Of a DNA stretch of 64,000 nucleotides, positions 1 through 64,000 are shown piece by piece. Position numbers and translations under genes: made by a program. The DNA is from Gemmatimonadota bacterium (GTDB lineage Bacteria > Gemmatimonadota > Gemmatimonadetes > Gemmatimonadales > GWC2-71-9). The notes below the pieces were generated by a model. The model saw nothing but the letters and a program-made list of their open reading frames with translations. It ran no database searches and was not told the DNA's origin. The stretch is taken from positions 15 to 64,014 of the forward strand of contig JBDHHP010000010.1 of assembly GCA_039589275.1 (NCBI GenBank), written 5' to 3'. Numbering within the stretch: position 1 is the first letter of the stretch; every line of letters begins with the position of its first letter.

Positions 1-807
1 TCGATCCAGAGCGACTCCGACCATTGCCGACGTAAAACTTTTCGTCGCCGATTGCCGGCCGGACAGCTGATCAACCGAACCTTCATTGAAGTACCCTTCA
101 GCGATCAGATGGCCGTTCTTGATGACCAGCAGTCCGTAGAGGGTCGACAATCCGGTCGCGTCGAGATAGAGCGCCGCCACCAGCATCGGATCCAGGCCCT
201 GCCCTGCAGGCGTCGACACCTTCCAATCATCCCCAGGCAGCGGCGTGTATTCAACCGCCTCCAATTCCTCCGGCCGAGGGCGCAGCATTTCCGCAATCTT
301 GGGTCGCGTCGTTCTGATTTGCTCGTAGTCCAGTTCCAATCCCAGCGGCCCGAGGGCCTGCGCGAAGCCGTCGTAGATGTTTTTGACAGAATCGAAAGGA
401 GCTGCAACGGATTCCAACGCAGTATTCCCGAAGTTGTTCCTCATGTATTTGCTAGCACCGGCGTCCAGCAGGGCCTCGACGATCTCGACACGGCAAAGGA
501 AAGCGGCGGCGTGGAGCGCGGTCGCTCCATCGTTGTTGGTGAGGTTCAGATCGGCTCCAGCCTCGATCAACGCCCTGGCCACTTCGGTCTTTCCGAACGT
601 CGCCGCAATGATCAGCGGGGTAGACCCCCACATGTCTTTTTCATTCAGATCCGAACCGGCCTTGATGTGCTGCTGAACGGCTTCGATATTCCCCTGAAGA
701 GCTGCCAGGTGGATGCTAACAGCCGGAGTCAGGATCTCCTCCTGTCCGCGAAGCGGCAAAGGTGTGAGGAGTGTGAGTACTAGCATTGCTGTCGAGACTG
801 TTTTCAT
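1..807 (-). CDS. Ankyrin-repeat / serine hydrolase (beta-lactamase family) fusion protein, 3' end cut by window edge
   Basis: Absent from the ORF track because it runs off the window. Reverse translation from ATG 807 (preceded by GGAAGGAAG) gives MKTVSTAMLVLTLLTPLPLRGQ, a signal peptide. Ankyrin-like repeats follow (IHLAALQGNIEAVQQHIKAGSDLN; TPLIIAATFGKTEVARALIEAGADLN; GATALHAAAFLCRVEIVEALLDAGA). Then comes LVIKNGHLIAEGYF...SATKSFTSAMVGVAL with an S-x-x-K motif. An in-frame ATG at 942 is an alternative start. Confidence 0.7.
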   Translation of the reverse strand, partial: MKTVSTAMLVLTLLTPLPLRGQEEILTPAVSIHLAALQGNIEAVQQHIKAGSDLNEKDMWGSTPLIIAATFGKTEVARALIEAGADLNLTNNDGATALHAAAFLCRVEIVEALLDAGASKYMRNNFGNTALESVAAPFDSVKNIYDGFAQALGPLGLELDYEQIRTTRPKIAEMLRPRPEELEAVEYTPLPGDDWKVSTPAGQGLDPMLVAALYLDATGLSTLYGLLVIKNGHLIAEGYFNEGSVDQLSGRQSATKSFTSAMVGVALDR

Positions 808-1033
808 TTCTACTTCCTTCCGTCGGGTTCCCACTCCCCCACCTCTTAGCGAGCAAGCCAACCGGCCTGCAGCGCCAATCGTTAGCGCCGCCAGGGAAAA
901 CAAGAGCCCGAACGCGATGGCCAGGTACTCGAAGAGCGTCATTGTGCCTTCTGGTTAGGGGCTGCCACCTGGATACTCGCTAATTCGACGGCTTCTCGCT
1001 ACAGCCCGGCGTGCGGTTGCTGCATACCCTCGC

Positions 1034-2350
1034 TCACGACGCAGGAGCAACGTGCGTGCGGGACCAGACTACGCCGGCGATCGTCAACGCGGCCAACAGC
1101 CCCCCGGCACCCACCGCCAGCATCGGCTGGGTGAACGTCACAAGAACCAAGATCATCACGTAGAGAACCACGACTAAGACAGGCATCCAGGGATAGCCCG
1201 GCACGCGGTAGGGGCGCTGCTCGTCTGGATGCAGTGCACGGAGTCGGAACAGCGCGATGAGAACCATCGCGTCCACCGAGATCGCCACGAACATCATGAA
1301 CTGGATCAGGAATTCGAACGAGCGCGTCATCGCCAGTAGGAACACCAGGGCGGTGATCAAGAAGAGGCCGCCCAACGGAGTCCCGCCGCCGGACACACGG
1401 ACGAGGGCCGCTGGTGCCAGGTCTCTACGCGCCAGCCCGTAGACCACCCGCGGCACACTCAGGAAGTTCACGTTCAGGCTGCTTAATAGAATGATCAGCG
1501 CGGTGACGGTTATGAACGTCCGGCCGCTCTCGCCGAAGACCACCGCTACGGCGTCAGCGGCGACGAGTGGCGACCCCGACATCTGGGCGGGCGACAGCGC
1601 ACTCAGGAACGCCACGTTGATCGCCAGGTACAGAACCGCGACGGCGACTGCGCCAAGGACGAGGATCCTCGGCAGGGCCCTGCCGGGCTCGCGGATCTCC
1701 TCCGCCATTTTGACGGCGTCGTCCCACCCGTAGTAGGTGAACGAGATTGAGAGGTAGGCGAGGGCGAAGCCCAGCAGCAGTCCGCGCTCCGGAGTGATGG
1801 TCGCGCCGGGCTCCCACGATGCCCCCGCGCCACCGCTCAGGCCCGCACCGATGATGACCAGAATCAGAACGACCTTCGCCGTCGAGGCGATGTTCTGGAA
1901 GACCCGGCCCGCCTGGAGCCCCAAGAGATGCAGCAGGAAGTAAGCGAGTACAGCGGCCGCGGCCCAGCCACGGATCGCGCCCCACCCGGTGAGCAAGATC
2001 AGGTACTCGCCGATCACGATGGCCTTCGACGCCGCTGGGAACCCACCGCGCGTCACGATCACCTCGCTCCACCCGGCGACGAAGCCGCCCAGCGGTCCGA
2101 ACGCCTGCCTCGCGTAAGCGAATTTGCCTCCGGCCTCCGGGTACATCGCGGCCATCTCGGAGAAGACCATCGCCGAAAGGAGCGCGATGACAGCACCGGC
2201 GACCCAGGCCAGCAGAATCGGCCACGGGCCGCCTAGATAGCCGGCTATCAGTCCGGGGGTACGGAGGATCCCCACGCCGATGACCAGCCCCACCCCGACG
2301 GCGAGCCCGTCCCACACTCCGAGTATTCGCTTGAGGCTGCGGCCGCTCAC
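1034..2350 (-). CDS. APC-family amino acid permease
   Basis: 438-aa polytopic membrane ORF. Contains GVWDGLAVGVGLVIGVGILRTPG and FSEMAAMYPEAGGKFAYARQAFG, typical of amino acid/polyamine/organocation transporters. Confidence 0.85.
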   Translation of the reverse strand: MSGRSLKRILGVWDGLAVGVGLVIGVGILRTPGLIAGYLGGPWPILLAWVAGAVIALLSAMVFSEMAAMYPEAGGKFAYARQAFGPLGGFVAGWSEVIVTRGGFPAASKAIVIGEYLILLTGWGAIRGWAAAAVLAYFLLHLLGLQAGRVFQNIASTAKVVLILVIIGAGLSGGAGASWEPGATITPERGLLLGFALAYLSISFTYYGWDDAVKMAEEIREPGRALPRILVLGAVAVAVLYLAINVAFLSALSPAQMSGSPLVAADAVAVVFGESGRTFITVTALIILLSSLNVNFLSVPRVVYGLARRDLAPAALVRVSGGGTPLGGLFLITALVFLLAMTRSFEFLIQFMMFVAISVDAMVLIALFRLRALHPDEQRPYRVPGYPWMPVLVVVLYVMILVLVTFTQPMLAVGAGGLLAALTIAGVVWSRTHVAPAS

Positions 2351-2396
2351 TCCTCACTCTCCTTCATCTTGCCGTTGCACGCCCGCGGGGTCGCTC

Positions 2397-2768
2397 TCAA
2401 ACGTGCTGGTCAACCAGTATCGGGTTTCCGTCAGGGTCGACTGCGACAAAACTGGCGGGCCCCGTGGTGGCCTCATCGGCCTCGGCTAAAAGTTGCACAC
2501 CTTCCGCTTTCAACTGACGCTGAAGATCGCGCACGTCGGTAAAGGTGTCGAGCTTGCCAGCGTTGCTGTCCCAGCCCGGATTGAAGGTCAACGTGTTCCT
2601 CTCGAACATGCCTTGGAAGAGACCGATCGCGTGCTCGCCGTTTTTCATGATCAGCCAGTTTTGGGAGGCCTCTCCGGCGAAGACCGTGAAGCCAAACTTC
2701 TCGTAGAAGGTTTTCGAAGCCTGAAGATCCTTGACAGCCAAGCTAATCGAGAACGCGCCGAGTTCCAT
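2397..2768 (-). CDS. VOC (glyoxalase/bleomycin-resistance/dioxygenase) family protein
   Basis: [27 protein letters not shown]...[14 protein letters not shown] is a typical VOC fold signature. Start moved to the internal ATG at 2768. Confidence 0.8.
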
Positions 2769-2831
2769 ACCTTGCTCCTTTTGAAAGATGCACAAACGGT
2801 GTCAGCCACCCAAACGGTGCGCTTTCACACA

Positions 2832-3842
2832 TTACACGGTGATGATCACTTTTCCTTTGAGTTCATCCTCGATCATGTGCCGGAGAGCCTCGCGGGTCTC
2901 ACTCAGCGGGTAGGTACTGTCGATGATCGGTGTGATCTTCCCGGCGTCGAGGAGTTCCCTCAGGACGTCCATTGCGTCTGTCCTGCTGGGTATCGAAGAG
3001 CGACCCAGTCGCAGCTGTTTTACGAAGAGTGAGAGGAAGATCAGGCTGAAGAAGCGGGGGAGGAGCCCGAAGAAGCGTTTGCCCGACACCCCAAATCCGT
3101 CATGCCCAATGAGCACGTATCTCCCGCCAGGTTGGAGCGCGCGCTTGCAGGCAGAGAACCGGTGGTTCCCCGGAACATCGAAGATGAGATCGTAGCGAGC
3201 GCCACGCCGGGTGAAGTCCTCCTGGGTGTAATCCATGACCTGATCTGCCCCGAGTGAGCGGAGCATGCTCAGCTTGCTCGTGCTGTCCACGGCCGTCACG
3301 TGCGCGCCGTACGCCTTCGCGACCTGTAGGGCGAGGGAGCCAACGCCGCCGCCAGCGCCGTTGACCAACACCCTCTGCCCAGGCCGTACCAGGCTCGCTC
3401 CGCGAAGGTTCAGTAGGGTGATGAATCCAGAGGTGGGGACGGAGGCGGCCTGCTCGAACGTGACGTTGTCCGGCTTCAGCGCGAGTAAGTCCTGGTGAAC
3501 TGATACATATTCGGCGAATGCGCCGCCGTTGGTCCATTGATTGGTGCGGATGGTCTCGCCGAATACCGCGTCACCCTGCCGGAACTGTGTCACGCTCTTG
3601 CCGACGGACTCGACGATTCCCGCCATGTCCGTGCCGGGGATCGGGTGCTTCGGTTTGAAGACCCCGGGTCCCATCAGACGAACGACATAGGGCTGCCCGG
3701 TCACGACATGCCAGACGTCCGGATGGAGCGAAGCCGCGCGTACCTGCACCAGGACCTCATCATCGCCGACGGCCGGCTTGGGGACTTCGCGGAGGTTTAG
3801 ATCATCGGGAGATCCGTACTTCTTTTGTACAATCGCCTTCAT
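2832..3842 (-). CDS. Medium-chain dehydrogenase/reductase (quinone oxidoreductase / Zn-type alcohol dehydrogenase family)
   Basis: MKAIVQKKYGSPDDLNLREVPKP... with Rossmann motif VLVNGAGGGVGSLALQVAK. ATG 3842 overlaps the GNAT stop codon (ATGA). Confidence 0.85.
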   Translation of the reverse strand: MKAIVQKKYGSPDDLNLREVPKPAVGDDEVLVQVRAASLHPDVWHVVTGQPYVVRLMGPGVFKPKHPIPGTDMAGIVESVGKSVTQFRQGDAVFGETIRTNQWTNGGAFAEYVSVHQDLLALKPDNVTFEQAASVPTSGFITLLNLRGASLVRPGQRVLVNGAGGGVGSLALQVAKAYGAHVTAVDSTSKLSMLRSLGADQVMDYTQEDFTRRGARYDLIFDVPGNHRFSACKRALQPGGRYVLIGHDGFGVSGKRFFGLLPRFFSLIFLSLFVKQLRLGRSSIPSRTDAMDVLRELLDAGKITPIIDSTYPLSETREALRHMIEDELKGKVIITV

Positions 3843-4381
3843 CGCCTCTTCAAGTTCGCGTGTTGAGCAGCCCGCCATGAATCACGTTCAATCGCATAGA
3901 GAGACAGACAGTACCCTCGTAGCGTGACCTCCCCTTCAAACCGCTCTCCAAGGCGCTCAGCTAGTCGGATTGAGCGGCGGTTGTCCGGATCAATCAGGCT
4001 GATCACTCGGTGCCATCCGAGAGGGCCGAATGCATGCGCCAGTGCAGTTCGCGCGGCCTCCAGGGCAAAGCCTCGGCCCCAGTACGGGCGAGCAAGTGTC
4101 CAGGCCAGTTCCCGATCGGGCCAACCCTCCGGAAAGTGGAGGCCGACACGGCCCACCAGAGAGCCGCTTGCCCGCTCCTCCACAGCCCACACGCCGAAAC
4201 CGCGGAGCTGCCAATGGCCGACGAACATCGCCATTTGTCGCCAGGCATCGTCCCGGCTGAGAACCGAGCGGACGCCGATGTAACGCATGACGTCTGGGTC
4301 CGCACACATGGCGGCGTAGGCATCAATGTCGTTCTCTCGAAAGGGCCGGAGCAACAGCCGCTCGGTTTCAAGTGTGAGCAC
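3839..4381 (-). CDS. GNAT family N-acetyltransferase (RimJ/RimL-like)
   Basis: MLTLETERLLLRPFRENDIDAYAAMCADPDVMRYIG... plus WGRGFALEAARTAL is the classic RimJ-like GNAT signature. Confidence 0.85.
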   Translation of the reverse strand: MLTLETERLLLRPFRENDIDAYAAMCADPDVMRYIGVRSVLSRDDAWRQMAMFVGHWQLRGFGVWAVEERASGSLVGRVGLHFPEGWPDRELAWTLARPYWGRGFALEAARTALAHAFGPLGWHRVISLIDPDNRRSIRLAERLGERFEGEVTLRGYCLSLYAIERDSWRAAQHANLKRR

Positions 4382-4414
4382 GGGGCGGATCCGGTTGGAA
4401 GTTCACTACGTGCT

Positions 4415-4546
4415 GCACAACGGCTCGGCGCATGAGCTGGTGCACAGACTCACTAGGTGCATGAGCATTTCTGAGTTCATCGATCACACCGTGCGCACAA
4501 ACCGACTACTCCTACCACGCTCAACAGCTTCATTCGCGTTTTAGAC
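4415..4546 (-). repeat. Eroded attC-like site (relic)
   Basis: 132 bp, the same length as the intact family. Left arm GCACAACGGCTCGGCGCATGAGCTG compares with GTCTAACGGACCGGCGCATAAGCTG. Right arm CGCTCAACAGCTTCATTCGCGTTTTAGAC compares with CGTCACGCTTCATGCGCCTGTTAGGC. It lies directly 3' of the SnoaL-like ORF. Confidence 0.45.
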
Positions 4547-4571
4547 AGCTTCGAAAAACCCGCCCAGTAGA

Positions 4572-5072
4572 TCACGGCTGCCTCAGCGGGCGATCTCTGT
4601 TCCTCATTCGCCGTGCGATCTTCCAGGTACCATCCGGCTGACGCTGCAAGATGTTGAGGTGCTTTCCACGGACAGTATCCACAACGGCAGTACCCTTGGG
4701 CTTAATGAACGCAACGTAGGTTCCACGCTCGAATGCCCACTCGCCAAGAACTCGAACTTCCTGCGTCTGAGCCGAGAGCTCGACATCCACGCGCGAAAAG
4801 CGGCGCTCGAACCATGCGCGCAGCGAATCTCGACCAACTATGGATGGACCGTCCGGCCACATATACACGCCGTCCCGCGTAAACCGACTGACCTCGGCCT
4901 CAACATCGCCGTGGTTCACCGCTTCTCCTGCACTCTGCAAGAAGTGATGTACCTCCCTGAGGGCCTGATGTTCTGATAGCCGGCTATCGTCCCCATCGCA
5001 CGCACAGATCACCGCAATAACACACGTGACCACGACTCTGATCGATCGAAGCTGTATAACGACTCCGCGCAT
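4572..5072 (-). CDS. SnoaL-like / DUF4440 (NTF2-fold) lipoprotein
   Basis: Start taken at ATG 5072: MRGVVIQLRSIRVVVTCVIAVICAC (lipobox-like). Then VYMWPDGPSIVGRDSLRAWFERRF...HLNILQRQPDGTWKIARRM, typical of the NTF2-like DUF4440/SnoaL fold. Confidence 0.7.
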   Translation of the reverse strand: MRGVVIQLRSIRVVVTCVIAVICACDGDDSRLSEHQALREVHHFLQSAGEAVNHGDVEAEVSRFTRDGVYMWPDGPSIVGRDSLRAWFERRFSRVDVELSAQTQEVRVLGEWAFERGTYVAFIKPKGTAVVDTVRGKHLNILQRQPDGTWKIARRMRNRDRPLRQP

Positions 5073-5106
5073 GCGCAGCGAACGGACTCTTTTCCAGCTT
5101 CCAGAT

Positions 5107-5185
5107 GCACAACCGAACGTCGATGTTACGCTGCGCATAATCCAACTGCTCCTTCAGCGTTCGCAGTTTCATTCAATTGCTAGGC
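5107..5185 (-). repeat. Short, eroded attC-like relic
   Basis: Bounded by GCACAAC (5107-5113) and GCTAGGC (5179-5185). Inner GCGCATAAT and CAGTTTCATTCAATT segments resemble the family arms. The stop codon of ORF 5180-5860 lies inside the right 7-mer. It is much shorter (79 bp) than the intact copies. Confidence 0.3.
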
Positions 5186-5860
5186 GCCAGTCACTCTGTG
5201 AAGGTTTGCCCGTCCCTGCTTGCCTATCAATTCGATTACCCCGGCTTTTCGCAGACAATACACCATCTTCTGCGCCAGCTGTCTCCTCACAACTATCGCG
5301 TCCGCCAGGTCTCCCGCGGTAAACGTCTCCCAACCTTTGGGGATAAACGCTAGCCAATTTGCGGCGTCCTCGTACGACCTCCGCTCTACTACTTCCAACA
5401 GCCGGCGCTCCTCAATGGCCCACCCTCTCCTACGCCAGTGTCGCTTCCCCTCGTACCGCCTCACCTCTTCCTCCCGTATCATCAGTACTTCCAGCGAGAA
5501 GTTGGGGTCCGTGAGCAGCTGCGGGAAGCTCACCATTTCCCAGAACAGATCCTCCGAACGCCCTGTCTTAGGCGACTTTCGGCGAGTCACCCCGACACTG
5601 TCATCCTTGGCCGGCTTCACAATCCATTTCTCTTTGGCAATCGGATAGATCAACCGAACGCGATGTGAACGAACCAGGTTTATCAGCTTCGACCTGATGG
5701 ACGCGAAGTTGCCAGTCTGGATTTCCAGCAACAGATCATCCCGCACGATATCAATCACAAACCCGTCAACCGCCACTTCGAACTTGTCTCCCGGCTCTGC
5801 GTACCACTCCTTCAGCGACGCGTGAAGCGGCCTTTCGTTGAGCAAACCGATGTGTGACAT
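5180..5860 (-). CDS. Hypothetical protein, PD-(D/E)xK-nuclease-like N-terminus with probable C-terminal winged helix
   Basis: Start taken at ATG 5860 (MSHIGLLNERPLH...); the longer track ORF overlaps the HAD gene. VDGFVIDIVRDDLLLEIQTGNF resembles a D...E-x-Q/K nuclease core. The C-terminus LADAIVVRRQLAQKMVYCLRKAGVIELIGKQGRANLH looks wHTH-like. Assignment is by motif only. Confidence 0.5.
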   Translation of the reverse strand: MSHIGLLNERPLHASLKEWYAEPGDKFEVAVDGFVIDIVRDDLLLEIQTGNFASIRSKLINLVRSHRVRLIYPIAKEKWIVKPAKDDSVGVTRRKSPKTGRSEDLFWEMVSFPQLLTDPNFSLEVLMIREEEVRRYEGKRHWRRRGWAIEERRLLEVVERRSYEDAANWLAFIPKGWETFTAGDLADAIVVRRQLAQKMVYCLRKAGVIELIGKQGRANLHRVTGA

Positions 5861-5913
5861 TGATCCCCCACTGCCCGGGCGACTAGCCACTCTACAATGC
5901 GGGCGATCGCTCT

Positions 5914-7332
5914 TTAGCCAGCCGCACGGCGATTCCCCACCAGCGCGCCGATCCATTTGCGCGCGTCGTCCAATGAGCTGAGCACGCTTGAGGCTGCGCG
6001 CACGGCGGCCTCCGATGGTGGCTTCAAATCTGGCACGCACAACGTCACCATGCCGGCCGCACTCGCCGCCAGGACGCCGGCGTCCGAGTCTTCAAGAGCA
6101 ACACACTCGGCTGGGTCCAGGCCCAGTCGTGCCGCTGCCTCGAGATAGATGTCGGGCGCGGGCTTACCCCGGGTCACTTGCTCGCCCGTGACGATGGCGT
6201 CGAAACGATCGAGGAGACCCGCGCTTCGCAGACTGAGCTCCGTGTAGGCGCCGTCGCTCGACGTCGCAACTGCACTCGAGAGAGCATACTCGTCCAAGAA
6301 CGAGAGAAACGCGAGAAGGCCGGGTTTCGTGGGAATGCCTCCGGCGTTCACGGACGTTCGCCAGAGCTCTGACCACCGCGTTCTAAACCGCGACAACGGA
6401 AACTCCGAGCCAAATTGCTGGATGAGTTCGCGCTCGCAGTGCGAAGTTGGACGACCGATGAACCTCAAATGCGACTGATCATCTAGATCGAATCCCAGTT
6501 CCGCACACGCTTGCTGCCACGCGGCCTTATAGATCGGCTCCGTGTCGAGCATCAGACCATCCATGTCGAGGACGACGGCGCGAATCCCCATATCGGTTTC
6601 TAGGTCGAAGCCTACTGTTCCGTGATTTCGTAGACCCGGATGCTCGCAATGAACGGATTGTCCTGCGCGATCCTTACTAGTCTGGACTACCAAGCGCGAG
6701 TCTCCTCCAACTGGGTTGACTCGGACAACGAGATCCAGCAATTGGTCCAAGACCATGTCGGCATTCTGAATGGCGTCAGGCGGATGTGTGGAAGCAACTG
6801 CTATGACCCGCATTCCGGCGGCCCGAGCTGCGTGAACTCCCACCGGCGTATCCTCGACGACTACACAACCGCTCGCCGGGACTCCCAGTCGTCTTGCCGC
6901 GCACAAGTAGGGCTCGGGGTCCGGCTTCCCTCGAGAGACATCATCGGCGGTTATCAGGGCTGCGGGCTCGGGAAGCCCCACGTGCAGAATCCGCGTCAGC
7001 GCGGTCGTCCGGTTTCCGGAAGTTGCCACTGCCCACGCATCCGCCGGCAGGTTGCTAAGCAGTTCTAGGGCTCCTCGAACCTCGTAGACTCCGGTCGTAT
7101 CCGTTTCTTCTCCGCGCTCTAGCTCGGCGGCCTCAGACTCACAATCCAGGTGAGGTGCTATCGTTGCGATCGTTTCAGCAGTGCGGCGGCCGTGCGCAAC
7201 AGCGAGAAGCGTCTCCACATCGAACCCATGTTTAGCAGCCCATCGATGCCACTGTGCTTCGACACACGCAATGGAGTCGACGAGGACGCCGTCCAGATCG
7301 AACAGAATCGCGTCACAGACCATCTGATTCAT
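5914..7332 (-). CDS. Tandem HAD-HAD fusion hydrolase (two beta-phosphoglucomutase-like HAD-IA modules)
   Basis: Two complete HAD modules in one frame with no stop between them. Module 1: ILFDLDGVLVDS ... SGNR ... GKPDPEPY ... VVEDTPVGVHAARAAG. Module 2: VVLDMDGLMLDT ... TSSD ... GKPAPDIY ... ALEDSDAGVLAASAAG. Confidence 0.8.
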   Translation of the reverse strand: MNQMVCDAILFDLDGVLVDSIACVEAQWHRWAAKHGFDVETLLAVAHGRRTAETIATIAPHLDCESEAAELERGEETDTTGVYEVRGALELLSNLPADAWAVATSGNRTTALTRILHVGLPEPAALITADDVSRGKPDPEPYLCAARRLGVPASGCVVVEDTPVGVHAARAAGMRVIAVASTHPPDAIQNADMVLDQLLDLVVRVNPVGGDSRLVVQTSKDRAGQSVHCEHPGLRNHGTVGFDLETDMGIRAVVLDMDGLMLDTEPIYKAAWQQACAELGFDLDDQSHLRFIGRPTSHCERELIQQFGSEFPLSRFRTRWSELWRTSVNAGGIPTKPGLLAFLSFLDEYALSSAVATSSDGAYTELSLRSAGLLDRFDAIVTGEQVTRGKPAPDIYLEAAARLGLDPAECVALEDSDAGVLAASAAGMVTLCVPDLKPPSEAAVRAASSVLSSLDDARKWIGALVGNRRAAG

Positions 7333-7392
7333 ACAGCGGACCTCACTTGCCCAGGGGCATCGGACATGAGCTGTCCATGCTTCGTGCAGCTG

Positions 7393-7926
7393 TTAGCCTG
7401 CATCGGCACCTTTCCACTCGGCTGTCGGCCTCCCCATCCAGATCCATACCACGTAGTCTGTCAACGGCGGCTCGGCTCCCAACTCACGCAGCCGCCTATT
7501 CATCTGCCCCCGGTGATATGACGAGTGTGACCAGATCTGAAGCAGTGACTCGGCCAGTGTCACCGGCTGTGCTCTCCCCCATCGCTTCACCAGATCCTCA
7601 GCCCACGGAAAGTTGACTTGCCGCTTGAGCATCACGGAGTCGAGGGTCTCCAGAAGTTCGGCGGCCTGCACATAGTAGTCCCGACACCACCGATAGATGG
7701 CCTTGAGATCCAGGAACTCCCCAAGATCTGGGATGTCCAGCTGCTCGCCGCGCCAAACCTGCAGGTAAGCCCACTGCACCTGATGCAGGTGATGGACACA
7801 TTCTCGGATCTGACGGTCGGCGTGAGCTTCTCGGTGCTGTAACAGGGCCGTCCACACAAGCGCGTCCGCCCATTCCATATGGTTCACAAGCTCACGTGGC
7901 TCACTGTGAATCATCTTTCTCTCCAA
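7393..7926 (-). CDS. DinB family protein
   Basis: NHMEWADALVWTALL...HHLHQVQWAYLQVW...SHSSYHRGQMNRRLRELG shows the His-triad spacing of the DinB/YfiT-like four-helix bundle. The stop codon sits inside GGCTAAC (7392-7398). Confidence 0.8.
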   Translation of the reverse strand: MERKMIHSEPRELVNHMEWADALVWTALLQHREAHADRQIRECVHHLHQVQWAYLQVWRGEQLDIPDLGEFLDLKAIYRWCRDYYVQAAELLETLDSVMLKRQVNFPWAEDLVKRWGRAQPVTLAESLLQIWSHSSYHRGQMNRRLRELGAEPPLTDYVVWIWMGRPTAEWKGADAG

Positions 7927-7958
7927 CCCAATTGATGCAGGTTAGCGGCTCGAGGCAG

Positions 7959-8543
7959 CTACCATGGGTTCGGCGCTCCAAACATGGCTCGAACGCTAAA
8001 TGCCTGGCCGATGTGATAGAAGTGATGCGTCAGTACGATGTGTCCTAGGAGCCAACCTTTGGTGTGGCCACCGTAGGCCTCGACAATGTCCTCCGCCACC
8101 GCGCCTCCAGCTCCCTCATCGACGAAAACTCGCCGTAGTCGCTTCTGCGTTAGCTCACCCGCCAGTTCCGGGAGCGGCAAGCCGTCGACCACCGTTACGG
8201 TACGGTTCGTCACCTCGGCCCGATAGGTATCGAGCGCGGGGAGACTGACCTCCTCGCACAACTGCGTCACTTGTGCCTTGGACATGCCCGTCCCGACTTC
8301 CCGACCCAGCACCCGCAGGCGGCTCGGCCATCCGCCCTCATCGAACACTTGGTCCCGATCCGCGAGCAACCGGTTAACACCCACATCCTCACATCGTGCG
8401 ATGTGCCAAAGAATCCAGACGATAGGGTTGAGAGACGGATGCGGCGAGTGCCGCAGCTGATGCTCGGTGAGATCCTTGACGAGGTGCTTGGGGTATTCGC
8501 GAAACCCCTGGTAACGCTCGAAGAAAAGCTGCTTCGCGTCCAT
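7959..8543 (-). CDS. DinB-superfamily protein
   Basis: LNPIVWILWHIARCEDV ... GHIVLTHHFYHIGQAFSVRAMFG is a DinB_2-like signature. Confidence 0.7.
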   Translation of the reverse strand: MDAKQLFFERYQGFREYPKHLVKDLTEHQLRHSPHPSLNPIVWILWHIARCEDVGVNRLLADRDQVFDEGGWPSRLRVLGREVGTGMSKAQVTQLCEEVSLPALDTYRAEVTNRTVTVVDGLPLPELAGELTQKRLRRVFVDEGAGGAVAEDIVEAYGGHTKGWLLGHIVLTHHFYHIGQAFSVRAMFGAPNPW

Positions 8544-8589
8544 TACATACCGCTCCTCGGCAGTGGTTTCGGTGCGGCGTCACCGGGCC

Positions 8590-8722
8590 GTCTAACGTCC
8601 CGGCGCATACGCTGCGGACTGCTCCTCAGCGGCTGTGCCGATGTCAGTCTCATCACTGCCATTCCTTTCTTCCCGACTCTACGTGCACCAGGTGCCCGTA
8701 ATTCTCCATGTGCCTGTTAGCC
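8590..8722 (-). repeat. attC-like recombination site
   Basis: Plus strand reads GTCTAAC-GTCCC-GGCGCATACGCTG ... CTCCATGTGCC-T-GTTAGCC (133 bp). The stop codon of the methyltransferase ORF (8717-8719) lies inside the core 7-mer. Confidence 0.8.
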
Positions 8723-9424
8723 AGCCACTCCCTGACGTTCAACAGAACCGTGAATGAAGAACTCAGTTGTCTGCGTCATCTTGCCTATCCAGCCAAGCCG
8801 TCCTAGGCGACGCTCCAGTTCTGCTGCATCATGGAACACCTTGATCACAGTGAATTGACGACCGTCGTTGAGTCGCCGTTCGACTGTGCCGCGAGTGGTA
8901 CTGGCCAGACTATGGTCTACGGCAGTGGACTCTGGGGTAAAGCGACTATCGACGAGAAAAACGCGACCACCCGGCTTGAGGGCCTGTTCAACGAGACACC
9001 AGAAATCCCCGAAGCGATTCGGTGGAACATGTGAAAGCCAGAAGCCGAAGAACACGAAGTCGTAGCGACGTTTCGGCTCCCACGTGAAGATATCTGATAC
9101 GACATACTCGACTCTCGGATCTTCAAGCCGGCTGCGATTGATCACGATGGCTTCAGGTGCTGCATCCACTGCTGTGACGGTGACCGCGCGCTTGACGAGT
9201 TGTTCGGTCCATATGCCAGTGCCACACGCATACTCCAAGACATCGCCACGCGGATCACAGTGTTCGAGTGCCTCTCGGACCTCCTTGACCTCGCCGAACC
9301 ATCGACGCTTGTGTTCTAGTCCTCGGTCATATCTCCCCTGACGCAAGAACCACTCATCATATTCGCCAGCACGTTCCCGATAGTACCGTATCTGCTCGTC
9401 GAGGAGGATTCGATCGCTATCCAT
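8717..9424 (-). CDS. Class I SAM-dependent methyltransferase
   Basis: Start taken at ATG 9424 (MDSDRILLDEQIRYYRERAGEYDEWF). Motif I is VLEYACGTGIWTEQL, followed by VDAAPEAI and GGRVFLVD. Confidence 0.8.
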   Translation of the reverse strand: MDSDRILLDEQIRYYRERAGEYDEWFLRQGRYDRGLEHKRRWFGEVKEVREALEHCDPRGDVLEYACGTGIWTEQLVKRAVTVTAVDAAPEAIVINRSRLEDPRVEYVVSDIFTWEPKRRYDFVFFGFWLSHVPPNRFGDFWCLVEQALKPGGRVFLVDSRFTPESTAVDHSLASTTRGTVERRLNDGRQFTVIKVFHDAAELERRLGRLGWIGKMTQTTEFFIHGSVERQGVAG

Positions 9425-9456
9425 ATCAGACAACTGGCTGGTTAGCTTGGCTGACC

Positions 9457-10518
9457 TCACCCGCGGTCTTTGTGTTTTGGGTGGTGTTTCATCGTTTTCA
9501 TCGCGGTCTTCCACTCAGACACTGCGGCTGCGCGAGCGCGGGGATCGGTCTTCCGCGTCTCATATGCGGCTTCGGCCCGGAGCTTCCTAAAGCTGTTCAA
9601 GCGCTCTGGGGCCAAGTCTCCGGTTTCTATCGCCTCTTGGACTGCGCAGTTCGGCTCTCCCTCGTGTCGGCAATCCCGGAACCGACAACCATGGGAAAGC
9701 TCCTCGATGTCCGGGAAAGCGTGGTCCAGTCCCTCCTCCAAAGCCCAGACGCGCAGCTCTCTGATCCCAGGCGTGTCGAGGAGGAGCGCCCCACCGGGGA
9801 TCCTGTACAAGTCCCGCCGGCTCGTGATATGTCGACCCTTTCGATCACTGCCGCGTACTTCACCGGTCGCGGCAACGGTTTCTTCGGAGAGCAGATTGAC
9901 CAATGTGGACTTTCCGACTCCGGATGGCCCGAGAAGGGAGACTGTGGATCCTGGTTCCAGGGTGTTTCGGAGGGTTTGGACACTCTCACTATCCCTGGCG
10001 CTCACGATCCGGATAGGCACGCCGAGTGCGACGGTCTCAACCTGCGATACCCATGCTTCCAGGTCGTCCGTCAAATCCGACTTGGTGAGAATGATCTCCG
10101 GAGAGGCGCCGCTGTCCCACACCACAGCCAAATAGCGTTCGAGACGCCGTGGGTTGACATCCAAGTCCAGGCCGTGAACGACCCAGACCTTGTCCACGTT
10201 TGCCGCCAATAGCTGTTCAGACTTGCCTGTGCCCGCCGCCCCTCTGGATATCCAAGACCGGCGCGGAAACACAGCCCGGATTGACCATGGGTCGTCTGGC
10301 ATAGGACCCGGCTCAGCAAGGACCCAATCCCCGATCACCGGGTAGCGATCTTTACCTGAAGCGGACGGAAACCGCGCAGTTTCCGGGCCCGAGTCTGTTC
10401 GCACCGACCAGCTCGCTCGGTCCTGGCCCACAATGCGGGCAACGCTTGAGGAATCGGCACCTAGCTGTTCAGCTTGTTGTGCCCACTGGTCATCCCAACC
10501 CCATTCCCTCAATGTCAT
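9457..10518 (-). CDS. rsgA: Ribosome small-subunit-dependent GTPase A (RsgA/YjeQ-like)
   Basis: Circularly permuted GTPase order: TKSDL (G4), then GPSGVGKSTLVNLL (G1), then DTPG (G3). C-terminal zinc knuckle CRFRDCRHEGEPNCAV. Confidence 0.85.
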   Translation of the reverse strand: MTLREWGWDDQWAQQAEQLGADSSSVARIVGQDRASWSVRTDSGPETARFPSASGKDRYPVIGDWVLAEPGPMPDDPWSIRAVFPRRSWISRGAAGTGKSEQLLAANVDKVWVVHGLDLDVNPRRLERYLAVVWDSGASPEIILTKSDLTDDLEAWVSQVETVALGVPIRIVSARDSESVQTLRNTLEPGSTVSLLGPSGVGKSTLVNLLSEETVAATGEVRGSDRKGRHITSRRDLYRIPGGALLLDTPGIRELRVWALEEGLDHAFPDIEELSHGCRFRDCRHEGEPNCAVQEAIETGDLAPERLNSFRKLRAEAAYETRKTDPRARAAAVSEWKTAMKTMKHHPKHKDRG

Positions 10519-10546
10519 CCGTCCACCCTACCTAATCTCAAGGTCA

Positions 10547-10572
10547 GCTCAACGGACCGGCGCATTGGCTGC
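10547..10572 (-). repeat. Extra, orphan attC arm (half-site duplication)
   Basis: GCTCAACGGACCGGCGCATTGGCTGC duplicates the arm GGCTAACGGTTCGGCGCATAAGCTGC found 60 bp away. No matching second arm is present. Confidence 0.5.
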
Positions 10573-10606
10573 ATGCGCTGACTCACTGGCCGCAGACTCG
10601 GTAGCT

Positions 10607-10738
10607 GGCTAACGGTTCGGCGCATAAGCTGCGAGCCGCTCTTCACCAGCAACCTCGATCTCGGTTCAATCATTGTCGCTTTCTTGCCTCAAACCAACGG
10701 GCACCGCGCGCCCGACATGCTTCATGCGCCTGTCAGGT
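10607..10738 (-). repeat. attC-like recombination site
   Basis: GGCTAAC-GGTTC-GGCGCATAAGCTG ... GCTTCATGCGCC-T-GTCAGGT (132 bp). One core has a T-to-C change. Confidence 0.7.
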
Positions 10739-10787
10739 GGCCCAAGCCTCCCTTCATTCCGACGACTACGAAAGCCCCACTCTATAC

Positions 10788-11294
10788 TCACGGGCTACTC
10801 GACTGTCGTGTCAAAGGAACGCGATTGAAGGGACAACTGTATACTCGACACTGCTTGCAGAAGTGAAGCAACTGGCCCGAATACCACGCACCGGCAGCGA
10901 TCACAAACGCAACCAGAAGGCCTATGTGTGAAACCAGCCAAAACACCGGATAAGTTGGTATGAGAATGAATATTACTAGGAACCGAGACTTTTCGACGTT
11001 GCTGAGGGGCGTGCTCTTTGTTCTCTTGATCAGCCACCTCGTCAGACTCGGGGGTGCTTGAAGGCAATCGCCGTACACATGGAGATGGGGGCACCTTGGA
11101 CAATTTAGGTGCCTCATTACGATCCCTGGAATTCCATACCAAAATATCACGATGTATGGAAGGACCCAGGGCCAATCTTCAAGCAGAATACCGACAGTAC
11201 CCAGGATGCCCATGGCCCAAAACGAAAGCTGAGCGTAGGCCTTTTCCCAGACAGTGAATCCTTCTGCAAGTTTGCACTCAGGCTCTCGGTTCAT
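10788..11294 (-). CDS. Hypothetical polytopic membrane protein with two Cys clusters
   Basis: 168-aa ORF with 4-5 hydrophobic segments. Motifs: NCPRCPHLHVYGDC and FCKQCRVYSCPF. Visibly more A+T-rich than neighbouring DNA. No family recognised. Confidence 0.55.
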   Translation of the reverse strand: MNREPECKLAEGFTVWEKAYAQLSFWAMGILGTVGILLEDWPWVLPYIVIFWYGIPGIVMRHLNCPRCPHLHVYGDCLQAPPSLTRWLIKRTKSTPLSNVEKSRFLVIFILIPTYPVFWLVSHIGLLVAFVIAAGAWYSGQLLHFCKQCRVYSCPFNRVPLTRQSSSP

Positions 11295-11500
11295 GCTGGG
11301 CCTCCGAGTTCATGCTACCAGTTTGCCTTCGATGCTTTTCTGATATCCAGTGGAACAAGCAACCCGCGGGCCGCCTAACGACCCTGCGCATAAGCTGCGA
11401 ACGTAATCTCAAATGCTGCATGAACACCTCGGCATTCAATGACCTTGCCAAGCCCACAAATCAACTGCTCCTGTCGCGTTCGTCACGCTTCATTTGCCTG

Positions 11501-12126
11501 ATACTCATAAAGGCCTCCTCTGGATCTTACTAGCGAAGTAAGCTCTGGGCTCGTGAACCATTAGACCGAGGAGACCTTTATGAGATTCTACACCAAGCAC
11601 CACAGACACTACTGCGGCATCGATCTCCATGCTCGCTCCATGTACCTCTGCATCCTCGACGAGGCTGGAACAGTCCTGCTGCACCGCAACCTGCGTGCAA
11701 AGCCGGATGCCTTCCTAAAAGCTGTAGCTCCATACCGGGAAGATCTAGACCACGATACAGAGTGCGTCCGAGACACAAACACCCGGAACCCCGGCGCTTG
11801 ATTCGACACCCACTTCCGCTCCAAACATTCGGCGATGCGCGCAACGTGTGTTCTGCCCCTCCCCTTTCCCGAGCCTGCAGCTAACTGAACCACGGATGAG
11901 GTCGACGCTTGAGTAGGACGGCACGAGGGCACAGATGAGTTTCTAGGCCACAGGAGGGAGGTACTACATCCCCCTGCACTTCGTGAGCCTCGATAGGTGT
12001 TGGGTGCAGAACACCCTGTCCTGCACCAGCAACTGAAATGAAGTCAGAACCAGCGTCGGGCATCCAACGGGAACCATACCCCGTCTTGTCTACTTACGCC
12101 CGCTTGACAGAGGAGGCCTTATAAAT
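11501..12126 (+). mobile_element. Internally deleted IS110-family (IS1111-like) element inserted in an attC
   Basis: Subterminal inverted repeats AAGGCCTCCTCTG (11510-11522) and CAGAGGAGGCCTT (12108-12120). Carries a 73-codon transposase N-terminal fragment. At about 0.6 kb it is far shorter than an intact element of this family. Confidence 0.65.
11580..11801 (+). pseudogene. IS110-family transposase, N-terminal fragment
   Basis: MRFYTKHHRHYCGIDLHARSMYLCILDEAGTVLLHRNLRAKPDAFLKAVAPYREDL matches the start of the DEDD-type IS110 transposase domain. The frame then degenerates and stops. A GGAG Shine-Dalgarno lies upstream. Confidence 0.75.
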
Positions 12127-12148
12127 GTTAGGCGGCGCGGTGTTCATA

Positions 12149-12733
12149 TCAGTATTGCAGCGACTGCAGAGTCGACGCGAGGTCCCAGCTGTCTTGATTT
12201 CGGACATACAGAACAAAGACGCCCCGGCCACACAACAGGCCACAGAGGGCGTCCACTGCCACAAGTGCGCTATCACCGGTCGGAGCGAAGCCCACGCGGG
12301 AAACGTAATAAGTGGTCCCGACGTCCGGCGTCTGTTCGGTCGGTGTGTCGACCAGCTGCACACGCCAGCCTGGCACGCGCAACGCTTCGTCTAGTAGCCG
12401 GGCATGCCGGTTCGCCCGCCAGTAGCTGGCGACGAGAGTCGGATAGCGAGTCCGTTCGAGGCCAAAGCCATCGATGGCCGCAGTCCAAGCAGCAGAGTCA
12501 GGAAACTCCGCAGTTCGTGCCTGAAGTCTGCTATGGAGTCGAAGGACTCCAATTGAGTCTGGCTTACCGGCGAACTCTGAGAGTGCCAACGCGGCAACCT
12601 GTAGCTCTACATCGGTCGTTCCTGGCGGGTCTGCCGACGGCGAGTAGCTACATCCCGCGAGCACTGCACCGAGCAACAAGGCAGTCAGACGTTGCACCGA
12701 ACGCGGGTCGCACAGCCTAACGGACCGGCGCAT
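12149..12733 (-). CDS. Hypothetical lipoprotein (cassette-borne)
   Basis: Best start is ATG 12733: MRRSVRLCDPRSVQRLTALLLGAVLAGCS (lipobox LAGC). That ATG lies inside the upstream attC. No family recognised. Confidence 0.55.
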   Translation of the reverse strand: MRRSVRLCDPRSVQRLTALLLGAVLAGCSYSPSADPPGTTDVELQVAALALSEFAGKPDSIGVLRLHSRLQARTAEFPDSAAWTAAIDGFGLERTRYPTLVASYWRANRHARLLDEALRVPGWRVQLVDTPTEQTPDVGTTYYVSRVGFAPTGDSALVAVDALCGLLCGRGVFVLYVRNQDSWDLASTLQSLQY

Positions 12734-12846
12734 ATGCTGCGGGCAGCTCCCTACCAGCCAATCAGGTCTTAGTCCAAACACTGTTTCACCCTCGTCCCAA
12801 ATCAACGGGCACCACGTGCCCGTCACGCTTCATGCGCCTGTTAGGC
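12715..12846 (-). repeat. attC-like recombination site
   Basis: GCCTAAC-GGACC-GGCGCATATGCTG ... internal hairpin GGGCAC-CAC-GTGCCC ... CGCTTCATGCGCC-T-GTTAGGC (132 bp). The terminal 7-mers are perfectly complementary. Confidence 0.85.
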
Positions 12847-12865
12847 AGATCGCAACACGCAGTGA

Positions 12866-13528
12866 CTACCACCGAACTACCAGCGGAACTGCAGGCCGCA
12901 TATCCAATGACTCCCGTGCACTAGAGTCGTCAAGCTCAACTTCCAACACGGGAACAGAGTCCTCACCGACGCTGACGTTGACAAGACCAAGCGCACAGAA
13001 CGCTGTGAACTCATCTGACGGCTCGTCAACTTGGCCAAGTGTGAGTGAAACCTCTGTCACACGACGCGCACCATTGGGGTGCGTCGGACATCCGTATCCA
13101 GGACCTGATTTCCACGGGAGAACAAAGAGCAACGGCTCAGCTAGTCGGTCAGAGTTGTTGCCGGTTGGAATCGCCGCACCATTGGGCAAATACGGTGGGC
13201 GGTATGCCCAAGTACTAAAGGGGATCGACGACTTACTGTCTGCAGCGCATCGGAATCCAAATCCGAAGGGAAGCGCAGTCTGCTCGGGATCTGCGCGTTG
13301 TGCTAAACACGTCCGCCGTATCGCGGTTGACTCAGCTTCGCGCCGGTCTTCCAGCCACAGGAACTCGACATACGAATCCTCGAAGAACACTCCTGTGCTC
13401 GCAGTACCCTGACCGGGATGACGATTTCGCTCTCCCTCCTTGAACCCAGCTCGCACGAGAGTCGCCATTTCGGGAGCACCATACGTTACGACTACGAACA
13501 TGTGATCTAGTTCAAGCAAGGCCTTCAC
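12866..13528 (-). CDS. Glyoxalase-like (VOC-superfamily) domain protein
   Basis: LELDHMFVVV...AGFKEGERNRHPGQGTASTGVFFEDSYVEFLWL resembles the glyoxalase-like domain family. Start is GTG, 25 nt from the attC core. Confidence 0.65.
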   Translation of the reverse strand: MKALLELDHMFVVVTYGAPEMATLVRAGFKEGERNRHPGQGTASTGVFFEDSYVEFLWLEDRREAESTAIRRTCLAQRADPEQTALPFGFGFRCAADSKSSIPFSTWAYRPPYLPNGAAIPTGNNSDRLAEPLLFVLPWKSGPGYGCPTHPNGARRVTEVSLTLGQVDEPSDEFTAFCALGLVNVSVGEDSVPVLEVELDDSSARESLDMRPAVPLVVRW

Positions 13529-13552
13529 CCCTGTCGATGCTAAGGCGAAGCC

Positions 13553-13685
13553 GTCTAACGGACAGGCGCATAAGCTGTGGGCTTCTCCTCACCAACAACT
13601 CCGCTTTTCGTTCAATCACTGTCACTTCCTCGCCCCAGAATCAACGGGCACCACGCGCCCGTCACGCTTCATGCGCCTGTTAGGC
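13553..13685 (-). repeat. attC-like recombination site
   Basis: GTCTAAC-GGACA-GGCGCATAAGCTG ... CGCTTCATGCGCC-T-GTTAGGC (133 bp). Confidence 0.85.
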
Positions 13686-13693
13686 AGCAGTCA

Positions 13694-13987
13694 TCAACGG
13701 TCCAGTGCACCATCGTCAATGCGCCTTGGTTCGCTCCTCTTTGACTGCAGTAATAGCTCCGTCGTATCAAGTCGCTCCTGAACTTCAACTAGCTCCTCGC
13801 GCACAGCTTCGAGTTCAGCGGCCAGCCGCTCCAGCCGGGCGCTGTCAGCTCGCCCATGGCGGAGGCGCTCGATCAATGCACGGCCAATCTCTGTTCTCGA
13901 AACCAGCGCAGCGCTACCTCCGACGATTACAAGTGGGACGCCGACGGTTAGGATGATGTCCGGCAGGAGGTAGAGGAAATTGAACAA
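13694..13987 (-). CDS. Small membrane-anchored coiled-coil protein (hypothetical)
   Basis: 97 aa. N-terminal TM segment FLYLLPDIILTVGVPLVIVGGSAALV, then heptad-like RLERLAAELEAVREELVEVQERLD. No family recognised. Confidence 0.5.
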   Translation of the reverse strand: MFNFLYLLPDIILTVGVPLVIVGGSAALVSRTEIGRALIERLRHGRADSARLERLAAELEAVREELVEVQERLDTTELLLQSKRSEPRRIDDGALDR

Positions 13988-14080
13988 GGCTCCTCCATGG
14001 ATCGCTTCAGCTTGGCTTACTCCGACATTGCCATATCGGCGGGTCCTGTGCCCCCAAATCTGCTGCTCTGAGCAACAGCT

Positions 14081-14212
14081 GTCTAACGGACCGGCGCATA
14101 AGCTGCGGGCAACTCCTCACCAACAACTCTGATCTCAGTTCAAGCATCGCCTTTTCTAGCCCCAAATCAACCAGGCATCCCGCGCCCGTCACGCTTCGTG
14201 CGCCTGTTAGCC
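14081..14212 (-). repeat. attC-like recombination site
   Basis: GTCTAAC-GGACC-GGCGCATAAGCTG ... CGCTTCGTGCGCC-T-GTTAGCC (132 bp). Confidence 0.85.
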
Positions 14213-14240
14213 TGCAGTCAGGCTATGTACTTGACATGTC

Positions 14241-14269
14241 TTGACTTACACAGCCCGACACCATAGAAT
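14241..14269 (+). promoter_or_regulatory. Near-consensus sigma70-type promoter (TTGACT-N17-TAGAAT) pointing away from the cassettes
   Basis: -35 TTGACT at 14241-14246, a 17-nt spacer, -10 TAGAAT at 14264-14269. A second TTGACA lies 10 bp upstream. Confidence 0.35.
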
Positions 14270-14287
14270 TCTGGTTGGAAAAAGGTA

Positions 14288-14340
14288 CCCCCCTGGTAAC
14301 AAGAGCCCATGGGGCTCTTCCGCAAGGATAGCCAGGGGGG
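14288..14340. terminator. Nested GC-rich hairpin, probable bidirectional terminator
   Basis: Outer stem CCCCCCTGG/CCAGGGGGG; inner stem AAGAGCCC-ATG-GGGCTCTT. On the minus strand it is followed by TACCTTTTT, directly 3' of the DUF3800 ORF. On the plus strand it is followed by TCAGCTTTTC. Confidence 0.55.
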
Positions 14341-14357
14341 TCAGCTTTTCTGGCCAC

Positions 14358-15005
14358 CTAGTAGAAGTTGTCTGAGCCACCCGCGAAGATCTCAAACTCA
14401 CTCCTCACAAAGCGTGAGATCATCCTGTACGGCCGAGTCTCCCCATCCTTCCACTTCTTGTATATGGCCCAATTGCAGTAGTCAGCAGCCTGTAAGCATG
14501 CGTGCGAACCGGACGAATGATGCAGAACCGAAAAGGGGCGCCGGCCAAGATTGCCACGGATGTACGATTTGAACGCCTTCTCAATAGCCCTTCTGCGCTT
14601 CTTCACCGGAAGCGTGTCAGTGATCACGACAACACGTTCGGCAGGATCGTTGTATCGGTTGAACACGTATCGCAACAAGTAGTTCGCGAATTGTGGATAG
14701 AACCGGATCGGATCGTGTAAAACCGGGTTCGCCTTCCGTTTTTTTACAATCACGGCGTCGAAATCAAAGTCCCCAACATCGGCTAGTATCTGGAAGACCT
14801 GGTCGCGCACGCTCTGGCGATCTTCACTTGCATGGAACTCCTCGATTTCCACCCCTTGCGTGATGAGATCGTAGCGAAGGTCACTCAGCGGGCGCAGGAG
14901 AGAGGCTGGCTCTCGCGTGGTGAGCGCGCCAAACACAATGTACTTCGAGCCGCTTGGCGAAAAGTTCAGATCGCCCGACTCGTCAAAGAACAAGAAGACA
15001 CTCAC
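14358..15005 (-). CDS. DUF3800-like protein
   Basis: The recognisable region starts at VSVFLFFDESGDLNF and ends at HACLQAADYCNWAIYKKW (DESG ... QxAD pattern of DUF3800). Start placed at in-frame GTG 15005. The track ORF extends to 15512, but those 169 extra residues are low-complexity and contain no internal ATG. Confidence 0.6.
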   Translation of the reverse strand: MSVFLFFDESGDLNFSPSGSKYIVFGALTTREPASLLRPLSDLRYDLITQGVEIEEFHASEDRQSVRDQVFQILADVGDFDFDAVIVKKRKANPVLHDPIRFYPQFANYLLRYVFNRYNDPAERVVVITDTLPVKKRRRAIEKAFKSYIRGNLGRRPFSVLHHSSGSHACLQAADYCNWAIYKKWKDGETRPYRMISRFVRSEFEIFAGGSDNFY

Positions 15006-15564
15006 TTGGTATTGATCCGAACTTGCATCCTCCTGATATGCTGCAGGCCAACTCGTTGTATCCTGCGCAGCCCCGCCCCTGACCCTGCAGCATACTCCGC
15101 ATAACACCACATCGGCGATGCGAGAGGCTGCAGAAGACGCTGGATAATGTGCTGCATGAAATCCGACCGTTATCGATCGAAAACAGGGCTCTGGGAGGGC
15201 GACTGATCCGATGCTAACATCTGCTACCGCGGGACTATCCGCTAGTGCGGTCCGGGGACACCATATGTCGTTCTTTGGGACACCGATCGGTCGTTCCGGC
15301 CCGACAGCGACCGAGAAGGTCCGCCGGTGACGAACCTCCCGCGCTACCAGGGCCCAGCAGACCGACTCCTTTCCTTCAAGGGGCAACGCGGCCCATGGCC
15401 GCTCGGCGATACTGCTGAGAGCCCCCAAGCTCTCACCGCCAAGTGAGTGCGAGGATTCCCGACCCACACTCTGCGACCCGGACGAGTCAACCATCTGAAT
15501 ACTCGCGGCCAACCGCGCCGGAACGCATCACCGCGCTGCCCCGAAAGACGCCGTGATAAGACAG

Positions 15565-16179
15565 CTACAGCACCAGCGACACCACGTTGCTGGGCTCTCC
15601 CTCACCGCTCTTGTTAACAGCCACCACCTGGTACAACAGCTCCACACCACGCTGCTGCCCGCTCAGCACGACTTCACTCTCGATCGACATACCTGCATCG
15701 CTCCACGAGCGCGTGTCCTTGGTGCGATACTGCACCCGGTACGCAGCCACGCTCCCGCCCGACGACGGCGCCTTCCAGTCCAGTATGCACCATCCCTCCC
15801 CCTGCCCCACCAGCTCCAGACTGCGCACCTGACCCGGTACCTCCATGATCGTGCCGCTCTTGCGGCCACCCCAACCGAGCTGCTTGAGCTTCTCGGGCTC
15901 GTGCCTAACCGTGTTCTCGGCGTAGCGTAGATCCGCCTTCATCAGATCAACCAGCTTCTCGAACGCCTCGTCCTTCACCGCGTACTTCTCCCTGGCGGCG
16001 CCGTCCGCCGCCAACGCCGCGTCCTTGGCGGCGTCATACTCCGCCAGCGCGGCCTCGATCTCCTGTGGTGGAACCGGAGGCGCGGGAAACTCCTCCGTAC
16101 CTTCCGTGAGTCCCGTGATCATCCGCCGAGCCAGTGCGGCTGCTTCAGCCTCGCTCTTTGGGAATCTCGCCATGGTCAC
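15565..16179 (-). CDS. Fibronectin type III domain protein with alpha-helical N-terminal half
   Basis: C-terminal VPGQVRSLELVGQGEGWCILDWKAPSSGGSVAAYRVQYRTKD...LLYQVVAVNKSGEGEPSNVVSLVL is a clear FN3 pattern. Confidence 0.7.
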   Translation of the reverse strand: MTMARFPKSEAEAAALARRMITGLTEGTEEFPAPPVPPQEIEAALAEYDAAKDAALAADGAAREKYAVKDEAFEKLVDLMKADLRYAENTVRHEPEKLKQLGWGGRKSGTIMEVPGQVRSLELVGQGEGWCILDWKAPSSGGSVAAYRVQYRTKDTRSWSDAGMSIESEVVLSGQQRGVELLYQVVAVNKSGEGEPSNVVSLVL

Positions 16180-16625
16180 ATTCTCCTTGTATTGGCCTCA
16201 GCCCTGGATTGAGAGTTGTGTGGCGTTTTTTTGCGCCACGCTTTGGAGGCAACACCATAGCAGCCAACCATCAACAGATCCTCAACAGATCGACCCGAAG
16301 AACGCCGAAAGTCTCAACGCGTTGTGCGACATGGAGTTATGACGCGATTGCGAGGTGGGATCCCGCGGTCTCAAGCATGCGAGATGTGCCAGCTGAAGCG
16401 TCCGCCACCGCCCAAGGACCGTTTTCCCGCCGCGTCGGGCGGATGATTTGAGTGCCGCGACAGCTCACTCCTGCCCCAGGTAGACCGGCTCCGGGTGCAG
16501 GCATGCTCGACCTCGACACGGGTGAGCCGACCGCAGGCGCCAGTCAGTCGACTCTCGCCTCGAGGCGTTTCCCGAGATCAATGGTAGCCTGACCCACACC
16601 TCACGGACGCTTCCCTACGCTCTTA

Positions 16626-16774
16626 AAAGCCCGACTTGCAGGTCAAGTTGACCGACTCATAGCTCGAGGAAGCCGACTTGCGCTGGTGGGGAGGCTGACT
16701 CACGGCGAGAGGAAGCTGACTTACAGCTAGAGCAAGCTGGAGATCATCGAGAGGTGGCTCACTATCGTGGAGGG
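16626..16774. repeat. Seven degenerate tandem repeats with 21-22-bp period
   Basis: Units: AAAGCCCGACTTGCAGGTCAA / GTTGACCGACTCATAGCTCGAG / GAAGCCGACTTGCGCTGGTGGG / GAGGCTGACTCACGGCGAGAG / GAAGCTGACTTACAGCTAGAG / CAAGCTGGAGATCATCGAGAG / GTGGCTCACTATCGTGGAGGG. Confidence 0.6.
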
Positions 16775-16810
16775 AAGAGAGACCCCTTCCCCGTTTCCCC
16801 TGTTCCTTGT

Positions 16811-16880
<70 letters not shown>

Positions 16881-16885
16881 CCCCC

Positions 16886-16914
16886 TTGCCCCTCGAAACC
16901 AAAATACGTATACT
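16886..16914 (+). promoter_or_regulatory. Putative padR-1 promoter (TTGCCC-N17-TATACT)
   Basis: The -10 is embedded in TATACTCTCG, the same 10-mer as at the padR-2 promoter. It is preceded by a C-rich tract. Confidence 0.4.
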
Positions 16915-16993
16915 CTCGTAATACTAGTACCATTTTGTACTATTAGCACCACAACGGGACGAGCGCCCGGGCGACGCGACCCATATCCGGAGC

Positions 16994-17359
16994 ATGAATC
17001 GAGTGCGAAAGAGAAAGACCCAGGGAGTAGATCACCTGCTGCCGCTCAAGCCGGCGCTGTACCTGATGCTGCTGGCGCTCGCCGACGGTGACCGCCATGG
17101 ATACGGTCTCAAGAAGGAGATCCTCGGGCGGACCGACGGTCGAGTTAAGCTGGGCGCGGGAACGCTGTACCGATCGATCCGGCAGCTCGTCGATCTGGGC
17201 TTGATAGAGGAGTCAGACCGGAGACCGGACCCGGCGCTGGACGACGAGCGGCGCCGCTACTTCCGTCTCACGCCGCTGGGCCGCCACGCGGCCCGCGCCG
17301 AAACCGAGCGCCTGGCTGACCTGGTGCGCATCGCACAGTCCAGCCGCCTGGCGGGCTGA
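16994..17359 (+). CDS. PadR family transcriptional regulator
   Basis: LKPALYLMLLALADGDRHGYGLKKEILGRTDGRVKLGAGTLYRSIRQLVDLGLIEE is a PadR winged-helix signature. Confidence 0.85.
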   Translation: MNRVRKRKTQGVDHLLPLKPALYLMLLALADGDRHGYGLKKEILGRTDGRVKLGAGTLYRSIRQLVDLGLIEESDRRPDPALDDERRRYFRLTPLGRHAARAETERLADLVRIAQSSRLAG

Positions 17360-17369
17360 TCTGACGGCA

Positions 17370-20087
17370 ATGAGCCAGAACCGATCGGCATACCGCCTCC
17401 TGCTGCTGCTCTACCCCGCCCGATTCAGACGGGAGTACGGCGGTGAGGCCCTACGACAACTGCATCACGATCTGCGCGAGGCAAGAAGCGCCGGCCCCAT
17501 ACGGTCCGTGTTGGAACGCGCGGCGTGCCTCGCTGACTTCTGTCTCGCCGGCTTGGCGGAACGACTCACCTCGATGTCGACTGGAGATCCGAACCGCAGT
17601 CGCAAGACGACAGGCCATTTCATGAGTACCGTGTTCCAGGACATCCGCTTCGCCCTGCGCGGCTTCATCAAGCGTCCGGGCTTCGCCCTGGTTGCGATCG
17701 TCTCCCTGGCGCTCGGCGTCGGGGCCAACACCGCCATCTTCAGCGTCGCCAACGGTGTCCTGTTCCGACCGCTGCCGTACGACGAGCCGGACCGGGTAGT
17801 GCAGATCCTGGGCACCCGCGACGCTCAGCTCACGGTCCGCAACGTGTGGCTCTCCTACCCCGAAATTGCAGATCTGCGAGCGACCAGTGAGGCGTTTGAG
17901 AACATCTCGGCGCGGCAGGGTTGGAGCCCCATCCTGTACGATGACGGCGTACCCACTCGGGTGTCCGGCATGGCCGTCTCCGATTGCTACTTCGACCTGT
18001 TCGGCCTGCCGCCGGCCCTGGGTCGTTTCTTCCTGCCGGAAGAGGGCGAGCTGGGTCACGAGCCGGTGGTCGTGTTGAGCTACGGATCCTGGCAACAGCG
18101 GTTTGCCGGAGACAGATCGGTGATCGGCCAAACGCTCGACCTCGACGGAACGCGTTACTCGATAGTGGGAGTAGCGCCGCAACAGTTCGTCGATCCGTTC
18201 GGCGGCAATCCACAGATGTGGCGCTCTCGTCCCCCCACGTGGGACGAGACACATCTCGCTCGCATAAATCACAGCTGGAGAGCGATCGGTAGGCTGGCGA
18301 GCGGAGCTACGCTCGGGCAGGCACAGGCCGACGTAGATCGCATCTGGTCCGGGTTCCAGATCCAGTATCCTGACAGCCACAACAACGAGGGAGTTCGCCT
18401 GCAGACCGCAAAGCAATGGATGACCGGCGGCGTGCAGACCGGGATCCTGGTGTTGCTCGGCGCGGTGGGACTGGTCCTGTTAATTGCATGCGCCAACGTT
18501 GCCAGCCTGTTTCTCACCCGCACCCTCGCGCGCAGCCGCGAGGTGGCCGTGCGCGCATCACTCGGCGCCGGCCGCGGCCGCATCGTGCGGCAGCTCGTGA
18601 CGGAAGTGTGCTTGCTGTTCTTGATCGGTGGCGCGGTCAGCCTCCCGGTCGCATGGCTGGGAACCGACTCGCTGCTGTCACTGGGAGGGACGAATCTGCC
18701 CAGGTTCGCGGAGATACGCGTGGACTGGGCGGTGATGGGGTTCGCGCTCGGGTTGTCACTCGTGACCGGTCTGATCTTCGGCCTCACCGCCGCGTACCCC
18801 GCCGTGCGTTCCGATCTAGCGCCTACGCTACAGGCGGCCGGGCGCAGCGCGTCGGGAGATACGAGTAGTCAGCGGCTGCGAGGTGCGCTGGTTGTAATGG
18901 AGTTGGCTCTCGCCATGGTGCTACTCACGGGATCGGGCCTGTTGCTGAGGAGCCTCTGGAGTCTGCAGCAGGTGGAGCCCGGGTTCCGCCCCGAGAACGT
19001 GCTGACACTGCGCACCTACCCGCGCGCGGGCCAGTACGGCGAGCCGGAAGAGATCACGAATCTGTACCAGGAAATGACTGCCCGCCTGGCAACCGTTCCC
19101 GGTGTAACCGCCGCAGGAGCGGTGAACTTCATACCTATGACCTCGGCCCAGAACTGCGAGTTCGTGTGGCGCGACGACCTGCCGGTACCTCCCCGGGAGA
19201 CATTGTCCGACTACGATTTCCCCCGCTGCCTCGAGGTGCGTGTGGTCACACCAGACTACTTCGATGCAATGGGTATCACCGTGTTGCGCGGTCGCGGGTT
19301 CACCGCAGCCGATGACGCCGCCGCACCGCCCGTCACCTTGATCAGTCAAGCGGCCGCCGAGTTGGGATTCCGCGGCGAGGACCCGCTCGGCAAGCGCGTG
19401 ACATTGTACGAGACCCGCGACTTCCTGCCCAACGTCTCGCGTGAGATCGTGGGCGTCGTGAGCAACGTGCGGAAAAGGAGCCTGGCCGCCGAAGCGGTCC
19501 CCGCCATCTACTTCGCGCACGCACAGGAACCCGATCCGTGGCGGCGGCGGGTCATGACGCTGGCCCTGAGAACCGCAGGCAACCCAACGGAGTTGGCGGA
19601 CCTGGCGCGCGCCACCGTGTGGCAGATCGACGATGAGACCCTGATCGACTTCGTACGCCCCATGACGACCCTCGTGAACCGCACTACCGCCCAACCGAGG
19701 TTCCGCACCACACTGGTATTGATATTCGGCGCAGTTGCGCTGCTGCTCTCCACGATCGGCGTGGCGGGAGTGGTGGGTTACGCCTTATCCCGCCGTATCC
19801 CGGAGATCGGTCTTCGCATCGCACTCGGCGCCGAGAGCAGAGACATCTACAGCACGGTCATGAGCCAGGGACTCAAGCTCACTGCCTGGGGACTGATACT
19901 CGGTGTGGGCGGCGCACTCGCCTCGACCAAGCTGTTGTCGGGAATCCTATTCGGCGTACCGCCGCACGATCCGGCGAGCTTCGTTGCCGCGTCACTGCTG
20001 ATGGCAGTGGTTGCGCTCGTGGCAATCTGGATTCCGGCCCGTAGGGCATTGCGGGTGGACCCGGTGAAAACGCTGAACGCGGAGTAG
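17370..20087 (+). CDS. ADOP-type duplicated MacB/FtsX-like permease (orphan; no ATPase gene adjacent)
   Basis: 905 aa. N-terminal cytoplasmic extension (YRLLLLLYPARFRREYG). Two MacB-like periplasmic domains, each followed by an FtsX-type 4-TM module (RPGFALVAIVSLALGVGANTAIFSV; IACANVASLFLTR; LRIALGAESRDIY). Ends PARRALRVDPVKTLNAE. Confidence 0.85.
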   Translation: MSQNRSAYRLLLLLYPARFRREYGGEALRQLHHDLREARSAGPIRSVLERAACLADFCLAGLAERLTSMSTGDPNRSRKTTGHFMSTVFQDIRFALRGFIKRPGFALVAIVSLALGVGANTAIFSVANGVLFRPLPYDEPDRVVQILGTRDAQLTVRNVWLSYPEIADLRATSEAFENISARQGWSPILYDDGVPTRVSGMAVSDCYFDLFGLPPALGRFFLPEEGELGHEPVVVLSYGSWQQRFAGDRSVIGQTLDLDGTRYSIVGVAPQQFVDPFGGNPQMWRSRPPTWDETHLARINHSWRAIGRLASGATLGQAQADVDRIWSGFQIQYPDSHNNEGVRLQTAKQWMTGGVQTGILVLLGAVGLVLLIACANVASLFLTRTLARSREVAVRASLGAGRGRIVRQLVTEVCLLFLIGGAVSLPVAWLGTDSLLSLGGTNLPRFAEIRVDWAVMGFALGLSLVTGLIFGLTAAYPAVRSDLAPTLQAAGRSASGDTSSQRLRGALVVMELALAMVLLTGSGLLLRSLWSLQQVEPGFRPENVLTLRTYPRAGQYGEPEEITNLYQEMTARLATVPGVTAAGAVNFIPMTSAQNCEFVWRDDLPVPPRETLSDYDFPRCLEVRVVTPDYFDAMGITVLRGRGFTAADDAAAPPVTLISQAAAELGFRGEDPLGKRVTLYETRDFLPNVSREIVGVVSNVRKRSLAAEAVPAIYFAHAQEPDPWRRRVMTLALRTAGNPTELADLARATVWQIDDETLIDFVRPMTTLVNRTTAQPRFRTTLVLIFGAVALLLSTIGVAGVVGYALSRRIPEIGLRIALGAESRDIYSTVMSQGLKLTAWGLILGVGGALASTKLLSGILFGVPPHDPASFVAASLLMAVVALVAIWIPARRALRVDPVKTLNAE

Positions 20088-20100
20088 GTGGCGGAACCCT

Positions 20101-20130
20101 TCCCGCCTCTTCCCGCCTCTTCCCGCCCCC
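20101..20130. repeat. Three tandem C-rich decamers (TCCCGCCTCT x2, TCCCGCCCCC)
   Basis: Read directly from the sequence. They abut the -35 element of the padR-2 promoter. Confidence 0.8.
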
Positions 20131-20169
20131 TTGACTTCCGAAGTCTACATTTTATACTCTCGAAGTATA
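20131..20169 (+). promoter_or_regulatory. Putative padR-2 promoter (TTGACT-N16-TATACT) with overlapping palindromic operator
   Basis: -35 at 20131-20136 and -10 at 20153-20158. Perfect inverted repeat TATACT-CTCGA-AGTATA at 20153-20169. Confidence 0.45.
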
Positions 20170-20193
20170 CAACAGCGACTTCGAGGTCGGCCC

Positions 20194-20529
20194 ATGACGA
20201 ACTCCTTCATCGGCGAATTTGAACAAATGGTGTTGCTGTCCATCCTGCAGCAAGGGGATCAGGCCTACGCCATCGATGTACGCAGGGAACTGGAGCGCTC
20301 GGCAGGGCGGTCGGTTTCCCGCGGCGCGCTATACCGCACCTTCGATCGGCTAGAGGCCAAGGGATTCCTCGAGTGGGAACTCGAGGGTGGAAACCCGTCG
20401 CCCGATCGCGGCGGACATCCAATGCGTCACTTCCGCGTAACCAAGACCGGCATCGAAGCGCTGCAGGCTTCGCGCACCGCTCTCATCAAGCTGTGGTCCG
20501 GACTCGAGACGGTGCTGGACAAACCGTGA
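20194..20529 (+). CDS. PadR family transcriptional regulator
   Basis: Start at ATG 20194: MTNSFIGEFEQMVLLSILQQGDQAYAIDVRRELERSAGRSVSRGALYRTFDRLEAKGFLE. Confidence 0.85.
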   Translation: MTNSFIGEFEQMVLLSILQQGDQAYAIDVRRELERSAGRSVSRGALYRTFDRLEAKGFLEWELEGGNPSPDRGGHPMRHFRVTKTGIEALQASRTALIKLWSGLETVLDKP

Positions 20530-23225
20530 CAGCCCCGGCTCGAACCGCACACGAACCACCGGCGCTCGCCGAGTCGCTGCTGACGCGCTGCCTACCATCG
20601 GATGAGCGCGCCGCGTGCATTCTCGGCGACCTGCGCCAGGAGTTCGCCGACTTGTGTCGCCTGGGACTCGAGAGGCCGGCACGCGGATGGTACCGCAAAC
20701 AGGCTCTCGCCATCGGCTGGCGCTACCTGCTCGCACGCCATCGCCCCGCCACCATGCTCGGCTCGAACCAGCCGGTCGGACCAAACAAACGAGGCAATAC
20801 CGTGGAATCGCTGCTCCAGGATACGCGTTACGCCGTACGGTCGTTTGCCAGACGACCGGGGTTCTCGCTCACTGTGATCGCAATAGTCGGACTCGGCATC
20901 GGTGCCGCTACCTCGATCTTCAGTGTGGTGGACGGTGTGTTGCTCAAGCGACTGCCCTACCCCGACCCGCACGAGCTGGTGTTCTTCGGCAACCCGGCCC
21001 ACCCGATTCCGCTAATGCTCGACTGGCGCGATCGCACTAACTCGTTCGCGTCGATGGCTGGCGTGTGGGACCGCGAGGTCGACTTGACGGGTGACGGAGA
21101 ACCGCAAACTATCCGTATCGGTCTGGTGACACGTGACTTCTTTTCTCTACTAGGCGCACGGGCCGGACGGGGTCGCCTGTTCGCGTCGGACGAATTCGAG
21201 TCACCATCCAGAGTGGCGGTAGTGAGCTACCTGATGTGGCAGTCCCGCTGGGGCGGGGATCGTGATCTCATCGGGAAGACCGTCACGCTGGGCGGTGAGC
21301 CCGCCACCGTGGTGGGCGTACTCGACTCTGAGTTCCAAGATCCGGACGCGATGGTGGGGTCCGGGATCGACGTGTGGCTGCCGCTCGACCTGCGCGACCC
21401 CGAGGTCGCCAACCGAAACATGTACATCCTCGCGGTGGGCGCCCGGCTCAAAACCGGAGTGACGCGCGAAGCGGCTCAAGCCGACGTGAACGCGCTCACG
21501 GCCATCCTCGCCGAAGAACATCCCGACCACGCGCTGCGGCGCGACGGAACACCGCGCCGCTACACCGTGCTTTCGTTGCAAGAGGCAATCGTGGGAGATG
21601 CGGCGACCGTGCTCTACATGCTGCTCGGCGCCGTCGCGCTGCTGCTGGTAATCGCCTGCGCCAACGTGGCCAACTTGTTCCTCGCACGCGGCACGGAGCG
21701 CCAGCGTGAGATGGCGTTGAGAGGCGCACTCGGAGCCGGTCGCACGCGCGTCCTGGGCCAGCTTCTCACCGAGAGCGTGATGATCTCGCTAGCCGGCGGT
21801 TTGCTCGGACTAGCAATCGCTTACGGTGGCGTGCGGTTATTCGAGTTGTACAATCCCGGCGGCATACCGCGCGCGGAGAGCATTGCGGTCGACCTGCGAG
21901 TGCTTGGTTTTGCACTCGGCGTGTCGGCGCTCACCGGCATACTCTTTGGGCTCGCACCAGCACTACAGGCAATGGGAGTCGACGTCACCGACTCGTTGAA
22001 GGACGCATCCGGCACGCTCACAGCGAGCCGTGCGCGTCGCAAATTGCGCAACACACTGGTGGTCGCGGAGATAGCTGTCGCGCTGGTGCTGCTGATTGGA
22101 GCGGGATTGCTGTTCAACAGCTTCATTCGCTTGAAGAGCATTGATCCCGGTTTCCAGACTGACGACGTCGTTTCGGTATCACTCCGCTTCCGCCCTGCCC
22201 CGCTCGATCAACCGCCCGAGGCAGAGCGCATTAGGATGACTCAAGATCTGTTGCAGCGATTAGCTGCGATTCCTGGAGTGGAACGAGTTGCCGCCGGTGT
22301 CACGATTCCGTTCGGTACCGGCGGCCGTGGCACCATGTGTTGCTGGCTGAGCAACGTACGAGCGACGCCGGAAGAGATCGAGGACGCACCCGACCCGATC
22401 ATCCACCCAGTTACACCCGGGTACTTCGCTACGATCGGTACCCGAGTCATTCGCGGCAGGGAGTTCACCGCGTCGGACCTCGATTCGGCCAGCGTGCCGC
22501 TGATCATCAACACTCGCCTGGCAAACCGGCTGTTCGAGGCGGAAGACCCGATCGGCCGCACCATCTGGTTCCGTGAATACCGCGGCAACGTCATAGGCGT
22601 GGTGGACAACATCCTGCACTGGGGGCTACACCGCACCGCCGACTACGAGATGTACGTCCCATACAACGTCATGGGCGGGTTCTTCGGGCGGATCCAGTTT
22701 GCGGTCAAGTCCGGACTCGATCCGTCAGTGATCGCGGGCGACATCCGTGAAGCCGTCTGGGCTGTGAACCCAGATCAGCCGATTCGTGAGATCGCCCCGG
22801 TGAATCAGCTAGTCGGCGGGTCGATTGCGGAGCCGCGCTTTGTGTCGGCACTGCTGATCGCGTTCTCTGCCATGGCCATCCTATTGGCGGCCGGCGGCAT
22901 CTACGGTTCGATCCTCTACTCTGTGCAGCAGAGACAACGCGAATTGGGTATTCGTATGGCACTGGGGGCCGGTCGAGTGAGTGTGGTCGGCCTGATTCTG
23001 AAACAGGGAATGTTGCTCACCGCGATCGGTGTCACGCTTGGTGTCGGCGGAGCGCTGGCGCTGACACGCACCATGGAGAGCCTGTTGTTCGGCATCACGC
23101 CGAGCGATGCGACGACGTACGTCGTGGTGTGCGCGCTACTCGCCGCGGTCGCCCTGACCGCAAGCTACCTGCCGGCGCGCAGGGCGTCTGAGACCGACCC
23201 AATGGAGACGTTGCGGGTGGAGTGA
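20526..23225 (+). CDS. ADOP-type duplicated MacB/FtsX-like permease (second copy)
   Basis: GTG 20526 overlaps the padR stop (GTGA). Same architecture as 17370-20087 (RPGFSLTVIAIVGLGIGAATSIFSV; IACANVANLFLAR; IRMALGAGRVSVV; PARRASETDPMETLRVE). Confidence 0.85.
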   Translation: MTAPARTAHEPPALAESLLTRCLPSDERAACILGDLRQEFADLCRLGLERPARGWYRKQALAIGWRYLLARHRPATMLGSNQPVGPNKRGNTVESLLQDTRYAVRSFARRPGFSLTVIAIVGLGIGAATSIFSVVDGVLLKRLPYPDPHELVFFGNPAHPIPLMLDWRDRTNSFASMAGVWDREVDLTGDGEPQTIRIGLVTRDFFSLLGARAGRGRLFASDEFESPSRVAVVSYLMWQSRWGGDRDLIGKTVTLGGEPATVVGVLDSEFQDPDAMVGSGIDVWLPLDLRDPEVANRNMYILAVGARLKTGVTREAAQADVNALTAILAEEHPDHALRRDGTPRRYTVLSLQEAIVGDAATVLYMLLGAVALLLVIACANVANLFLARGTERQREMALRGALGAGRTRVLGQLLTESVMISLAGGLLGLAIAYGGVRLFELYNPGGIPRAESIAVDLRVLGFALGVSALTGILFGLAPALQAMGVDVTDSLKDASGTLTASRARRKLRNTLVVAEIAVALVLLIGAGLLFNSFIRLKSIDPGFQTDDVVSVSLRFRPAPLDQPPEAERIRMTQDLLQRLAAIPGVERVAAGVTIPFGTGGRGTMCCWLSNVRATPEEIEDAPDPIIHPVTPGYFATIGTRVIRGREFTASDLDSASVPLIINTRLANRLFEAEDPIGRTIWFREYRGNVIGVVDNILHWGLHRTADYEMYVPYNVMGGFFGRIQFAVKSGLDPSVIAGDIREAVWAVNPDQPIREIAPVNQLVGGSIAEPRFVSALLIAFSAMAILLAAGGIYGSILYSVQQRQRELGIRMALGAGRVSVVGLILKQGMLLTAIGVTLGVGGALALTRTMESLLFGITPSDATTYVVVCALLAAVALTASYLPARRASETDPMETLRVE

Positions 23226-23262
23226 GGGCGGGTCCTCCCTGACCCCGGTCTTGAGCCCGGGG

Positions 23263-24171
23263 TTAGGAGAGCCCCCGCAACTCCTCGACAAACCCCGCAT
23301 CAACCCAATACACATCCCCACCGGAGGAATAGAAGAAGTACTCCCCATCGGGTGACATCATCGGGCAGTAGTCGTAGCGATCGGTGTTGATCGACGACCC
23401 CAGGTTCTGTTCGTTCGACCAAGAGCCGTCATCCTGCCGGAAGCTAATGTAGAGATCGCCGCTGCCGTAACCACCCGGCCGGTCGCTCGACACGAAGATG
23501 ATGTAGCTCTGGTCCGGCGCGACGTACACGTCGCCCTCGGCGAACTCCGAGCTGACGGGGGCACCCACGTTCTCAGCCGGTGCGTACTCACCATCCACCA
23601 ATCGCGAAACGAAGATGTCCGACTCGCCCAGCGTGCCCTGACGCGTCGACTGGAAATAGAGCGTGCCGTCGCCGGCAACCGCAGGATATATCTGCCTTGC
23701 GCCCGAGTTCACGGCATCACTCATCGGCCTAGCCTCGCCCCAGTCATCTCCCTGCCAATCCACCACCCAGATCTGCCAGTCGTCTTCCGCCTCGTCCCCC
23801 TCGCGCGGCGCCTTCGATCCATAGAACAGTCGGTTGCCGTCAGGCGACACGAACGGATCGACGTCGCCGTAGCCACTGGTGAACGAAGCCGGTGCAGGGT
23901 CACCCCACGCACCTTCTTCCCACCTCATCTCCATGATCGTCGCGCCAGCACTGTCGGCAATGGAGAAGTAGAAGCGCCGGCCATCGGGCGTGAACACTGA
24001 GTTGAGTTCCCGATTCTCGACAGTGGACACTACTCCGGGCGCAAACAGCGCCGCCGTTGCTCCTGGCGGCGCGTGTCCCAAGTACGGAGTCGGTTCACTC
24101 TCCCGCGACGCACTGCCACAGGCCACGCCAACCGTCAACAGACAACACACCTTTCGAGTGGAACCCATCAT
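23263..24171 (-). CDS. PD40/TolB-like beta-propeller repeat lipoprotein
   Basis: Start at ATG 24171 (MMGSTRKVCCLLTVGVACGS). Repeated FTPDGRRFYFS, FVSPDGNRLFYGS, YVAPDQSYIIFVS and MSPDGEYFFYSS blades. Confidence 0.7.
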   Translation of the reverse strand: MMGSTRKVCCLLTVGVACGSASRESEPTPYLGHAPPGATAALFAPGVVSTVENRELNSVFTPDGRRFYFSIADSAGATIMEMRWEEGAWGDPAPASFTSGYGDVDPFVSPDGNRLFYGSKAPREGDEAEDDWQIWVVDWQGDDWGEARPMSDAVNSGARQIYPAVAGDGTLYFQSTRQGTLGESDIFVSRLVDGEYAPAENVGAPVSSEFAEGDVYVAPDQSYIIFVSSDRPGGYGSGDLYISFRQDDGSWSNEQNLGSSINTDRYDYCPMMSPDGEYFFYSSGGDVYWVDAGFVEELRGLS

Positions 24172-24438
24172 CGCCTCCACATTGGCTCGATTCCTGGCCC
24201 CAGACTTGAATCTGGGGTAATCAAAGCTATGCCACCTAACAACTAAAGCCATACCGCCCTTTGCCGCCCTCTCCCGCCTTCGCCTTCCTCCGCCGTCCTC
24301 CACCGTCCTCCACCCCAGCTCTTGCGAATCTATGCATATCTGATATATATATTTGTTACATATTGATACAGCATCTGAGCATCAGGTCGGGGCGGAGCGC
24401 CCCGAATCGACGGCGGCAGATGTGCTGGATGGAAACTC

Positions 24439-25041
24439 ATGACCTCGACCGTTCTCCCAGACCTGTTCTCCTCCAGGGACGCGTCTCACCGCGCTCAGGT
24501 CCGAGAATCGCTGAACGCCGAACCGGACACACTGCTCCAGACACTAGTCGCGCACCACTCGGAGCTGGTGTTGGCCTACATTCGCAAGTTCGTGCCTGAC
24601 CCAGAAGATGCATGCGACTTGTTGCAGGACGTCTGGCTTCAGATCCTGCGCAAGAATCACACGTACGCCGGTGCCGGCTCGTTCCTGGGTTGGGCTCTCA
24701 CCATCGCCCGAAACACCTGCCTCTCCGCGTTGCGCAGCCCTGACCGGCGCTACACGCTGCAGCCTGCCGCCGACCCAGGCGACGGATCTTGGCGACAGCA
24801 CGGGTTCGAGACCCGCACTCCGGATGTCGTAGCGGATCAGCGAGCACTGCGACGCGACCTGTTCCGTGCCATTGACAACCTTGCTCCAGGGCAGCGGGCT
24901 GTCGTGATGTTGCGCTTGGTGGAAGGCAGAAGTACCCGGGAGGCAGCTACTCTTTTGGGCTGCAGTACTGGGACTGTCAAGGGATCCCTGTTTCGCGCCA
25001 AACGACAACTGCGCACCGAGTTGGCTCACTGGCGTTCTTGA
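24439..25041 (+). CDS. ECF-type RNA polymerase sigma-70 family factor
   Basis: Region 2: LVLAYIRKFVPDPEDACDLLQDVWLQILRK. Region 4: QRAVVMLRLVEGRSTREAATLLGCSTGTVKGSLFRAKRQLR. Confidence 0.85.
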   Translation: MTSTVLPDLFSSRDASHRAQVRESLNAEPDTLLQTLVAHHSELVLAYIRKFVPDPEDACDLLQDVWLQILRKNHTYAGAGSFLGWALTIARNTCLSALRSPDRRYTLQPAADPGDGSWRQHGFETRTPDVVADQRALRRDLFRAIDNLAPGQRAVVMLRLVEGRSTREAATLLGCSTGTVKGSLFRAKRQLRTELAHWRS

Positions 25042-25165
25042 ATCGGACGCACCTCTAGCAGTAGCCGAGAACACCTCTCACAGCTACTTTTTCTGACCGG
25101 CCGGGAGCGGAGCGGAGGTTCCACCCCCCCCAGTATCGGAGTTCTCACTGACAACAGCACGAGCC

Positions 25166-25753
25166 ATGACAAGAGCAAATAGCCCACGGAAGAAGGCCAG
25201 CACCGCGCGGGCAAGCGCCGCGCAAACTGGCGAGGCACCCGAAAACCTGGACAAGGTCAGAGACATCCTGTTCGGCGGCCAGATGCGCGTGGTCGACAAG
25301 CGACTTGCTGCCCTCGAGGAACGGTTCAAACGCGAAGTTGCCGGGCTCCGCAAGGAGCATGAAAAGCGATTGTCCGGCATCGAGGGCTACATGAAGAAGG
25401 AGCTCGAGTCGTTGACCGAGAAGCTGAAGGTGGAGCGATCCAAGCGCGTAGACGATCTGAAGGCTCTCTCCTCCGAACTGAAAGACGGATCAAAGGACCT
25501 CGAGAACCGCTTAGCGAAGCTGGGTGACACCACAAGCAAGGCGGACGCCGACGTGCGGTCGGCCATACTCGAGCAGGCGAAGTCGGTAACCGAACAGCTG
25601 ACACACGCCTCAGATGCTCTCTCGGACGAGTTGCAGCGTGCCGTGAACGAACTCCGCGCAGACAAGCTCGATACCGCAACCGTCATACAGTTGTTTTCCG
25701 ACATGGCGCTCCATCTAACCGAAGACCTGCAGGCTGGACCGGAGCAAGACTGA
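25166..25753 (+). CDS. Cytoplasmic coiled-coil protein (hypothetical)
   Basis: 195 aa, no TM segment, long heptad-like stretches. The N-terminal motif LDKVRDILFGGQMRVVDKRLAALEERF recurs in the next ORF (FSDLRELLLGQEKERLAELERRL). Confidence 0.6.
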   Translation: MTRANSPRKKASTARASAAQTGEAPENLDKVRDILFGGQMRVVDKRLAALEERFKREVAGLRKEHEKRLSGIEGYMKKELESLTEKLKVERSKRVDDLKALSSELKDGSKDLENRLAKLGDTTSKADADVRSAILEQAKSVTEQLTHASDALSDELQRAVNELRADKLDTATVIQLFSDMALHLTEDLQAGPEQD

Positions 25754-25755
25754 CG

Positions 25756-27495
25756 GTGCCGGAGGAAGGGCAATCGCAGGAGTTCTCCGATCTACGAGAG
25801 CTGCTGCTCGGACAGGAGAAAGAACGCCTCGCGGAACTGGAACGCCGTCTCGACGAGTTAGAACTATCGCCCGAAGAACTGGCGGACTACCTGCCGGAAG
25901 CCGTTGCCCTGCGAGCCGCCCGTGATAAGCAGCTTGCGCGGTCTCTAGCACCTACCCTCGAGGACGCCTTCAGCGAATCGGTCGAACGCAACCCACGACT
26001 GATTGCCCACACGATCTTCCCCATCATAGGCCCTGCAATACGCAAGTCCATAGCAGAGACTATGGCCGGACTGGTGGAAACACTGAACCACGCCATCGAG
26101 AGCAGCCTGTCGTGGCAAGGCTTGAAATGGCGGGTCGAGGCTCTGCGCACCGGTGTCCCCTACGCCCAAGTCGTGATCAAGCATGCGCTTGTGTATCGCG
26201 TCGAACAGGTGTTCCTCATCCACCGTGAGACGGGTCTACTGTTAGCCAACGCCGCAGCAGCAGATCTCGACACACAAGACGCTGATCTCATTTCCGGGAT
26301 GATGACCGCCATACGCGACTTCGTGCAGGATTCATTCGGCTCGGCAGCAGACGGTGACGGCGGCCTACGCACGTTCAGCGTGGGAGAGCGCACCGTGTTG
26401 GTCGAACAGGGGCCCAGAGCACTACTTGCCGTGGTCGTGAGTGGCCAGCACCCTCCGTCCCTAGTCGAACGCATACAGGCGACCTTAGAAACGATACATC
26501 TGCGTTTCAGCTCGGCCTTGACTGAGTTCGAAGGCGACGCTGCTCCATTCGAGCCGTCGCAGCCGCTGCTCGAGGAACTGCTCGAGACCGTGCTTGCTAC
26601 CGATCGACCTGGCACTCGCAGTGCCGCACCTCGCGTTGCCTGGGTCGTGATCTTGGCGCTCGTAGTACTGGTAGCCGCTCTATGGATCAGGTCGGCGCTG
26701 CGTTGGAACCGCGCCATCACCGCGCTGGAGAACGAACCGGGAGTAGTGTTGGTCGAGACGGAGCGTGGGTTGATGCGCAGTCATCTGGAAGGCTTGGTGG
26801 ATCCGCTCGCTACCGATCCGGGGTTGTTGCTGGATAGCATGAACGTCGACACGTCCCGCGTGGAAGTCCGCTGGCAGTCGTACTTGTCGTTAGACCCCGA
26901 GATGGTCGCGGCGCGAGCCCGTCAGGTATGGGACGCGCCCACGAGCGTCAACTTCCGGTTGGTCCATGATACGTTGATCGCCTCGGGAACTGCCACCTTC
27001 GATTGGATGCACGGGCTGACGTCGAGCGCAGCATTGCCCGGGGTTTCCCATATCGACATCTCGGGCGTTGCTCCCACGTTGCCACCCGAGCTGGCGACGC
27101 ACAAGCAGCGCATCGAGGACCAGAAGGTCCTCTTCGAGATCGGCTCCGCAGCACTACCGCCGGCAGCGCTGGACCTGATCTCAGATATCGCAGGTTCCTT
27201 TGGTGAGATGTTGGACATTGGCCGTGTGAGAGGTTACGACATGTCGCTCGAGGTGATCGGCCGCTCTGACACAACGGGAACCAGCGAGGTAAACCAGCTC
27301 CTGAGCCTGCAACGCGCCAACGTGGTGCGCGGATCGCTGGCAGCACGCGGCATACCCAGCGAGATGATTGCGACCGTGGGGATAGGCACGTCCGACCCAA
27401 TCCGCTCGGCTGATCCTGACAACCGGTCCGCGTTGAATCGCAGCGTGTCGTTCAGCGTTAGCGTTACATACCCGGGCGGTGGAGGAAATCAATAG
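25756..27495 (+). CDS. Membrane protein: coiled coil + Roadblock/LC7-like domain + TM + BON-like domain + OmpA-like peptidoglycan-binding domain
   Basis: GTG start 2 nt after the upstream stop. The Roadblock-like pattern VEQVFLIHRETGLLLANA...ADLISGMMTAIRDFVQDSF...LRTFSVGERTVLVEQGPRALLAVVVSG is an inference. TM segment VAWVVILALVVLVAALWI. ALENEPGVVLVETERGLMRSHLEGLV is BON-like. OmpA_C-like tail: GRSDTTGTSEVNQLLSLQRANVVRGSLAARGI...NRSALNRSVSF. Confidence 0.7.
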   Translation: MPEEGQSQEFSDLRELLLGQEKERLAELERRLDELELSPEELADYLPEAVALRAARDKQLARSLAPTLEDAFSESVERNPRLIAHTIFPIIGPAIRKSIAETMAGLVETLNHAIESSLSWQGLKWRVEALRTGVPYAQVVIKHALVYRVEQVFLIHRETGLLLANAAAADLDTQDADLISGMMTAIRDFVQDSFGSAADGDGGLRTFSVGERTVLVEQGPRALLAVVVSGQHPPSLVERIQATLETIHLRFSSALTEFEGDAAPFEPSQPLLEELLETVLATDRPGTRSAAPRVAWVVILALVVLVAALWIRSALRWNRAITALENEPGVVLVETERGLMRSHLEGLVDPLATDPGLLLDSMNVDTSRVEVRWQSYLSLDPEMVAARARQVWDAPTSVNFRLVHDTLIASGTATFDWMHGLTSSAALPGVSHIDISGVAPTLPPELATHKQRIEDQKVLFEIGSAALPPAALDLISDIAGSFGEMLDIGRVRGYDMSLEVIGRSDTTGTSEVNQLLSLQRANVVRGSLAARGIPSEMIATVGIGTSDPIRSADPDNRSALNRSVSFSVSVTYPGGGGNQ

Positions 27496-27995
27496 TGATT
27501 CAGAAGAAGATCTGCATGGTGGGCGTGTTTGGCACCGGTAAGACTAGTCTGGTGCAACAGTTCGTGCACTCCATGTTCTCCGAGAAGTACCACTCCACCG
27601 TCGGAGTCAAGATCGATCGCAAGGAAGTCGATCTCTCGGGCACGAAGGTGAACCTGTTGCTGTGGGACCTTGCGGGACGCGACGAGTTCGAGGACATCCC
27701 CACCAGCTATCTGCGCGGATCCGCCGGCATCTTCTACGTGGTCGATGGAACGCGACGGGAGACATTTGACCAGATAGCCGACCTAAGGGACCTGGTGAAC
27801 GGCGCCATAGGAGACGTGCCATCGTTGGTAGCGCTCAACAAGAAAGACCTCACCGACCAGTGGAGGCTGGGAAAGGGCGACCACAATACGCTAGTCGAAG
27901 CAGGGCTTCACACGATCGGCACCAGCGCGAAGACAGGCGAAGGCGTGGAAGAGGCATTCATTTGGCTGGCCAACGCAACGGTCAAGAGCGAGTAG
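27495..27995 (+). CDS. Ras-like small GTPase
   Basis: G1 GVFGTGKTS, switch-I T in HSTVGV, G3 WDLAGRD, G4 NKKD, G5 TSAK. The GTG start overlaps the upstream stop (TAGTG), with GGAGG 8 nt upstream. Confidence 0.8.
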   Translation: MIQKKICMVGVFGTGKTSLVQQFVHSMFSEKYHSTVGVKIDRKEVDLSGTKVNLLLWDLAGRDEFEDIPTSYLRGSAGIFYVVDGTRRETFDQIADLRDLVNGAIGDVPSLVALNKKDLTDQWRLGKGDHNTLVEAGLHTIGTSAKTGEGVEEAFIWLANATVKSE

Positions 27996-28007
27996 ACAGG
28001 CAAAGAC

Positions 28008-28850
28008 ATGATGACACAAAACAGCGGCGTTGGCGGAACGGTGGACAGCTTCGGACTCACCCACCGTGGCAAGGTGCGTGAGGTGAACGAAGATCATTTC
28101 TTCGTAGCGGCGTTGCACAAGACCTTGGACTTGCGGCACACCAGTATCGAGGAACTAGACGCCTTCGAGCACCTCAGGCGATCTGAGGATCATCTCTTCG
28201 TAGTGGCCGACGGGGTAGGGACGATCGGCGGGGGTCGCATCGCGAGTGGCACAGCGGTGCGCACACTGGTGACCTACATCGGCCGCACGATGGGCTGTTA
28301 TTACAGTTACGATGTCGAATCCGAGAACGAGTTCATCGAGCAGCTCGAGAATGCGGTAAAGCACGCACACGAGACGTTGCTCGAGGAGTTCTCGTCGAAA
28401 GGCACGGGACCGGCGACGACGTTGACCATGGCCACGTTGATGTGGCCACGAGCCTACCTGATCCACGTGGGTGACAGCCGCGCCTATCATCTGCGGCGGG
28501 GACGCATCCGCCAGATCACGCAAGATCAGACGATGGGCGAGCTCATGATCGACCAGGGGATCATGACCGAGGAACAGGTCAAGCGGTCTAGTCTCTCCAA
28601 CACCCTCTCTAGCGCAGTCGGCGCAGAAATGAAGCCAAGTGTTGGGCTGATCGACCTCAATTGGGGCGATACGCTGTTGCTTTGCAGCGATGGTCTAACC
28701 AGGCACGTACCCGACGATGCGATCGCCGAGATCCTCGCCCAAGCCGACACCGCCCAGGTGGCCTGCGAGCGCCTAGTCGACGCGGCGTTGGAAGACGGCG
28801 GCCGGGACAATATCACGGTTGTGGTCGGGAGGATGGTGGAGAACAGCTGA
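28008..28850 (+). CDS. PP2C-family Ser/Thr protein phosphatase
   Basis: GLTHRGKVREVNEDHFFV, FVVADGVGT, HVGDSRAY, LLLCSDGLT, GGRDNITVVV. Confidence 0.85.
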   Translation: MMTQNSGVGGTVDSFGLTHRGKVREVNEDHFFVAALHKTLDLRHTSIEELDAFEHLRRSEDHLFVVADGVGTIGGGRIASGTAVRTLVTYIGRTMGCYYSYDVESENEFIEQLENAVKHAHETLLEEFSSKGTGPATTLTMATLMWPRAYLIHVGDSRAYHLRRGRIRQITQDQTMGELMIDQGIMTEEQVKRSSLSNTLSSAVGAEMKPSVGLIDLNWGDTLLLCSDGLTRHVPDDAIAEILAQADTAQVACERLVDAALEDGGRDNITVVVGRMVENS

Positions 28851-28872
28851 CGGCTGACAGCTGTCAGCCGTC
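28849..28872. terminator. Perfect 24-bp palindrome between convergent genes (probable bidirectional terminator)
   Basis: GACGGCTGACAG|CTGTCAGCCGTC. Both convergent stop codons (28848-28850 and 28871-28873) lie in its arms. Confidence 0.5.
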
Positions 28873-29968
28873 AACTCCTACCCAGTCTGCGCAGCTCCTG
28901 ATCGATTATGTCGACCAGGGTCTCGTATTGAACCGCGCCACTTCGCATCGGGATCCCGTTTACGAAGCTGCCAGGGGTACCCTGCACACCGAAACTCTCA
29001 CCTTCCTGCATGTCGGCCCGAACCTGATCGGCGTAGCGGTCCGAATCGAGACAGGTGTCGAATTCGGATTCATTGAGTCCGACACGTCCGGCCTTCTCTT
29101 TCAAGTCATCCACGCCGAGTTGCCGCTGTTCCGCAAACATGGCGTCGTGCAGCTGCCAGAACCGGCCTTGTTCGTGGGCGCAGAGCGAGGCCTCCGCTGC
29201 CTTGAACGCGTCCGGGTGGATGCTGACGAGCGGCAGGTGCTTGAACACGATCCGCAGCCGACCGCCGTACTCGTCTCTCAACTCGTAGAGCGTGTTCATG
29301 AAGACGCTACAGTAGGGGCACTGGAAATCAGAGAACTCCACCAGCGTGACCGGCGCATCGTCGGGACCCAGCGAAGCGGCCCCGTCTAGACTCAGAGCCG
29401 CCCGTGCCGGTTGCAGCAGGTAGACAACGTCGTTCTGTTGTTCCAACTCAGTGACGAACGACTCGATAGCCTCCATGCGCTGCGTGTTCTCGAGCAACAG
29501 CTTGATTTCACCGGATACTTCGTCCATTGACCGCCCGCCAAGCCTGGAGCGATTGCGGCGATACCAGGCAGCCACGTCGTCGTCTGACACATCCACCTTA
29601 CCTTCGGTCAACTCCCGCATCAACGCATCGACACTCATCCCGCGTGACGCAGCCTCACCCTCGAGCAGACGTTGGGAAACGATGCCGCGCAGCGCGGCGT
29701 CCAACGCCTGATACCGTTGGTTGGCATACTGGAACTCCAGTGCCGCCAGCCTACTTCCGGCCGCCTCAGGCAGATCGGCCACCCTGATAGTGTCTTCGCC
29801 GAACACGGCCAGGATGTCTTCGCCCGCGCCGGTCTGAAGAGTCGCGCCATACGCAGCGGAGTCAGCTGTTCCGCAACCCAGCCACACAACTAGCGTCGTC
29901 ACTACTCCCAGACAGCGCGACACTCGCGCGCGTGTCGACAAGTGTTTCGAAGTCCTGGTTTCTATCAT
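28871..29968 (-). CDS. DsbA-family thioredoxin-fold lipoprotein with SurA-N-like chaperone region
   Basis: Start at ATG 29968 ([10 protein letters not shown]...VVWLGCGT lipobox). Active site [14 protein letters not shown]. Tail: [12 protein letters not shown]. Confidence 0.8.
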
Positions 29969-30030
29969 GAGGCTCTTCCTCGAGGTCTCTGTGTCAGTCG
30001 GCGGCCAGCTATCAGCTACCGGCACCCCGT

Positions 30031-30114
30031 TCGATGTTCGACGTTGGATGTTCGATGTTGGATGTTCGCTGTTCGCTGTTCGCTGTTCGCTGTTCAATGT
30101 TCGATGTTCGCCGT
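30031..30114. repeat. Heptanucleotide tandem repeat, (TCGATGT)n family, 12 units
   Basis: TCGATGT TCGACGT TGGATGT TCGATGT TGGATGT TCGCTGT x4 TCAATGT TCGATGT TCGCCGT. Same unit and strand as 16811-16880. Confidence 0.9.
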
Positions 30115-30155
30115 TCCCTGCTCCTCAAACGAGCCATTAACCTACCTAGGGCCAC

Positions 30156-30680
30156 TCACAGAGGGAATGTGTGTCCAGATGTGGGGTTTCCCGTTTCCCC
30201 CCTCATACGCTCGAAGAAGTCCGTTAGTAACGCCCCACACTCTTCCTCGAGCACCCCTCCCATCACCTCCGGCCGATGGTTGAGTTTGGAGTGCCGCAGC
30301 AGATCTTCGACGCTTCCTGCCATCCCCGCTTTGGGATCGTATGCTCCAAACAAGACGCGGCGCACACGCGTCAGGATTATCGCCCCTGCACACTGGGCGC
30401 ACGGCTCGAGAGTGACGTAGAGAGTGGCCCCGTCCAGCCGATCGGATGCCATCTCGCATAGCGCGCGCCGTATCGCCAACATCTCGGCATGCTGTGTCAG
30501 GTCGCACTGTCTCACGGTCTCGTTGTGCGCAGTCGCCACAATCGCGTGGTCGTGCGCGATCGCCGCGCCGACCGGGACCTCTCCCAACCGGGCCGCGATG
30601 CGCGCCTCTTCCAGCGCGGCCTCCATGCCAAACTGGTCGATCTCTGTGAGTTGTGGACGTCTAGGGCTCGACTCAGGCAT
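30156..30680 (-). CDS. tadA: tRNA adenosine(34) deaminase
   Basis: [10 protein letters not shown] ... [15 protein letters not shown] is the CDA zinc-binding motif pair. Start at ATG 30680 overlaps the clpB stop by 8 nt; ATG 30626 is an alternative. Confidence 0.85.
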
Positions 30681-33297
30681 CGACGGTCTCAATATCGGCA
30701 GCCTGCAACCGAACGAACTCGAGGTGCCGTCCGTCGGTCGAGAGCAACACGCGCACTGTGTCGCCGTCCCCAAACTCACCCTCCAGCACGGCCAAGGCTA
30801 GCGGATTGAGGATGTGGCGCTGTATCGCTCGCTTGAGAGGACGGGCACCATAGACCGGATCATACCCCTCGTGCACCAAGAACTCGCGGGCCTCCGGCGT
30901 CATGTCGAGTGACAGTTTGCGATCCTCCAGCAGCTGGTCGACTGCAGCGAGTTGCAGCTCGACGATGCCACCGAGATCCTCCAGCGACAACTGATGGAAC
31001 ACGATGACGTCGTCGACACGATTCAGGAATTCCGGCTTGAACGACTGCCGCAGCGCCTCGAGTACCCTGCGCTCGGCCTCTTGCTCTTCACCTTCGCCCA
31101 ACTCCAGAATCCACTGGCTTCCGATGTTCGAGGTCATGATGATGACGCTGTTCCGGAAGTCCACATGATGGCCCTGGCTGTCAGTCAACCGCCCGTCATC
31201 GAGGATCTGTAACAACACATTAAACACCTCGGGGTGCGCCTTCTCGATCTCGTCGAAAAGAATGACCGAGTAGGGCCTGCGGCGCACCGCCTCCGTAAGC
31301 TGGCCGCCTTCCTCGTACCCCACGTACCCCGGTGGAGCACCAATCATGCGCGCGACCGCGTGTTTCTCCATGTACTCCGACATGTCCAGCCGCACCATCG
31401 CCCGTTCATCGTCGAACAGGAACTCGGCAAGCGCGCGTGCCGTCTCGGTCTTACCCACTCCAGTCGGCCCGAGGAATATGAAGCTCCCGATGGGACGATT
31501 GGGGTCCTGCAACCCGGCGCGGGAGCGGCGCACCGCATTCGAAACTGCCTCGAGCGCCTCATCCTGACCAATCACCCGCCGGCGCAGCTCCGACTCCAGT
31601 GTCGCCAGTCGCTCCCTTTCCGACTCCAGCATCCTATTGACCGGAATACCCGTCCACCGGGATACGATCTCCGCGATGTCCTCGGATCCTACATCCTCCT
31701 TCAGGTATTTCGCGTTGGCCTGAATTTGCTCGAGCCTTTGCTTCTCGTACTCTATCTCACGCTCTAACTCAGGAACGCGACCGTAGCTGATTTCCGCTGC
31801 CTGCTGCAGGTCACCCTGCCGCGTGACCTGATCTGCCTTGAGTCGCAGTTCCTCCAATTCCGCCTTCTTTTCTCGCAACTGGTTGATGGCCGCTTTCTCC
31901 GCCTGCCATTGAGCCTTCATACTCTGTGATTGCTCGTCCAGCTCGGCGAGTTCCTTCTTGATTGCCTTGAGTCGCTCCTTGCCCACGCGGTCCTTTTCGC
32001 GCGACAGAGCCTGTTCCTCAATACGCAGCTGCACCATGCGTCGCTCGACTTCGTCGATCTCCTGCGGTAGGCTGTCGATCTCGATTCGCAACCGGCTCGC
32101 GGCCTCGTCTATGAGGTCAATCGCCTTGTCGGGCAGCTTCCGTTCACCCAGGTACCGATCCGACAGAGTGGCTGCGGCCACGATCGCGTTGTCGGTAATG
32201 CGGACTCCGTGGTGCACCTCATAGCGCTCCTGCAACCCGCGCAGGATTGCTATCGTGTCTTCCACCGACGGCTCACCAACGTAGACGGGCTGGAAGCGAC
32301 GCTCAAGAGCTTTGTCCTTCTCGACGTACTTACGGTATTCGTCCAGGGTGGTGGCTCCGACGACATGCAGCTCACCGCGCGACAACGCGGGCTTCAACAT
32401 GTTGGATGCGTCGACCGCGCCTTCGGCCGCTCCCGCGCCAACTATGGTGTGCAACTCGTCGATGAATACGACGAATTGGCCCTCCTGGCTCGTGATTTCC
32501 TTGAGCACCGCTTTGAGCCGCTCCTCAAACTCGCCGCGGTACTTCGCGCCAGCCAACAACAGTCCTATGTCGAGCACGATGATGTGCTTGCCCCTCAGGG
32601 TCTCCGGCACATCGCCATCGACCATGCGCTGCGCAAGCCCCTCCACAATGGCGGTCTTGCCCACTCCAGGGTCGCCAATCAGGACCGGGTTGTTCTTCGT
32701 GCGGCGAGACAGCACCTGCACCACCCGCCGGATCTCCTCGTCTCGCCCGATTACGGGGTCCAGCTTGCCTTGGCGGGCGAGGTCGGAGAGGTTCTTGGTG
32801 AATCGCTCTAATGCTCGATATTTGGCCTCCGGCTCAGCATCGGTAACACGATGGCTACCCCTGACCTGATCGAGAGCCTGCAGCAGGTGGTCCTTGTCGA
32901 CGTTGAGCGCGCTGAGTGCGGCCCTGGCAGTGGTCCCCTTGGTGTCGATCAAGCCGATGAGCAAGTGCTCGGTCGACACGTAGCTGTCTCCCAGCTCTTG
33001 CGCCAACGCGTCGGCTCGGTCCAGTGCACTCCCCAGCTCCCGGGCCATCGCGGGCGGCGCTCCGCCCCCTGTCTGAGACGGTAGCCGCCCGAGTTCGCGC
33101 TCCGTCTCCCTGCGCAGCTCCGTGACGTTTACGCCGGTTTTCTGCAGCACCGGCACCACTACGCCTTCTTCCTGATTCAGCAGTGAGAGGAAGAGGTGGG
33201 CATCGTTGACCACCGGGTTGCCGCGCTCGGCCGCCAATGACTGGGCTTCGCGCAGTACCTCTCCGGCTTTCACGGTCAATCGTTCAGGTCGTATCAT
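30673..33297 (-). CDS. clpB: ATP-dependent chaperone ClpB
   Basis: 874 aa. Clp N-domain, two AAA+ modules ([15 protein letters not shown]; [15 protein letters not shown]) and a long coiled-coil middle domain. Confidence 0.95.
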
Positions 33298-33545
33298 TCG
33301 GTCGTTCTCCGTCTATTCCCTTGCTCGGACTGGCAAGTCAGAGCGTTTTGTTACGCCTAACAATCGATGCTCACGAGTGCAACCGCCATACCCATCGATA
33401 GTGCCATTTTGACTGTTATGCTGCCAAAACGACAAACGCGCCGACTCGTTGTCGACGCGTTATGTCACTTTCGTCGTTCTTTCACTGGCCAGTCACCGAC
33501 TACATCATGCGTCCGAATCCGCCGATTCCGCGCAGCTCCGCGGCC

Positions 33546-33977
33546 CTATTTGATGATGGTCATGCGTTCGGTCAAGGACTGGCCGTCCACCAGCAGTTGG
33601 TAGACGTAGACACCGGACGGGGCCTCCCGGTCGCTATCACGGATGGTGCCGTCCCAATACGCCGAGTAGCGCCCCGTTCCATTCCACTCGAGCCGCACGT
33701 TGTCCAGAGGCTCTCCCGATCCCTGCAGAATTGGGATAGCCACGAGCTGTGCCAGCACGTTGTAGATCCGGAGACTCACCGTCGGCTGATGCCCGCCGTC
33801 GAACATGGCCTGACCCAGCTCGAACGGAATCGTGGTCTCAGGATTGAACGGATTCGGGTAGTTCCTGCCAAGCCGCACCGCGTCGGTCGGCTGATCCTGC
33901 TGTGCCTCCATCACGGACGGCGCGGCCAACAGGAGCCCGAGCGACAATACCGCCCAGGCTAGGTGCTTCATTTTCAC
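33546..33977 (-). CDS. Small secreted protein consisting of a signal peptide plus a T9SS-type (FlgD-Ig-like) C-terminal sorting domain
   Basis: MKMKHLAWAVLSLGLLLAAPSVMEA, then LGRNYPNPFNPETTIPFEL...VSLRIYNVLAQLV...APSGVYVYQLLVDGQSLTERMTIIK. Confidence 0.7.
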   Translation of the reverse strand: MKMKHLAWAVLSLGLLLAAPSVMEAQQDQPTDAVRLGRNYPNPFNPETTIPFELGQAMFDGGHQPTVSLRIYNVLAQLVAIPILQGSGEPLDNVRLEWNGTGRYSAYWDGTIRDSDREAPSGVYVYQLLVDGQSLTERMTIIK

Positions 33978-34062
33978 CCCTCTGACGACAAGTTTCCTAT
34001 CGCTTCTCCTCCGCTATAACGAGCACGTACTATCCCACCACTGTGAAAATTACGTCGCTCAA

Positions 34063-35958
34063 TCAACCGCTGTCAACCGGATTCAGGACCTTGTCAGCCG
34101 CCGGTCCCAGCCCCCTCGTGTCACCATCTCGCCGGGTGAGAGACATCCCATCCATCCATTCCAACACTGGTATCAGATGCTTTCGTGTCAGGCCGGTTTC
34201 CTCCCTCAATTGGGCCGGCGAGGCCCTACCTGCCTGGTCGACCACACGCAGAATCTGCAGCAAGAGTCGATCCAGTGCTCCTCGGTTGTAGTACCGCTCC
34301 TTGGCCACCCTCACAACCTCACCGCTTCGCACGTAGAACTCCACCAAATCGCGCGAAACCGTCCCACCGATCCCTGCCTCCAACTCACTGAGCGACCGAC
34401 CCTTGGGTCCGGCGCCGTCCAGTTGCGCCAGGATCTTGCTGCCGAGGCCAGCCTGTTCGTACGAGGGTCGAGGAACGTGCTCGACCAGCCTGGCTGTCTT
34501 GCCCTCGATAGCGATTTGGCCGCAATCGCTCAATGCCTGCAGTACATGGTCGGCAATACCCTCGTCTCGCAGCGCCTGCCTTATCAGCCCCCGCGGCATC
34601 CCCGGATCGAGTGGCCTCTTTATGTGATACTCTGTCAACAGCCGCAATGTTGCAGCTTCAGAATCCGTCAGCACAGCACGAGACACCAAACGGCCCGCGG
34701 CCCTGACGGCCTCCCTTGCCGATTCCACCACCGCGCCCGCCTCACCCGGTGTCAGACCTACTCGGACGGACAGCTCACTGACATCCAGTCCCCGCAACCC
34801 TGCACCCAACACGAACGCTTCCAGCCGCTTCGTCGCCTCGGCGGCCGCCTTAGCCGGAAGATCCACTGGGCGTCTCGGCCGGGAAGGTGGCCAAGGGTCG
34901 ACAACTACACAGCCACCTATCGTCGTCATTGGCGAATAGGACCGAATTACGGCTCTATCGCCCCAGCGACATACCAGCGGCACCTCGAGCCGCAGTCGAG
35001 CTCCGGCCGGCACGCCCGGCACTATCTCCCCGGTCGCCGGCGTGACACGTGCCATCACCTCAGCCGTACCGAGGTGAAGCCGAACGCGTGACCGTTGGGT
35101 CAGCGGTTTGGCGCCGGGCAACAGTGTCACCACCGCATCAACTGCGGTGCTCTCGCGCCAGGACGAATCAGATACTACCACATGTCCTCGGGCCAGCTCT
35201 CCGCGACCCAGGCCTACGAGAGCCAAAGCGGTGCGGCGTCCAGGAAGCGCAGCCTCATGCGACACACCGTGTACTTCCACTGCGCGGACCCTGGCTTTCT
35301 GTTTGCCAGGCAACACCCGAACATCTTCGCCAACTGTTACGGAGCCGCTCCAAGTGGTGCCGGTGATCACCGTTCCCGCTCCCGACACACTGAAAACGCG
35401 ATCCACCGGCATACGGAACAGGTCCTGCTGCGACCGGACCGCTGACTCAGTCGCCGCTGAAGCCAGAGCCGCTCGCAATTCGTCGCCGCCCAGATCCGTG
35501 ACGGCGGAGGTCCGCACAGTCGCCTTCCATTGGACGGATGATGCCTCTAGCCGCTCAGCGATGTCGGCCTCGACCAGCTCCAGCCATTCATCTTCGACCA
35601 GGTCACACTTGGTGATCGCGGCCACGCCCGCTCGCACGCCAAGCAGCTCCAGGATCGCGAGATGTTCGTTCGTCTGGGGCATCATTCCCTCGTCGGCGGC
35701 CACAACCAGTAGCGCAACATCGATCCCGGTCGCCCCGGCCACCATGTTGCGCACGAAATCCTCGTGACCCGGCACGTCGACGATACTAGCAGTGAGATCG
35801 GACGCGAGTGGCAGCACCGCAAACCCAAGATCGATCGTTATCCCACGACGCTTCTCTTCCTCCCAGCGATCGGTATCGGTTCCGGTGAGCGACTTCACCA
35901 GGGCCGTCTTGCCATGATCGATATGTCCGGCCGTGCCGATTACTACATGTCGTTCCAA
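34063..35958 (-). CDS. selB: Selenocysteine-specific translation elongation factor
   Basis: [56 protein letters not shown] long C-terminal winged-helix extension is typical of SelB. Confidence 0.9.
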
Positions 35959-36704
35959 GGCAGTGCCTCCCAGAAGCTGAGTGCCTTGAGTTCATGCTCT
36001 TCCGCTAAGTGTCGCCTAACGAACCTGGCAAGCAACCGACGGTGCGCCGCGGCGTGTCGCTGGGAGAGCGTTGGCCTCGATTCACGTTCGTCGACCAGCA
36101 ACCGCTCCAGTGCCGCGCGGTCCTCGGGTTGGAGAGTAGGACCTGAGCCGGTTGCGGCGCAGGTGGCACACAGGAACCCTCCGTCAGCCACCGAGAACTT
36201 GGCAGCTCCTGCGGGCAACTGTCGCCCGTCGCGAGCGCAGCCGTCCAGCGACGGAGTGAAGCCGAGCACCCCTACAACCTGCCAGAGCACCGACAGAGCC
36301 TCCGCATCGATTTGTTCATCGGTGACAGCCTCGAGGCGATCCAACGCCGACACCAAGTGATCGTACACCAGCGGATTTGCCTCAGCGGGCGCTGTCCTCA
36401 TGATCAACTCGGCCAAGGCAGTCGCGGCCGCATAGCGCCGGATGTCCCTAGCCAGGTCGCCGCGCTGCCTACTGACGTCGAACTCGGCGAGCGTGTGCAG
36501 CTCTCGATTTGCTTTGACGTAGATCTGCGCAACACCCTCACTGAGCAGCTGCAGTGTAGCTCCGAACTTGCTCTTGGGTCGTAGCGCCCCCTTTGCGACA
36601 GCGCTCTGAACGCCCAAATCCCGAGTCAACAGCCGCACGATCTTAGAAGACTCTGAGTACTTGAAAGAGTGGAGGACGATTGCTTGCGTTGAGACTGGGG
36701 GCAT
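35943..36704 (-). CDS. recO: DNA repair protein RecO
   Basis: AIVLHSFKYSESSKIVRLLTRDLGVQSAVAKGALRPKSKFG is the OB-fold N-terminus. A CxxC-containing C-terminal region (FLCATCAA) follows. The 3' end overlaps the selB start by 16 nt. Confidence 0.85.
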   Translation of the reverse strand: MPPVSTQAIVLHSFKYSESSKIVRLLTRDLGVQSAVAKGALRPKSKFGATLQLLSEGVAQIYVKANRELHTLAEFDVSRQRGDLARDIRRYAAATALAELIMRTAPAEANPLVYDHLVSALDRLEAVTDEQIDAEALSVLWQVVGVLGFTPSLDGCARDGRQLPAGAAKFSVADGGFLCATCAATGSGPTLQPEDRAALERLLVDERESRPTLSQRHAAAHRRLLARFVRRHLAEEHELKALSFWEALPWNDM

Positions 36705-36736
36705 GGTGGAAAGATAGACAAGACGGTCGCAGACGG

Positions 36737-38704
36737 TCAGAACTTCCCAAACCTCCCCCCAACAAGGATCACCCTTCCCCGCGCAGGAAACCCCACCACC
36801 TCCTGATAATTCCGATCGAACAGGTTCTCGACCCGCGCCGTCAGGCGCAGGCCCGGGAACTGACCGCGGCTCCGCAACACAATCAGCTCGCCCGCCAGAT
36901 CGACTTTGGTGTACGCCGGCAACTCTACCCGCTCGACCGGAGAACTCGAGAAGTCACGATCTTCTCGGTTGCCCACGTGATGAATGCTGAAAGCCAGGTT
37001 GCCTAGGCCCGGCGCACTGTACCGAACGTTCAAGCCGGCACGATGTGTCGGTCGCCTCAGCAACCGTTCTCCCTCGACAAAACCAGCATCAGGACCCGTG
37101 TCCAGTCCGGCATCTGTTACCTCGGTGTGCAGGTACGTGTAGTTCGACCTCAGCGAGAACCAGGAGGACATCAGGACGCGCGCCTCCAACTCAACGCCAG
37201 CTGAACGAGCCGCGGCAACGTTCACGTAGTTCGGATCTCCCTGGTCGGCGGGCGCAGCGTCGTACTGGATCAGATCTTCGAACCGCTGATCGAAATACGT
37301 TGCGCCCAACGTGATTGTGCGTCCATGAAGCTGCTGCTCGAATCCTGCGTCCAAGCTGGTAGACCGCTCGGGTTCGAGATCCGGGTTGCCGACGACGAAA
37401 GGGCTGTTGGCGAAGTTCTCGAAGAACGTAGGCTCCTTGAATCCGCGCCCCACTGAGCCGCGCAAAACGCTGCCCGATCCCAACCGGGCCGTAGCTCCTC
37501 CACGGTACGTGACGAACGTCCCGAACGTCTCGCTGTCATCGACTCGCAGCCCGCCGACCAGTGTCGTCTGCCGTGAGGGCTCCAGCTGCAATTGGGCGTA
37601 GTAACCGCGTGTCGTGCGCTCCACATCAACCGAGTCCACCGACGCCCCAAACTGGCTCAATGACTCACTGCTACTTCCCTCGCTTTGTCTCTCGATCTGA
37701 ACGCCCGCTGTGGCCGTCGCTGCCGGAACCAGGTAGAAGTTGGCGCGCAGATCCGCACTGCCGCGACTCACAACTCCATCGCTCACGAAGGCGTAGAAAC
37801 CCAGTGTGTCAGCAGAGTTGTCCAGTCGATCGTCTATGCCTCCCGCTGATCGGTTGAGCGTAAACAGAGCCAGCCCTTGAACCGCCTGCTTTACAAACCG
37901 GCTGACCTCCAGTGACGCAGATATTCGCTCGCGCGCCTGGAAGGCGTTTCGATCTACGATCAAACCCGATCCGTCCGTCGGATAGTGGAACTCACTATCG
38001 CCGTATCGCGCCGACAGGGTGGCAGTGGTTCGCTCGTCCGGGTGCGCTGAGACGCTGCCACTGAGCACCAGGTTGTTGTACTCACTGTTGAATTCGTGAA
38101 TTCCGTCTGTCCCGGAACGCCTGATGCCCAGACCGAAGCTGACTGTCTCACTCCCGCCATTTGCATACGCGTCCACCAGGAGCGACGAGTGCGTTCCGCC
38201 TCGTACGCCAGCTCCGTACTCGGGCTTGCCACGTCCCTTCCTGGTAAAGATCTGCACGACCCCGGCCATCGCGTCTGACCCGTACAACACGCTGGCTGGT
38301 CCCCGCACGATTTCGACGCGCTCGATGTTGTCCAGTGAAAGATCCGCGAAATCGTAAGCGCCACCCGGCTCGTTCACCGCCGCACCGTCAATCAAGACTT
38401 TCACGTAATCGCTTTCGCCGCCACGCACAAACAGCGATGTGGTACTACCATAGGACCCGCTCTCGACAACACCGACGCCGGCGAGCATTCGTAGTGCTTC
38501 CGACACACTGCTCACACCCTGCATCCGCAGCTCGCTACCGTCGATGACAGAAACTGCAGTTGGAACGGATGAGCGGAGCACGGGCAGCCTAGTTGCAGTG
38601 ACAACTACCGGGTCCAAAATGGTAGTGTCCGGAGCCTGGCCCGAAACGGGAACGGCCGCCAATGACAACACCGATGCAAGAACGAGCAGACGGTTCTCTT
38701 TCAT
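36737..38704 (-). CDS. TonB-dependent receptor (BtuB-like, in the B12-riboswitch operon)
   Basis: Start at ATG 38704 (MKENRLLVLASVLSLAAVPVSGQ). TonB box DPVVVTATR, plug domain RVEIVRGPASVLYGSDAMAGVVQI, terminal ...RFGKF. Confidence 0.85.
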   Translation of the reverse strand: MKENRLLVLASVLSLAAVPVSGQAPDTTILDPVVVTATRLPVLRSSVPTAVSVIDGSELRMQGVSSVSEALRMLAGVGVVESGSYGSTTSLFVRGGESDYVKVLIDGAAVNEPGGAYDFADLSLDNIERVEIVRGPASVLYGSDAMAGVVQIFTRKGRGKPEYGAGVRGGTHSSLLVDAYANGGSETVSFGLGIRRSGTDGIHEFNSEYNNLVLSGSVSAHPDERTTATLSARYGDSEFHYPTDGSGLIVDRNAFQARERISASLEVSRFVKQAVQGLALFTLNRSAGGIDDRLDNSADTLGFYAFVSDGVVSRGSADLRANFYLVPAATATAGVQIERQSEGSSSESLSQFGASVDSVDVERTTRGYYAQLQLEPSRQTTLVGGLRVDDSETFGTFVTYRGGATARLGSGSVLRGSVGRGFKEPTFFENFANSPFVVGNPDLEPERSTSLDAGFEQQLHGRTITLGATYFDQRFEDLIQYDAAPADQGDPNYVNVAAARSAGVELEARVLMSSWFSLRSNYTYLHTEVTDAGLDTGPDAGFVEGERLLRRPTHRAGLNVRYSAPGLGNLAFSIHHVGNREDRDFSSSPVERVELPAYTKVDLAGELIVLRSRGQFPGLRLTARVENLFDRNYQEVVGFPARGRVILVGGRFGKF

Positions 38705-38727
38705 GCTGTTGTCTCTCTTCACAGCGA

Positions 38728-39540
38728 TCATATGGGGTCTCTTCCGGTCTCTCCACGTTTGAGCGGTATGAACTGTGGCACGTCGCCCCATTGTGTCATA
38801 GCCACGGGCCAGCCAAACACGTCCTCCAGCACCTCGCGCGTGAGCACGTCGTTGGGTTCCCCCATCGCACGCGCCCGACCCCGGTCCATGACTATCAATC
38901 GATCCACGTAGCGGGCAGCGAGGTTGACGTGATGCGTTACCAGAACGCCTGTGAGGCCACGTTCGCGCACGAGCTGCGTGGTCAACTCGAACACCTCCAT
39001 CTCATGACGCACGTCGAGGTTAGCCGTGGCTTCATCCAGCGCGAGTACTTGTGGATCCTGCGCCAGAGCCCTCGCGATACGTACTCGCTGCCATTCACCA
39101 CCTGACAATGTGCCCACCCACCTCTCGCTCAATTCAGCCGCATCGCATCGCTCTAAGGCCCTTTCCACGACTGAGAGGTCGTGACCGCTGGGTGCGCCGA
39201 GTGCTCCCAGATGCGGGTAGCGTCCGAATAGCACAGCTTGATGCACTCGCAGGGGGAAAGCCGGTTCCTCGCGTTGCGAAACGACGCCGATCCGCTGAGC
39301 CAGGTCGCGGCGCTTCCATTCGTGTGCCGGCTTACCGAAGGCCAGTGCACGACCCCCGGCGGGCTTCAAGGCCCCCAATAGCAGTCGAAGCAGCGTGGTC
39401 TTGCCACTGCCGTTTGGACCGACCAAACCGACCAGCTCTCCCGCCGACACACTCACGTCCACGCCGTCGACCACAGCGCGTCCCGCGGCTCCAGGATACA
39501 TGTACGAGAGGCTCAGCGCCTCGAAGATCACTTCGCCCAT
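38728..39540 (-). CDS. ABC transporter ATP-binding protein (iron-siderophore/cobalamin FecE/BtuD type)
   Basis: Only the last 270 codons of the 618-aa track ORF look real. MGEVIFEALSLSY..., Walker A GPNGSGKTTLL, signature LSGGEWQR, Walker B VLALDEAT. Confidence 0.85.
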   Translation of the reverse strand: MGEVIFEALSLSYMYPGAAGRAVVDGVDVSVSAGELVGLVGPNGSGKTTLLRLLLGALKPAGGRALAFGKPAHEWKRRDLAQRIGVVSQREEPAFPLRVHQAVLFGRYPHLGALGAPSGHDLSVVERALERCDAAELSERWVGTLSGGEWQRVRIARALAQDPQVLALDEATANLDVRHEMEVFELTTQLVRERGLTGVLVTHHVNLAARYVDRLIVMDRGRARAMGEPNDVLTREVLEDVFGWPVAMTQWGDVPQFIPLKRGETGRDPI

Positions 39541-40508
39541 TGTCTGACCAGGACCACGAACACGGGTACTCCGATCAGCGCTGTCACAACACCGACCGGA
39601 AGTGTCAGAGGGGCGAAGGCCGTACGCGCCACCGCATCGGCGATCACCAAGAGCACGCCTCCGAGGAGAAACGCTGCAGGGAGCAGAGTCCGGTGGAGAT
39701 GTCCCCATGCGATTCGGATGGCGTGCGGCACTACCAGGCCGACGAAACCGATGATCCCGGACACGGAGACAGCGACGGCAGTGAGCAGTGACGCCGCGAG
39801 GAATAGGACACGCTTGAGCTGCTCGACGTCCGCACCGAGGAAGCTCGCCGGCTCCTCGCCTAATGACAGCAGGTCGAGCGGGCGGCTGAAACGATACAGA
39901 ACGACCAAAGGCACTGCGGCGTATGCAGTGAATACGCCCACCGCATGCCACGATGCTGTGTCGAATCCACCCAAGAGCCATAACAGGGCGTTCCTCACTT
40001 CCGGTGCCGGCGAAACCGCCATGATGGCACCCATTAGCGAAGCCGCGAACGCGCCTACCACGACGCCGGACAGCAGAAGCACACGCGTATCCAGCACGCT
40101 GCCGCTCACGATCGCGAGACGGTAGACCAGCGCGACGGCAAGCAACGCTCCAATCAGAGCAGCAAGAGGCACCGCCCACGCGCTGCCAATCCGCAACACG
40201 ATGGCCAGCACCGCCCCAAGCCCCGCGCCACCGGAGAGACCCAAGAGATAAGGATCGGCCAGCGGATTTCGCACTAGCGCCTGCAGAGCGGCACCCGTTA
40301 CCGCTAGACTTCCACCCACCACGAACGCCAGCAACACGCGTGGCAGTCTCAGGTCTCTGACGATGGCGACCGCCGCCTCGTCTCCGCGTCCACTTAGCCC
40401 TTCCCAGACAGCTGACATTGGCAGATGTGCTGGACCTACAGCCAGGCCAATTGCTACCGCCGCGACTGCTGCCAGCGACAACATCATCCACCTCTTCATT
40501 GGCGCCAC
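39528..40508 (-). CDS. FecCD/BtuC-family ABC permease
   Basis: 326 aa, about 9 TM segments. IVRDLRLPRVLLAFVVGGSLAVTGAALQALVRNPLADPYLLGLSGGAGLG is typical of FecCD. Confidence 0.85.
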   Translation of the reverse strand: MAPMKRWMMLSLAAVAAVAIGLAVGPAHLPMSAVWEGLSGRGDEAAVAIVRDLRLPRVLLAFVVGGSLAVTGAALQALVRNPLADPYLLGLSGGAGLGAVLAIVLRIGSAWAVPLAALIGALLAVALVYRLAIVSGSVLDTRVLLLSGVVVGAFAASLMGAIMAVSPAPEVRNALLWLLGGFDTASWHAVGVFTAYAAVPLVVLYRFSRPLDLLSLGEEPASFLGADVEQLKRVLFLAASLLTAVAVSVSGIIGFVGLVVPHAIRIAWGHLHRTLLPAAFLLGGVLLVIADAVARTAFAPLTLPVGVVTALIGVPVFVVLVRQWAK

Positions 40509-41377
40509 TCTGACAGCGCGGCCCGAAGGTGGCGGACAGCACCCGGAGCCCGAAACGAAGGACGATTGAACTCACTGCCTGCAACTATGACGAATCGACG
40601 TTCTCGGACGGAGGCTACAGACTGCCACTCGGGACGACCCGCCCAGGCTGGCACGCCGGAGTCGGATGCCACCAACACGATGTCGGGATTACGTTGCGCA
40701 ATAGCTTCGATGCTCGTGGTGAGCGACGGCCGATCGGAATCCCCGAACACGTTGCGCCCTCCGGCAAGCTCCACGATCTCACTGAGAAAGCTCTCAGATC
40801 CAATCACGATCGGGGGATTGTCCCAGGCGAGGATCAGGACCGAGGGATGCCACTCCTCCTGACCGACGGCATCAATTTGCGCTAGCTGAAGAGAGAGCTC
40901 GGCTACAAGTGTATCGGCCATTGCCTCGGTTTCGGTAAGCCGACCGAGCACATGAGCGGCACGCGCGAGGTCTGCCAACTTGTCTGTGCGGAGACTCACG
41001 GTGGCGATGTCGAGTGCCTCGAGCCTCGTTATCGCCGTTTCGTTAGAGGGAGAGGCATAAAAGACAACTAGATCGGGGCGCGCGGCCACTATCAGCTCGA
41101 CGTTGGGGCTGAGCCCGTCGCCGACGCTTGCTATTTCGGCGATCTGAGGCGGATAGTCCGCCCAGCGCGTGCGCCCGACGATCTTGATGCCCGCCCCAAG
41201 ATCGAAAAGAAGCTCCGTGGTGGAAGGGGCCAGCGAGACGATGCGCTGGAAATCCCTCTGGATAGGAAGGGGACGACCGGAGTCATCCCGCTCGGGCCCT
41301 GAAGAGTCGGTCTGCGGCGATACACACGCGATGGCCGACCCTAGAAGGGTCGCGAGGGCGAGCTTAGGACTCAGCAA
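40496..41377 (-). CDS. Periplasmic binding protein (BtuF/FhuD-like, class 8 SBP)
   Basis: Lipoprotein-like start (LLGSAIACVS). RIVSLAPSTTELLFDLGAGIKIVG is characteristic of cobalamin/siderophore binding proteins. Confidence 0.8.
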   Translation of the reverse strand: MLSPKLALATLLGSAIACVSPQTDSSGPERDDSGRPLPIQRDFQRIVSLAPSTTELLFDLGAGIKIVGRTRWADYPPQIAEIASVGDGLSPNVELIVAARPDLVVFYASPSNETAITRLEALDIATVSLRTDKLADLARAAHVLGRLTETEAMADTLVAELSLQLAQIDAVGQEEWHPSVLILAWDNPPIVIGSESFLSEIVELAGGRNVFGDSDRPSLTTSIEAIAQRNPDIVLVASDSGVPAWAGRPEWQSVASVRERRFVIVAGSEFNRPSFRAPGAVRHLRAALSEWRQ

Positions 41378-41465
41378 CGCTCACTCCTTCACTGCGGGAA
41401 GGATGTGAGCGACTGTCTCTAGCTATCTGGAGTGTTCGCTCCACCTTTCCCCCCCCACGAGGGAA

Positions 41466-41608
41466 TCCGTTGGTGGTGCGAGCGGGCACGTCTCCTGGCT
41501 TCGGGCATCGGCTCGCCTTCCCGGTTTCCCAGTGGCGACTGAGCCGAGGTTCAATCCCTCTTACAGTGGCGGGGCCGCGCCGGATTCACACCGGCTTCCG
41601 TAGGCCAC
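41466..41608 (-). promoter_or_regulatory. Cobalamin (B12) riboswitch
   Basis: Minus strand reads GGAAGCCGGTGTGAATCCGGCGCGGCCCCGCCACTGTAAGAGGG...GTCGCCACTGGGAAACCGGGAAGGCGAGCCGATGCCCGAAGCCAGGAGACGTGCCCGC. This contains the GGTG-GAATCC, GCCACTG and GGGAAGGC elements and the B12 box AGCCAGGAGAC-TGCC. It lies directly 5' of the binding-protein gene. Confidence 0.85.
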
Positions 41609-41619
41609 ACTCGCGCGAT

Positions 41620-41645
41620 CAGCTGTCAGCTGTCAGCTGTCAGCT
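41620..41645. repeat. (CAGCTGT)3.7 heptamer tandem repeat
   Basis: CAGCTGT CAGCTGT CAGCTGT CAGCT, located between ORF 41655-42845 and the riboswitch. Confidence 0.85.
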
Positions 41646-41654
41646 TGCCTGAAC

Positions 41655-42845
41655 TTACCTGCCTCCTCCTTCCTTCGCTAGCGCCGCGTTCAACTGCTGC
41701 TTGAGTGCGGTTCGGCGCTGTTCGTAATCGGTGCGTTCTCTTTCGCTCGCCTCTCCCTTGGCCTCGAACTCGGAGTCCAGCAGGGCGATCTGGGCGGCTA
41801 GGGCGTCAGACCCCGTTCCGTCTACCCGCGTCTTCGGCTTGCTGCGCTTCCGCATCCAAAGGAACAGCACCGTTGCTAAGGCCGCGGCCACGAAAAGTAC
41901 GATAATCCACTGGAGTTGTTGTGGTGAAAAAGGCGGCGGCGGAAGTAGGATAGTCACGACGGTATCGGCATCGAGACCACCGTCAGAGAAACGCCGATAC
42001 GACGATTCAGCTATTTCATCGACGCCGATGAACCTGAAGTCTGCCCCAGTCACCGTTGCGGTGCTGTCCTCCAGGAGAATGTGCATGCGATCCACATACC
42101 CAACCATGGTGATCGGGACTTCACGCGCACCGCGCGGCAGCAGATAGCTCAGCAATATCTGCTTCTGCCCTGGTGGAATCGGAGCTGCCACCGCAATCGA
42201 ACCGTCACGTAGGTATATCGCATCTGGACTGACGTCTGAATCCCCAATCTCCAACTGCATCGCTTGAAGAGGGAGTGCCGCCTGCCATACCGGAGTGCTG
42301 GTGTCAGCCGCGATTCTGGTGAACTTGCCACCGTTCTTCAGAGTGAACAGCTCAATCACGCGACGAGAACCATCGCTCCTGGCGGCTCGGACAATAGTAT
42401 TCCTGTCGCCAGTAAACACTCTCGGCTGAGTGTATGAGGTGTCGTAGACCGTCAGGGTTGAGGCGGAATCCACCGAGCGGCCAACCGGCACGAGCGGCCG
42501 AGAGAAGTATCCGATGTCGTCATACTCGACGCTCACCAGATACGTCGCCGTGGTATCAACTGGTTCCGCGAACAAGGCATAACGACCGGCTCTGTCGGTT
42601 TGACTGGAGTCGATCGGCTGACCGCTCTCCAGGGTTACCGAATGGAGCACGACCCTATGGCCAACGAGCGGCGCAGAACCGTCTCCACTAACGTGCTCCA
42701 CCGTCCCCGTCACGCGAAAACCCTGGGACACTCCCAGACCGGGAATACCCAGGGTCGTTAATGTCAGGAGCAGGTAGCTACGGAGTGAACTTCCCAAAGT
42801 CCTCAGGATCGAGGTTCTCGAGATATCTCTTGAGCGAGTCCTCAT
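41655..42845 (-). CDS. Hypothetical single-pass membrane protein with carboxypeptidase-regulatory-like beta-sandwich N-domain and cytoplasmic coiled-coil tail
   Basis: Signal peptide. FRVTGTVEHVSGDGSAPLVGHRVVLHSV...TDRAGRYALF is CarboxypepD_reg-like. TM segment WIIVLFVAAALATVLFLWM. Start is uncertain because the ORF overlaps the upstream gene by 68 nt. Confidence 0.5.
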   Translation of the reverse strand: MRTRSRDISRTSILRTLGSSLRSYLLLTLTTLGIPGLGVSQGFRVTGTVEHVSGDGSAPLVGHRVVLHSVTLESGQPIDSSQTDRAGRYALFAEPVDTTATYLVSVEYDDIGYFSRPLVPVGRSVDSASTLTVYDTSYTQPRVFTGDRNTIVRAARSDGSRRVIELFTLKNGGKFTRIAADTSTPVWQAALPLQAMQLEIGDSDVSPDAIYLRDGSIAVAAPIPPGQKQILLSYLLPRGAREVPITMVGYVDRMHILLEDSTATVTGADFRFIGVDEIAESSYRRFSDGGLDADTVVTILLPPPPFSPQQLQWIIVLFVAAALATVLFLWMRKRSKPKTRVDGTGSDALAAQIALLDSEFEAKGEASERERTDYEQRRTALKQQLNAALAKEGGGR

Positions 42846-43275
42846 CGGGCTCTCCCGGTTCGGTCATGCTGGACTCGACGGTGTCGATTGATGTGAGATC
42901 GAGCAGGTCATCCTCGGTGAAGATTGGCGCATCCAATCTCAGGGCCACAGCGATGCTGTCCGAAGGCCTGGCGTCCACTTGCACCACGTGGTCGTTGCGG
43001 TGGATCTGGAGCTCCGCGTAGTAAGTGTTCTCTTCGACACGAGTGATGATCACCCTGTTCAACTCCCCACCCAATCCCACAATGACCTGTTTGACCAGGT
43101 CATGTGTGAGCGGCCGCGAGAACTTCACGCCGGCCAGCTCCATGGCGATGGCGCTAGCTTCAGCTGGACCAATCCATATGGGAAGCACGCGTTCTCCATC
43201 CTTCTCCTGGAGTATTACTACGGGAGTGTTGGTAGAGCGATCCAGCCCGAGGTGGGCGACGCGCACTTCAATCAT
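42778..43275 (-). CDS. Bifunctional nuclease (DUF151/BFN) family protein
   Basis: Start at ATG 43275: MIEVRVAHLGLDRSTNTPVVILQEKDGERVLPIWIGPAEASAIAMELAGVKFSRPLTHDL. Confidence 0.75.
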   Translation of the reverse strand: MIEVRVAHLGLDRSTNTPVVILQEKDGERVLPIWIGPAEASAIAMELAGVKFSRPLTHDLVKQVIVGLGGELNRVIITRVEENTYYAELQIHRNDHVVQVDARPSDSIAVALRLDAPIFTEDDLLDLTSIDTVESSMTEPGEPDEDSLKRYLENLDPEDFGKFTP

Positions 43276-43314
43276 AAGGAACCCGATGCTCGCTCGTTCA
43301 GTCAATACCGTCGA

Positions 43315-44805
43315 TCAATAACGATAATGCTCCGGCTTATACGGCCCGTCCACTGGAACACCTATATACTGCGCCTGTTCCTCAGTCAATCGGGTCAGGG
43401 TTACGCCAAGGTGATCCAAGTGCAGTCGAGCGACTTCCTCATCCAGTTCCTTCGACAGCATGTAGACCTTGTTCTCGTACTCACTGCTCTTCCAGAGATC
43501 CAGTTGGGCCAAGACCTGATTGGTGAAGGAAGTGGACATCACGAAACTGGGGTGTCCCGTAGCGCATCCCAGGTTCAGGAGACGACCCTCCGCGAGCACC
43601 AGAACGCTGTGGCCATCAGCGAACACCCATTCGTCGTACTGGGGCTTGACGCTCACCTTCTCGATGCCAGAGACCTTCGCGAGCCCCGCCATGTCGATCT
43701 CGTTGTCGAAATGCCCGATGTTTCCGATGATGGCCTTGTTCTTCATCCGGGCCATGTGCTCTGCCGTGAGCACATGGAAGTTGCCAGTGGCCGTGATGAA
43801 TATGTCAGCTGTCTCGACCACGTCCTCAACTCGCTTGACCTCGTATCCTTCCATCGCCGCCTGAAGCGCAATGATAGGATCGATTTCAGTCACGATCACG
43901 CGACACCCTTGCCCGCGTAACGCCTGAGCACATCCCTTTCCGACCTCGCCGTATCCGCATACGACTGCGACCTTGCCACCGATCATTACATCAGAAGCGC
44001 GGTTGATGCCGTCGATCACGGAGTGACGGCAGCCGTATATGTTGTCAAACTTGCTTTTCGTGACCGAGTCATTGACGTTGATCGCAGGAAACAGCAACGA
44101 GCCCTCCTGCTCCATCTGGTACAGCCGATGCACTCCCGTGGTCGTCTCCTCGCTGACCCCACGAACTCGCGCGGCCACCTTCGCCCAACGACCGGGATTG
44201 TCTATCTGCTCTCGCCTGAGTGTTTCGAGTATGACACCCCACTCCTCAGGATCAGCATTCGAATCGAATGATGGTACCTCCCCGGCCCGTTCGTATTCTG
44301 CTCCCTTGTGTACCAGCAGTGTCGCGTCCCCTCCGTCGTCGACTATCAAATCAGGTCCCGACCCATCCGGCCACATCAGGGCCCGCGCCGTGCACTGCCA
44401 ATACTCTTCCAGAGTCTCACCCTTCCAGGCAAATACCGCTGAGCCGCGTGGGTTCTCCGGGGTCCCGTCCGGGCCAACCACTGCGGCGGCCGCGGCGTGA
44501 TCCTGTGTCGAGAAGATATTGCAGCTGACCCAACGCATGTCCGCACCCAATATTTCGAGGGTCTCGATCAACACAGCCGTTTGCACGGTCATGTGTAGAC
44601 TGCCCATGATCTTCGCTCCTTCGAGCGGTCTTTCAGCGGCATAGCGTGCGCGCAAGGCCATCAGGCCCGGCATTTCGTGCTCAGCTAAGCCAATCTCTCT
44701 GCGGCCCCACTCTGCGAGACTCAGGTCTTTGACCTGGTACTCCAAACCGCGAATCGCCTTTCTTTCAGCTGCAACTGTCGTCATAGAATCCTTGCCAGAG
44801 TTCAA
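43315..44805 (-). CDS. ahcY: Adenosylhomocysteinase
   Basis: [30 protein letters not shown]..., NAD site [20 protein letters not shown]-terminal PYKPEHYRY. Confidence 0.95.
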
Positions 44806-44834
44806 GTGGCTTCAATCGCTGACGCCCGGGGGCG

Positions 44835-46022
44835 TTAATCAGCACCCCCCACGGCGTCTTTCAAGTCTGCCGCCCGAGATGGGTCCTCCCAGGTGAACAA
44901 ACGCACTTCCTTTCCGCTTATTACAACATCTACGGGTTCCCGGCCGAAGTGGCCGTATGCTGCTGCCTGGCGGTAGATCGGCTTGCGCAGATCCAAATCC
45001 GCAATGATGCCAGCCGGAGTGAGATCGAACACCTTGTGTACCGCCCTGTCGATGACCTCGTCTGATACCACGCCAGTACCCATCGTGTCGACCATGACCG
45101 AGACCGGTTGCGCGACACCGATCGCGTACGCCAGCTGCACCTCACAGCGGCGCGCCAGCCTTGCGGCTACGATATTCTTCGCCACCCACCGCGCGGCATA
45201 GGTCGCGGAGCGGTCCACCTTGGTGGGGTCCTTTCCGCTGAACGCACCGCCGCCGTGCCGCCCTGCACCACCGTAGGTATCCACGATGATCTTGCGGCCG
45301 GTCAAGCCGGCATCGCCTTGGGGTCCGCCGACCACGAATCTCCCGGTCGGATTGATGTGCAAAGCCACGCCTTCAGTATCGAGGCCGGATCCCTGAAGGA
45401 CGGGCTCTATCACCTGGTTTCTTACTCCCTCGTGAATCTCGGCGTTCTCTGCGCTGTCCGCGTGCTGGGTCGAAAGTACCACAGCCCGCACCGCGACCGG
45501 CCGACCATCTGCGTACTCCACCGCGACCTGACTCTTCCCGTCGGGTCGCAGCCAAGGTAATTGACCGGATTTCCGAGTCTCCGCCAGGCGCTTGGTGAGC
45601 CGATGCGCAAGCGTAATTGGCATGGGCATCAGCTCCGGTGTCTCATCGGTGGCGTACCCGAACATCATTCCCTGGTCACCGGCTCCACCGGTATCGACGC
45701 CTACCGAGATATCAGCCGATTGCGCGTCGAGTGAGGTCAGAACGGCGCAAGTGTCCGCATCGAAGCCGGTCGTAGCATGCGTGTACCCAATGTCCCGCAC
45801 CAGCCCGCGTACGATTCGCGGCACTTCCACGTAGGCAGAAGTCGTGACTTCACCCGCAACGATGACCATTCCGGTTGTGACCAGCGTCTCACAGGCAACA
45901 CGGGCTACTGGGTCCTCGGCCAGAATGCTGTCCAGGATGCCGTCCGAAATCTGGTCGGCGACTTTGTCCGGGTGCCCTTCGGTGACTGATTCCGACGAAA
46001 ACAAGTATCGTTGTGAACTCAT
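44835..46022 (-). CDS. metK: Methionine adenosyltransferase
   Basis: [52 protein letters not shown]. Confidence 0.95.
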
Positions 46023-46064
46023 TTGTGACCGTAAGTAATTGATTGATTTGAAGTTACAAGCGTA

Positions 46065-47846
46065 TCAGCTGACCGGCAACCTACCCGCCTCGAGCAGGTC
46101 TAGATCGACGTATTCGCCCATCGCGTGCTCCAGCGCTTCCGTGACTTCGTCATTGGTGGACGCGGCCAGAGCCGCGGCGGCAGCCCGCTCTGTGGCCTCA
46201 ATCTCGACCTGACGGATGAGCCACCGCACGAGTGGTAACGCACCGGGTGAGGAACTCAACACCCTGTAGCCAAGTCCTAACAGTAACAGGGTGGACAGCG
46301 GTTCGGACGCCATTTCGCCACAAACGCTCACGTCCTTGCCTCTGCGCACGCCACAATCGACCACCCGCTTCAATAGTCGTACCACGGCCGGATGGAGTGG
46401 GGTAAAACGGTCGGCCAGTCGCGCGTTGCCGCGATCAACGGCCAGGGTGTACTGCGTGAGATCGTTGGTGCCGACGCTGAGGAAGTCGGCGCACTCCGAT
46501 AACTGTTCCACCATCATCGCGGCTGCAGGCGTCTCAACCATGACTCCGACTGGTAGGTCCGTTCCTATTGGCACTCCGTCCTTCTGGAGCTGCTCGACCG
46601 CCTCACCAATCAGTTCGCGGGTCCGCATGACCTCCTCGATCTGCGTCACGAGCGGCAGCATGAGGCGAACGTCGGCCGACGCGCGGGCCCGCAGAATGGC
46701 TCGGATTTGGGTGCGCATGATGTCGGGCTGGTCCAAACAAACCCGAATGGCCCTCCAACCTAGGAAGGGGTTGGCTTCCGGAGCAGTCCGAAATGCGGCC
46801 GGGAACTTGTCGCCCCCCAAGTCGTAGCTGCGAATGACAACTGGGTGCGGTGCGAATCTCGTCCCGATTCGCTCAAAGAAGCTCGCCTGCTCGTCCTCCC
46901 CCGGCAACTGGGTGCGGCCCACAACCAGGAACTCGGTGCGAAACAGGCCGACGCCCTCCGCTCCATGTTCAATGGCCGACTCGATCTCTTCCGGCAGATC
47001 AACGTTGCCCCGCAAGATCACGTTGCTGCCATCCTTGGTGCGCGCAGCGCGGTCGACGACAGCCTCGAGTTCACGACCCAACCGGATCCTCAATCCCTCC
47101 CGCCCGTACGCCTCCTTGATCTCCTCCTCCGTCGGATCCAGGAGTAGCACTCCACGGGTGCCGTCGAGCAGCGCGTCTACACCGGAATGGATCCGATCGA
47201 TGCCACCTACCAGCCCCATGACGCACGGGATCTCGAGACTGCGAGCCAAGATCGCCGCATGGGATGTGCGTGCACCAAACTCGCTTGCAAGCCCGGTCAC
47301 CTTGCCCTGCTCGAGCTGTACCGTGAGCCCTGGTGTCAACTCCCGCGCAACTACGATCACGGGACGGTCGCCGGCTCCATGCAGTACATCCTCGAGCGAT
47401 TGGCCCAACAGCGCGTGAAGCACCCGCGTCTGGATTCCTGCAAGGTCCGATACACGTTGCTGCAAGGTGGCGCTGGATGACTGGGCCCAGAGCTCTCTCA
47501 GTTCCAACGACTCAAACTCGAATGCTCGCTCAGCAGTCAACAGATTCTCGCGTACGAGAGTCTCGACCTCACCCAGGAAATGCTCGTCTTTCAGCATCGC
47601 GATTTGGGCGCCGAATATCTTCGCCTCCTCGACACCCGCACGATCCAACGTGTGCTGACGCAAACCTTCCAGCTGTTTACCCACGACCTCGATAGCCTGA
47701 TGCAATCTCTCCACTTCATCCGTGACTTCGTCGCGGGAAATCACACGATGAGTGATGGCGGGAAGCTCCGCGCGCATGACATAGACGGGCCCCACCGTTA
47801 TCCCCGGCGACACCCCTAAGCCTTTGATCACACGCTCGTGGTTCAT
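46065..47846 (-). CDS. ptsI: Phosphoenolpyruvate-protein phosphotransferase (PTS enzyme I)
   Basis: GARTSHAAILARSLEIPCV (catalytic His region) and DFLSVGTNDLTQYTLAVDR. Confidence 0.9.
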   Translation of the reverse strand: MNHERVIKGLGVSPGITVGPVYVMRAELPAITHRVISRDEVTDEVERLHQAIEVVGKQLEGLRQHTLDRAGVEEAKIFGAQIAMLKDEHFLGEVETLVRENLLTAERAFEFESLELRELWAQSSSATLQQRVSDLAGIQTRVLHALLGQSLEDVLHGAGDRPVIVVARELTPGLTVQLEQGKVTGLASEFGARTSHAAILARSLEIPCVMGLVGGIDRIHSGVDALLDGTRGVLLLDPTEEEIKEAYGREGLRIRLGRELEAVVDRAARTKDGSNVILRGNVDLPEEIESAIEHGAEGVGLFRTEFLVVGRTQLPGEDEQASFFERIGTRFAPHPVVIRSYDLGGDKFPAAFRTAPEANPFLGWRAIRVCLDQPDIMRTQIRAILRARASADVRLMLPLVTQIEEVMRTRELIGEAVEQLQKDGVPIGTDLPVGVMVETPAAAMMVEQLSECADFLSVGTNDLTQYTLAVDRGNARLADRFTPLHPAVVRLLKRVVDCGVRRGKDVSVCGEMASEPLSTLLLLGLGYRVLSSSPGALPLVRWLIRQVEIEATERAAAAALAASTNDEVTEALEHAMGEYVDLDLLEAGRLPVS

Positions 47847-48124
47847 ATTTCCTCGGCGAAATCCGTGGCCAACATCGCGGCGAGTTCCTCTACAGCCGCC
47901 TCCGCGTCACCGCCATTGGCTTGTAGTACTAGTGTGCTTCCGCATTCGGCAGCCAGAGTCATCACACCAAGTATGGACTTACCATTTACCTCCATGTTGT
48001 CGCGCGAGACTTTGATGTCCGCCTCGAACTTCGAGGCTATTTTTACGAACTCCGCTGCCGGGCGCGCATGCAAGCCGAGCCTATTAGCCACCATGACGCT
48101 GCGCTCTATCACACTTACAACCAT
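47843..48124 (-). CDS. ptsH: HPr family phosphocarrier protein
   Basis: Start at ATG 48124. NRLGLHARPAAEF (His-15 site) and GKSILGVMTL (Ser-46 site). Confidence 0.85.
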   Translation of the reverse strand: MVVSVIERSVMVANRLGLHARPAAEFVKIASKFEADIKVSRDNMEVNGKSILGVMTLAAECGSTLVLQANGGDAEAAVEELAAMLATDFAEEI

Positions 48125-48849
48125 CCCGCGAGCACAGCCAAGAAAACGGCACCCAGCCCGAAACGGAGCGCCCCCAACGTTGGCCAAACCCAGCGTGCGA
48201 AGACTATTCCAGCAGCGGCCACCACACCGACTCCAAACAGTGCGTCTGCGTCGAGACCTCTCGTCAGCCAAGCCCCGACCAAAGGCAGTGCAACTCCCAC
48301 CGCAAACGCAGCAACCGGCCCTGCCAACTGCATGGACAGCTTGATCGGTTTCCCTCCCAAGCTCCGGGAAACCTGCATGCCCCCGTCCCATCCCGCTCGG
48401 AGTGCCCATGTCCTAATTAGTAGGTGCACGGAGTTGTACAGCAGGAGGAACGCGACGACGCCGGCTAGAGGTGATGCGACCACCCCCAAAATGAGTCCTA
48501 CCGCCGACGCTACGGGCAGGGCGCCGGCCCACACTATCTTGTCCCCAACTGATCCAAGTGGTCCACCCAGAGCGCGGCGAAGTCTGTCGGTCTGGTCTTG
48601 TGGCACACCCTCGTGCTCGGCACGAGAAAGCGACCCGACGGCGAGGCCGATCAAGTACGGATGGCCATTGAAATACCGCGCTGCCCTGGCCAGCGCCTGT
48701 CGGTACCTGTCGCCATCCGTGCCTCCCGGTAGGTCCCGCAACAGAGGCTCACTCGAGAACGCCACACCGACGCCCACAAGACGGTCATAGTTCCATGAAG
48801 CCTGAACTAGCAGGAGCCGAAACCACGCCGACACGGTTCCCCGCTTCAT
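48115..48849 (-). CDS. PTS mannose/fructose/sorbose family IID component
   Basis: Start at ATG 48849 (ATGA overlap with IIC). FRLLLVQASWNYDRLVGVGVAF is typical of EIID-Man. Confidence 0.8.
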   Translation of the reverse strand: MKRGTVSAWFRLLLVQASWNYDRLVGVGVAFSSEPLLRDLPGGTDGDRYRQALARAARYFNGHPYLIGLAVGSLSRAEHEGVPQDQTDRLRRALGGPLGSVGDKIVWAGALPVASAVGLILGVVASPLAGVVAFLLLYNSVHLLIRTWALRAGWDGGMQVSRSLGGKPIKLSMQLAGPVAAFAVGVALPLVGAWLTRGLDADALFGVGVVAAAGIVFARWVWPTLGALRFGLGAVFLAVLAGWL

Positions 48850-49514
48850 AATAGGATCACTCCGATGAACCCTCCGATGAGCCCCAGCACGAACCAACGT
48901 TGAACGGATTTCTGGCCCGCCAGTCGAATCACTCCCATAACGGCCGCAGATGCGGCCGCACCGAGCGTCACGATGCCGAGATACACGGCGCCCTGCACGT
49001 TCAACGGCGCCCATTGCCGAACCGCCCAAGCCAGAATGAGTCCGAACAGGGTAACCAGCAGACAACGGATCACGTCGCGCCCCAGACAGCGCACATGCAG
49101 ACGCGCAATCACTGCTACAGATCCGGCGTCCAATTGAGTCCTGTGACGCTCAACGTCCCCTCCGTTTCTGATCCGCATCAAGTGGATCGCCCATCCGCCC
49201 ACAAACGCGACCAAGAGACCTGCCGCCACGCCGACCCCAGTGCCGAGAATCGCCGGCGCACCCGCTGCTGCCGCTACTCCACTCACCGCACCCAGGCCGT
49301 AGTCGGGGTACTTGGATGCCCCAACTGGAAGCACCTCGAACGCAAACAACTCCAAGACGACCCCGACTGTCATACCCATGGCCGGGTCTCCCACGATCAA
49401 ACCCGCGATGACTGCCGCAACAAATGGGCGAGCAATCATGACTTGGGCTACACTCGCCAGGTCCAGCCCGACGAGGACTCCCCACAGCAGCAACCACGCG
49501 AAGTTGTCTATCAC
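48846..49514 (-). CDS. PTS mannose-family IIC component
   Basis: 222-aa polytopic membrane ORF between IIB and IID (LLWGVLVGLDLASVAQVMIARP...). Confidence 0.75.
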   Translation of the reverse strand: MIDNFAWLLLWGVLVGLDLASVAQVMIARPFVAAVIAGLIVGDPAMGMTVGVVLELFAFEVLPVGASKYPDYGLGAVSGVAAAAGAPAILGTGVGVAAGLLVAFVGGWAIHLMRIRNGGDVERHRTQLDAGSVAVIARLHVRCLGRDVIRCLLVTLFGLILAWAVRQWAPLNVQGAVYLGIVTLGAAASAAVMGVIRLAGQKSVQRWFVLGLIGGFIGVILL

Positions 49515-49984
49515 GCAAACTCCGATATCGGCACGGATTTGCCAGTTGGAACGTCCTGCGCCGAAACCTCTATTCCCTCTTCAGTCAATGCCCTCAAGTT
49601 GCTGGCTTCCTCGTCGGTCAAGAAGATGTACCGCCACCTTCTGGTGCGACCGTCCGCCTCATGAATGCCGCCAACGTTCACATGCTTGACTGCCGAACTC
49701 GCGTGGCACGCCGCAACCAGCGTGCTCACATCAGCCATAACCACGATGGTGCGGCTGCCGTCGCTCGCCAGTCGATCGAGCGCGCCGCCGGCTCCGCCGA
49801 TTTCGACGAAGTCCACTTCCATGCTGGGCGGAACACCCATGCGGTAGAGGTCTCTCTCCCACTCGTTCTGCGCCACGTGATCGTCGATTAGTAGAATCCG
49901 ATCCGCACTCAACGCCTGCCCCCACCCAACGACCACCTGGCCGTGGATGAGGCGATCGTCCAACCGCACCAGAACCAGGGTCAC
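49511..49984 (-). CDS. PTS mannose/sorbose-type IIB component
   Basis: [18 protein letters not shown] is the conserved phospho-His motif of EIIB-Man. Confidence 0.85.
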
Positions 49985-50361
49985 GATCTCACCGTGTTGA
50001 TTGCGCGCTTCCCAGCCGATGTTGCCCGCGCGGCCGCTTCGCGTGGCGATAGATCTCGATGATACACGAAATCGATCAACATCGGCAGGTTCACACCGGC
50101 AACCACGGCCACGTCATCCCTCTCACGGAACTGAGTCATTGCTGCCTGGAGACAACTGCCGCCCGGCATGTCGGTGAATACCAGTGCAGGTTGGTCACCG
50201 ACGGCAGCTTCCACTCCAGCGCACAAATCGTCCCTGCTTAGGCCTTCGTTGGACACGGGTGTTAGTGCGTCCGCTTCACCGGTGATGTTCTGCACTGCCC
50301 GAACCAACGCCGCCGCGACGCCGGCGTGGCACACCACCACCGCGCGCAACGCCTCACTCAT
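49981..50361 (-). CDS. PTS mannose-type IIA component
   Basis: [12 protein letters not shown] (His site) and [13 protein letters not shown] (DxxGGS motif). Confidence 0.75.
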
Positions 50362-51319
50362 AGTCCTCCGTCAGGTAGTCCTTCAGCTCTCGTTGTTCAG
50401 CCATTTTGGTGAGCAGGCGCTCGTTGAAGGTGACCGCCGGGTCCACTCCGCTGTAGCGCAGCAAGAGGTTCATTGCAACAACCTCAGAGATTACGGTTAT
50501 GTTCTTCCCGGGGTTCAACGGCACCACTACGCGTGGAAGGTCTACGCCAAGAACCTCGACTGTCTGCCCGTCGAGACCAGTTCTGTCGGCTCCCTTCGCG
50601 CTCTCCCACTCCTTAAGGTCGACGACAACCTCGATACGTTTCTGCTGTCGCACCGCATGTACGCCAAACAACGCCGATATGTCGATCAGTCCGACACCGC
50701 GGATCTCCATGTACCTATGGGACAATGTGGTTGCACGTCCGATCAAGACGTCGGTACCACGACGACTTATGTGCACCACGTCGTCGGCGACGAGCCTGTG
50801 CCCCCGCTCAACTAAGTCGAGCACGCATTCGCTCTTGCCAATTCCCGATCTGCCAGTGAACAGGAGACCTACCCCGTAAACGTCAGCGAGCGACGCATGC
50901 AGGGTAGTGGAAGGCGCAAACACTTCTGCGAGATAGGGGGTGATACGCCGGTAGAACTCGGAGGTTGTAAGCTTCGACCGCATTACCGCTATCCCGTGCT
51001 CCTTCGCCATGCGGGACAACCCTCTCGGTATCGGCTGACCCTTGGTGACGAAGACACAGGACAGATCGAAGTTCATCAGGGTCTCGAGTGAGCGGCGCCT
51101 TTCCTCCTTATCTAACGATCTAAGGTACGAGATCTCGGTCTCACCCAGTACGTGCAACCGTTCCGGCACAAACCGCTCAATGAACCCAGCTAGCACCAGA
51201 CCAGGACTGGACACCTCCGGCGATCGGATTTCCCGATCCAAACCCACGTCGCCAGTCATCAGCTCCAACTGGAGCGACCGTTGCTTACGCTCGAACAGCT
51301 CCCTAACGGACAAGCCCAT
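50354..51319 (-). CDS. hprK: HPr kinase/phosphorylase
   Basis: Walker [26 protein letters not shown], then [11 protein letters not shown]. Confidence 0.9.
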
Positions 51320-51321
51320 GA

Positions 51322-51627
51322 CTAAGCCGCGGGTTCACGGTGCGGTGGTGGTTTCCGCACCTCTTTCGCGATCTGATTGCGGATCTTGTCGGCGGCGCGA
51401 TCGAGTGCGGTGCGGAAATCGGAGGCTTCGGCAGATGCGACTTTGACCAGGCCTCGGGGTAGAAACAGCTTCAGTTCCACCACCTTGTCGCCATGGTCCG
51501 CATCAAAGATGACTTCGGCGGACTGTGGCCTACTTGCGATCTTCACGGCCTTTTCCACCACCTGCTCTGCACGTGCCCTCAACTCCTCCGATACTTCGCA
51601 ATGGCGCGCCGTAACGGTAATCCGCAT
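51322..51627 (-). CDS. hpf: Ribosome hibernation promoting factor (short HPF/RaiA family)
   Basis: MRITVTARHCEVSEELRARAEQVVEKAVKI...AEASDFRTALDRAADKIRNQI. Confidence 0.85.
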   Translation of the reverse strand: MRITVTARHCEVSEELRARAEQVVEKAVKIASRPQSAEVIFDADHGDKVVELKLFLPRGLVKVASAEASDFRTALDRAADKIRNQIAKEVRKPPPHREPAA

Positions 51628-51651
51628 CGTTCCATCGCTCCTTCTGCCCAG

Positions 51652-52767
51652 TCAACGGGCGTTGTTCAGCGTCTCCAAAAGATGTTTTTCGGTGTGGTCA
51701 GCTGCACGATCCCATGACAGTGTCTCTGCAAAATGCCGTGCCTGTTGTCCCAGCTGTTCTACCGATCCGGGTGTTGCTGCAAGCCGCTGCATCGCAGCGG
51801 AATACGCTCGCGCATCGCCGTGCGGCACCAGCAGTCCGGTCTCCCCATCCCGGACCGATTCCCTGAGCCCCGGACTGTCAGACGCGATCGCCGGCGTTCC
51901 GCATGCCGCGGCCTCGACGTTGGCAATCCCCCAACCCTCTTTGGCCGACGGAAAGACCAACGCCCAAGCCCGCCTGAGGAGAGTCCGCTTCTTCTCCTCA
52001 TCGACGAAACCCAGGAAACGCACTGCGTCTCCTAATCGTAGTCGCTCTGCTACCCCCTCGAGCCTACCCTGGTCGTCCCCGCGACCCGCTATGAGCAGTC
52101 TGGCGTCAATACCGTCGGAACGGGACAGAGAGACAGCCTCCAACAACACTTCAATCCCTTTATAACGCTTGAGCCGGCCCACGTACAGGAATGTCGGTTG
52201 GTCGAATCGAGTTGAATCGGGATCCGGCGCGAACCACTCGGAGTCGACACCCGGTAGAATCACTCTGATACAGTCAGATCGCACACCGCGGTTCACCAGG
52301 TCCGACTTGGTGCTATCACTGATAGCGTGGAACGCGGCGCCGCGGTATAGCCGCGGTACCGGACGCTCAGCGAGCCACACTGCGCTTGCAACCGGAAGCG
52401 AAGCTTCCCTAAATGCCGTTGTGCCAAACAGATGAGGCACTATCACGTATACCGGGAGGCGTGTCATCGTCGACACGAAAAGGGGCAGCTTGTTGATGTC
52501 CTCCACAACCAAGTCGTAACCCCCGGAGCGCAGCTCACGGCGAACCGCCCCTCTGCCCACAAGGGCGAATGTGTGGCGACCCCCGCACCGTCGCACCGAT
52601 AACCCTGAGATCGCCGCCTCGGAAGCTGCGCCTTTCCAGCCCGAAGCGATCAGAGTTACGTCGTGCCCTCGCTCAACCAGACGCCCAAAGATCTCGAAGA
52701 AGTGTATCTCGGCCCCGCCCGCCTGCGGGTTCTCCAAGTCGAGCCAATTGACCGCCAACACCCTCAA
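51652..52767 (-). CDS. Glycosyltransferase family 4 (GT-B fold)
   Basis: FPSAKEGWGIANVEAAACGTPAIASDSPGLRESV is the E-x7-E type Glycos_transf_1 motif. Confidence 0.8.
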   Translation of the reverse strand: MRVLAVNWLDLENPQAGGAEIHFFEIFGRLVERGHDVTLIASGWKGAASEAAISGLSVRRCGGRHTFALVGRGAVRRELRSGGYDLVVEDINKLPLFVSTMTRLPVYVIVPHLFGTTAFREASLPVASAVWLAERPVPRLYRGAAFHAISDSTKSDLVNRGVRSDCIRVILPGVDSEWFAPDPDSTRFDQPTFLYVGRLKRYKGIEVLLEAVSLSRSDGIDARLLIAGRGDDQGRLEGVAERLRLGDAVRFLGFVDEEKKRTLLRRAWALVFPSAKEGWGIANVEAAACGTPAIASDSPGLRESVRDGETGLLVPHGDARAYSAAMQRLAATPGSVEQLGQQARHFAETLSWDRAADHTEKHLLETLNNAR

Positions 52768-53201
52768 AGGTAGCCCAGCTTCCTGGCCAACGCGTCGAGC
52801 ACACCGTTAATGAAACCGGGCGCCTTAGAGCCGGCGAACCAGTGCGCCAGCTTGACGGCTTCGTCAATTGCCACCTTAGCTGGCGTTCCTACGGTTCTCA
52901 TTTCGTGCAGTGCCAGGCGGAGGATGTTTCGCTCAACTACGCCAATTCTTTCGAGCCGCCAATTCTCGGCGACCGCGATGATTTCCGCATCAAGTTGATC
53001 GACATTACGAATCACGTCGGCGGCCGCAGGCTCAGCTGCATCGAGCTGTTTGCTCAGTCTCCCATCGAGTTGGTTGAATCGAAAAGCCAAGCCCTCGAGG
53101 GTTGCGTCATCGCGGACGTCCCAGGCGTAGAGCAGTTGCAGAGCCCGAGCCCGAGCCCGAGTCTCAGTCCTCAGCACTCTGCTCGAACCGCTCGAGCGCA
53201 T
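52764..53201 (-). CDS. nusB: Transcription antitermination factor NusB
   Basis: ARARALQLLYAWDV...ERIGVVERNILRLALHEM...VAIDEAVKLAHWFAGSKAPGFINGVLD. Confidence 0.85.
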   Translation of the reverse strand: MRSSGSSRVLRTETRARARALQLLYAWDVRDDATLEGLAFRFNQLDGRLSKQLDAAEPAAADVIRNVDQLDAEIIAVAENWRLERIGVVERNILRLALHEMRTVGTPAKVAIDEAVKLAHWFAGSKAPGFINGVLDALARKLGYL

Positions 53202-53643
53202 TCAGGACATCGACAGCCGCTTGCGCTGCCTCTTCACCCTTGTTGCCAGCCGTCCCGCCCGCTCGGGCAAGCGCTTGAGCCATGGTGTCGCAGGTAAGCA
53301 GACCGAAACCGACCGGCACCATATGACGCACTGAGGCCTCTGCCAACCCTCTGGAAGCCTCACGGGCGATGTAGTCGAAATGTGGGGTCTCGCCCCTGAT
53401 GACCGCGCCCACAGCGACGGCGAGAGCGAATCGCCCGGTCGCCAACCCGCGGTGCACCACAAGTGGGATCTCAAATGCGCCGGGTACCCAAATCTCTTCT
53501 ATTTCCAGCTCGGTGAATCCGGCGGCCAGGAGGGTTTGCTTGGCACCGCTCAGCAGCTTGCGCGTCACACTCTCATTGAAACGGCTGGCGACGATCAGTG
53601 CCCGACGGTCGAGCCCGCGCGATAGTCTTGACTCGCCGGACAT
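53164..53643 (-). CDS. ribH: 6,7-dimethyl-8-ribityllumazine synthase
   Basis: ALIVASRFNESVTRKLLSGA...VPGAFEIPLV...GAVIRGETPHFDYI...GFGLLTCDT. Confidence 0.9.
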   Translation of the reverse strand: MSGESRLSRGLDRRALIVASRFNESVTRKLLSGAKQTLLAAGFTELEIEEIWVPGAFEIPLVVHRGLATGRFALAVAVGAVIRGETPHFDYIAREASRGLAEASVRHMVPVGFGLLTCDTMAQALARAGGTAGNKGEEAAQAAVDVLNALERFEQSAED

Positions 53644-53644
53644 G

Positions 53645-54850
53645 TTAGACGGAGAAGAGATGGCCGAGCTTGTCCCGCTTGACAGCTAGGTAGTGTCGGT
53701 TTTCTAGGCTCGGATCCGCGACGATCGGGACCCTTCCGACGATCTCCAACCCGTAGCCCTCCAAACCGACGAGCTTGTGAGGGTTGTTGGTCATGACGCG
53801 GATAGAACTGAGTCCCAAATCTCTCAGTATTTGAGCTCCGATGCCGTAGTTGCGCAGGTCCGGAGGAAAGCCGAGTTGCTGATTTGCCTCAACTGTATCG
53901 TGGCCCACATCCTGCAATTCATAGGCTTTGAGCTTGTTGAGCAGTCCGATGCCCCGACCCTCCTGGTCCAAGTAAACCACGGCGCCCGCGCCTTCTTCTG
54001 CAATCGCCTGCATGGCACTGTGCAGCTGCCAGCCACAATCGCAACGATCCGATCCGAACACGTCTCCCGTAAGACATTTCGAGTGCATACGGACTAATAC
54101 GCTCTCGCGACCTGCCACATCGCCAAATACGAGGGCAACGTGCTCCGCTCTGTCCACAGCGTTGTCATAGCCGATTATCCGGAACTCACCGTAGGGCGTC
54201 GGCAATCTGGCCTCTGCGACGCGCTGGACCAGGCTCTCCGTCTGTAACCGGTGGGACACCAATTGCGAGATGGTGACGTAGGCCAGCCCGTGTTGCTTGG
54301 CAAACTCCTCGAGCTGTGCCCGCCGCATCATCGTCCCGTCGTCGGCGATTATCTCGCAGATGACCCCACCAGGATAAAGTCCGGCCAATCGCGCTAGGTC
54401 CACGCTGGCCTCCGTATGACCCACGCGCTGCAGCACGCCTCCCTTGCGCGCACGCAACGGAAACACGTGACCCGGACGACAGAGATCCGCTGGAATTGTG
54501 GCCGAGTCGATTGCCACCTGTATGGTCTTGGCCCGATCGGCCGCTGAGATTCCCGTGGTCACCCCGAACCGTTTAGCGGCGTCAATGCTGACTGTGAACG
54601 CAGTCTCAGACGATTCGTTATTCTCGTCGGTCATTTGAGGCAACCCGAGTGCAGCACAACGCTCGGGTAGTAGAGTGAGGCATATCAGTCCACGACCGTA
54701 TTTGGCCATGAAGTTGATCATCTCAGGAGTCACGTGTTCGGCTGCCCCAATCAGGTCGCCCTCGCTCTCGCGGTCTTCGTCGTCCGCTACGATGACGAGT
54801 CTACCGTTTCGAACGTCTTCGACTGCCTTGTCTATGGTCGAGTATGTCAT
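53645..54850 (-). CDS. ribBA: Bifunctional 3,4-dihydroxy-2-butanone-4-phosphate synthase / GTP cyclohydrolase II
   Basis: VIVADDEDRESEGDLIGAAE (DHBPS) and RMHSKCLTGDVFGSDRCDCGWQL, LDQEGRGIGL (GCH II). Confidence 0.95.
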   Translation of the reverse strand: MTYSTIDKAVEDVRNGRLVIVADDEDRESEGDLIGAAEHVTPEMINFMAKYGRGLICLTLLPERCAALGLPQMTDENNESSETAFTVSIDAAKRFGVTTGISAADRAKTIQVAIDSATIPADLCRPGHVFPLRARKGGVLQRVGHTEASVDLARLAGLYPGGVICEIIADDGTMMRRAQLEEFAKQHGLAYVTISQLVSHRLQTESLVQRVAEARLPTPYGEFRIIGYDNAVDRAEHVALVFGDVAGRESVLVRMHSKCLTGDVFGSDRCDCGWQLHSAMQAIAEEGAGAVVYLDQEGRGIGLLNKLKAYELQDVGHDTVEANQQLGFPPDLRNYGIGAQILRDLGLSSIRVMTNNPHKLVGLEGYGLEIVGRVPIVADPSLENRHYLAVKRDKLGHLFSV

Positions 54851-55464
54851 TTGTTTCCTCCGCCAGCACTAACATCCCCGCGATCGAGCAACAGCTGCCT
54901 CACGAACTTGCCCACCATGTCACCTTCGAGGTGAACCGGGCTGCCCTCCCTGAGCCTCCCGAGAGTGGTTTCCTGCAGCGTGTAGGGGATCAGTGCTACC
55001 TGCACGACAGACTGTCCTGGTGTGTCGTTGACTGTCAGACTCACGCCGTCGATTGCGATCGATCCGTGTGGAACCGTCAGATCCCATATTTCCTGCGGCA
55101 CCTCGACATCGACCAGGATAGCGTCGTCTTTTCGTTCGACTTTTCGCACGCGTCCCACCGCATCCACGTGCCCCTGCACGAAGTGTCCGCCGAGCCTATC
55201 ACCCACCTTGAGCGCCCGCTCCAAGTTCACTTCGTCTCCCGTCTGTAGATCACCGAACCAAGTGCGTCCCCTGGTGGTGACAATGGCCTCCACAGCGAAC
55301 CAGCCGTCGTCGCAGTCCACCACGGTGAGGCACGCACCGCTTACCGCGATACTGTCCCCTTTGAGCAGATCGGTGTACGGGGCCTGTATAGTAAACGACA
55401 GGCGGTCGGCTTCGCGGCTGACCGCCGATACTCTGCCCACTTCCGTCACTATTCCGGTAAACAT
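54847..55464 (-). CDS. ribE: Riboflavin synthase alpha chain
   Basis: MFTGIVTEVGRV...GDSIAVSGACLTV...GSIAIDGVSLTV (duplicated lumazine-binding repeats). Confidence 0.9.
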   Translation of the reverse strand: MFTGIVTEVGRVSAVSREADRLSFTIQAPYTDLLKGDSIAVSGACLTVVDCDDGWFAVEAIVTTRGRTWFGDLQTGDEVNLERALKVGDRLGGHFVQGHVDAVGRVRKVERKDDAILVDVEVPQEIWDLTVPHGSIAIDGVSLTVNDTPGQSVVQVALIPYTLQETTLGRLREGSPVHLEGDMVGKFVRQLLLDRGDVSAGGGNK

Positions 55465-56552
55465 AATCTTCGATCCAGCACTATTAAGTTACTATCCCCG
55501 AAGGCGTTGTGCTCGACTGGAACCCACCGGAGCGCCTCCGCCAAGCGCACCGGAACTCGCTCCGGGAACGCTGCCAGCCCCTGGCCCAACAAGATCGGTG
55601 CCTGAAACAGGTAGATCCGATCAGCCAACTCGGCCGTAAGCAGCGCAGCAGCCAATTCAGGCCCTCCCTCGACCAACAGGGACCTCATTCCGAAGGCTCT
55701 GAGAGCCTCGAGTCCGCCCAATAGGCCATCGCCTTCAACCACCTCCACCGCAGTTCCCGCTAGCTTCCGCTCGGCCAATTGACGGTTGCCCAGATCCGTC
55801 GCAAGAACCGTGGGGACCTGAGCGGCGGTGCGCACCAACTGGAGCTCCGGGTCGAGTGACCCCGACTGAGAAAAGACGACGCGCTTAGGCGGCACGCGCG
55901 GTTGCACCGCACCTCGGGTTGTGAGTTGCGGATCGTCAACCTCTGCCGTTCTTCTTCCGACGACAACGCCGTCGAACCCGGCTCGCAGCCAATGGACATG
56001 ATCTCGGGCCTCAGGGCCGGTAATCCACTGCGACCTGCCCCATTTGTCGGCCATGAAACCATCGAGTGAGGTCGCAAGCTTGAGGGCCACGAACGGCCGC
56101 TCTGGCCGCGTCTCCGCCCAGAGGAAAGGGGCGTTGAGCGCCGCTGCGCGTTCCTCGAGCAATCCCGATTCGACCTCGATTCCAGCCCGGCTGAGAGTCA
56201 ATGCACCTCCCGCTGCCACCGCACTGGGATCCGACACCGCGAAGACGACCCTGGCCACTCCCGCCGCCAATAGAGCGTCGGTGCAGGCCGGCGTCTTGCC
56301 GACGTGCGAACACGGTTCGAGGTTAACCACGCAGGTCACGCCCTCGGTATTCTCGCAGGTGGTGAGAGCGGCAACCTCAGCATGAGGACCACCAAACTCG
56401 TCGTGATGTCCCTGCCCGACTATCTCGCCATCTTTCAGCAACACGGCGCCAACCATTGGGTTGGGCGCCGCTGTTCCCCATCCCCTTGCGGCGAGATCAA
56501 GCGCTAGCTCCATCGCCTGTCGTTCGCTAGTCAACGATGCGAACCCCCTCAC
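55449..56552 (-). CDS. ribD: Bifunctional diaminohydroxyphosphoribosylaminopyrimidine deaminase / 5-amino-6-(5-phosphoribosylamino)uracil reductase
   Basis: PNPMVGAVL...HAEVAAL...NLEPCSHVGKTPACTDAL is the deaminase domain. The reductase domain is KLATSLDGFMAD...LLVEGGPELA. Confidence 0.9.
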   Translation of the reverse strand: MRGFASLTSERQAMELALDLAARGWGTAAPNPMVGAVLLKDGEIVGQGHHDEFGGPHAEVAALTTCENTEGVTCVVNLEPCSHVGKTPACTDALLAAGVARVVFAVSDPSAVAAGGALTLSRAGIEVESGLLEERAAALNAPFLWAETRPERPFVALKLATSLDGFMADKWGRSQWITGPEARDHVHWLRAGFDGVVVGRRTAEVDDPQLTTRGAVQPRVPPKRVVFSQSGSLDPELQLVRTAAQVPTVLATDLGNRQLAERKLAGTAVEVVEGDGLLGGLEALRAFGMRSLLVEGGPELAAALLTAELADRIYLFQAPILLGQGLAAFPERVPVRLAEALRWVPVEHNAFGDSNLIVLDRRLCLPE

Positions 56553-57552
56553 CTTGTACGATCTCCCCCACCACCCACGATCTCACGGCTTCTGAGCGGG
56601 CCTGCTCGCGAACCTGGGCAACGTCGGCCGGCGACACTATCGCGATCATTCCCAAACCCATATTGAACACGCGGTACATCTCGACCTCTTCCACCTTGCC
56701 CGCCTCCTGCAGCACACGAAACAGCTCCGGGATGTCCCAAGCTGACTTCGTCACCGAAGCGGCGCATCCGTCGGGTAGCGAGCGGCTCAGATTGCCGGAA
56801 ATGCCGCCGCCAGTGATATGAGCCAGTGCACGCACCCTTTCGAGTGCCGGACCGACCGCACTCCAGTAGCTTCTGTGGACGGCCAAGAACGCTTCCGCCA
56901 CCGTGACTCCCAATCCCGGTACCAGCGATCCGATCCCCAATCCCAGACCTTCAAACACGATCTGCCGTGCCAACGTGTATCCGTTGGTATGCAGACCACT
57001 CGATTCGTACCCCACTAGCACATCGCCGGTACGCACTCCCGCGCCCATGATCAACGAGTCACGCGCCACGACCCCAACGATCGTGCCCGCCAAGTCGTAG
57101 TGGCCCTTGCTGTATAGGTCGGGCATCTGAGCGGTTTCGCCTCCGACCAGAGCCATATGATGCTGTCGACATCCGCGCGCCACACCCTCAACCAGTGCAA
57201 CCAGAACCTCTTCGTCCAAATCCGCTCCGGCCACATAATCCAGGAACGCGACGGGCTTGGCCCCGTGCACGAGGATGTCGTTCACTGAGTGATTGACCAG
57301 ATCTTCTCCAACTGTATCGTGCCTTCCCGCCTGGATCGCCACCAACACCTTGGTACCCACACCGTCCGTACTCATGACAAGGGTTGGGTTCTTCACGTCA
57401 TCGGGGACCCGTATCATGCCGCCGAAGGCACCGAACCCGCCCAACGTGAGCGGCGTGTGAGTCGATACCACAGCGGCCCTGATCCTCTTCTTGGCGTGGT
57501 CTGCGGCATCGAGATCGACGCCCGCCGCCTTGTATCTGTCGGCTGTGCTCAT
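56527..57552 (-). CDS. purM: Phosphoribosylformylglycinamidine cyclo-ligase
   Basis: YKAAGVDLDAADHAK...LVMSTDGVGTKVL...DLVNHSVNDILVHGAKP...GGETAQMP. Confidence 0.95.
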   Translation of the reverse strand: MSTADRYKAAGVDLDAADHAKKRIRAAVVSTHTPLTLGGFGAFGGMIRVPDDVKNPTLVMSTDGVGTKVLVAIQAGRHDTVGEDLVNHSVNDILVHGAKPVAFLDYVAGADLDEEVLVALVEGVARGCRQHHMALVGGETAQMPDLYSKGHYDLAGTIVGVVARDSLIMGAGVRTGDVLVGYESSGLHTNGYTLARQIVFEGLGLGIGSLVPGLGVTVAEAFLAVHRSYWSAVGPALERVRALAHITGGGISGNLSRSLPDGCAASVTKSAWDIPELFRVLQEAGKVEEVEMYRVFNMGLGMIAIVSPADVAQVREQARSEAVRSWVVGEIVQGEGVRIVD

Positions 57553-58469
57553 GGACCAACCACCGCGACGTCGAAACGCACCAGGTCACCGAACTGCCGC
57601 ACGCGATCGACAACATCGGTCGCCTCGATCTCCTCGAACTTGTCTATTGAGAACCGCTCCACCGCGAAGGCACCCATTGCGGCACCATACACCATCGCGC
57701 GACGCAGGCCATCATGTGTGACATCATCAGTCCGGGCCACTTGAGCCATGAAACCGCCAGCGAATGCGTCGCCGGCGCCTGTAGGATCGGACACATCCTC
57801 CAGCGGGAAAGCCGGTACATAGAATATTCCGCTCTGTTCAACCAGTACTGCGCCGAACCCACCAAGCTTGATTACCACCACTCGCGGCCCTCGACTCAGT
57901 ATCCAGCGAGCGGCGCGGTAGATGTTCGCCTCCCCTGACAGATCGAGTGCCTCGGAGTCGTTTACCATCAACACCTCGATCCGACCGAGCAGCTCCATCA
58001 GTTCCCGGCGCTTACCGTTGATCCAGTAATTCATTGTATCGCAGACAACCAGCTTGGGCGTATGCACTTGTTCCAGCACGCGCAGCTGAAGTACTGGGTC
58101 GATATTGCCGAGGAAGACATACTCCGTGTCGCGGAACTGCTCCGGGATCTTCGGATCGAACTCGGCAAACACCCCGAGCTGCGTGTCGAGCGTCTCACGC
58201 TCCTTGAAATCGCGGGAGTACTTACCCTTCCAGCGGAAGCTCGCTCCCGACTTGCGCTCAACTCCGCTCAGGTCCGCACCCTTATTCGCCAGGCCATCCA
58301 GCGCCGATTCGGGGAAATCGTCACCGATGACGCCTACAACCTGCACTGGATACAGCAGACTGGCTGCATGACTGAAGAAGACTGCGGATCCGCCCAGGAT
58401 ATCATCCCTAGATTCAAACGGAGTCTGCACCGAGTCGAGCGCGATGCTGCCAACAATGAGAAGTGACAC
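57549..58469 (-). CDS. PfkB-family carbohydrate kinase
   Basis: GGSAVFFS... and the C-terminal anion-hole motif DPTGAGDAFAGGF. Confidence 0.8.
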   Translation of the reverse strand: MSLLIVGSIALDSVQTPFESRDDILGGSAVFFSHAASLLYPVQVVGVIGDDFPESALDGLANKGADLSGVERKSGASFRWKGKYSRDFKERETLDTQLGVFAEFDPKIPEQFRDTEYVFLGNIDPVLQLRVLEQVHTPKLVVCDTMNYWINGKRRELMELLGRIEVLMVNDSEALDLSGEANIYRAARWILSRGPRVVVIKLGGFGAVLVEQSGIFYVPAFPLEDVSDPTGAGDAFAGGFMAQVARTDDVTHDGLRRAMVYGAAMGAFAVERFSIDKFEEIEATDVVDRVRQFGDLVRFDVAVVGP

Positions 58470-58471
58470 AG

Positions 58472-60079
58472 TTACATTCGCTCCGGCGCAGTGACGCCCA
58501 GTATGCGCAGCCCGTTTGCCAATACGATCTGCGCGCCACGAACAAGGGCCAGTCTAGCCCGCTCCAATTCCCTACCTGATCCCACCACTCGGTGCCGGTG
58601 ATACCAGCCGTTGACCAGGCGGGCCAATTCCTCCAAGTAGGCAGCAATTCGGTGGGGCTCGAGCGCCTCAGCCGCCCTGGCAACGATCTTGGGAAACTCA
58701 GCAAGGAATTTGATCATGGACTGCTCGTCTTCCTCCACGAGCAGAGACAAGTCTGCAGCCTCGCATGATATCGCGCTCGCTTCAACGTTTGCCTTCCGGA
58801 AGATGCCCGCAATTCGGGTGTGGGCGTACTGTACGTAGTAGACGGGATTCTCTTCCGACTGCTTCGTAGCCAAATCGACATCGAAGACAAACTGCGCATC
58901 GGCGCGGCGCATGAGAAAGAAGTACCGAGCAGCATCCAGACCGACCTCATCCACCAAGTCGCGCAGTGCCACGAAATCGCCCGAACGTTTCGAGAACCGT
59001 ACCTCCTCACCATGCCGCATCACCCGAACAAGCTGGACCAATACCGCCTGGAAGAATTCGTCCGACTGGCCGAGTGCTCGCATTGCCGCCGTCATCCGGT
59101 CTACGTAGCCGTGATGATCGGCTCCCCACACGTCGATAGCGCGTTCAAACCCTCTCGCGGCCTTGTCGCGGTGGTAGGCGATGTCGGGCAGGAAATACGT
59201 GTACGATCCGTCCTTCTTGCGCAGCACACGGTCTTTCTCGTCACCGTGAGCTTGGGTCGCCAACCAGATCGCCCCGTCTTTCTCATATGTGAGCCCTCGC
59301 TGCAATAGATCCATTAGCGTGTCTTCGACCATGCGTCTCACGTATAGATCGGTCTCACTGCTGACGACGTCGAACTTCACACCGAACTCTGCTAGGTCAC
59401 GGTCCTGTTCCTGACGCTGGCTCTCGACCGCGATAGCGCGGCAACGCGCGATACCGTCCTCCTCCGGAAGGTTCCCGAACTCCCGCCCTTCGCTACGCAG
59501 GATTTGGGCAGCCAGCTCCTCCAGGTAGCCTCCGTGGTAGCCGCCCTCGGGTACTTCTCTATCCTGACCGACCGACTGCTGTACCCGCGCCCATAGCGAC
59601 TCTGCCAACAGATCGATCTGCACGCCCCCATCGTTCACGTAGAACTCGCGTGTTACCTCGAAACCCACGGAATCCAGCAGCGACGCGATGGCATCACCTA
59701 TAGCCGCACCACGGCCGTGCCCGACGTGAAGTGGACCAGTCGGATTCGCCGAGACGAACTCCACGTTGACTTTCTTTCCGTTGCCCGAGCTAGAGCGCCC
59801 GTAGTCCTCTGCCTCCGCGAGCACCCTGCGGAGCGCGTCGGATAGGGCCTCTTCCGCAAGCCAGAAGTTGATGAAGCCTGGACCCGCAATTTCCGCACTG
59901 GATACCGCACAGGCTCCTAAATCGAGCCGAGAGACGATCTCGCTAGCCAGCTCGCGGGGATTCTGTTTCAGTCGTTTGGAAAGCTGCAGCGCCAAGGCGG
60001 TCGCTAGGTCACCGTGCTTGGAATCCTTGGGTGGTTCGAGGATGACCTCTGCGTCAGGTGCGCCTAGGTCCGCGGCCAC
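58472..60079 (-). CDS. argS: Arginine--tRNA ligase
   Basis: SANPTGPLHVGHGRGAAIGD (HIGH region). Class I core and the DALR anticodon-binding C-terminus ending ...GVTAPERM. Confidence 0.9.
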   Translation of the reverse strand: MAADLGAPDAEVILEPPKDSKHGDLATALALQLSKRLKQNPRELASEIVSRLDLGACAVSSAEIAGPGFINFWLAEEALSDALRRVLAEAEDYGRSSSGNGKKVNVEFVSANPTGPLHVGHGRGAAIGDAIASLLDSVGFEVTREFYVNDGGVQIDLLAESLWARVQQSVGQDREVPEGGYHGGYLEELAAQILRSEGREFGNLPEEDGIARCRAIAVESQRQEQDRDLAEFGVKFDVVSSETDLYVRRMVEDTLMDLLQRGLTYEKDGAIWLATQAHGDEKDRVLRKKDGSYTYFLPDIAYHRDKAARGFERAIDVWGADHHGYVDRMTAAMRALGQSDEFFQAVLVQLVRVMRHGEEVRFSKRSGDFVALRDLVDEVGLDAARYFFLMRRADAQFVFDVDLATKQSEENPVYYVQYAHTRIAGIFRKANVEASAISCEAADLSLLVEEDEQSMIKFLAEFPKIVARAAEALEPHRIAAYLEELARLVNGWYHRHRVVGSGRELERARLALVRGAQIVLANGLRILGVTAPERM

Positions 60080-60117
60080 CCTGTGCAGCTCGCGGAGGAG
60101 TTGGTCGGTTCCGGCAG

Positions 60118-60402
60118 TCAGGAGTCTGCCCCGCTCTTCGGCTTGATTCCTGGTTTCTTCTCGGACGGCTCGCTTTTCGGCTTGCTCTCGGGTTTCGGCC
60201 CCTCTTCCTTTTTCTCTCCTGCTCGCTTGTAGTCTGTTATATAGAAGCCAGATCCCTTGAAATGTATCCCGGCACCCCCGGTGATCACCCGTTCGCCCTC
60301 GCTACCGCATTTCGGGCATTCCGCGAGCGTTGCGTCGCTGATCTTCTGAAACTTCTCGAACTCCTGTCCGCAGCTGGGACAGCGGTATGAATACGTCGGC
60401 AT
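60118..60402 (-). CDS. FmdB-family zinc-ribbon protein
   Basis: MPTYSYRCPSCGQEFEKFQKISDATLAECPKCGS (CxxC...CxxC), followed by a Lys/Glu/Pro-rich tail. Confidence 0.8.
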   Translation of the reverse strand: MPTYSYRCPSCGQEFEKFQKISDATLAECPKCGSEGERVITGGAGIHFKGSGFYITDYKRAGEKKEEGPKPESKPKSEPSEKKPGIKPKSGADS

Positions 60403-60461
60403 GTGTTCAGTATCCTGAGGTTACCATCGAGTAGCGAACCTAGCGGGGGCCCAATGGTGGG

Positions 60462-62024
60462 TCAACCCGACGGTCGGAACGTCCCCCACACGCTCCTCAG
60501 TGCATCGCTGATCTCTCCGACAGTGGCCCTAGCCTGTGCAGCTTCAAGGAGATGCGGCATGAGCTGGTTCGTTCCATGGGCTGCTGTTCGAAGGTTGTCG
60601 AGCGCTGCATTCCAGCGAGCCCGATCTCGTCGTTCCCTCGCTCCCGCTACGCGCGCGACTTGTCGCCGTGCCAGCTCAGAGTAGTCGGGTGCCCCAATGG
60701 CCGGCGTCAAAGCCTCATCCGTGAAGCGATTGACACCCACCACTACCTGCTCGCCTGATTCAATCTCTCGCTGATGTCGATAGGCGGATTTGGCTATCGC
60801 ATCTTGAAAGTGCCCGCGTTCGATAGCTTGCGCCGCGCCTCCCAAATCGGCCACCTCGTCAAGCAACGCCGATGCGCCGGATTCGATTCGGTTGGTTAGC
60901 GCCTCTACATAGTAGGACCCGCCAAGCGGGTCGGCTGTCTGTGCCGTGCCCGATTCGTATGCCAAGATCTGCTGGGTTCGTAACGCCAGCCGCGCAGCTT
61001 CTTCCGATGGAAGAGCCAGGGCCTCATCGTAACTGTTGGTGTGTAACGACTGGGTGCCACCTAAGACAGCCGCGAGAGCCTGGACGGTGACCCGCACGAC
61101 GTTGTTCACCGGCTGCTGCGCGGTGAGCGTCGAGCCGCCAGTCTGGGTGTGAAACCGCAGGCGGCAACTCCTGTCATCACCGCCGTATCTATCGCGAATC
61201 AACTTGGCCCATAGCCGGCGAGCCGCTCTGAACTTGGCCACTTCTTCAAACAGGTCATTGTGTGCGGCGAAGAAGAACGATATGCGCGGCGCGACCTCGT
61301 TGACATCGAGGCCTCGCTCCACAGCACGATCGACGTACTCGAGACCGTTGGCGAAAGTGAACGCCACTTCCTGGACAGCGGTGGCTCCGGCTTCCCTCAT
61401 GTGGTAGCCGCTGATCGAAATCGGATTGAAGTTCATCTGTTCCTCGGAGATGAACCTCATGATGTCGGTAATCAGTCGAAGTGACGGCTCGATGGGATAG
61501 ATGTACGTTCCTCGAGCGACGTACTCCTTGAGCACATCGTTCTGAATGGTACCCCGGAGTGCGCCTCTCGTGATTCCAGCCTCCTCGGCCACGACGACGT
61601 ACATGGCCAGCAGTATGCCCGCCGTCGCATTGATCGTCATCGATGTGGACACTCTATCAAGCGGGATGCCGTCGAACAGCACGGCGAGGTCGTCAACGGT
61701 ATCGATCGCGACTCCGGCGCGACCTACCTCTCCTGCTGCCACTGGAGCGTCCGAATCGAGTCCCATCTGAGTCGGCAGGTCGAAGGCAACGGATAATCCC
61801 GTCTGACCCGCACCAAGTAGCTGGCGGAAGCGCTCGTTGGTCTCTTCTGCCGTGCCGAATCCAGCGTACTGACGCATGGTCCAGAGGCGACCTCGATACA
61901 TGTCAGGGTGTATGCCTCTCGTGAAGGGAAACAGCCCCGGTTCTTCACCGGGGGACGCGTGATCCGCGGTGCGGTAGAACGCGTCGACCTGTATGCCCGA
62001 CGGTGAGCGCTTCACGTCGCTCAC
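60462..62024 (-). CDS. Methylmalonyl-CoA mutase family, catalytic (TIM-barrel) subunit without a fused B12-binding domain
   Basis: FPFTRGIHPDMYRGRLWTMRQYAGFGTAEETNERFRQLL..GQTGLSVAFDLPTQMG...RISFFFAAHNDLFEEVAKFRAARRLWA. Confidence 0.9.
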   Translation of the reverse strand: MSDVKRSPSGIQVDAFYRTADHASPGEEPGLFPFTRGIHPDMYRGRLWTMRQYAGFGTAEETNERFRQLLGAGQTGLSVAFDLPTQMGLDSDAPVAAGEVGRAGVAIDTVDDLAVLFDGIPLDRVSTSMTINATAGILLAMYVVVAEEAGITRGALRGTIQNDVLKEYVARGTYIYPIEPSLRLITDIMRFISEEQMNFNPISISGYHMREAGATAVQEVAFTFANGLEYVDRAVERGLDVNEVAPRISFFFAAHNDLFEEVAKFRAARRLWAKLIRDRYGGDDRSCRLRFHTQTGGSTLTAQQPVNNVVRVTVQALAAVLGGTQSLHTNSYDEALALPSEEAARLALRTQQILAYESGTAQTADPLGGSYYVEALTNRIESGASALLDEVADLGGAAQAIERGHFQDAIAKSAYRHQREIESGEQVVVGVNRFTDEALTPAIGAPDYSELARRQVARVAGARERRDRARWNAALDNLRTAAHGTNQLMPHLLEAAQARATVGEISDALRSVWGTFRPSG

Positions 62025-63028
62025 GCGCTATCGACCTCGGCCAGGGTCCGTTCCACGAAGGCCACGTCCTCTCGGCTTCCGATCAAGAGAGGAGTGCGCT
62101 GGTGCAGCTTCGATGGGACAATATCGAGAATCGGGGTCTTCCCGTCTGAGGCAGCGCCACCCGCTTGCTCGGCCACGAAAGCAAGAGGGGCAGCTTCGTA
62201 AAGCAGGCGGAGTTTGCCGTGCGGCGACGCTGAATCGGCCGGATACATGAAAACGCCGCCTGAGAGCAAGTTCCGATGAAAATCTGCTACCAGTGAGCCG
62301 ATGTAACGGGCGTTCTTTCTGTGCGGATCCGTGTCACTCTTGAAGGCGTTGACTGCCTTACGGTATCCGTTGCTCCAGCGATGGTAGTAGCTCTCGTTGA
62401 TGCTGTAGTAGCTCCCCGAAAGCGGCGTTTCGATCCTCGGGTTGACGAGCCTGAATTCTCCGATCGTGGGATCCAGCGTGAACGCATGCACCCCGTCACC
62501 GGTGGTGTACACGAGCATCGTGCTCGAGCCGTGGATGACGTAGCCTGCTGCGACCTGCTTGCGGCCAACCTGCAAGCAATCCTCCAGCCCGCCCGGACCA
62601 GCCGTTGTCACACGCCTATGAATCGAGAAGATAGTCCCGATCGATACGTTCACATCGATGTTTGAAGAGCCATCGAGCGGGTCGTGCAACAGGGCATACT
62701 TACCCGGTGAGTTAGGGTTATCGATGGGGACTGGCTCTTCGTCTTCTTCCGAAGCCATGACACAGATGCGGCCGCTCCACGCAAGTATCTGTTTCATGGT
62801 GTCGTTGGCGATCACGTCCAACTTCTGTTGCTTCTCGCCAGACATGTTCGTTCCACCAGCCGCACCGAGGATGTCTACCAGCCCGGCGCGCCGTACGTAG
62901 CCCGAGATGACCTTGGCCGCGAGGGCTATGTCGTAGAGCAGCTGAGTAAGCTCACCGGTGGCGTCCGGGTGCAGCTCCTCTTGGTCCAGGAAGAACCGTT
63001 CGATCGTAACAACCGACGTGTCTGGCAC
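62021..63028 (-). CDS. fbp: Class 1 fructose-1,6-bisphosphatase
   Basis: Start placed at GTG 63028 (GGAGG 7 nt upstream). TIERFFLDQEELHPDATGELTQLLYDIALAAKVI...GEKQQKLDVIAND...DPLDGSSNID...YEAAPLAFVAEQAGG. The 100-aa N-terminal extension in the track ORF is discarded. Confidence 0.85.
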   Translation of the reverse strand: MPDTSVVTIERFFLDQEELHPDATGELTQLLYDIALAAKVISGYVRRAGLVDILGAAGGTNMSGEKQQKLDVIANDTMKQILAWSGRICVMASEEDEEPVPIDNPNSPGKYALLHDPLDGSSNIDVNVSIGTIFSIHRRVTTAGPGGLEDCLQVGRKQVAAGYVIHGSSTMLVYTTGDGVHAFTLDPTIGEFRLVNPRIETPLSGSYYSINESYYHRWSNGYRKAVNAFKSDTDPHRKNARYIGSLVADFHRNLLSGGVFMYPADSASPHGKLRLLYEAAPLAFVAEQAGGAASDGKTPILDIVPSKLHQRTPLLIGSREDVAFVERTLAEVDSA

Positions 63029-64000
63029 TTCAGCGCCTCCCAAGGGGTGGTGGAAACACCCTGCTCGATCTGAAAATAGCGACCATCGGACCGAACCGTC
63101 ACCGTACCCCCGTCGTCCGTTCGAAACACCATCGTACCGTGAGCCAACAGCCTGTCGAGCGTACTGAATGCCGGGTGACCGTATCGGTTGCGACCCACGC
63201 TGATCACCGCAACGCTCGGCGTCAGCACATCTAACCAGGCATCTGTAGTGCCTGCGGAGGCGCCGTGATGTCCGACCTTGAGCAGGTCGGACTCGCTCAT
63301 GACGGGGATCAACAACGATTCTGCGGGCCACTCAATATCACCCGTCAGAACAGCTGTGAAACACCCGTGTTCCAGGCGCAAGACCACCGAGTTGTCGTTG
63401 GGATCCAAGTGCGTGGAGATCCAGTCTCGCCGAGGGTGCAGCACCTCGAGCCGGATTGAGTCGATCTCGATCACGTCCCCGGCCCGGGCAGCGCGCCAGC
63501 TGCCGCCAACGCGATCCAGAGTAGCCAGGTACTCGCGGTACAACTCAGTTCCGAAAGGCTGCCCAGGATCCAGCACAAGTTCGGGTGTCATTTCCGTGAC
63601 TACGGCCGGCACGCCGCCCAAGTGATCCGCGTCTCCGTGGGTTACCACGACTGCCGCAAGCTGTCTCACGCCCCTTTGGCGCAGGAATGGCAGCACAACG
63701 CGTCGACCGGCATCGAATCCAGCAGTGCGCGGCCCTCCGTCAACCAGAATCCATGAGCCGCGAGGCGTGCGAATGACGATGGCATCACCTTGTCCCACGG
63801 ATAGGAAATGAAGAACCAGTTCATTCGAGCGGTACTGGTCTTTACCGAGAGAGGGAATGGCGAACGCCCAACTCGCTATGGCTGCTAGGAAGGCGATGCG
63901 CCGCAGCCGAGGCATTGACGGGCGTCTCACCCGGAACCACACGGCTGATAGGAGCACCAGACACCAGGGCAGCGCGAACAGCGAACCGGCGACACCCGTC
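62926..64000 (-). CDS. comEC: ComEC/Rec2-family protein, C-terminal metallo-beta-lactamase domain (5' end beyond window)
   Basis: LHFLSVGQGDAIVIRTPRGSWILVDGG ... VVVTHGDADHLGG ... LKVGHHGASAGT. The frame stays open upstream of the track start to position 64000 (TGVAGSLFALPWCLVLLSAVW, TM-like). The gene is therefore partial. Confidence 0.75.
   Translation of the reverse strand, partial: TGVAGSLFALPWCLVLLSAVWFRVRRPSMPRLRRIAFLAAIASWAFAIPSLGKDQYRSNELVLHFLSVGQGDAIVIRTPRGSWILVDGGPRTAGFDAGRRVVLPFLRQRGVRQLAAVVVTHGDADHLGGVPAVVTEMTPELVLDPGQPFGTELYREYLATLDRVGGSWRAARAGDVIEIDSIRLEVLHPRRDWISTHLDPNDNSVVLRLEHGCFTAVLTGDIEWPAESLLIPVMSESDLLKVGHHGASAGTTDAWLDVLTPSVAVISVGRNRYGHPAFSTLDRLLAHGTMVFRTDDGGTVTVRSDGRYFQIEQGVSTTPWEALKCQTRRLLRSNGSSWTKRSCTRTPPVSLLSCSTT

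Follow-up and report, generated by a model that had tools for sequence, protein, structure and literature searches.

The 64-kb stretch of DNA analysed here (the window) carries a series of ~132-nt repeats lying behind small genes, which raises the question of whether these repeats are integron attC sites and, if so, what kind of integron they belong to. Positions 2.4-14.2 kb very likely represent a chromosomal integron gene-cassette cluster without an adjacent integrase, i.e. a CALIN, the host genome of which is probably a metagenome assembly from the Gemmatimonadota. This reading, put forward in a first-pass annotation of the sequence, is supported by compensatory covariation in the repeats, arrays of the same family elsewhere, linkage of that family to intI and attI in relatives, a cassette shared with a complete integron and the absence of an integrase from the window. 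The cluster is a real and fairly ordinary example from a little-studied phylum, and its features are listed in Table 1.

Table 1. Recognised attC copies, cassette genes and flanking features, in window coordinates
Feature	Position	Strand	Remarks
Upstream flank in cassette orientation	14213..16179	-	fn3 protein (15565-16179), DUF3800 protein (14358-15005), hairpin (14278-14350)
attC copy J	14081..14212	-	First recognisable site in cassette orientation
Cassette ORF, 97 aa	13694..13987	-	No Pfam match; stop 8 nt before attC I
attC copy I	13553..13685	-	Intact
Glyoxalase_3 cassette gene, 220 aa	12866..13528	-	77% identity to second cassette of complete integron L063
attC copy H	12715..12846	-	Intact; 7/7 R box pairs
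Cassette ORF, putative lipoprotein (VQRLTALLLGAVLAGCS...)	12149..12697	-	From translation; lipobox judged by eye
attC copy G, outer R'' core end (GCCTAA|)	12127..12133	-	Severed by IS remnant
IS110/IS1111-family remnant, 626 bp	11501..12126	+	Inside attC G
attC copy G, remainder	11373..11500	-	77% identity to intI-proximal attC of L028
Cassette ORF, membrane protein, 168 aa	10788..11294	-	No Pfam match; 51.1% GC
attC copy F	10607..10738	-	Intact; degenerate R'' (ACCTGAC)
attC E, partial	10545..10585	-	3' half only (...CAGCCAATGCGCCGGTCCGTTGAGC); 21 nt after attC F
Two-gene cassette	8717..10518	-	RsgA-type GTPase (9457-10518) and SAM methyltransferase (8717-9460); stop/start overlap
attC copy D	8590..8722	-	Intact; most divergent
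DinB_2 (7959-8543) and DinB (7393-7914)	7393..8543	-	No recognisable attC between
attC remnant C	7333..7398	-	5' part only (GGCTAAC-A-GCTGCAC-G-AAGCATGG...)
Double HAD hydrolase (5914-7332) and DUF8091 protein (5180-5860)	5180..7332	-	
attC copy B	5054..5185	-	Degenerate
SnoaL/DUF4440 cassette gene	4572..5033	-	Probable start GVTG... at 5033, after attC B
attC copy A	4415..4546	-	Degenerate; 75% identity to intI-proximal attC of L028
GNAT (3839-4381), zinc alcohol dehydrogenase (2832-3842), glyoxalase (2397-2768)	2397..4381	-	No recognisable attC

Positions 8590-14212 hold five intact repeats and a sixth that an IS remnant splits, all six where the first-pass annotation had placed them, and four further copies (A, B, C and E) are degenerate or partial. 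All copies fall within one 10-kb stretch on a single strand, each directly 3' of a co-oriented minus-strand ORF, again as annotated, and the remaining ~50 kb of the window contains no copy. Exact matches to the left motif CTAACN6GCGCAT are confined to 8592, 10609, 11375, 12717, 13555 and 14083, and the right motif CTTCATGCGCCNGTTAG has seven matches with <=3 mismatches, against 0.42 expected by chance, all of them between 4528 and 14210. Copy-to-copy identity within the window is 59-82%, which is lower than that among the VCR copies of Vibrio. Full-length identity among copies J, I, H and F is 74-82%, which does not bear out the earlier description of a variable centre of ~80 nt.

The repeats fold as imperfect hairpins and keep ends that fit RYYYAAC/GTTRRRY, as had been claimed. 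Across 46 distinct family members, 84.9% of cells in the hairpin are paired, compared with 25-38% when the partners are slid by 1-3 columns; compensatory covariation includes 13 pairs changed on both sides, and the observed values were reached by 0/500 shuffles. Moreover, the L box covaries between attC types of the same integrons (GGCGCAT/ATGCGCC, AGCGGTT/AACCGC, AGCCCAT/ATGGGC, AGCGCTT/AAGCGC, AGCAAAT/ATTTGC and AGAGTTT/AAACTT). Single-copy folding energies are only weakly better than those of shuffles (z -0.1 to -3.3), except for one copy that does slightly worse (+0.5). G-T wobble counts (58 sense vs 37) give no indication of the folding strand.

On the ORF-sense strand, copy J reads GGCTAAC-A-GGCGCAC-G-AAGC...GCTT-ATGCGCC-GGTCC-GTTAGAC. 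The inner arms had been described as separated from the ends by spacers of 5 nt and 1 nt; a better register, aligned with that of class 1 attC sites, has spacers of 5 nt and 9 nt with a short GGCG/CGCC pairing inside them. In this family register (7 + AGGCG + CAT + G + AAGCTG + N), the bulges are separated by 6 bp, at distances of ~9 and 16 nt from the R box, in agreement with the description of attC in PMC7439510, and the true extrahelical bases are better read as the G that follows CAT plus another unpaired base farther inwards. These positions coincide with the extrahelical bases of class 1 attC sites taken from plasmids (aadA1, aadB, aacA4, VIM-2, cmlA1, dfrA17 and others), which read R'' 7 + 5 + 3 + bulge + 6 + bulge. 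The family and the class 1 sites have in common the RYYYAAC/GTTRRRY ends, a 5-nt spacer on the 5' arm, a 3-bp start of the L box and then one bulged base, a 6-bp helix and another unpaired base, with the bulges on the ORF-sense 5' arm and a G as the ORF-sense bulge, as in the VIM-2, estX, cmlA1 and dfrA17 sites. The family differs in its 3' spacer (9 nt as opposed to 5-6, with 3-4 spacer bases able to pair), in a much longer terminal structure, which puts the overall length close to the upper limit of the known attC size range, and, in the window subfamily, in an extra bulged G within the 6-bp helix.

A search with proxy attC models, along the lines suggested in the first-pass annotation, went against the attC reading: three covariance models, built from 12 class 1 sites, found no window copy, all scoring below about 8.6 bits. 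The same models scored 28-41 bits on held-out class 1 sites, 12-39 bits on short attCs of Gemmatimonadota-type integrons and a weak 9-17 bits (E 0.06-10) on metagenome members of the family, and were judged too narrow to outweigh direct linkage to intI.

The genes between the sites are of the kind that had been predicted. Pfam matches comprise DinB, DinB_2, methyltransferase, Glyoxalase_3, GNAT and SnoaL and, in addition to those predicted, a double HAD hydrolase, DUF8091 and an RsgA-type GTPase, and all cassette ORFs are on the minus strand. In three cases, as had been noticed, the stop codon lies inside the core 7-mer: TAA of the methyltransferase gene (8717-8719) in R'' of attC D (GGCTAAC), that of DinB (7393-7395) in R'' of remnant C (GGCTAAC) and TAG of the DUF8091 gene (5180-5182) in the degenerate R'' of copy B (GCCTAGC). 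The putative lipoprotein ORF has its real start ~18 nt after attC H, a longer ORF from 12826 overlapping the site. The cassettes have a GC content of 51-62%, compared with 60.8 +/- 2.2% in the core genome, and the greater A+T content ascribed to some cassettes is seen in the membrane-protein cassette and the methyltransferase gene (55.0% GC). Recognisable attCs are missing between DinB_2 and DinB, between the HAD and DUF8091 genes, and among the GNAT, alcohol dehydrogenase and glyoxalase genes, which share the orientation of the array. The array does not end at 4415 as annotated: co-oriented genes run to 2397, and left of position 2387, where the window no longer matches its sister contigs, the array continues in the latter through three additional family attCs, behind which small co-oriented genes extend for at least 10 kb. 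The locus is present in six public contigs from several samples, in identical cassette order; three aligned contigs are 99.7-99.8% identical to the window, and the presence/absence polymorphism that the first-pass annotation had proposed to look for was not seen among near-identical public contigs. The glyoxalase gene at 2397-2768 is a hybrid of two paralogues.

Outside the window, 54 family copies were found in 30 contigs (29 metagenome contigs and L006), so that the family is not private, contrary to the earlier supposition. They are co-oriented in every contig, with a spacing of 474-1846 bp, and in 33 of 41 cases R'' coincides with the end of an ORF of >=60 aa. A scan of 185,579 species-representative genomes with the attC pattern gave only one match, in one other MAG. 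Two independent contigs place the family directly in integrons. In L028, intI is followed after ~230 bp by a DinB-like cassette with its stop in R'' and then by a family attC, two IntI fragments matching TIGR02249 (E 2e-50 and 1.6e-31). L063 has a full-length IntI (387 bits vs TIGR02249, cut-off 265) and, behind it in this order, attI, two cassettes (methyltransferase, then Glyoxalase_3) and a family attC. The Glyoxalase_3 cassette has its counterpart in the window: the proteins are 77% identical over 220/220 aa (E 1e-115), and the DNA is 75% identical over 764 nt, from the end of the preceding attC into the following attC, with a different upstream neighbour in L063. In addition, L036 and L038 share intI and ~430 bp up to an attI crossover at ...CCATTATCTGTT|RGGC, beyond which their cassettes differ, and cassette boundaries in the relatives fall exactly at GTT.

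The CALIN reading holds because a six-frame profile search of the 64 kb (60 IntI homologues), together with tblastn using IntI1, yielded no integrase or remnant (best E 0.13), in line with the earlier statement that the window has no tyrosine recombinase ORF. Pfam likewise found no tyrosine recombinase among 50 of the window's longest ORFs, and five long ORFs outside that set (49.5-53.6 and 58.5-64.0 kb) were covered by the six-frame search. No attI-like core was found in the window, and the flank upstream of copy J contains neither intI nor attI; DUF3800, fn3 and PadR genes occupy this position, followed by ~47 kb of mostly core chromosomal genes. The genomic background, which had been thought surprising for such an array, is less so given that integrons have already been reported in Gemmatimonadota (PMC8618304).

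It could be argued that the array belongs to a functional sedentary chromosomal integron as its distal or displaced part, with intI elsewhere in the genome and the cassettes reshuffled in trans. The MAGs are fragmented and several public contigs end inside the array, which continues in the sister contigs; the array keeps five intact sites, related metagenomes contain IntI genes of the matching clade, and rearrangements that separate attCs from intI can produce CALINs (PMC8618304). Nevertheless, we regard this as rather unlikely: in the lineage (L028, L063, L036 and L038) intI stands immediately upstream of the first cassette, where the window has DUF3800, fn3 and PadR, about half of the sites are degenerate, and cassette order is the same in 6/6 public contigs.

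Far less probable are two explanations that would sever the repeats from cassette recombination. Hairpins directly 3' of ORFs on the sense strand might act in RNA, by terminating transcription, by stabilising mRNA as 3' stem-loops or by regulating the upstream genes in cis, and covariation alone cannot separate RNA from single-stranded DNA; sense-strand G-T wobbles are, moreover, slightly commoner. This is very improbable, since the stem has no following U-tract, an Rfam search gave no match, the conserved terminal 7-mers and asymmetric bulges serve no terminator role, and the intI/attI linkage and GTT boundaries of the relatives fit DNA recombination. The attC hairpins may have a side effect at the RNA level, but this would not be their primary function. 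The repeats might instead be REP/MITE-like extragenic palindromes or small non-autonomous transposons resembling attC, gathered between genes in convergent or shared orientation and with no integron link, being palindromic and intergenic, conserved at the centre within subfamilies and unscored in the window by the proxy models; REP sequences are also targeted by some IS1111 members (PMC11187229). We consider this extremely improbable and the REP/MITE reading already largely refuted, given the confinement of the repeats to one part of the window, their co-orientation in 30/30 contigs, family members right after intI/attI in two independent contigs, the integron-type ends with stop codons within them, and a whole cassette, gene and site, common to the window and a complete integron. 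The single match among species-representative genomes indicates that the family is not an abundant genome-wide repeat, and the scattering that the first-pass annotation had named as a sign of a REP/MITE family is not seen within the window.

As a CALIN, the array conforms to the published description (PMC4889954; IntegronFinder 2, PMC9024848) in having at least two attC sites on one strand, <4 kb apart, with intI not nearby. Its decayed sites fit the view of CALINs as degraded integrons, and its six good sites and four remnants are near the reported mean of ~6 attC per CALIN; it differs in having been recognised by family homology and intI linkage in relatives rather than by the IntegronFinder model, the proxy class 1 models missing its copies. 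With the sedentary chromosomal integrons of Vibrio and Xanthomonas (PMC11023631, PMC12444791) it shares long (~130 nt), homogeneous, lineage-shared attCs and an array on the chromosome whose genes are for the most part unknown or accessory (DinB, glyoxalase, GNAT, methyltransferase), but it has no adjacent intI and the host phylum differs. The window's relatives L028, L063, L036 and L038 resemble the 'atypical' integrons of Treponema, in which intI is transcribed towards attI (PMC3607928), in that intI is on the cassette strand and attI downstream of the intI stop; phylum and attC sequences differ, and the likeness is limited to these relatives, the window having no intI.

In a complete integron of this lineage, intI is located upstream of the cassettes and shares their direction of transcription. 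IntI would bind the folded bottom strand of attC (the window plus strand) and cut the R box within its conserved triplet (top-strand G|TT), cassette excision proceeding by attC x attC and insertion at attI by attI x attC recombination. The window sites have the architecture needed for recombination, and they would presumably be IntI substrates through this same folded strand. Decay or truncation affects about half of them, and the IS remnant interrupts one; together with the absence of intI and attI and the constant cassette order in six contigs, this suggests that the array is most likely a sedentary, largely frozen remnant. It would appear to be inactive at present, and any rearrangement would require an IntI encoded at another locus of the genome.

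The IS remnant splits copy G exactly as had been described, between G and TT of the plus-strand GTTAG, with no target duplication. Its inverted repeats (A(T)AAGGCCTCCTCTG) are subterminal, and it contains a 73-aa ORF (11580-11801) weakly matching the start of DEDD_Tnp_IS110 (E 7e-4, below the Pfam cut-off). According to PMC11187229 (citing Tetu & Holmes 2008 and Post & Hall 2009), some IS1111 members insert in attC ends, and the window insert resembles this IS1111-attC group (ISKpn4, ISPst6), as characterised there, in its insertion at an attC end without target duplication, its subterminal inverted repeats and its DEDD (IS110-type) transposase, of which the start is present, differing in being only a remnant with a weak transposase match.

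The window locus is very probably an integron-derived cassette array that lacks a local integrase. As claimed in the first-pass annotation, no integrase was found in the 64 kb: an IntI1 query (100% identical to plasmid IntI1) gave zero matches, a search with 60 IntI homologues revealed no integrase (best tblastn E 0.023), and a profile of these homologues run against all six reading frames found no intI (best E 0.13). In addition, no attI-like CCATTATNNGTTR core is present in the window. The locus does not have the form of a complete integron, because upstream of copy J of the repeat family stand a DUF3800 gene with a hairpin and fn3, PadR and MacB/FtsX permease genes, beyond which lie mostly core genes (ClpB, SelB, RecO, MetK, AdoHcyase, PtsI, HPr kinase and the riboflavin operon). 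CALINs are defined by at least two attC sites within 4 kb, on one strand, with no intI within 4 kb (PMC4889954, PMC9024848). Successive copies from J to D are spaced 528-2017 bp from start to start on a single strand; with no intI in any frame of the 64 kb, the locus therefore falls under this definition, the first of the two readings offered in the first-pass annotation (a CALIN-type cluster or the distal part of a large chromosomal integron). Integrons and CALINs are well characterised, and their occurrence in Gemmatimonadota has been reported before (PMC8618304). The present array is mildly unusual in the long, partly paired 3' spacer of its sites, in its poor fit to models trained on class 1 sites, and in the co-oriented intI of its complete relatives.

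The six repeat copies listed in the first-pass annotation were recovered by repeat finding, pattern searches and alignment. All 10 copies and remnants lie directly 3' of co-oriented minus-strand ORFs, with gaps of 0-49 nt between the stop codon and R'' (R'' and R' being the terminal 7-mer cores), and the three stop codons said to fall inside core 7-mers do so in the sequence. Exact matches to the left motif CTAACN6GCGCAT occur in the window only at 8592, 10609, 11375, 12717, 13555 and 14083; the right motif has seven matches, all within 4528-14210, against 0.42 expected by chance. The terminal cores of copies J, I, H and D read G(C/G/T)CTAAC ... GTTAG(A/G)C, and those of copy F ACCTGAC ... GTTAGCC. 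The proposed fit to the attC core consensus RYYYAAC/GTTRRRY was confirmed, and the cores are conserved across 46 family members: columns 5-7 and 73-75, the AAC/GTT triplets, are at least 90% conserved and paired in 41-45 of the 46. A generic structural finder demanding a perfect 7-bp L box (the inner arms) recovered only copies H and I in the window, and no site in three integron-bearing contigs discussed below (L036, L038 and L028). A relaxed structural scan of the window detected no other attC type above the Markov-shuffled background. Rfam holds no attC family, and its sole sub-threshold match in the region, DUF3800-IX, is unrelated to the repeats.

The next start codon follows R' after ~18-93 nt, and the layout is that of an integron cassette array from which some sites have been lost. 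The cargo guessed from the sequence was borne out by Pfam, which added a double HAD hydrolase, a DUF8091 protein and an RsgA-type GTPase coupled to the methyltransferase. Cassette GC content ranges from 51% to 62%; in the core part of the window it is 60.8 +/- 2.2%. The cargo (DinB, glyoxalase/VOC, GNAT, methyltransferases, HAD, SnoaL and the RsgA-type GTPase) is typical of environmental cassettes and includes no resistance genes; the relevance of the locus is therefore to integron-diversity surveys rather than to clinical questions. The RsgA-type GTPase is itself unusual as cassette cargo, and may be a paralogue with another role.

Coordinates of the repeat copies with their cassettes, of neighbouring features in the window, and of features in related contigs (cassettes numbered with coordinates descending)
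Feature	Contig	Coordinates	Strand	Cassette	State or remark
attC J	window	14081-14212	-	1	intact
attC I	window	13553-13685	-	2: 97-aa ORF	intact
attC H	window	12715-12846	-	3: Glyoxalase_3 (12866-13528)	intact
attC G	window	11373-11500 + 12127-12133	-	4: lipoprotein	split copy (interrupted)
attC F	window	10607-10738	-	5: membrane protein	intact
attC E	window	10545-10585	-	5: with attC F	half-site; partial, 3' part only
attC D	window	8590-8722	-	6: RsgA-type GTPase + methyltransferase	intact
attC C	window	7333-7398	-	7: DinB_2 + DinB	remnant; partial, 5' part only
attC B	window	5054-5185	-	8: HAD-HAD + DUF8091	decayed, degenerate
attC A	window	4415-4546	-	9: SnoaL	decayed, degenerate
No recognisable site	window			10: GNAT, ADH, glyoxalase	
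RsgA-type ribosome-biogenesis GTPase homologue	window	9457-10518		inside cassette	Pfam E 5e-45; stop overlaps methyltransferase start
626-bp element	window	11501-12126			splits attC G
Inverted repeat	window	14278-14350			near-perfect, 19 nt
DUF3800 gene	window	14358-15005			
fn3 protein gene	window	15565-16179			202-aa family
AAGTC(A/G)GC(T/C)TCC direct repeats	window	16630-16745			4-5 copies, ~21 nt apart
CGAAC(A/G)T-type heptamers	window	16800-16880			~12 in tandem
Cobalamin riboswitch	window	41468-41638	-		78.9 bits
Operon downstream of riboswitch	window	36737-41377			
Direct repeats near intI	L036	11010-11075			
Direct repeats near intI	L038	8225-8290			
Direct repeats near intI	L028	3640-3700			
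Direct repeats near intI	L063	1385-1415			
Small co-oriented genes	L062	10800-20663			after last recognisable attC

Direct evidence for the integron origin of the array comes from relatives in which the same sites accompany an integrase. A pattern scan of metagenomes found the site family in 29 contigs from many samples, and relaxed matching gave 54 copies in 30 other contigs (the 29 metagenome contigs and L006, a MAG contig titled Gemmatimonadota bacterium), 474-1846 bp apart; in 33 of 41 cases, R'' marks the end of an ORF of 60 aa or more. In the metagenome contig L063, the series begins with a full-length IntI (TIGR02249 score of 387 bits, cut-off 265) and continues with an attI core (TCCATTATGA-GTTAGCT), a methyltransferase cassette, a Glyoxalase_3 cassette and a family attC; the attI region ends CCATTATGA-GTTAGCT, and the attC of the methyltransferase has the family architecture, with covarying helices (AGCAAAT/ATTTGC and CACCTG/CAGGTG). 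The L063 Glyoxalase_3 protein is 77% identical to that of the window over all 220 residues, and the DNA similarity (75% over 764 nt) begins where the preceding attC ends and reaches into the next attC. Upstream of the Glyoxalase_3 cassette stands the methyltransferase in L063 but the 97-aa ORF in the window. One cassette is thus found in different arrays, including a complete integron. Searches of loci L004-L035 with the window cassette proteins (tblastn) found no shared cassettes. A second metagenome contig, L028, ends within an intI that also carries a frameshift; the two IntI fragments match TIGR02249 with E 2e-50 and 1.6e-31. Some 230 bp downstream, in the same orientation, comes a DinB-like cassette with its stop codon inside R'' of a family attC, and this site shares 77% identity with window copy G and 75% with copy A.

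Among named IntI relatives, the closest (72% identity) carries the annotation 'integron integrase [Gemmatimonadales bacterium]'. Its loci, L036 and L038, agree in chromosomal context, in intI, in four GAGGGATTAGGC repeats and over ~430 bp as far as ...CCATTATCTGTT|RGGC. Past this stretch their cassettes differ, and the divergence begins exactly at the GTT of the attI core, which appears to be the signature of attI x attC insertion. The attI core of the complete relatives is CCATTATNNG|TTR, with the crossover core conserved as CCATTATNN-GTTR. Just downstream of intI, Gemmatimonadota-type integrons carry two to four direct repeats, (G)GATTAGG(C/T), which resemble IntI-binding direct repeats such as those of attI1. 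In all of these relatives (L028, L063, L036 and L038) intI lies upstream of the first cassette and is co-oriented with the cassettes, an atypical layout also described for Treponema integrons (PMC3607928). With such matching complete metagenome integrons, which show integrase, attI core and direct repeats near intI, the window locus adds a documented cassette array to the short list of Gemmatimonadota integron elements. Three indirect clues point to this phylum for the window, namely the title of L006, IntI and methyltransferase homologues named Gemmatimonadales, and the attC family in common.

In ORF sense (minus strand) the 5' arm of the family consensus reads G(Y)CTAAC - A GGCG - CAT - [G] - AAGC(G)TG - [N] - 5-7-bp stem, followed by a centre of ~60-90 nt and then by stem' - CAGCTT - ATG - CGC(C/A) + 5 nt - GTTAG(R)C. 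Single copies fold to the consensus hairpin with energies only modestly better than those of shuffles (z -0.1 to -3.3, one +0.5), and the hairpin was therefore tested by comparison over 46 distinct family members. Standard pairs occupy 84.9% of cells in this set, against 25-38% in controls with partners shifted by 1-3 columns, and both-sided (compensatory) changes occur in 13 of 27 pairs; the observed values were reached by none of 500 shuffles. Moreover, the L box covaries between attC types within the same integrons. The imperfect hairpin (R box, spacer, L box and stem) is thus kept by selection, beyond sequence identity alone.

Comparison with 14 class 1 attC sites extracted from plasmids places this hairpin in the attC framework. 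The class 1 register is R'' 7 + 5 + 3 + bulge + 6 + bulge on the 5' arm and 6 + 3 + 5/6 + R' 7 on the 3' arm, and the R''-L'' arm of attC sites carries a pair of extrahelical bases, which lie ~9 and ~16 nt away from the R box with ~6 bp between them (PMC7439510). The family 5' arm, R''-AGGCG-CAT-[G]-AAGCTG-[N]-stem, follows the same register, with bulges at both extrahelical positions and, as seen from the ORF, on the arm that bears them in class 1 sites. The fold check proposed in the first-pass annotation thus came out in favour of extrahelical bases on one arm, with the qualification that window copies J, I, H and F, unlike class 1 sites, have an extra bulged G in the 6-bp helix (AAGC-G-TG). 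Class 1 sites typically carry bottom-strand G and T as extrahelical bases (PMC7439510), whereas the bulged G of the family in ORF sense makes its first bottom-strand bulge a C; the VIM-2, estX, cmlA1 and dfrA17 class 1 sites nevertheless share the sense-strand G. The family also differs from class 1 in its long central part and in a 3' spacer of 9 nt (CGCC/A + 5) rather than 5-6 nt, the 5' spacer being 5 nt (AGGCG). The spacer lengths noted earlier, 5 versus 1 nt, are better read as 5 versus 9 nt. Moreover, the spacers are not plainly unpaired, as attC spacers should be, 3-4 potential pairs being possible between the 5' and 3' spacers. Counts of G-T wobbles gave no indication of which strand folds.

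These observations bear on two readings in which the repeats would have nothing to do with integrons. That they form a REP/MITE family is contradicted by their distribution: pattern and structural scans found no copies in the ~50 kb of the window outside 4.4-14.2 kb, co-orientation is strict in all contigs, family members are linked to intI, and a scan of 185,579 species-representative genomes with the same pattern yielded only one further copy, that in L006. A purely RNA-level role of the hairpins, as terminators, is very unlikely, since they have no U-tract and since such a role leaves the conserved cores and the attI crossover points unexplained.

A real caveat for the attC reading is the behaviour of covariance models. 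Three proxy models were derived from 12 class 1 sites, with real centres (R1), with masked centres (R2) or with the R box, spacers and L box only (R3). Held-out class 1 controls (dfrA12 and arr-3) scored 28-41 bits, and the short attCs of Gemmatimonadota-type integrons 12-39 bits on the right strand (L036 29-39, L028 ~24 and L038 12-19). Family members of ~130 nt in metagenome contigs scored 9-17 bits (E 0.06-10) with correct ends and strand, and no window copy reached 8.6 bits with any of the three models. The first-pass annotation had held that an attC model scoring every copy below threshold would speak against its reading; such scores were indeed obtained, by class-1-derived proxy models only. 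They are not taken as a refutation, because no more than 12 sites, mostly short, went into the proxies and because the link to intI and attI is direct. Whether standard attC models miss lineage-specific sites can be tested concretely on this covariation-backed family. We tentatively raise the possibility, which we consider unlikely on balance, that Gemmatimonadota-type integrons use a structurally distinct attC class (with a long, partly paired 3' spacer, a bottom-strand C bulge and a ~90-nt terminal structure) that co-evolved with an IntI clade transcribed toward attI, and that counts of arrays like that of the window could consequently be systematically too low for sediment and soil metagenomes and for MAGs. 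The suggestion stems from the scores of these sites with class-1-trained models, which are at or below noise; if true, the Gemmatimonadota cassette reservoir would be larger than current surveys show.

An IntI encoded elsewhere in the genome may still act on the window array. Short of proof, the data argue for a mostly frozen remnant, because sites have decayed, one site is broken by an IS, and the order is identical in all public contigs. The broken site is attC G, split by a 626-bp element with subterminal inverted repeats that was inserted, with no duplication, between the G and the TT of plus-strand GTTAG in its R'' core. The start of the 73-aa ORF of this element weakly matches DEDD_Tnp_IS110 over 40 aa (E 7e-4, 19.8 bits, cut-off 29), and the element may be an IS110/IS1111-type remnant. 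Some members of the IS1111 family target one end of attC sites (PMC11187229). Compared with the window, sister contig L001 has an indel in this element (window 11860-11951). With regard to order, the first-pass annotation had suggested looking for presence or absence of individual cassettes in related genomes; in the six public contigs carrying the flanking fn3 gene, gene and cassette order is the same in all six, with no cassette difference.

The sister contigs (MAG contigs of the JBDH... series, JGI samples 3300041077-85) were matched via exact-protein look-ups, and the three that were aligned (L001-L003) are 99.7-99.8% identical to the window from position 2387 rightwards. The window is a mosaic at its left end, where 1-2794 matches two other contigs (L004/L005; esterase, glyoxalase and amino-acid permease) at 99.7%. 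The overlap (2387-2794) contains the switch, which falls within a glyoxalase gene (2397-2768) composed of parts of two paralogues sharing 93.6% identity. Either homologous recombination produced a real deletion here, or MAG assembly joined the two sides into a chimera. Past the junction, the sister contigs continue with three more family sites and, after them, with small co-oriented genes over 10 kb or more, which have no recognisable sites. In L062, a sister contig reaching beyond the window, ~20 such genes (glyoxalases, methyltransferase, HAD, TfoX_C, DUF6265 and unknowns) with spacers of 15-160 nt may represent an older part of the array with decayed sites. Several population contigs end in or at the edge of the array (L044 after fn3, L045 after the 97-aa cassette and L043 after the lipoprotein cassette), as expected if repeats or strain differences break assembly.

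On the other flank, the DUF3800 gene apparently has its real start at a GTG at 15005 (MSVFLFFDESGDL), and the inverted repeat just past its stop scores below threshold against Rfam DUF3800-IX (23 bits, gathering score 36.8, E 0.41). The fn3 protein belongs to a size-conserved family (50-60% identity, several phyla), members of which are often found on short contigs or beside transposases. In L040 an integron integrase is found 1.2 kb from a copy with 48.5% identity, but three other homologues are not near intI, and fn3 was rejected as an integron marker. Each of the fn3 examples examined (L040 and L046-L048 among the loci) has a gene-free stretch of at least 0.3 kb upstream; in the window, this stretch, between PadR and fn3, contains the tandem heptamers and direct repeats listed in the table. 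Further into the window, the cobalamin riboswitch lies upstream of an operon encoding a periplasmic binding protein, an ABC ATPase and a TonB-dependent receptor.

Follow-up and report, generated by a model that had tools for sequence, protein, structure and literature searches.

A probable Group 1 Rup small-GTPase signalling cassette with a PP2C gene in its output slot in Gemmatimonadota

Introduction

Do the genes for a coiled-coil protein, an OmpA-type membrane protein, a Ras-like GTPase and a PP2C phosphatase, lying behind an ECF sigma factor gene in a Gemmatimonadota bacterium, form one signalling system, and is this system a new one? A first-pass annotation of the window (the whole stretch of 64,000 nucleotides analysed here) had proposed that these five genes make up a trans-envelope switch in which a Roadblock module is fused to a cell-wall anchor, and knew of no characterised system composed in this way. 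Roadblock/longin domains are established small-GTPase platforms, for example in MglB, Ragulator and conservon CvnB (PMC4316618 and PMC12236503). The best explanation, to which we give a probability of about 60%, is that we see here the Gemmatimonadota form of a known small-GTPase signalling cassette, Group 1 Rup, in which a relay would run from the envelope to PP2C.

Results

Organization of the operon

The five ORFs and three tight junctions described at first were confirmed by re-reading the coordinates and junction letters (Table 1). The junctions read TGA-cg-GTG (2-nt gap) and TAGTG (1-nt overlap), followed by a 12-nt gap before the PP2C gene. Co-oriented and tightly packed, the genes of the coiled-coil protein, membrane protein, GTPase and PP2C are a real four-gene operon. 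Behind them, the palindrome CGGCTGACAGCTGTCAGCCG exactly spans the gap between the PP2C gene and a convergent DsbA-like gene, whose minus-strand ORF terminates at 28871, and it probably marks the end of the operon.

Table 1. Features of the locus, in positions of the window
Feature	Position	Strand	Basis or remark
ECF-type sigma-70 factor, 200 aa	24439..25041	+	Sigma70_r2, r4_2; outside conserved cassette
Conserved upstream element TAGCCG-N16-CTACTTT	25062..25090	+	within sigma/cassette gap; aligned with relatives
Coiled-coil protein, 195 aa, cytoplasmic	25166..25753	+	weak helical matches; N-terminal motif vRDILFGxQ
Bitopic inner-membrane protein, 579 aa	25756..27495	+	AF2 model (pLDDT 77.6) and profile matches
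N-terminal motif of the 579-aa protein, aa 12-33, LRELLLGQE...RLAELERRL	25789..25854	+	common to coiled-coil protein
Predicted Roadblock/longin-fold domain, aa 136-256	26161..26523	+	AF2 domain model and Foldseek
Single TM helix, aa 291-326, hydrophobic core about 294-311	26626..26733	+	AF2 and sequence
Periplasmic linker: small bb-alpha-b unit, then BON-like alpha-bb-alpha-b unit (aa 381-441)	26737..27120	+	AF2 secondary structure and profile
OmpA-like peptidoglycan-binding domain, aa 457-571	27124..27468	+	Pfam OmpA, Foldseek
Rup-type (Rab/Ras-like) small GTPase, 166 aa	27495..27995	+	Pfam Ras; G1-G5
PP2C (Stp1-like) Ser/Thr phosphatase, 280 aa, cassette "output" slot	28008..28850	+	PP2C_2, NCBIfam Stp1
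Perfect 20-nt palindrome CGGCTGACAGCTGTCAGCCG	28851..28870		direct sequence reading

For the coiled-coil protein, the domain search returned only weak apolipoprotein/phasin-type helical matches. Its gene lies directly upstream of the OmpA-protein gene in 74 loci. The N-terminal motif that the first reading had noticed in both this protein and the membrane protein is kept across phyla in both families, and profile-profile comparison of the motif (hhalign) gives P=9e-4, where the controls gave 0.06 and 0.49.

Architecture of the membrane protein

The 579-aa protein consists, in order, of the N-terminal motif, a conserved helical region, a predicted Roadblock/longin domain, a TM helix, a BON-like domain and an OmpA-like domain; AF2, Foldseek, Pfam OmpA and the linker profile all speak for the proposed fusion of these parts. 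Its first 300 residues matched 4752 cluster representatives (50% identity clusters), relatives of the protein were located at more than 510 genomic loci, and the full-length architecture is kept in 80 loci.

In the AF2 domain model (residues 118-280; pLDDT 82.9, pTM 0.72), the cytoplasmic domain folds as alpha-bb-alpha-bbb-alpha; in the AF2 model of the 579-aa protein, the elements are H136-144, E145-156, E162-167, H176-194, E205-209, E212-218, E222-230 and H234-250. This is the alpha/beta sandwich of Roadblock/longin proteins, with a five-stranded antiparallel sheet (bb-alpha-bbb) and flanking helices. The best 50 Foldseek matches in the PDB all belong to the Roadblock/longin superfamily, among them MglB, LAMTOR, the C-terminal domains of Rags, and Sec22b, with modest E-values from 3e-4 and target TM-scores up to 0.72. 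By sequence, no Robl_LC7 (PF03259) match was found at E<=1 in the 579-aa protein or 48 diverse homologs, and searching the PDB sequences with a profile gave no Roadblock match either. The predicted structure thus supports a Roadblock/longin-type fold for aa 136-256, much as the first-pass annotation had read from the order of strands and helices. Helix alpha-2 of this domain (SGMLTAIQDFVxDSF) is nearly invariant. However, sequence conservation in the cytoplasmic half peaks at aa 43-118, outside the Roadblock domain and modelled by AF2 at low confidence, so the key interface may lie elsewhere.

The TM segment is seen both as a long helix in the AF2 model (pLDDT 80-93) and, at the level of the letters, as the hydrophobic stretch VAWVVILALVVLVAALWI. 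In the periplasmic linker, the model forms alpha-bb-alpha-b at aa 381-441, and a cross-phylum profile built from the linker only has OsmY as its top PDB match, covering both BON repeats (E=0.005). In a phmmer search, aa 400-570 align to the BON and OmpA parts of Rv0899. The longer paralogues score 35.8-38.9 bits against Pfam BON (PF04972; cut-off 27 bits), in P0196 at a comparable position. The BON-like domain of the first reading is backed by the OsmY match and by longer family members above the Pfam cut-off, but not by a direct Pfam match: BON gave none in the window's protein, and only 2 of 49 homologs match, at about 0.05.

Pfam OmpA matches aa 460-562 (2.3e-11; 44.4 bits, gathering cut-off 27.2), and the Foldseek matches of this domain are Pal, OprF, YfiB and the Rv0899 C domain (1e-8 to 1e-6). 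D505 and R520, spaced by 15 residues, are invariant in 53 close homologs, and R520 is invariant in 49 diverse homologs too. The Asp and Arg with which OmpA-like domains bind DAP have a like spacing. Judged from these residues, the domain keeps the peptidoglycan-binding pair, and together with the Pfam score and the structural matches to Pal, OprF and YfiB this bears out the proposed OmpA-type anchor.

GTPase and PP2C

The GTPase is a clear Ras-family member (Pfam Ras 2.8e-30), whose nearest PDB relatives are the eukaryotic Rab8 and Rab10 and not MglA. All five motifs reported for it can be read in the sequence: G1 GVFGTGKT, T35, DLAG (G3 DLAGR), NKKD and TSAK. The picture of a canonical Ras switch does not hold, since the position of Ras Gln61 is Arg in the window's GTPase, and the catalytic Gln is missing from every one of 74 sequences, namely this GTPase and 73 orthologs. 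At the Gly12 position the window's GTPase has Phe, as do 62 of the 74 sequences in all.

The PP2C gene, also correctly named at first, matches PP2C_2 (2.9e-12) and NCBIfam Stp1 (176 bits) and is nearest to Stp1/IreP. With the catalytic motifs REVNEDHF, VADGVG, SDGL and GGRDNIT in place, the enzyme is predicted to be catalytically intact. It is found in the cassette at 21 related Gemmatimonadota/Thermoanaerobaculia loci, mostly directly after the GTPase gene, while in one of them (L015) it is upstream of the cassette. In the other phyla, this place is taken by the gene of a histidine kinase or HD-GYP protein with conserved, recurring N-terminal modules. The fourth position is an exchangeable output slot, in which PP2C is the lineage-specific variant. 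Only about 17 residues precede the catalytic domain of the PP2C, and HMMs of the type A and type B N-terminal modules of other phyla had no match in any of the window's six reading frames. The PP2C may therefore be coupled to the GTPase in another way, or not be coupled to it. No kinase or substrate is evident among the neighbouring genes. A partner-switching module of the RsbU/SpoIIE type was considered and rejected: the operon has no STAS anti-anti-sigma or anti-sigma kinase genes, the neighbours scanned are housekeeping or transport genes, and the PP2C is nearest to Stp1/IreP.

Conservation of the cassette and its published counterpart

About 70 of the loci fetched, which come from at least 5 phyla, have the order coiled-coil gene, OmpA-protein gene, GTPase gene, and the taxa with this order include Gemmatimonadota, Acidobacteriota, Nostocales, Desulfobacterota and Armatimonadota. 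Genes 1-3 are an ancient unit with the same order across phyla, which is not due to chance. Of the four-gene set, by whose conservation the adjacency was to be judged, this three-gene core is conserved across phyla, and the PP2C gene is kept in the related Gemmatimonadota/Thermoanaerobaculia.

Wuichet and Sogaard-Andersen (2014, Genome Biol Evol 7:57; PMC4316618) have published this neighbourhood, as a purely computational prediction, under the name of the "Group 1 Rup" GTPase system, so the composition is not without precedent. In that paper, Group 1 consists of a coiled-coil protein, a DUF-TM-OmpA protein, a Rup GTPase and a signalling output; the G3 of its GTPases likewise lacks Gln, and its fourth gene encodes GGDEF/EAL or a histidine kinase, with an N-terminal region containing an invariant Gln. 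Nostocales is a taxon named there for Group 1; the Nostocales loci have the same neighbourhood as the window, their genes are direct orthologs of the window's, and their GTPases are 51-57% identical to it. Gemmatimonadota and Acidobacteria are absent from the Rup taxon list (PMC4316618). The window locus thus resembles Group 1, as described there, in its Gln-less Rup GTPase with an adjacent coiled-coil gene, in the adjacent protein of the form N-terminal domain-TM-OmpA, and in having a signalling enzyme as the fourth gene. It differs in that this enzyme is a PP2C without the Gln-containing N-terminal module. Because a signalling enzyme fills the fourth slot, although it is neither GGDEF/EAL nor a kinase, we regard the locus as a Group 1 variant.

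Two points go beyond the 2014 description. The cytoplasmic domain, left there as of "unknown function" without recognition of a Roadblock fold (PMC4316618), is here assigned on the strength of the model to a putative Roadblock/longin fold, and the linker to a probable BON-like domain. Matched by gene neighbourhood, the PP2C-output variant of Group 1 Rup is also new.

Discussion

Comparison with other systems

The MglA/MglB pair (Myxococcus xanthus, Thermus thermophilus) likewise has a Ras-superfamily GTPase gene beside a Roadblock-fold gene, and MglB structures (3t1r, 3t12, 6izw, 1j3w) are among the Foldseek matches. However, MglB is soluble and consists of the Robl_LC7 part by itself, while the fold in the window lies within a 579-aa membrane protein without a Robl_LC7 match, and the window's Rab/Ras-like GTPase lacks the catalytic Gln. 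Assignment to an MglA/MglB module was rejected, because there is no Robl_LC7 protein, the GTPase is nearest to Rabs, and the neighbourhood fits Rup Group 1 and no MglA group. The actinobacterial conservon (CvnA-D; mfp operon of Mycobacterium), proposed as an analogy for Rup in 2014 (PMC4316618), follows the same logic, since its one operon encodes a small GTPase together with a Roadblock protein, a sensor in the membrane and an accessory protein. In contrast, the window has neither a histidine-kinase-like CvnA nor a DUF742 CvnC, its sensor and Roadblock parts are fused, its periplasmic part is a peptidoglycan anchor, and its GTPase is a Rup and not of MglA group 2. No HATPase_c or DUF742 match was found in any cassette protein, on which ground CvnABCD membership was rejected.

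The best structural matches of the Roadblock domain (LAMTOR2/3, MP1-p14, Rag C-terminal domains, Mon1-Ccz1 and Sec22b; 9-20% identity by Foldseek) point to Ragulator/LAMTOR-Rag and the eukaryotic longin GEF platforms, in which Roadblock/longin modules are also membrane-anchored and serve as small-GTPase platforms. The likeness is at fold level only; membrane, partners and output differ. For the periplasmic half, Rv0899/ArfA has the same BON-then-OmpA-like order, and the BON repeats of OsmY match the linker profile, but Rv0899/ArfA and OsmY/DolP lack both a signalling domain in the cytoplasm and a linked GTPase.

Proposed mechanism

By analogy with MglB for MglA, CvnB for CvnD and Ragulator for Rags, the membrane-tethered Roadblock/longin domain, probably dimeric, would be the platform on which the Rup GTPase docks and is regulated, be it as GAP, GEF or scaffold; GAP or GEF activity is suggested only by the fold analogy. 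The BON/OmpA part would sense the state of the envelope and pass it through the single TM helix to this platform; the coiled-coil protein would co-assemble or compete via the N-terminal motif that it has in common with the membrane protein. The nucleotide state of the Rup GTPase would then control the PP2C and thereby Ser/Thr dephosphorylation of its substrates. A stricter form is tentative and rather doubtful: a trans-envelope G-protein switch, in which BON/OmpA would read the peptidoglycan or outer membrane, a Roadblock dimer would act as GAP/GEF, and the Gln-less Rab-like GTPase would gate the PP2C.

Alternative explanations

Two alternatives concern which genes belong to the system. The ECF sigma factor (Sigma70_r2/r4_2 in Pfam) might be the output of a five-gene trans-envelope switch, with PP2C and GTPase controlling it in place of an anti-sigma factor. 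Its gene is co-oriented, lies 124 nt upstream, and has no anti-sigma gene beside it, since no ORF that would fit was found between or beside the sigma-adjacent genes, as noted at first; moreover, an ortholog (62% identity) lies upstream of the cassette in two relatives (L083, P0002). Yet none of the 80 genome loci has the sigma gene, not even those where the membrane protein shares 63% identity with that of the window, and it is likewise missing next to the cassettes of two of four close metagenomic relatives (L081, L082). The two sigma-bearing relatives are the syntenic ones, where the genes on either side, for a MacB-type permease and DsbA, are shared too, so common ancestry explains the adjacency. 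The cassette also has a conserved, promoter-like upstream element of its own between the sigma gene and the operon, TAGCCG-N16-CTACTTT, which occurs once in the 64-kb window, has no Rfam match and could be a promoter or operator. It aligns with upstream regions of loci with the sigma gene (L083) and without it (L081, L082, L046). Region 2.2 of the sigma factor keeps EDACDLLQD, which we take to be the usual acidic form, and thus gives no hint of phospho-regulation. The five-gene switch is therefore improbable; the sigma gene is a separate, lineage-specific neighbour outside the conserved unit, contrary to the first-pass annotation. An ECF sigma/anti-sigma envelope-stress module was likewise rejected, there being no adjacent anti-sigma gene here, and no sigma gene in the 80 loci and two of the four close relatives. 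Conversely, the PP2C gene could be an unrelated passenger that came to lie behind the GTPase gene by chance; the modules of type A and type B, by which outputs of the cassette are recognised elsewhere, are missing from it, and it resembles generic Stp1-type phosphatases. This is very improbable: at the 21 related loci the PP2C is kept at 45-70% identity, mostly directly after the GTPase, from which, by the gene calls of the source assemblies, it is separated by a few bases or which it overlaps by as few, the adjacency persists while the membrane protein falls to 45% identity, and the gene stays with the cassette even where it has moved upstream.

Two others concern what the cassette does. It might be mainly structural or positional, a MotB/Pal-like, peptidoglycan-anchored landmark under GTPase control in the manner of MglA/FlhF polarity, and not a sensor. 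A cytoplasmic N-terminus, one TM helix, a linker and OmpA are the architecture of the anchors MotB, PomB and TssL, which occur among the OmpA-domain matches, long coiled-coil partners are typical of scaffolds, and the characterised bacterial Ras-like GTPases MglA and SofG control polarity (PMC4316618). What makes the landmark unlikely is the fourth gene, a signalling enzyme (histidine kinase, HD-GYP or PP2C) in most lineages examined, and the lack of linked motor, pilus or secretion genes in the inspected loci. Alternatively, the Roadblock-like domain may be no GTPase regulator but a small alpha/beta domain for dimerisation or ligand sensing, with the GTPase regulated by the conserved helical region (aa 43-118), the coiled-coil protein or the output protein; regulation of Rup by a glutamine supplied in trans has been suggested (Wuichet and Sogaard-Andersen; PMC4316618). 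The strongest conservation at aa 43-118, the missing sequence-level relation to MglB or Robl_LC7, and the conserved Gln-containing N-terminal modules of output proteins in other phyla agree with this. We nevertheless doubt it, because every characterised Roadblock/longin Foldseek match works in a GTPase or coat complex, helix alpha-2 is nearly invariant, and the window lineage, without a Gln-bearing module, needs another regulator.

Our preferred reading remains a Group 1 Rup cassette with PP2C as its output. If the tentative trans-envelope switch is true, it would be a bacterial counterpart of Ragulator-Rag logic, by which cell-wall status would be coupled to Ser/Thr phospho-signalling.

Gene organization and relation to Group 1 Rup GTPases

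The locus is a PP2C-output variant of a cassette that is known computationally and is experimentally untouched. According to Wuichet and Sogaard-Andersen 2014 (PMC4316618), Group 1 Rup GTPases, whose G3 motif lacks the catalytic Gln, are encoded with a cytoplasmic coiled-coil protein and with a fourth gene for a GGDEF/EAL or histidine kinase output, which carries an N-terminal region with an invariant Gln; the group is proposed there to be analogous to the conservon and had no characterised member as of 2014. Set against this description, the window cassette shares the G3 feature and three of the four features of the neighbourhood; its output differs, being a PP2C instead of GGDEF/EAL or histidine kinase. 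The first-pass annotation knew of no characterised system of this composition, but the neighbourhood itself was described computationally in the same 2014 text (PMC4316618). In the open-access literature searched we found no experimental Rup work after 2014, no Roadblock-OmpA fusions and no Roadblock assignment (an absence that is not proof); beyond the 2014 paper, only conservon and MglA work was relevant.

All five plus-strand ORFs lie exactly where the first-pass annotation had placed them, and Pfam/NCBIfam agree with its sigma, OmpA, Ras-like and PP2C calls. From sequence, the weak helical matches of the 195-aa protein fit a putative coiled coil. Tight coupling of the four cassette genes, also claimed, was read directly from the sequence, the junctions in gene order being TGA-cg-GTG, TAGTG (1-nt overlap) and a 12-nt gap. 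The palindrome that follows PP2C lacks a T-tract and probably acts as a bidirectional terminator. A generic scan for sigma-70 promoters and terminators performed no better than on shuffles, and Rfam (E<=1) found no known RNA element in the leader and operon.

Features of the locus, its products and related loci
Feature	Position	Strand	Evidence or remark
MacB_PCD/FtsX permeases, tandem, duplicated	17370-20087; 20373-23225		900+ aa each; upstream of the cassette
ECF sigma	24439-25041	+	ORF; Sigma70_r2/r4_2
Element TAGCCG-N16-CTAC(C/T)TT	25062-25090		upstream of coiled-coil gene; once in window
Coiled-coil protein, 195 aa	25166-25753	+	weak apolipoprotein/phasin-type helical matches alone
Membrane protein, 579 aa	25756-27495	+	ORF; Pfam OmpA at aa 460-562
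N-terminal helices	ahead of the alpha-bb-alpha-bbb-alpha domain		AlphaFold2, low confidence
Most strongly conserved stretch of the family	25882-26109 (aa 43-118)		outside Roadblock domain
alpha-bb-alpha-bbb-alpha domain	aa 136-250		AlphaFold2
TM helix, single, long	aa 291-326		AlphaFold2
Periplasmic alpha/beta region	aa 330-455		AlphaFold2
OmpA-like domain	aa 457-571		AlphaFold2
Small GTPase, 166 aa	27495-27995	+	Pfam Ras 2.8e-30
Phosphatase, 280 aa	28008-28850	+	PP2C_2/Stp1-like
Perfect 20-nt palindrome CGGCTGACAGCTGTCAGCCG	28851-28870		fills the space between the stop codons of PP2C and the convergent DsbA-like gene
SelB gene	34063-35958	-	selenocysteine-specific elongation factor
Type A/B modules, related loci	L037:8212-8613; L048:8221-8634; L077:8187-8588		also output N-termini in L024, L040, L058, L066

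Conservation of the three-gene core and the GTPase

When one genome per GTDB species was scanned for relatives of the membrane protein, more than 510 loci were found. The best 80 come from Gemmatimonadota, Acidobacteriota (Pyrinomonadaceae, Blastocatellia, Vicinamibacterales, Thermoanaerobaculia), Nostocales cyanobacteria, Desulfobacterota, Armatimonadota and others. Using tblastn with the window proteins, 74 coiled-coil, 76 membrane-protein and 73 GTPase ORFs were recovered from these 80 loci; the three genes co-occur, and their order (coiled-coil, membrane protein, GTPase) is kept in nearly every sufficiently flanked locus. Taken alone, the N-terminal 300 residues of the membrane protein match the representatives of 4752 clusters (50% identity); for 1648 of these matches, E is 1e-30 or lower.

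The GTPase has all G motifs, as claimed for G1-G5; among solved structures, Rab8 and Rab10 are closest to it. With numbering as in Ras, it departs from Ras in two places: position 12 is Phe, and Arg stands where Ras has Gln61. Among 74 sequences (the window's and 73 orthologs), Phe12 is present in 62, and the Gln61 position holds Glu (40), Arg (15), Ala (6), Lys (5) or Thr (4) and never Gln (0 of 74).

Domain architecture of the membrane protein

The full-length AlphaFold2 model (53 homologs as input) reached a mean pLDDT of 77.6. Foldseek with this model returned OmpA-domain matches alone, so aa 118-280 were modelled separately (pLDDT 82.9, pTM 0.72). All 50 best Foldseek PDB matches of this domain model belong to the Roadblock/longin superfamily (E 3e-4 to 1.3e-3; target-normalised TM-score up to 0.72). 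They include LAMTOR2/3, MP1-p14, MglB (3t1r, 3t12, 6izw, 1j3w), Ego3 and dynein LC7, the longins Sec22b, VAMP7 and Ykt6, as well as RagA/C C-terminal domains, AP sigma subunits and Mon1-Ccz1. However, Pfam Robl_LC7 has no match at E<=1 in the window protein and 48 diverse homologs (49 members), and a cross-phylum profile of this domain alone has no match among all PDB sequences. Since sequence methods do not see it, the Roadblock domain proposed by the first-pass annotation is supported at the fold level only, and it is at this level that the cytoplasmic domain of “unknown function” is now assigned a predicted Roadblock/longin fold. In MglB, the conservon and Ragulator/longin GEFs, this fold serves small-GTPase control.

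A short N-terminal motif is kept across phyla in both families, vRDILFGxQ in the coiled-coil protein and LRxLLLGxE in the membrane protein. The profile-profile comparison gives P=9e-4, where control segments give 0.06 and 0.49, in agreement with the common motif noticed earlier. The strongly conserved stretch at aa 43-118 contains LPEA..., PT... and AIFPVxGPAIRKAI, with P66, P89 and G92-R96 invariant; it is poorly modelled (AlphaFold2 pLDDT <52) and may serve to bind a partner or form an in-plane membrane segment.

For the periplasmic linker, a BON-like domain had been claimed, and four observations support it: phmmer aligns aa 400-570 with Rv0899, a BON+OmpA protein; a cross-phylum profile of the linker only has OsmY as its best PDB match (E=0.005, both BON repeats); in family members of 900+ aa, BON repeats that lie between the TM helix and OmpA score above the Pfam threshold; and the AlphaFold2 model has alpha-bb-alpha-b topology at aa 381-441. 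The OmpA domain retains D505 and R520. Both are invariant in 53 close homologs, and R520 is so in 49 diverse homologs as well; their 15-residue spacing is that of the DAP-binding pair of OmpA-like domains.

Longer paralogues of 900+ aa (P0193, P0196 and P0214) have an insert of several BON repeats that separates the TM helix from the OmpA domain, so the length of the periplasmic spacer varies in this family.

The output slot and the PP2C variant

The fourth position of the cassette accommodates exchangeable outputs. In Acidobacteriota, cyanobacteria, Desulfobacterota and Armatimonadota, the GTPase gene is usually followed by a histidine kinase, hybrid kinase or HD-GYP protein; in Nostocales, a 133-aa ORF without Pfam family comes first and then a kinase. 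In Gemmatimonadota-type and Thermoanaerobaculia-labelled loci it is a PP2C with 45–70% identity to the window's, and 18 genome loci together with 3 metagenomic contigs have PP2C in this slot. In one locus (L015), PP2C precedes the cassette and a kinase follows it.

Non-PP2C outputs carry two recurrent N-terminal modules of about 130 aa without Pfam family, type A (SpAyLLV..dG.L..WGGkL..YG...FLeGlLPLd...iQQ) and type B (FLEnFL.dAe.fW...QkaRe), each ending in a conserved Gln-containing motif. These modules mark the fourth-gene products in other phyla, and in Nostocales type A is the stand-alone 133-aa ORF. Neither has a match in the six-frame translation of the whole window, and PP2C contains no recognisable GTPase-binding module. 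A likeness of type A to PP2C near LFVVADGVG..GGG was rejected as spurious, because the segments score below 10 bits each and are non-colinear. No gene for a Ser/Thr kinase, STAS, FHA or PP2C-substrate protein was found among the scanned neighbours of the cassette.

The PP2C version also occurs in two Thermoanaerobaculia-labelled (Acidobacteriota) assemblies, L008 (OZ245024.1, Candidatus Multivoradales) and L030, one of which is a complete chromosome; the variant is thus not limited to Gemmatimonadota, or it was transferred.

Sigma factor, upstream element and neighbouring genes

The ECF sigma factor had been listed with the switch as a possible output, and its membership in the cassette was rejected on neighbourhood grounds. 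None of the best 80 genome loci has a sigma homolog within 6 kb, and the metagenomic loci L081 and L082 have none either. An orthologous sigma (62% identity) precedes the cassette in the metagenomic locus L083 and in the contig of P0002, a syntenic relative. Because the MacB-type permease and DsbA neighbours in L083 also match those of the window, the adjacency is local synteny inherited within a sub-clade. The element at 25062-25090, partly an inverted repeat (TAGCC...GGCTA), precedes the coiled-coil gene in relatives with and without sigma; together with its uniqueness in the window, this suggests that the cassette is controlled from a region of its own. The element could act as an operator or as a promoter, its -7-like TAnnTTT being reminiscent of promoters of the Bacteroidota type.

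The second of the tandem permeases is syntenic with the sigma-plus-cassette arrangement of L083, where a PadR regulator gene lies before the permease. The SelB gene indicates that the organism probably makes selenoproteins; no tRNA genes were found in the whole 64-kb window.

Proposed mechanism and significance

The composition, order, coupling and conservation of the cassette, with its modelled folds and residue patterns, are shown by these analyses; the first-pass observation is confirmed, and its interpretation is supported in part. In the mechanism we propose, the Roadblock/longin domain would be a membrane-tethered platform or regulator of Rup, and the BON/OmpA part would couple the membrane protein to peptidoglycan, possibly also to outer-membrane lipid. 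The coiled-coil protein would engage through the N-motif that it has in common with the membrane protein, and Rup-GTP or Rup-GDP would control PP2C. Caveats to this scheme are that the strongest conservation of the membrane protein (aa 43-118) falls in a poorly modelled stretch away from the Roadblock domain, that PP2C carries no recognisable module for binding the GTPase, and that the scanned neighbours include no kinase or substrate gene.

Group 1 Rup cassettes are widespread: their N-terminal domain family by itself comprises thousands of 50%-identity clusters in many phyla, genetically tractable Nostoc included, and the Roadblock/longin assignment gives them a concrete, testable mechanism. 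The PP2C variant shows that the output slot is modular; in it a bacterial Ras-like switch would be tied to Ser/Thr phospho-signalling, not to two-component or c-di-GMP outputs. If the modelled fold is correct, the ancient Roadblock-GTPase partnership would extend to a protein physically anchored at the cell wall.
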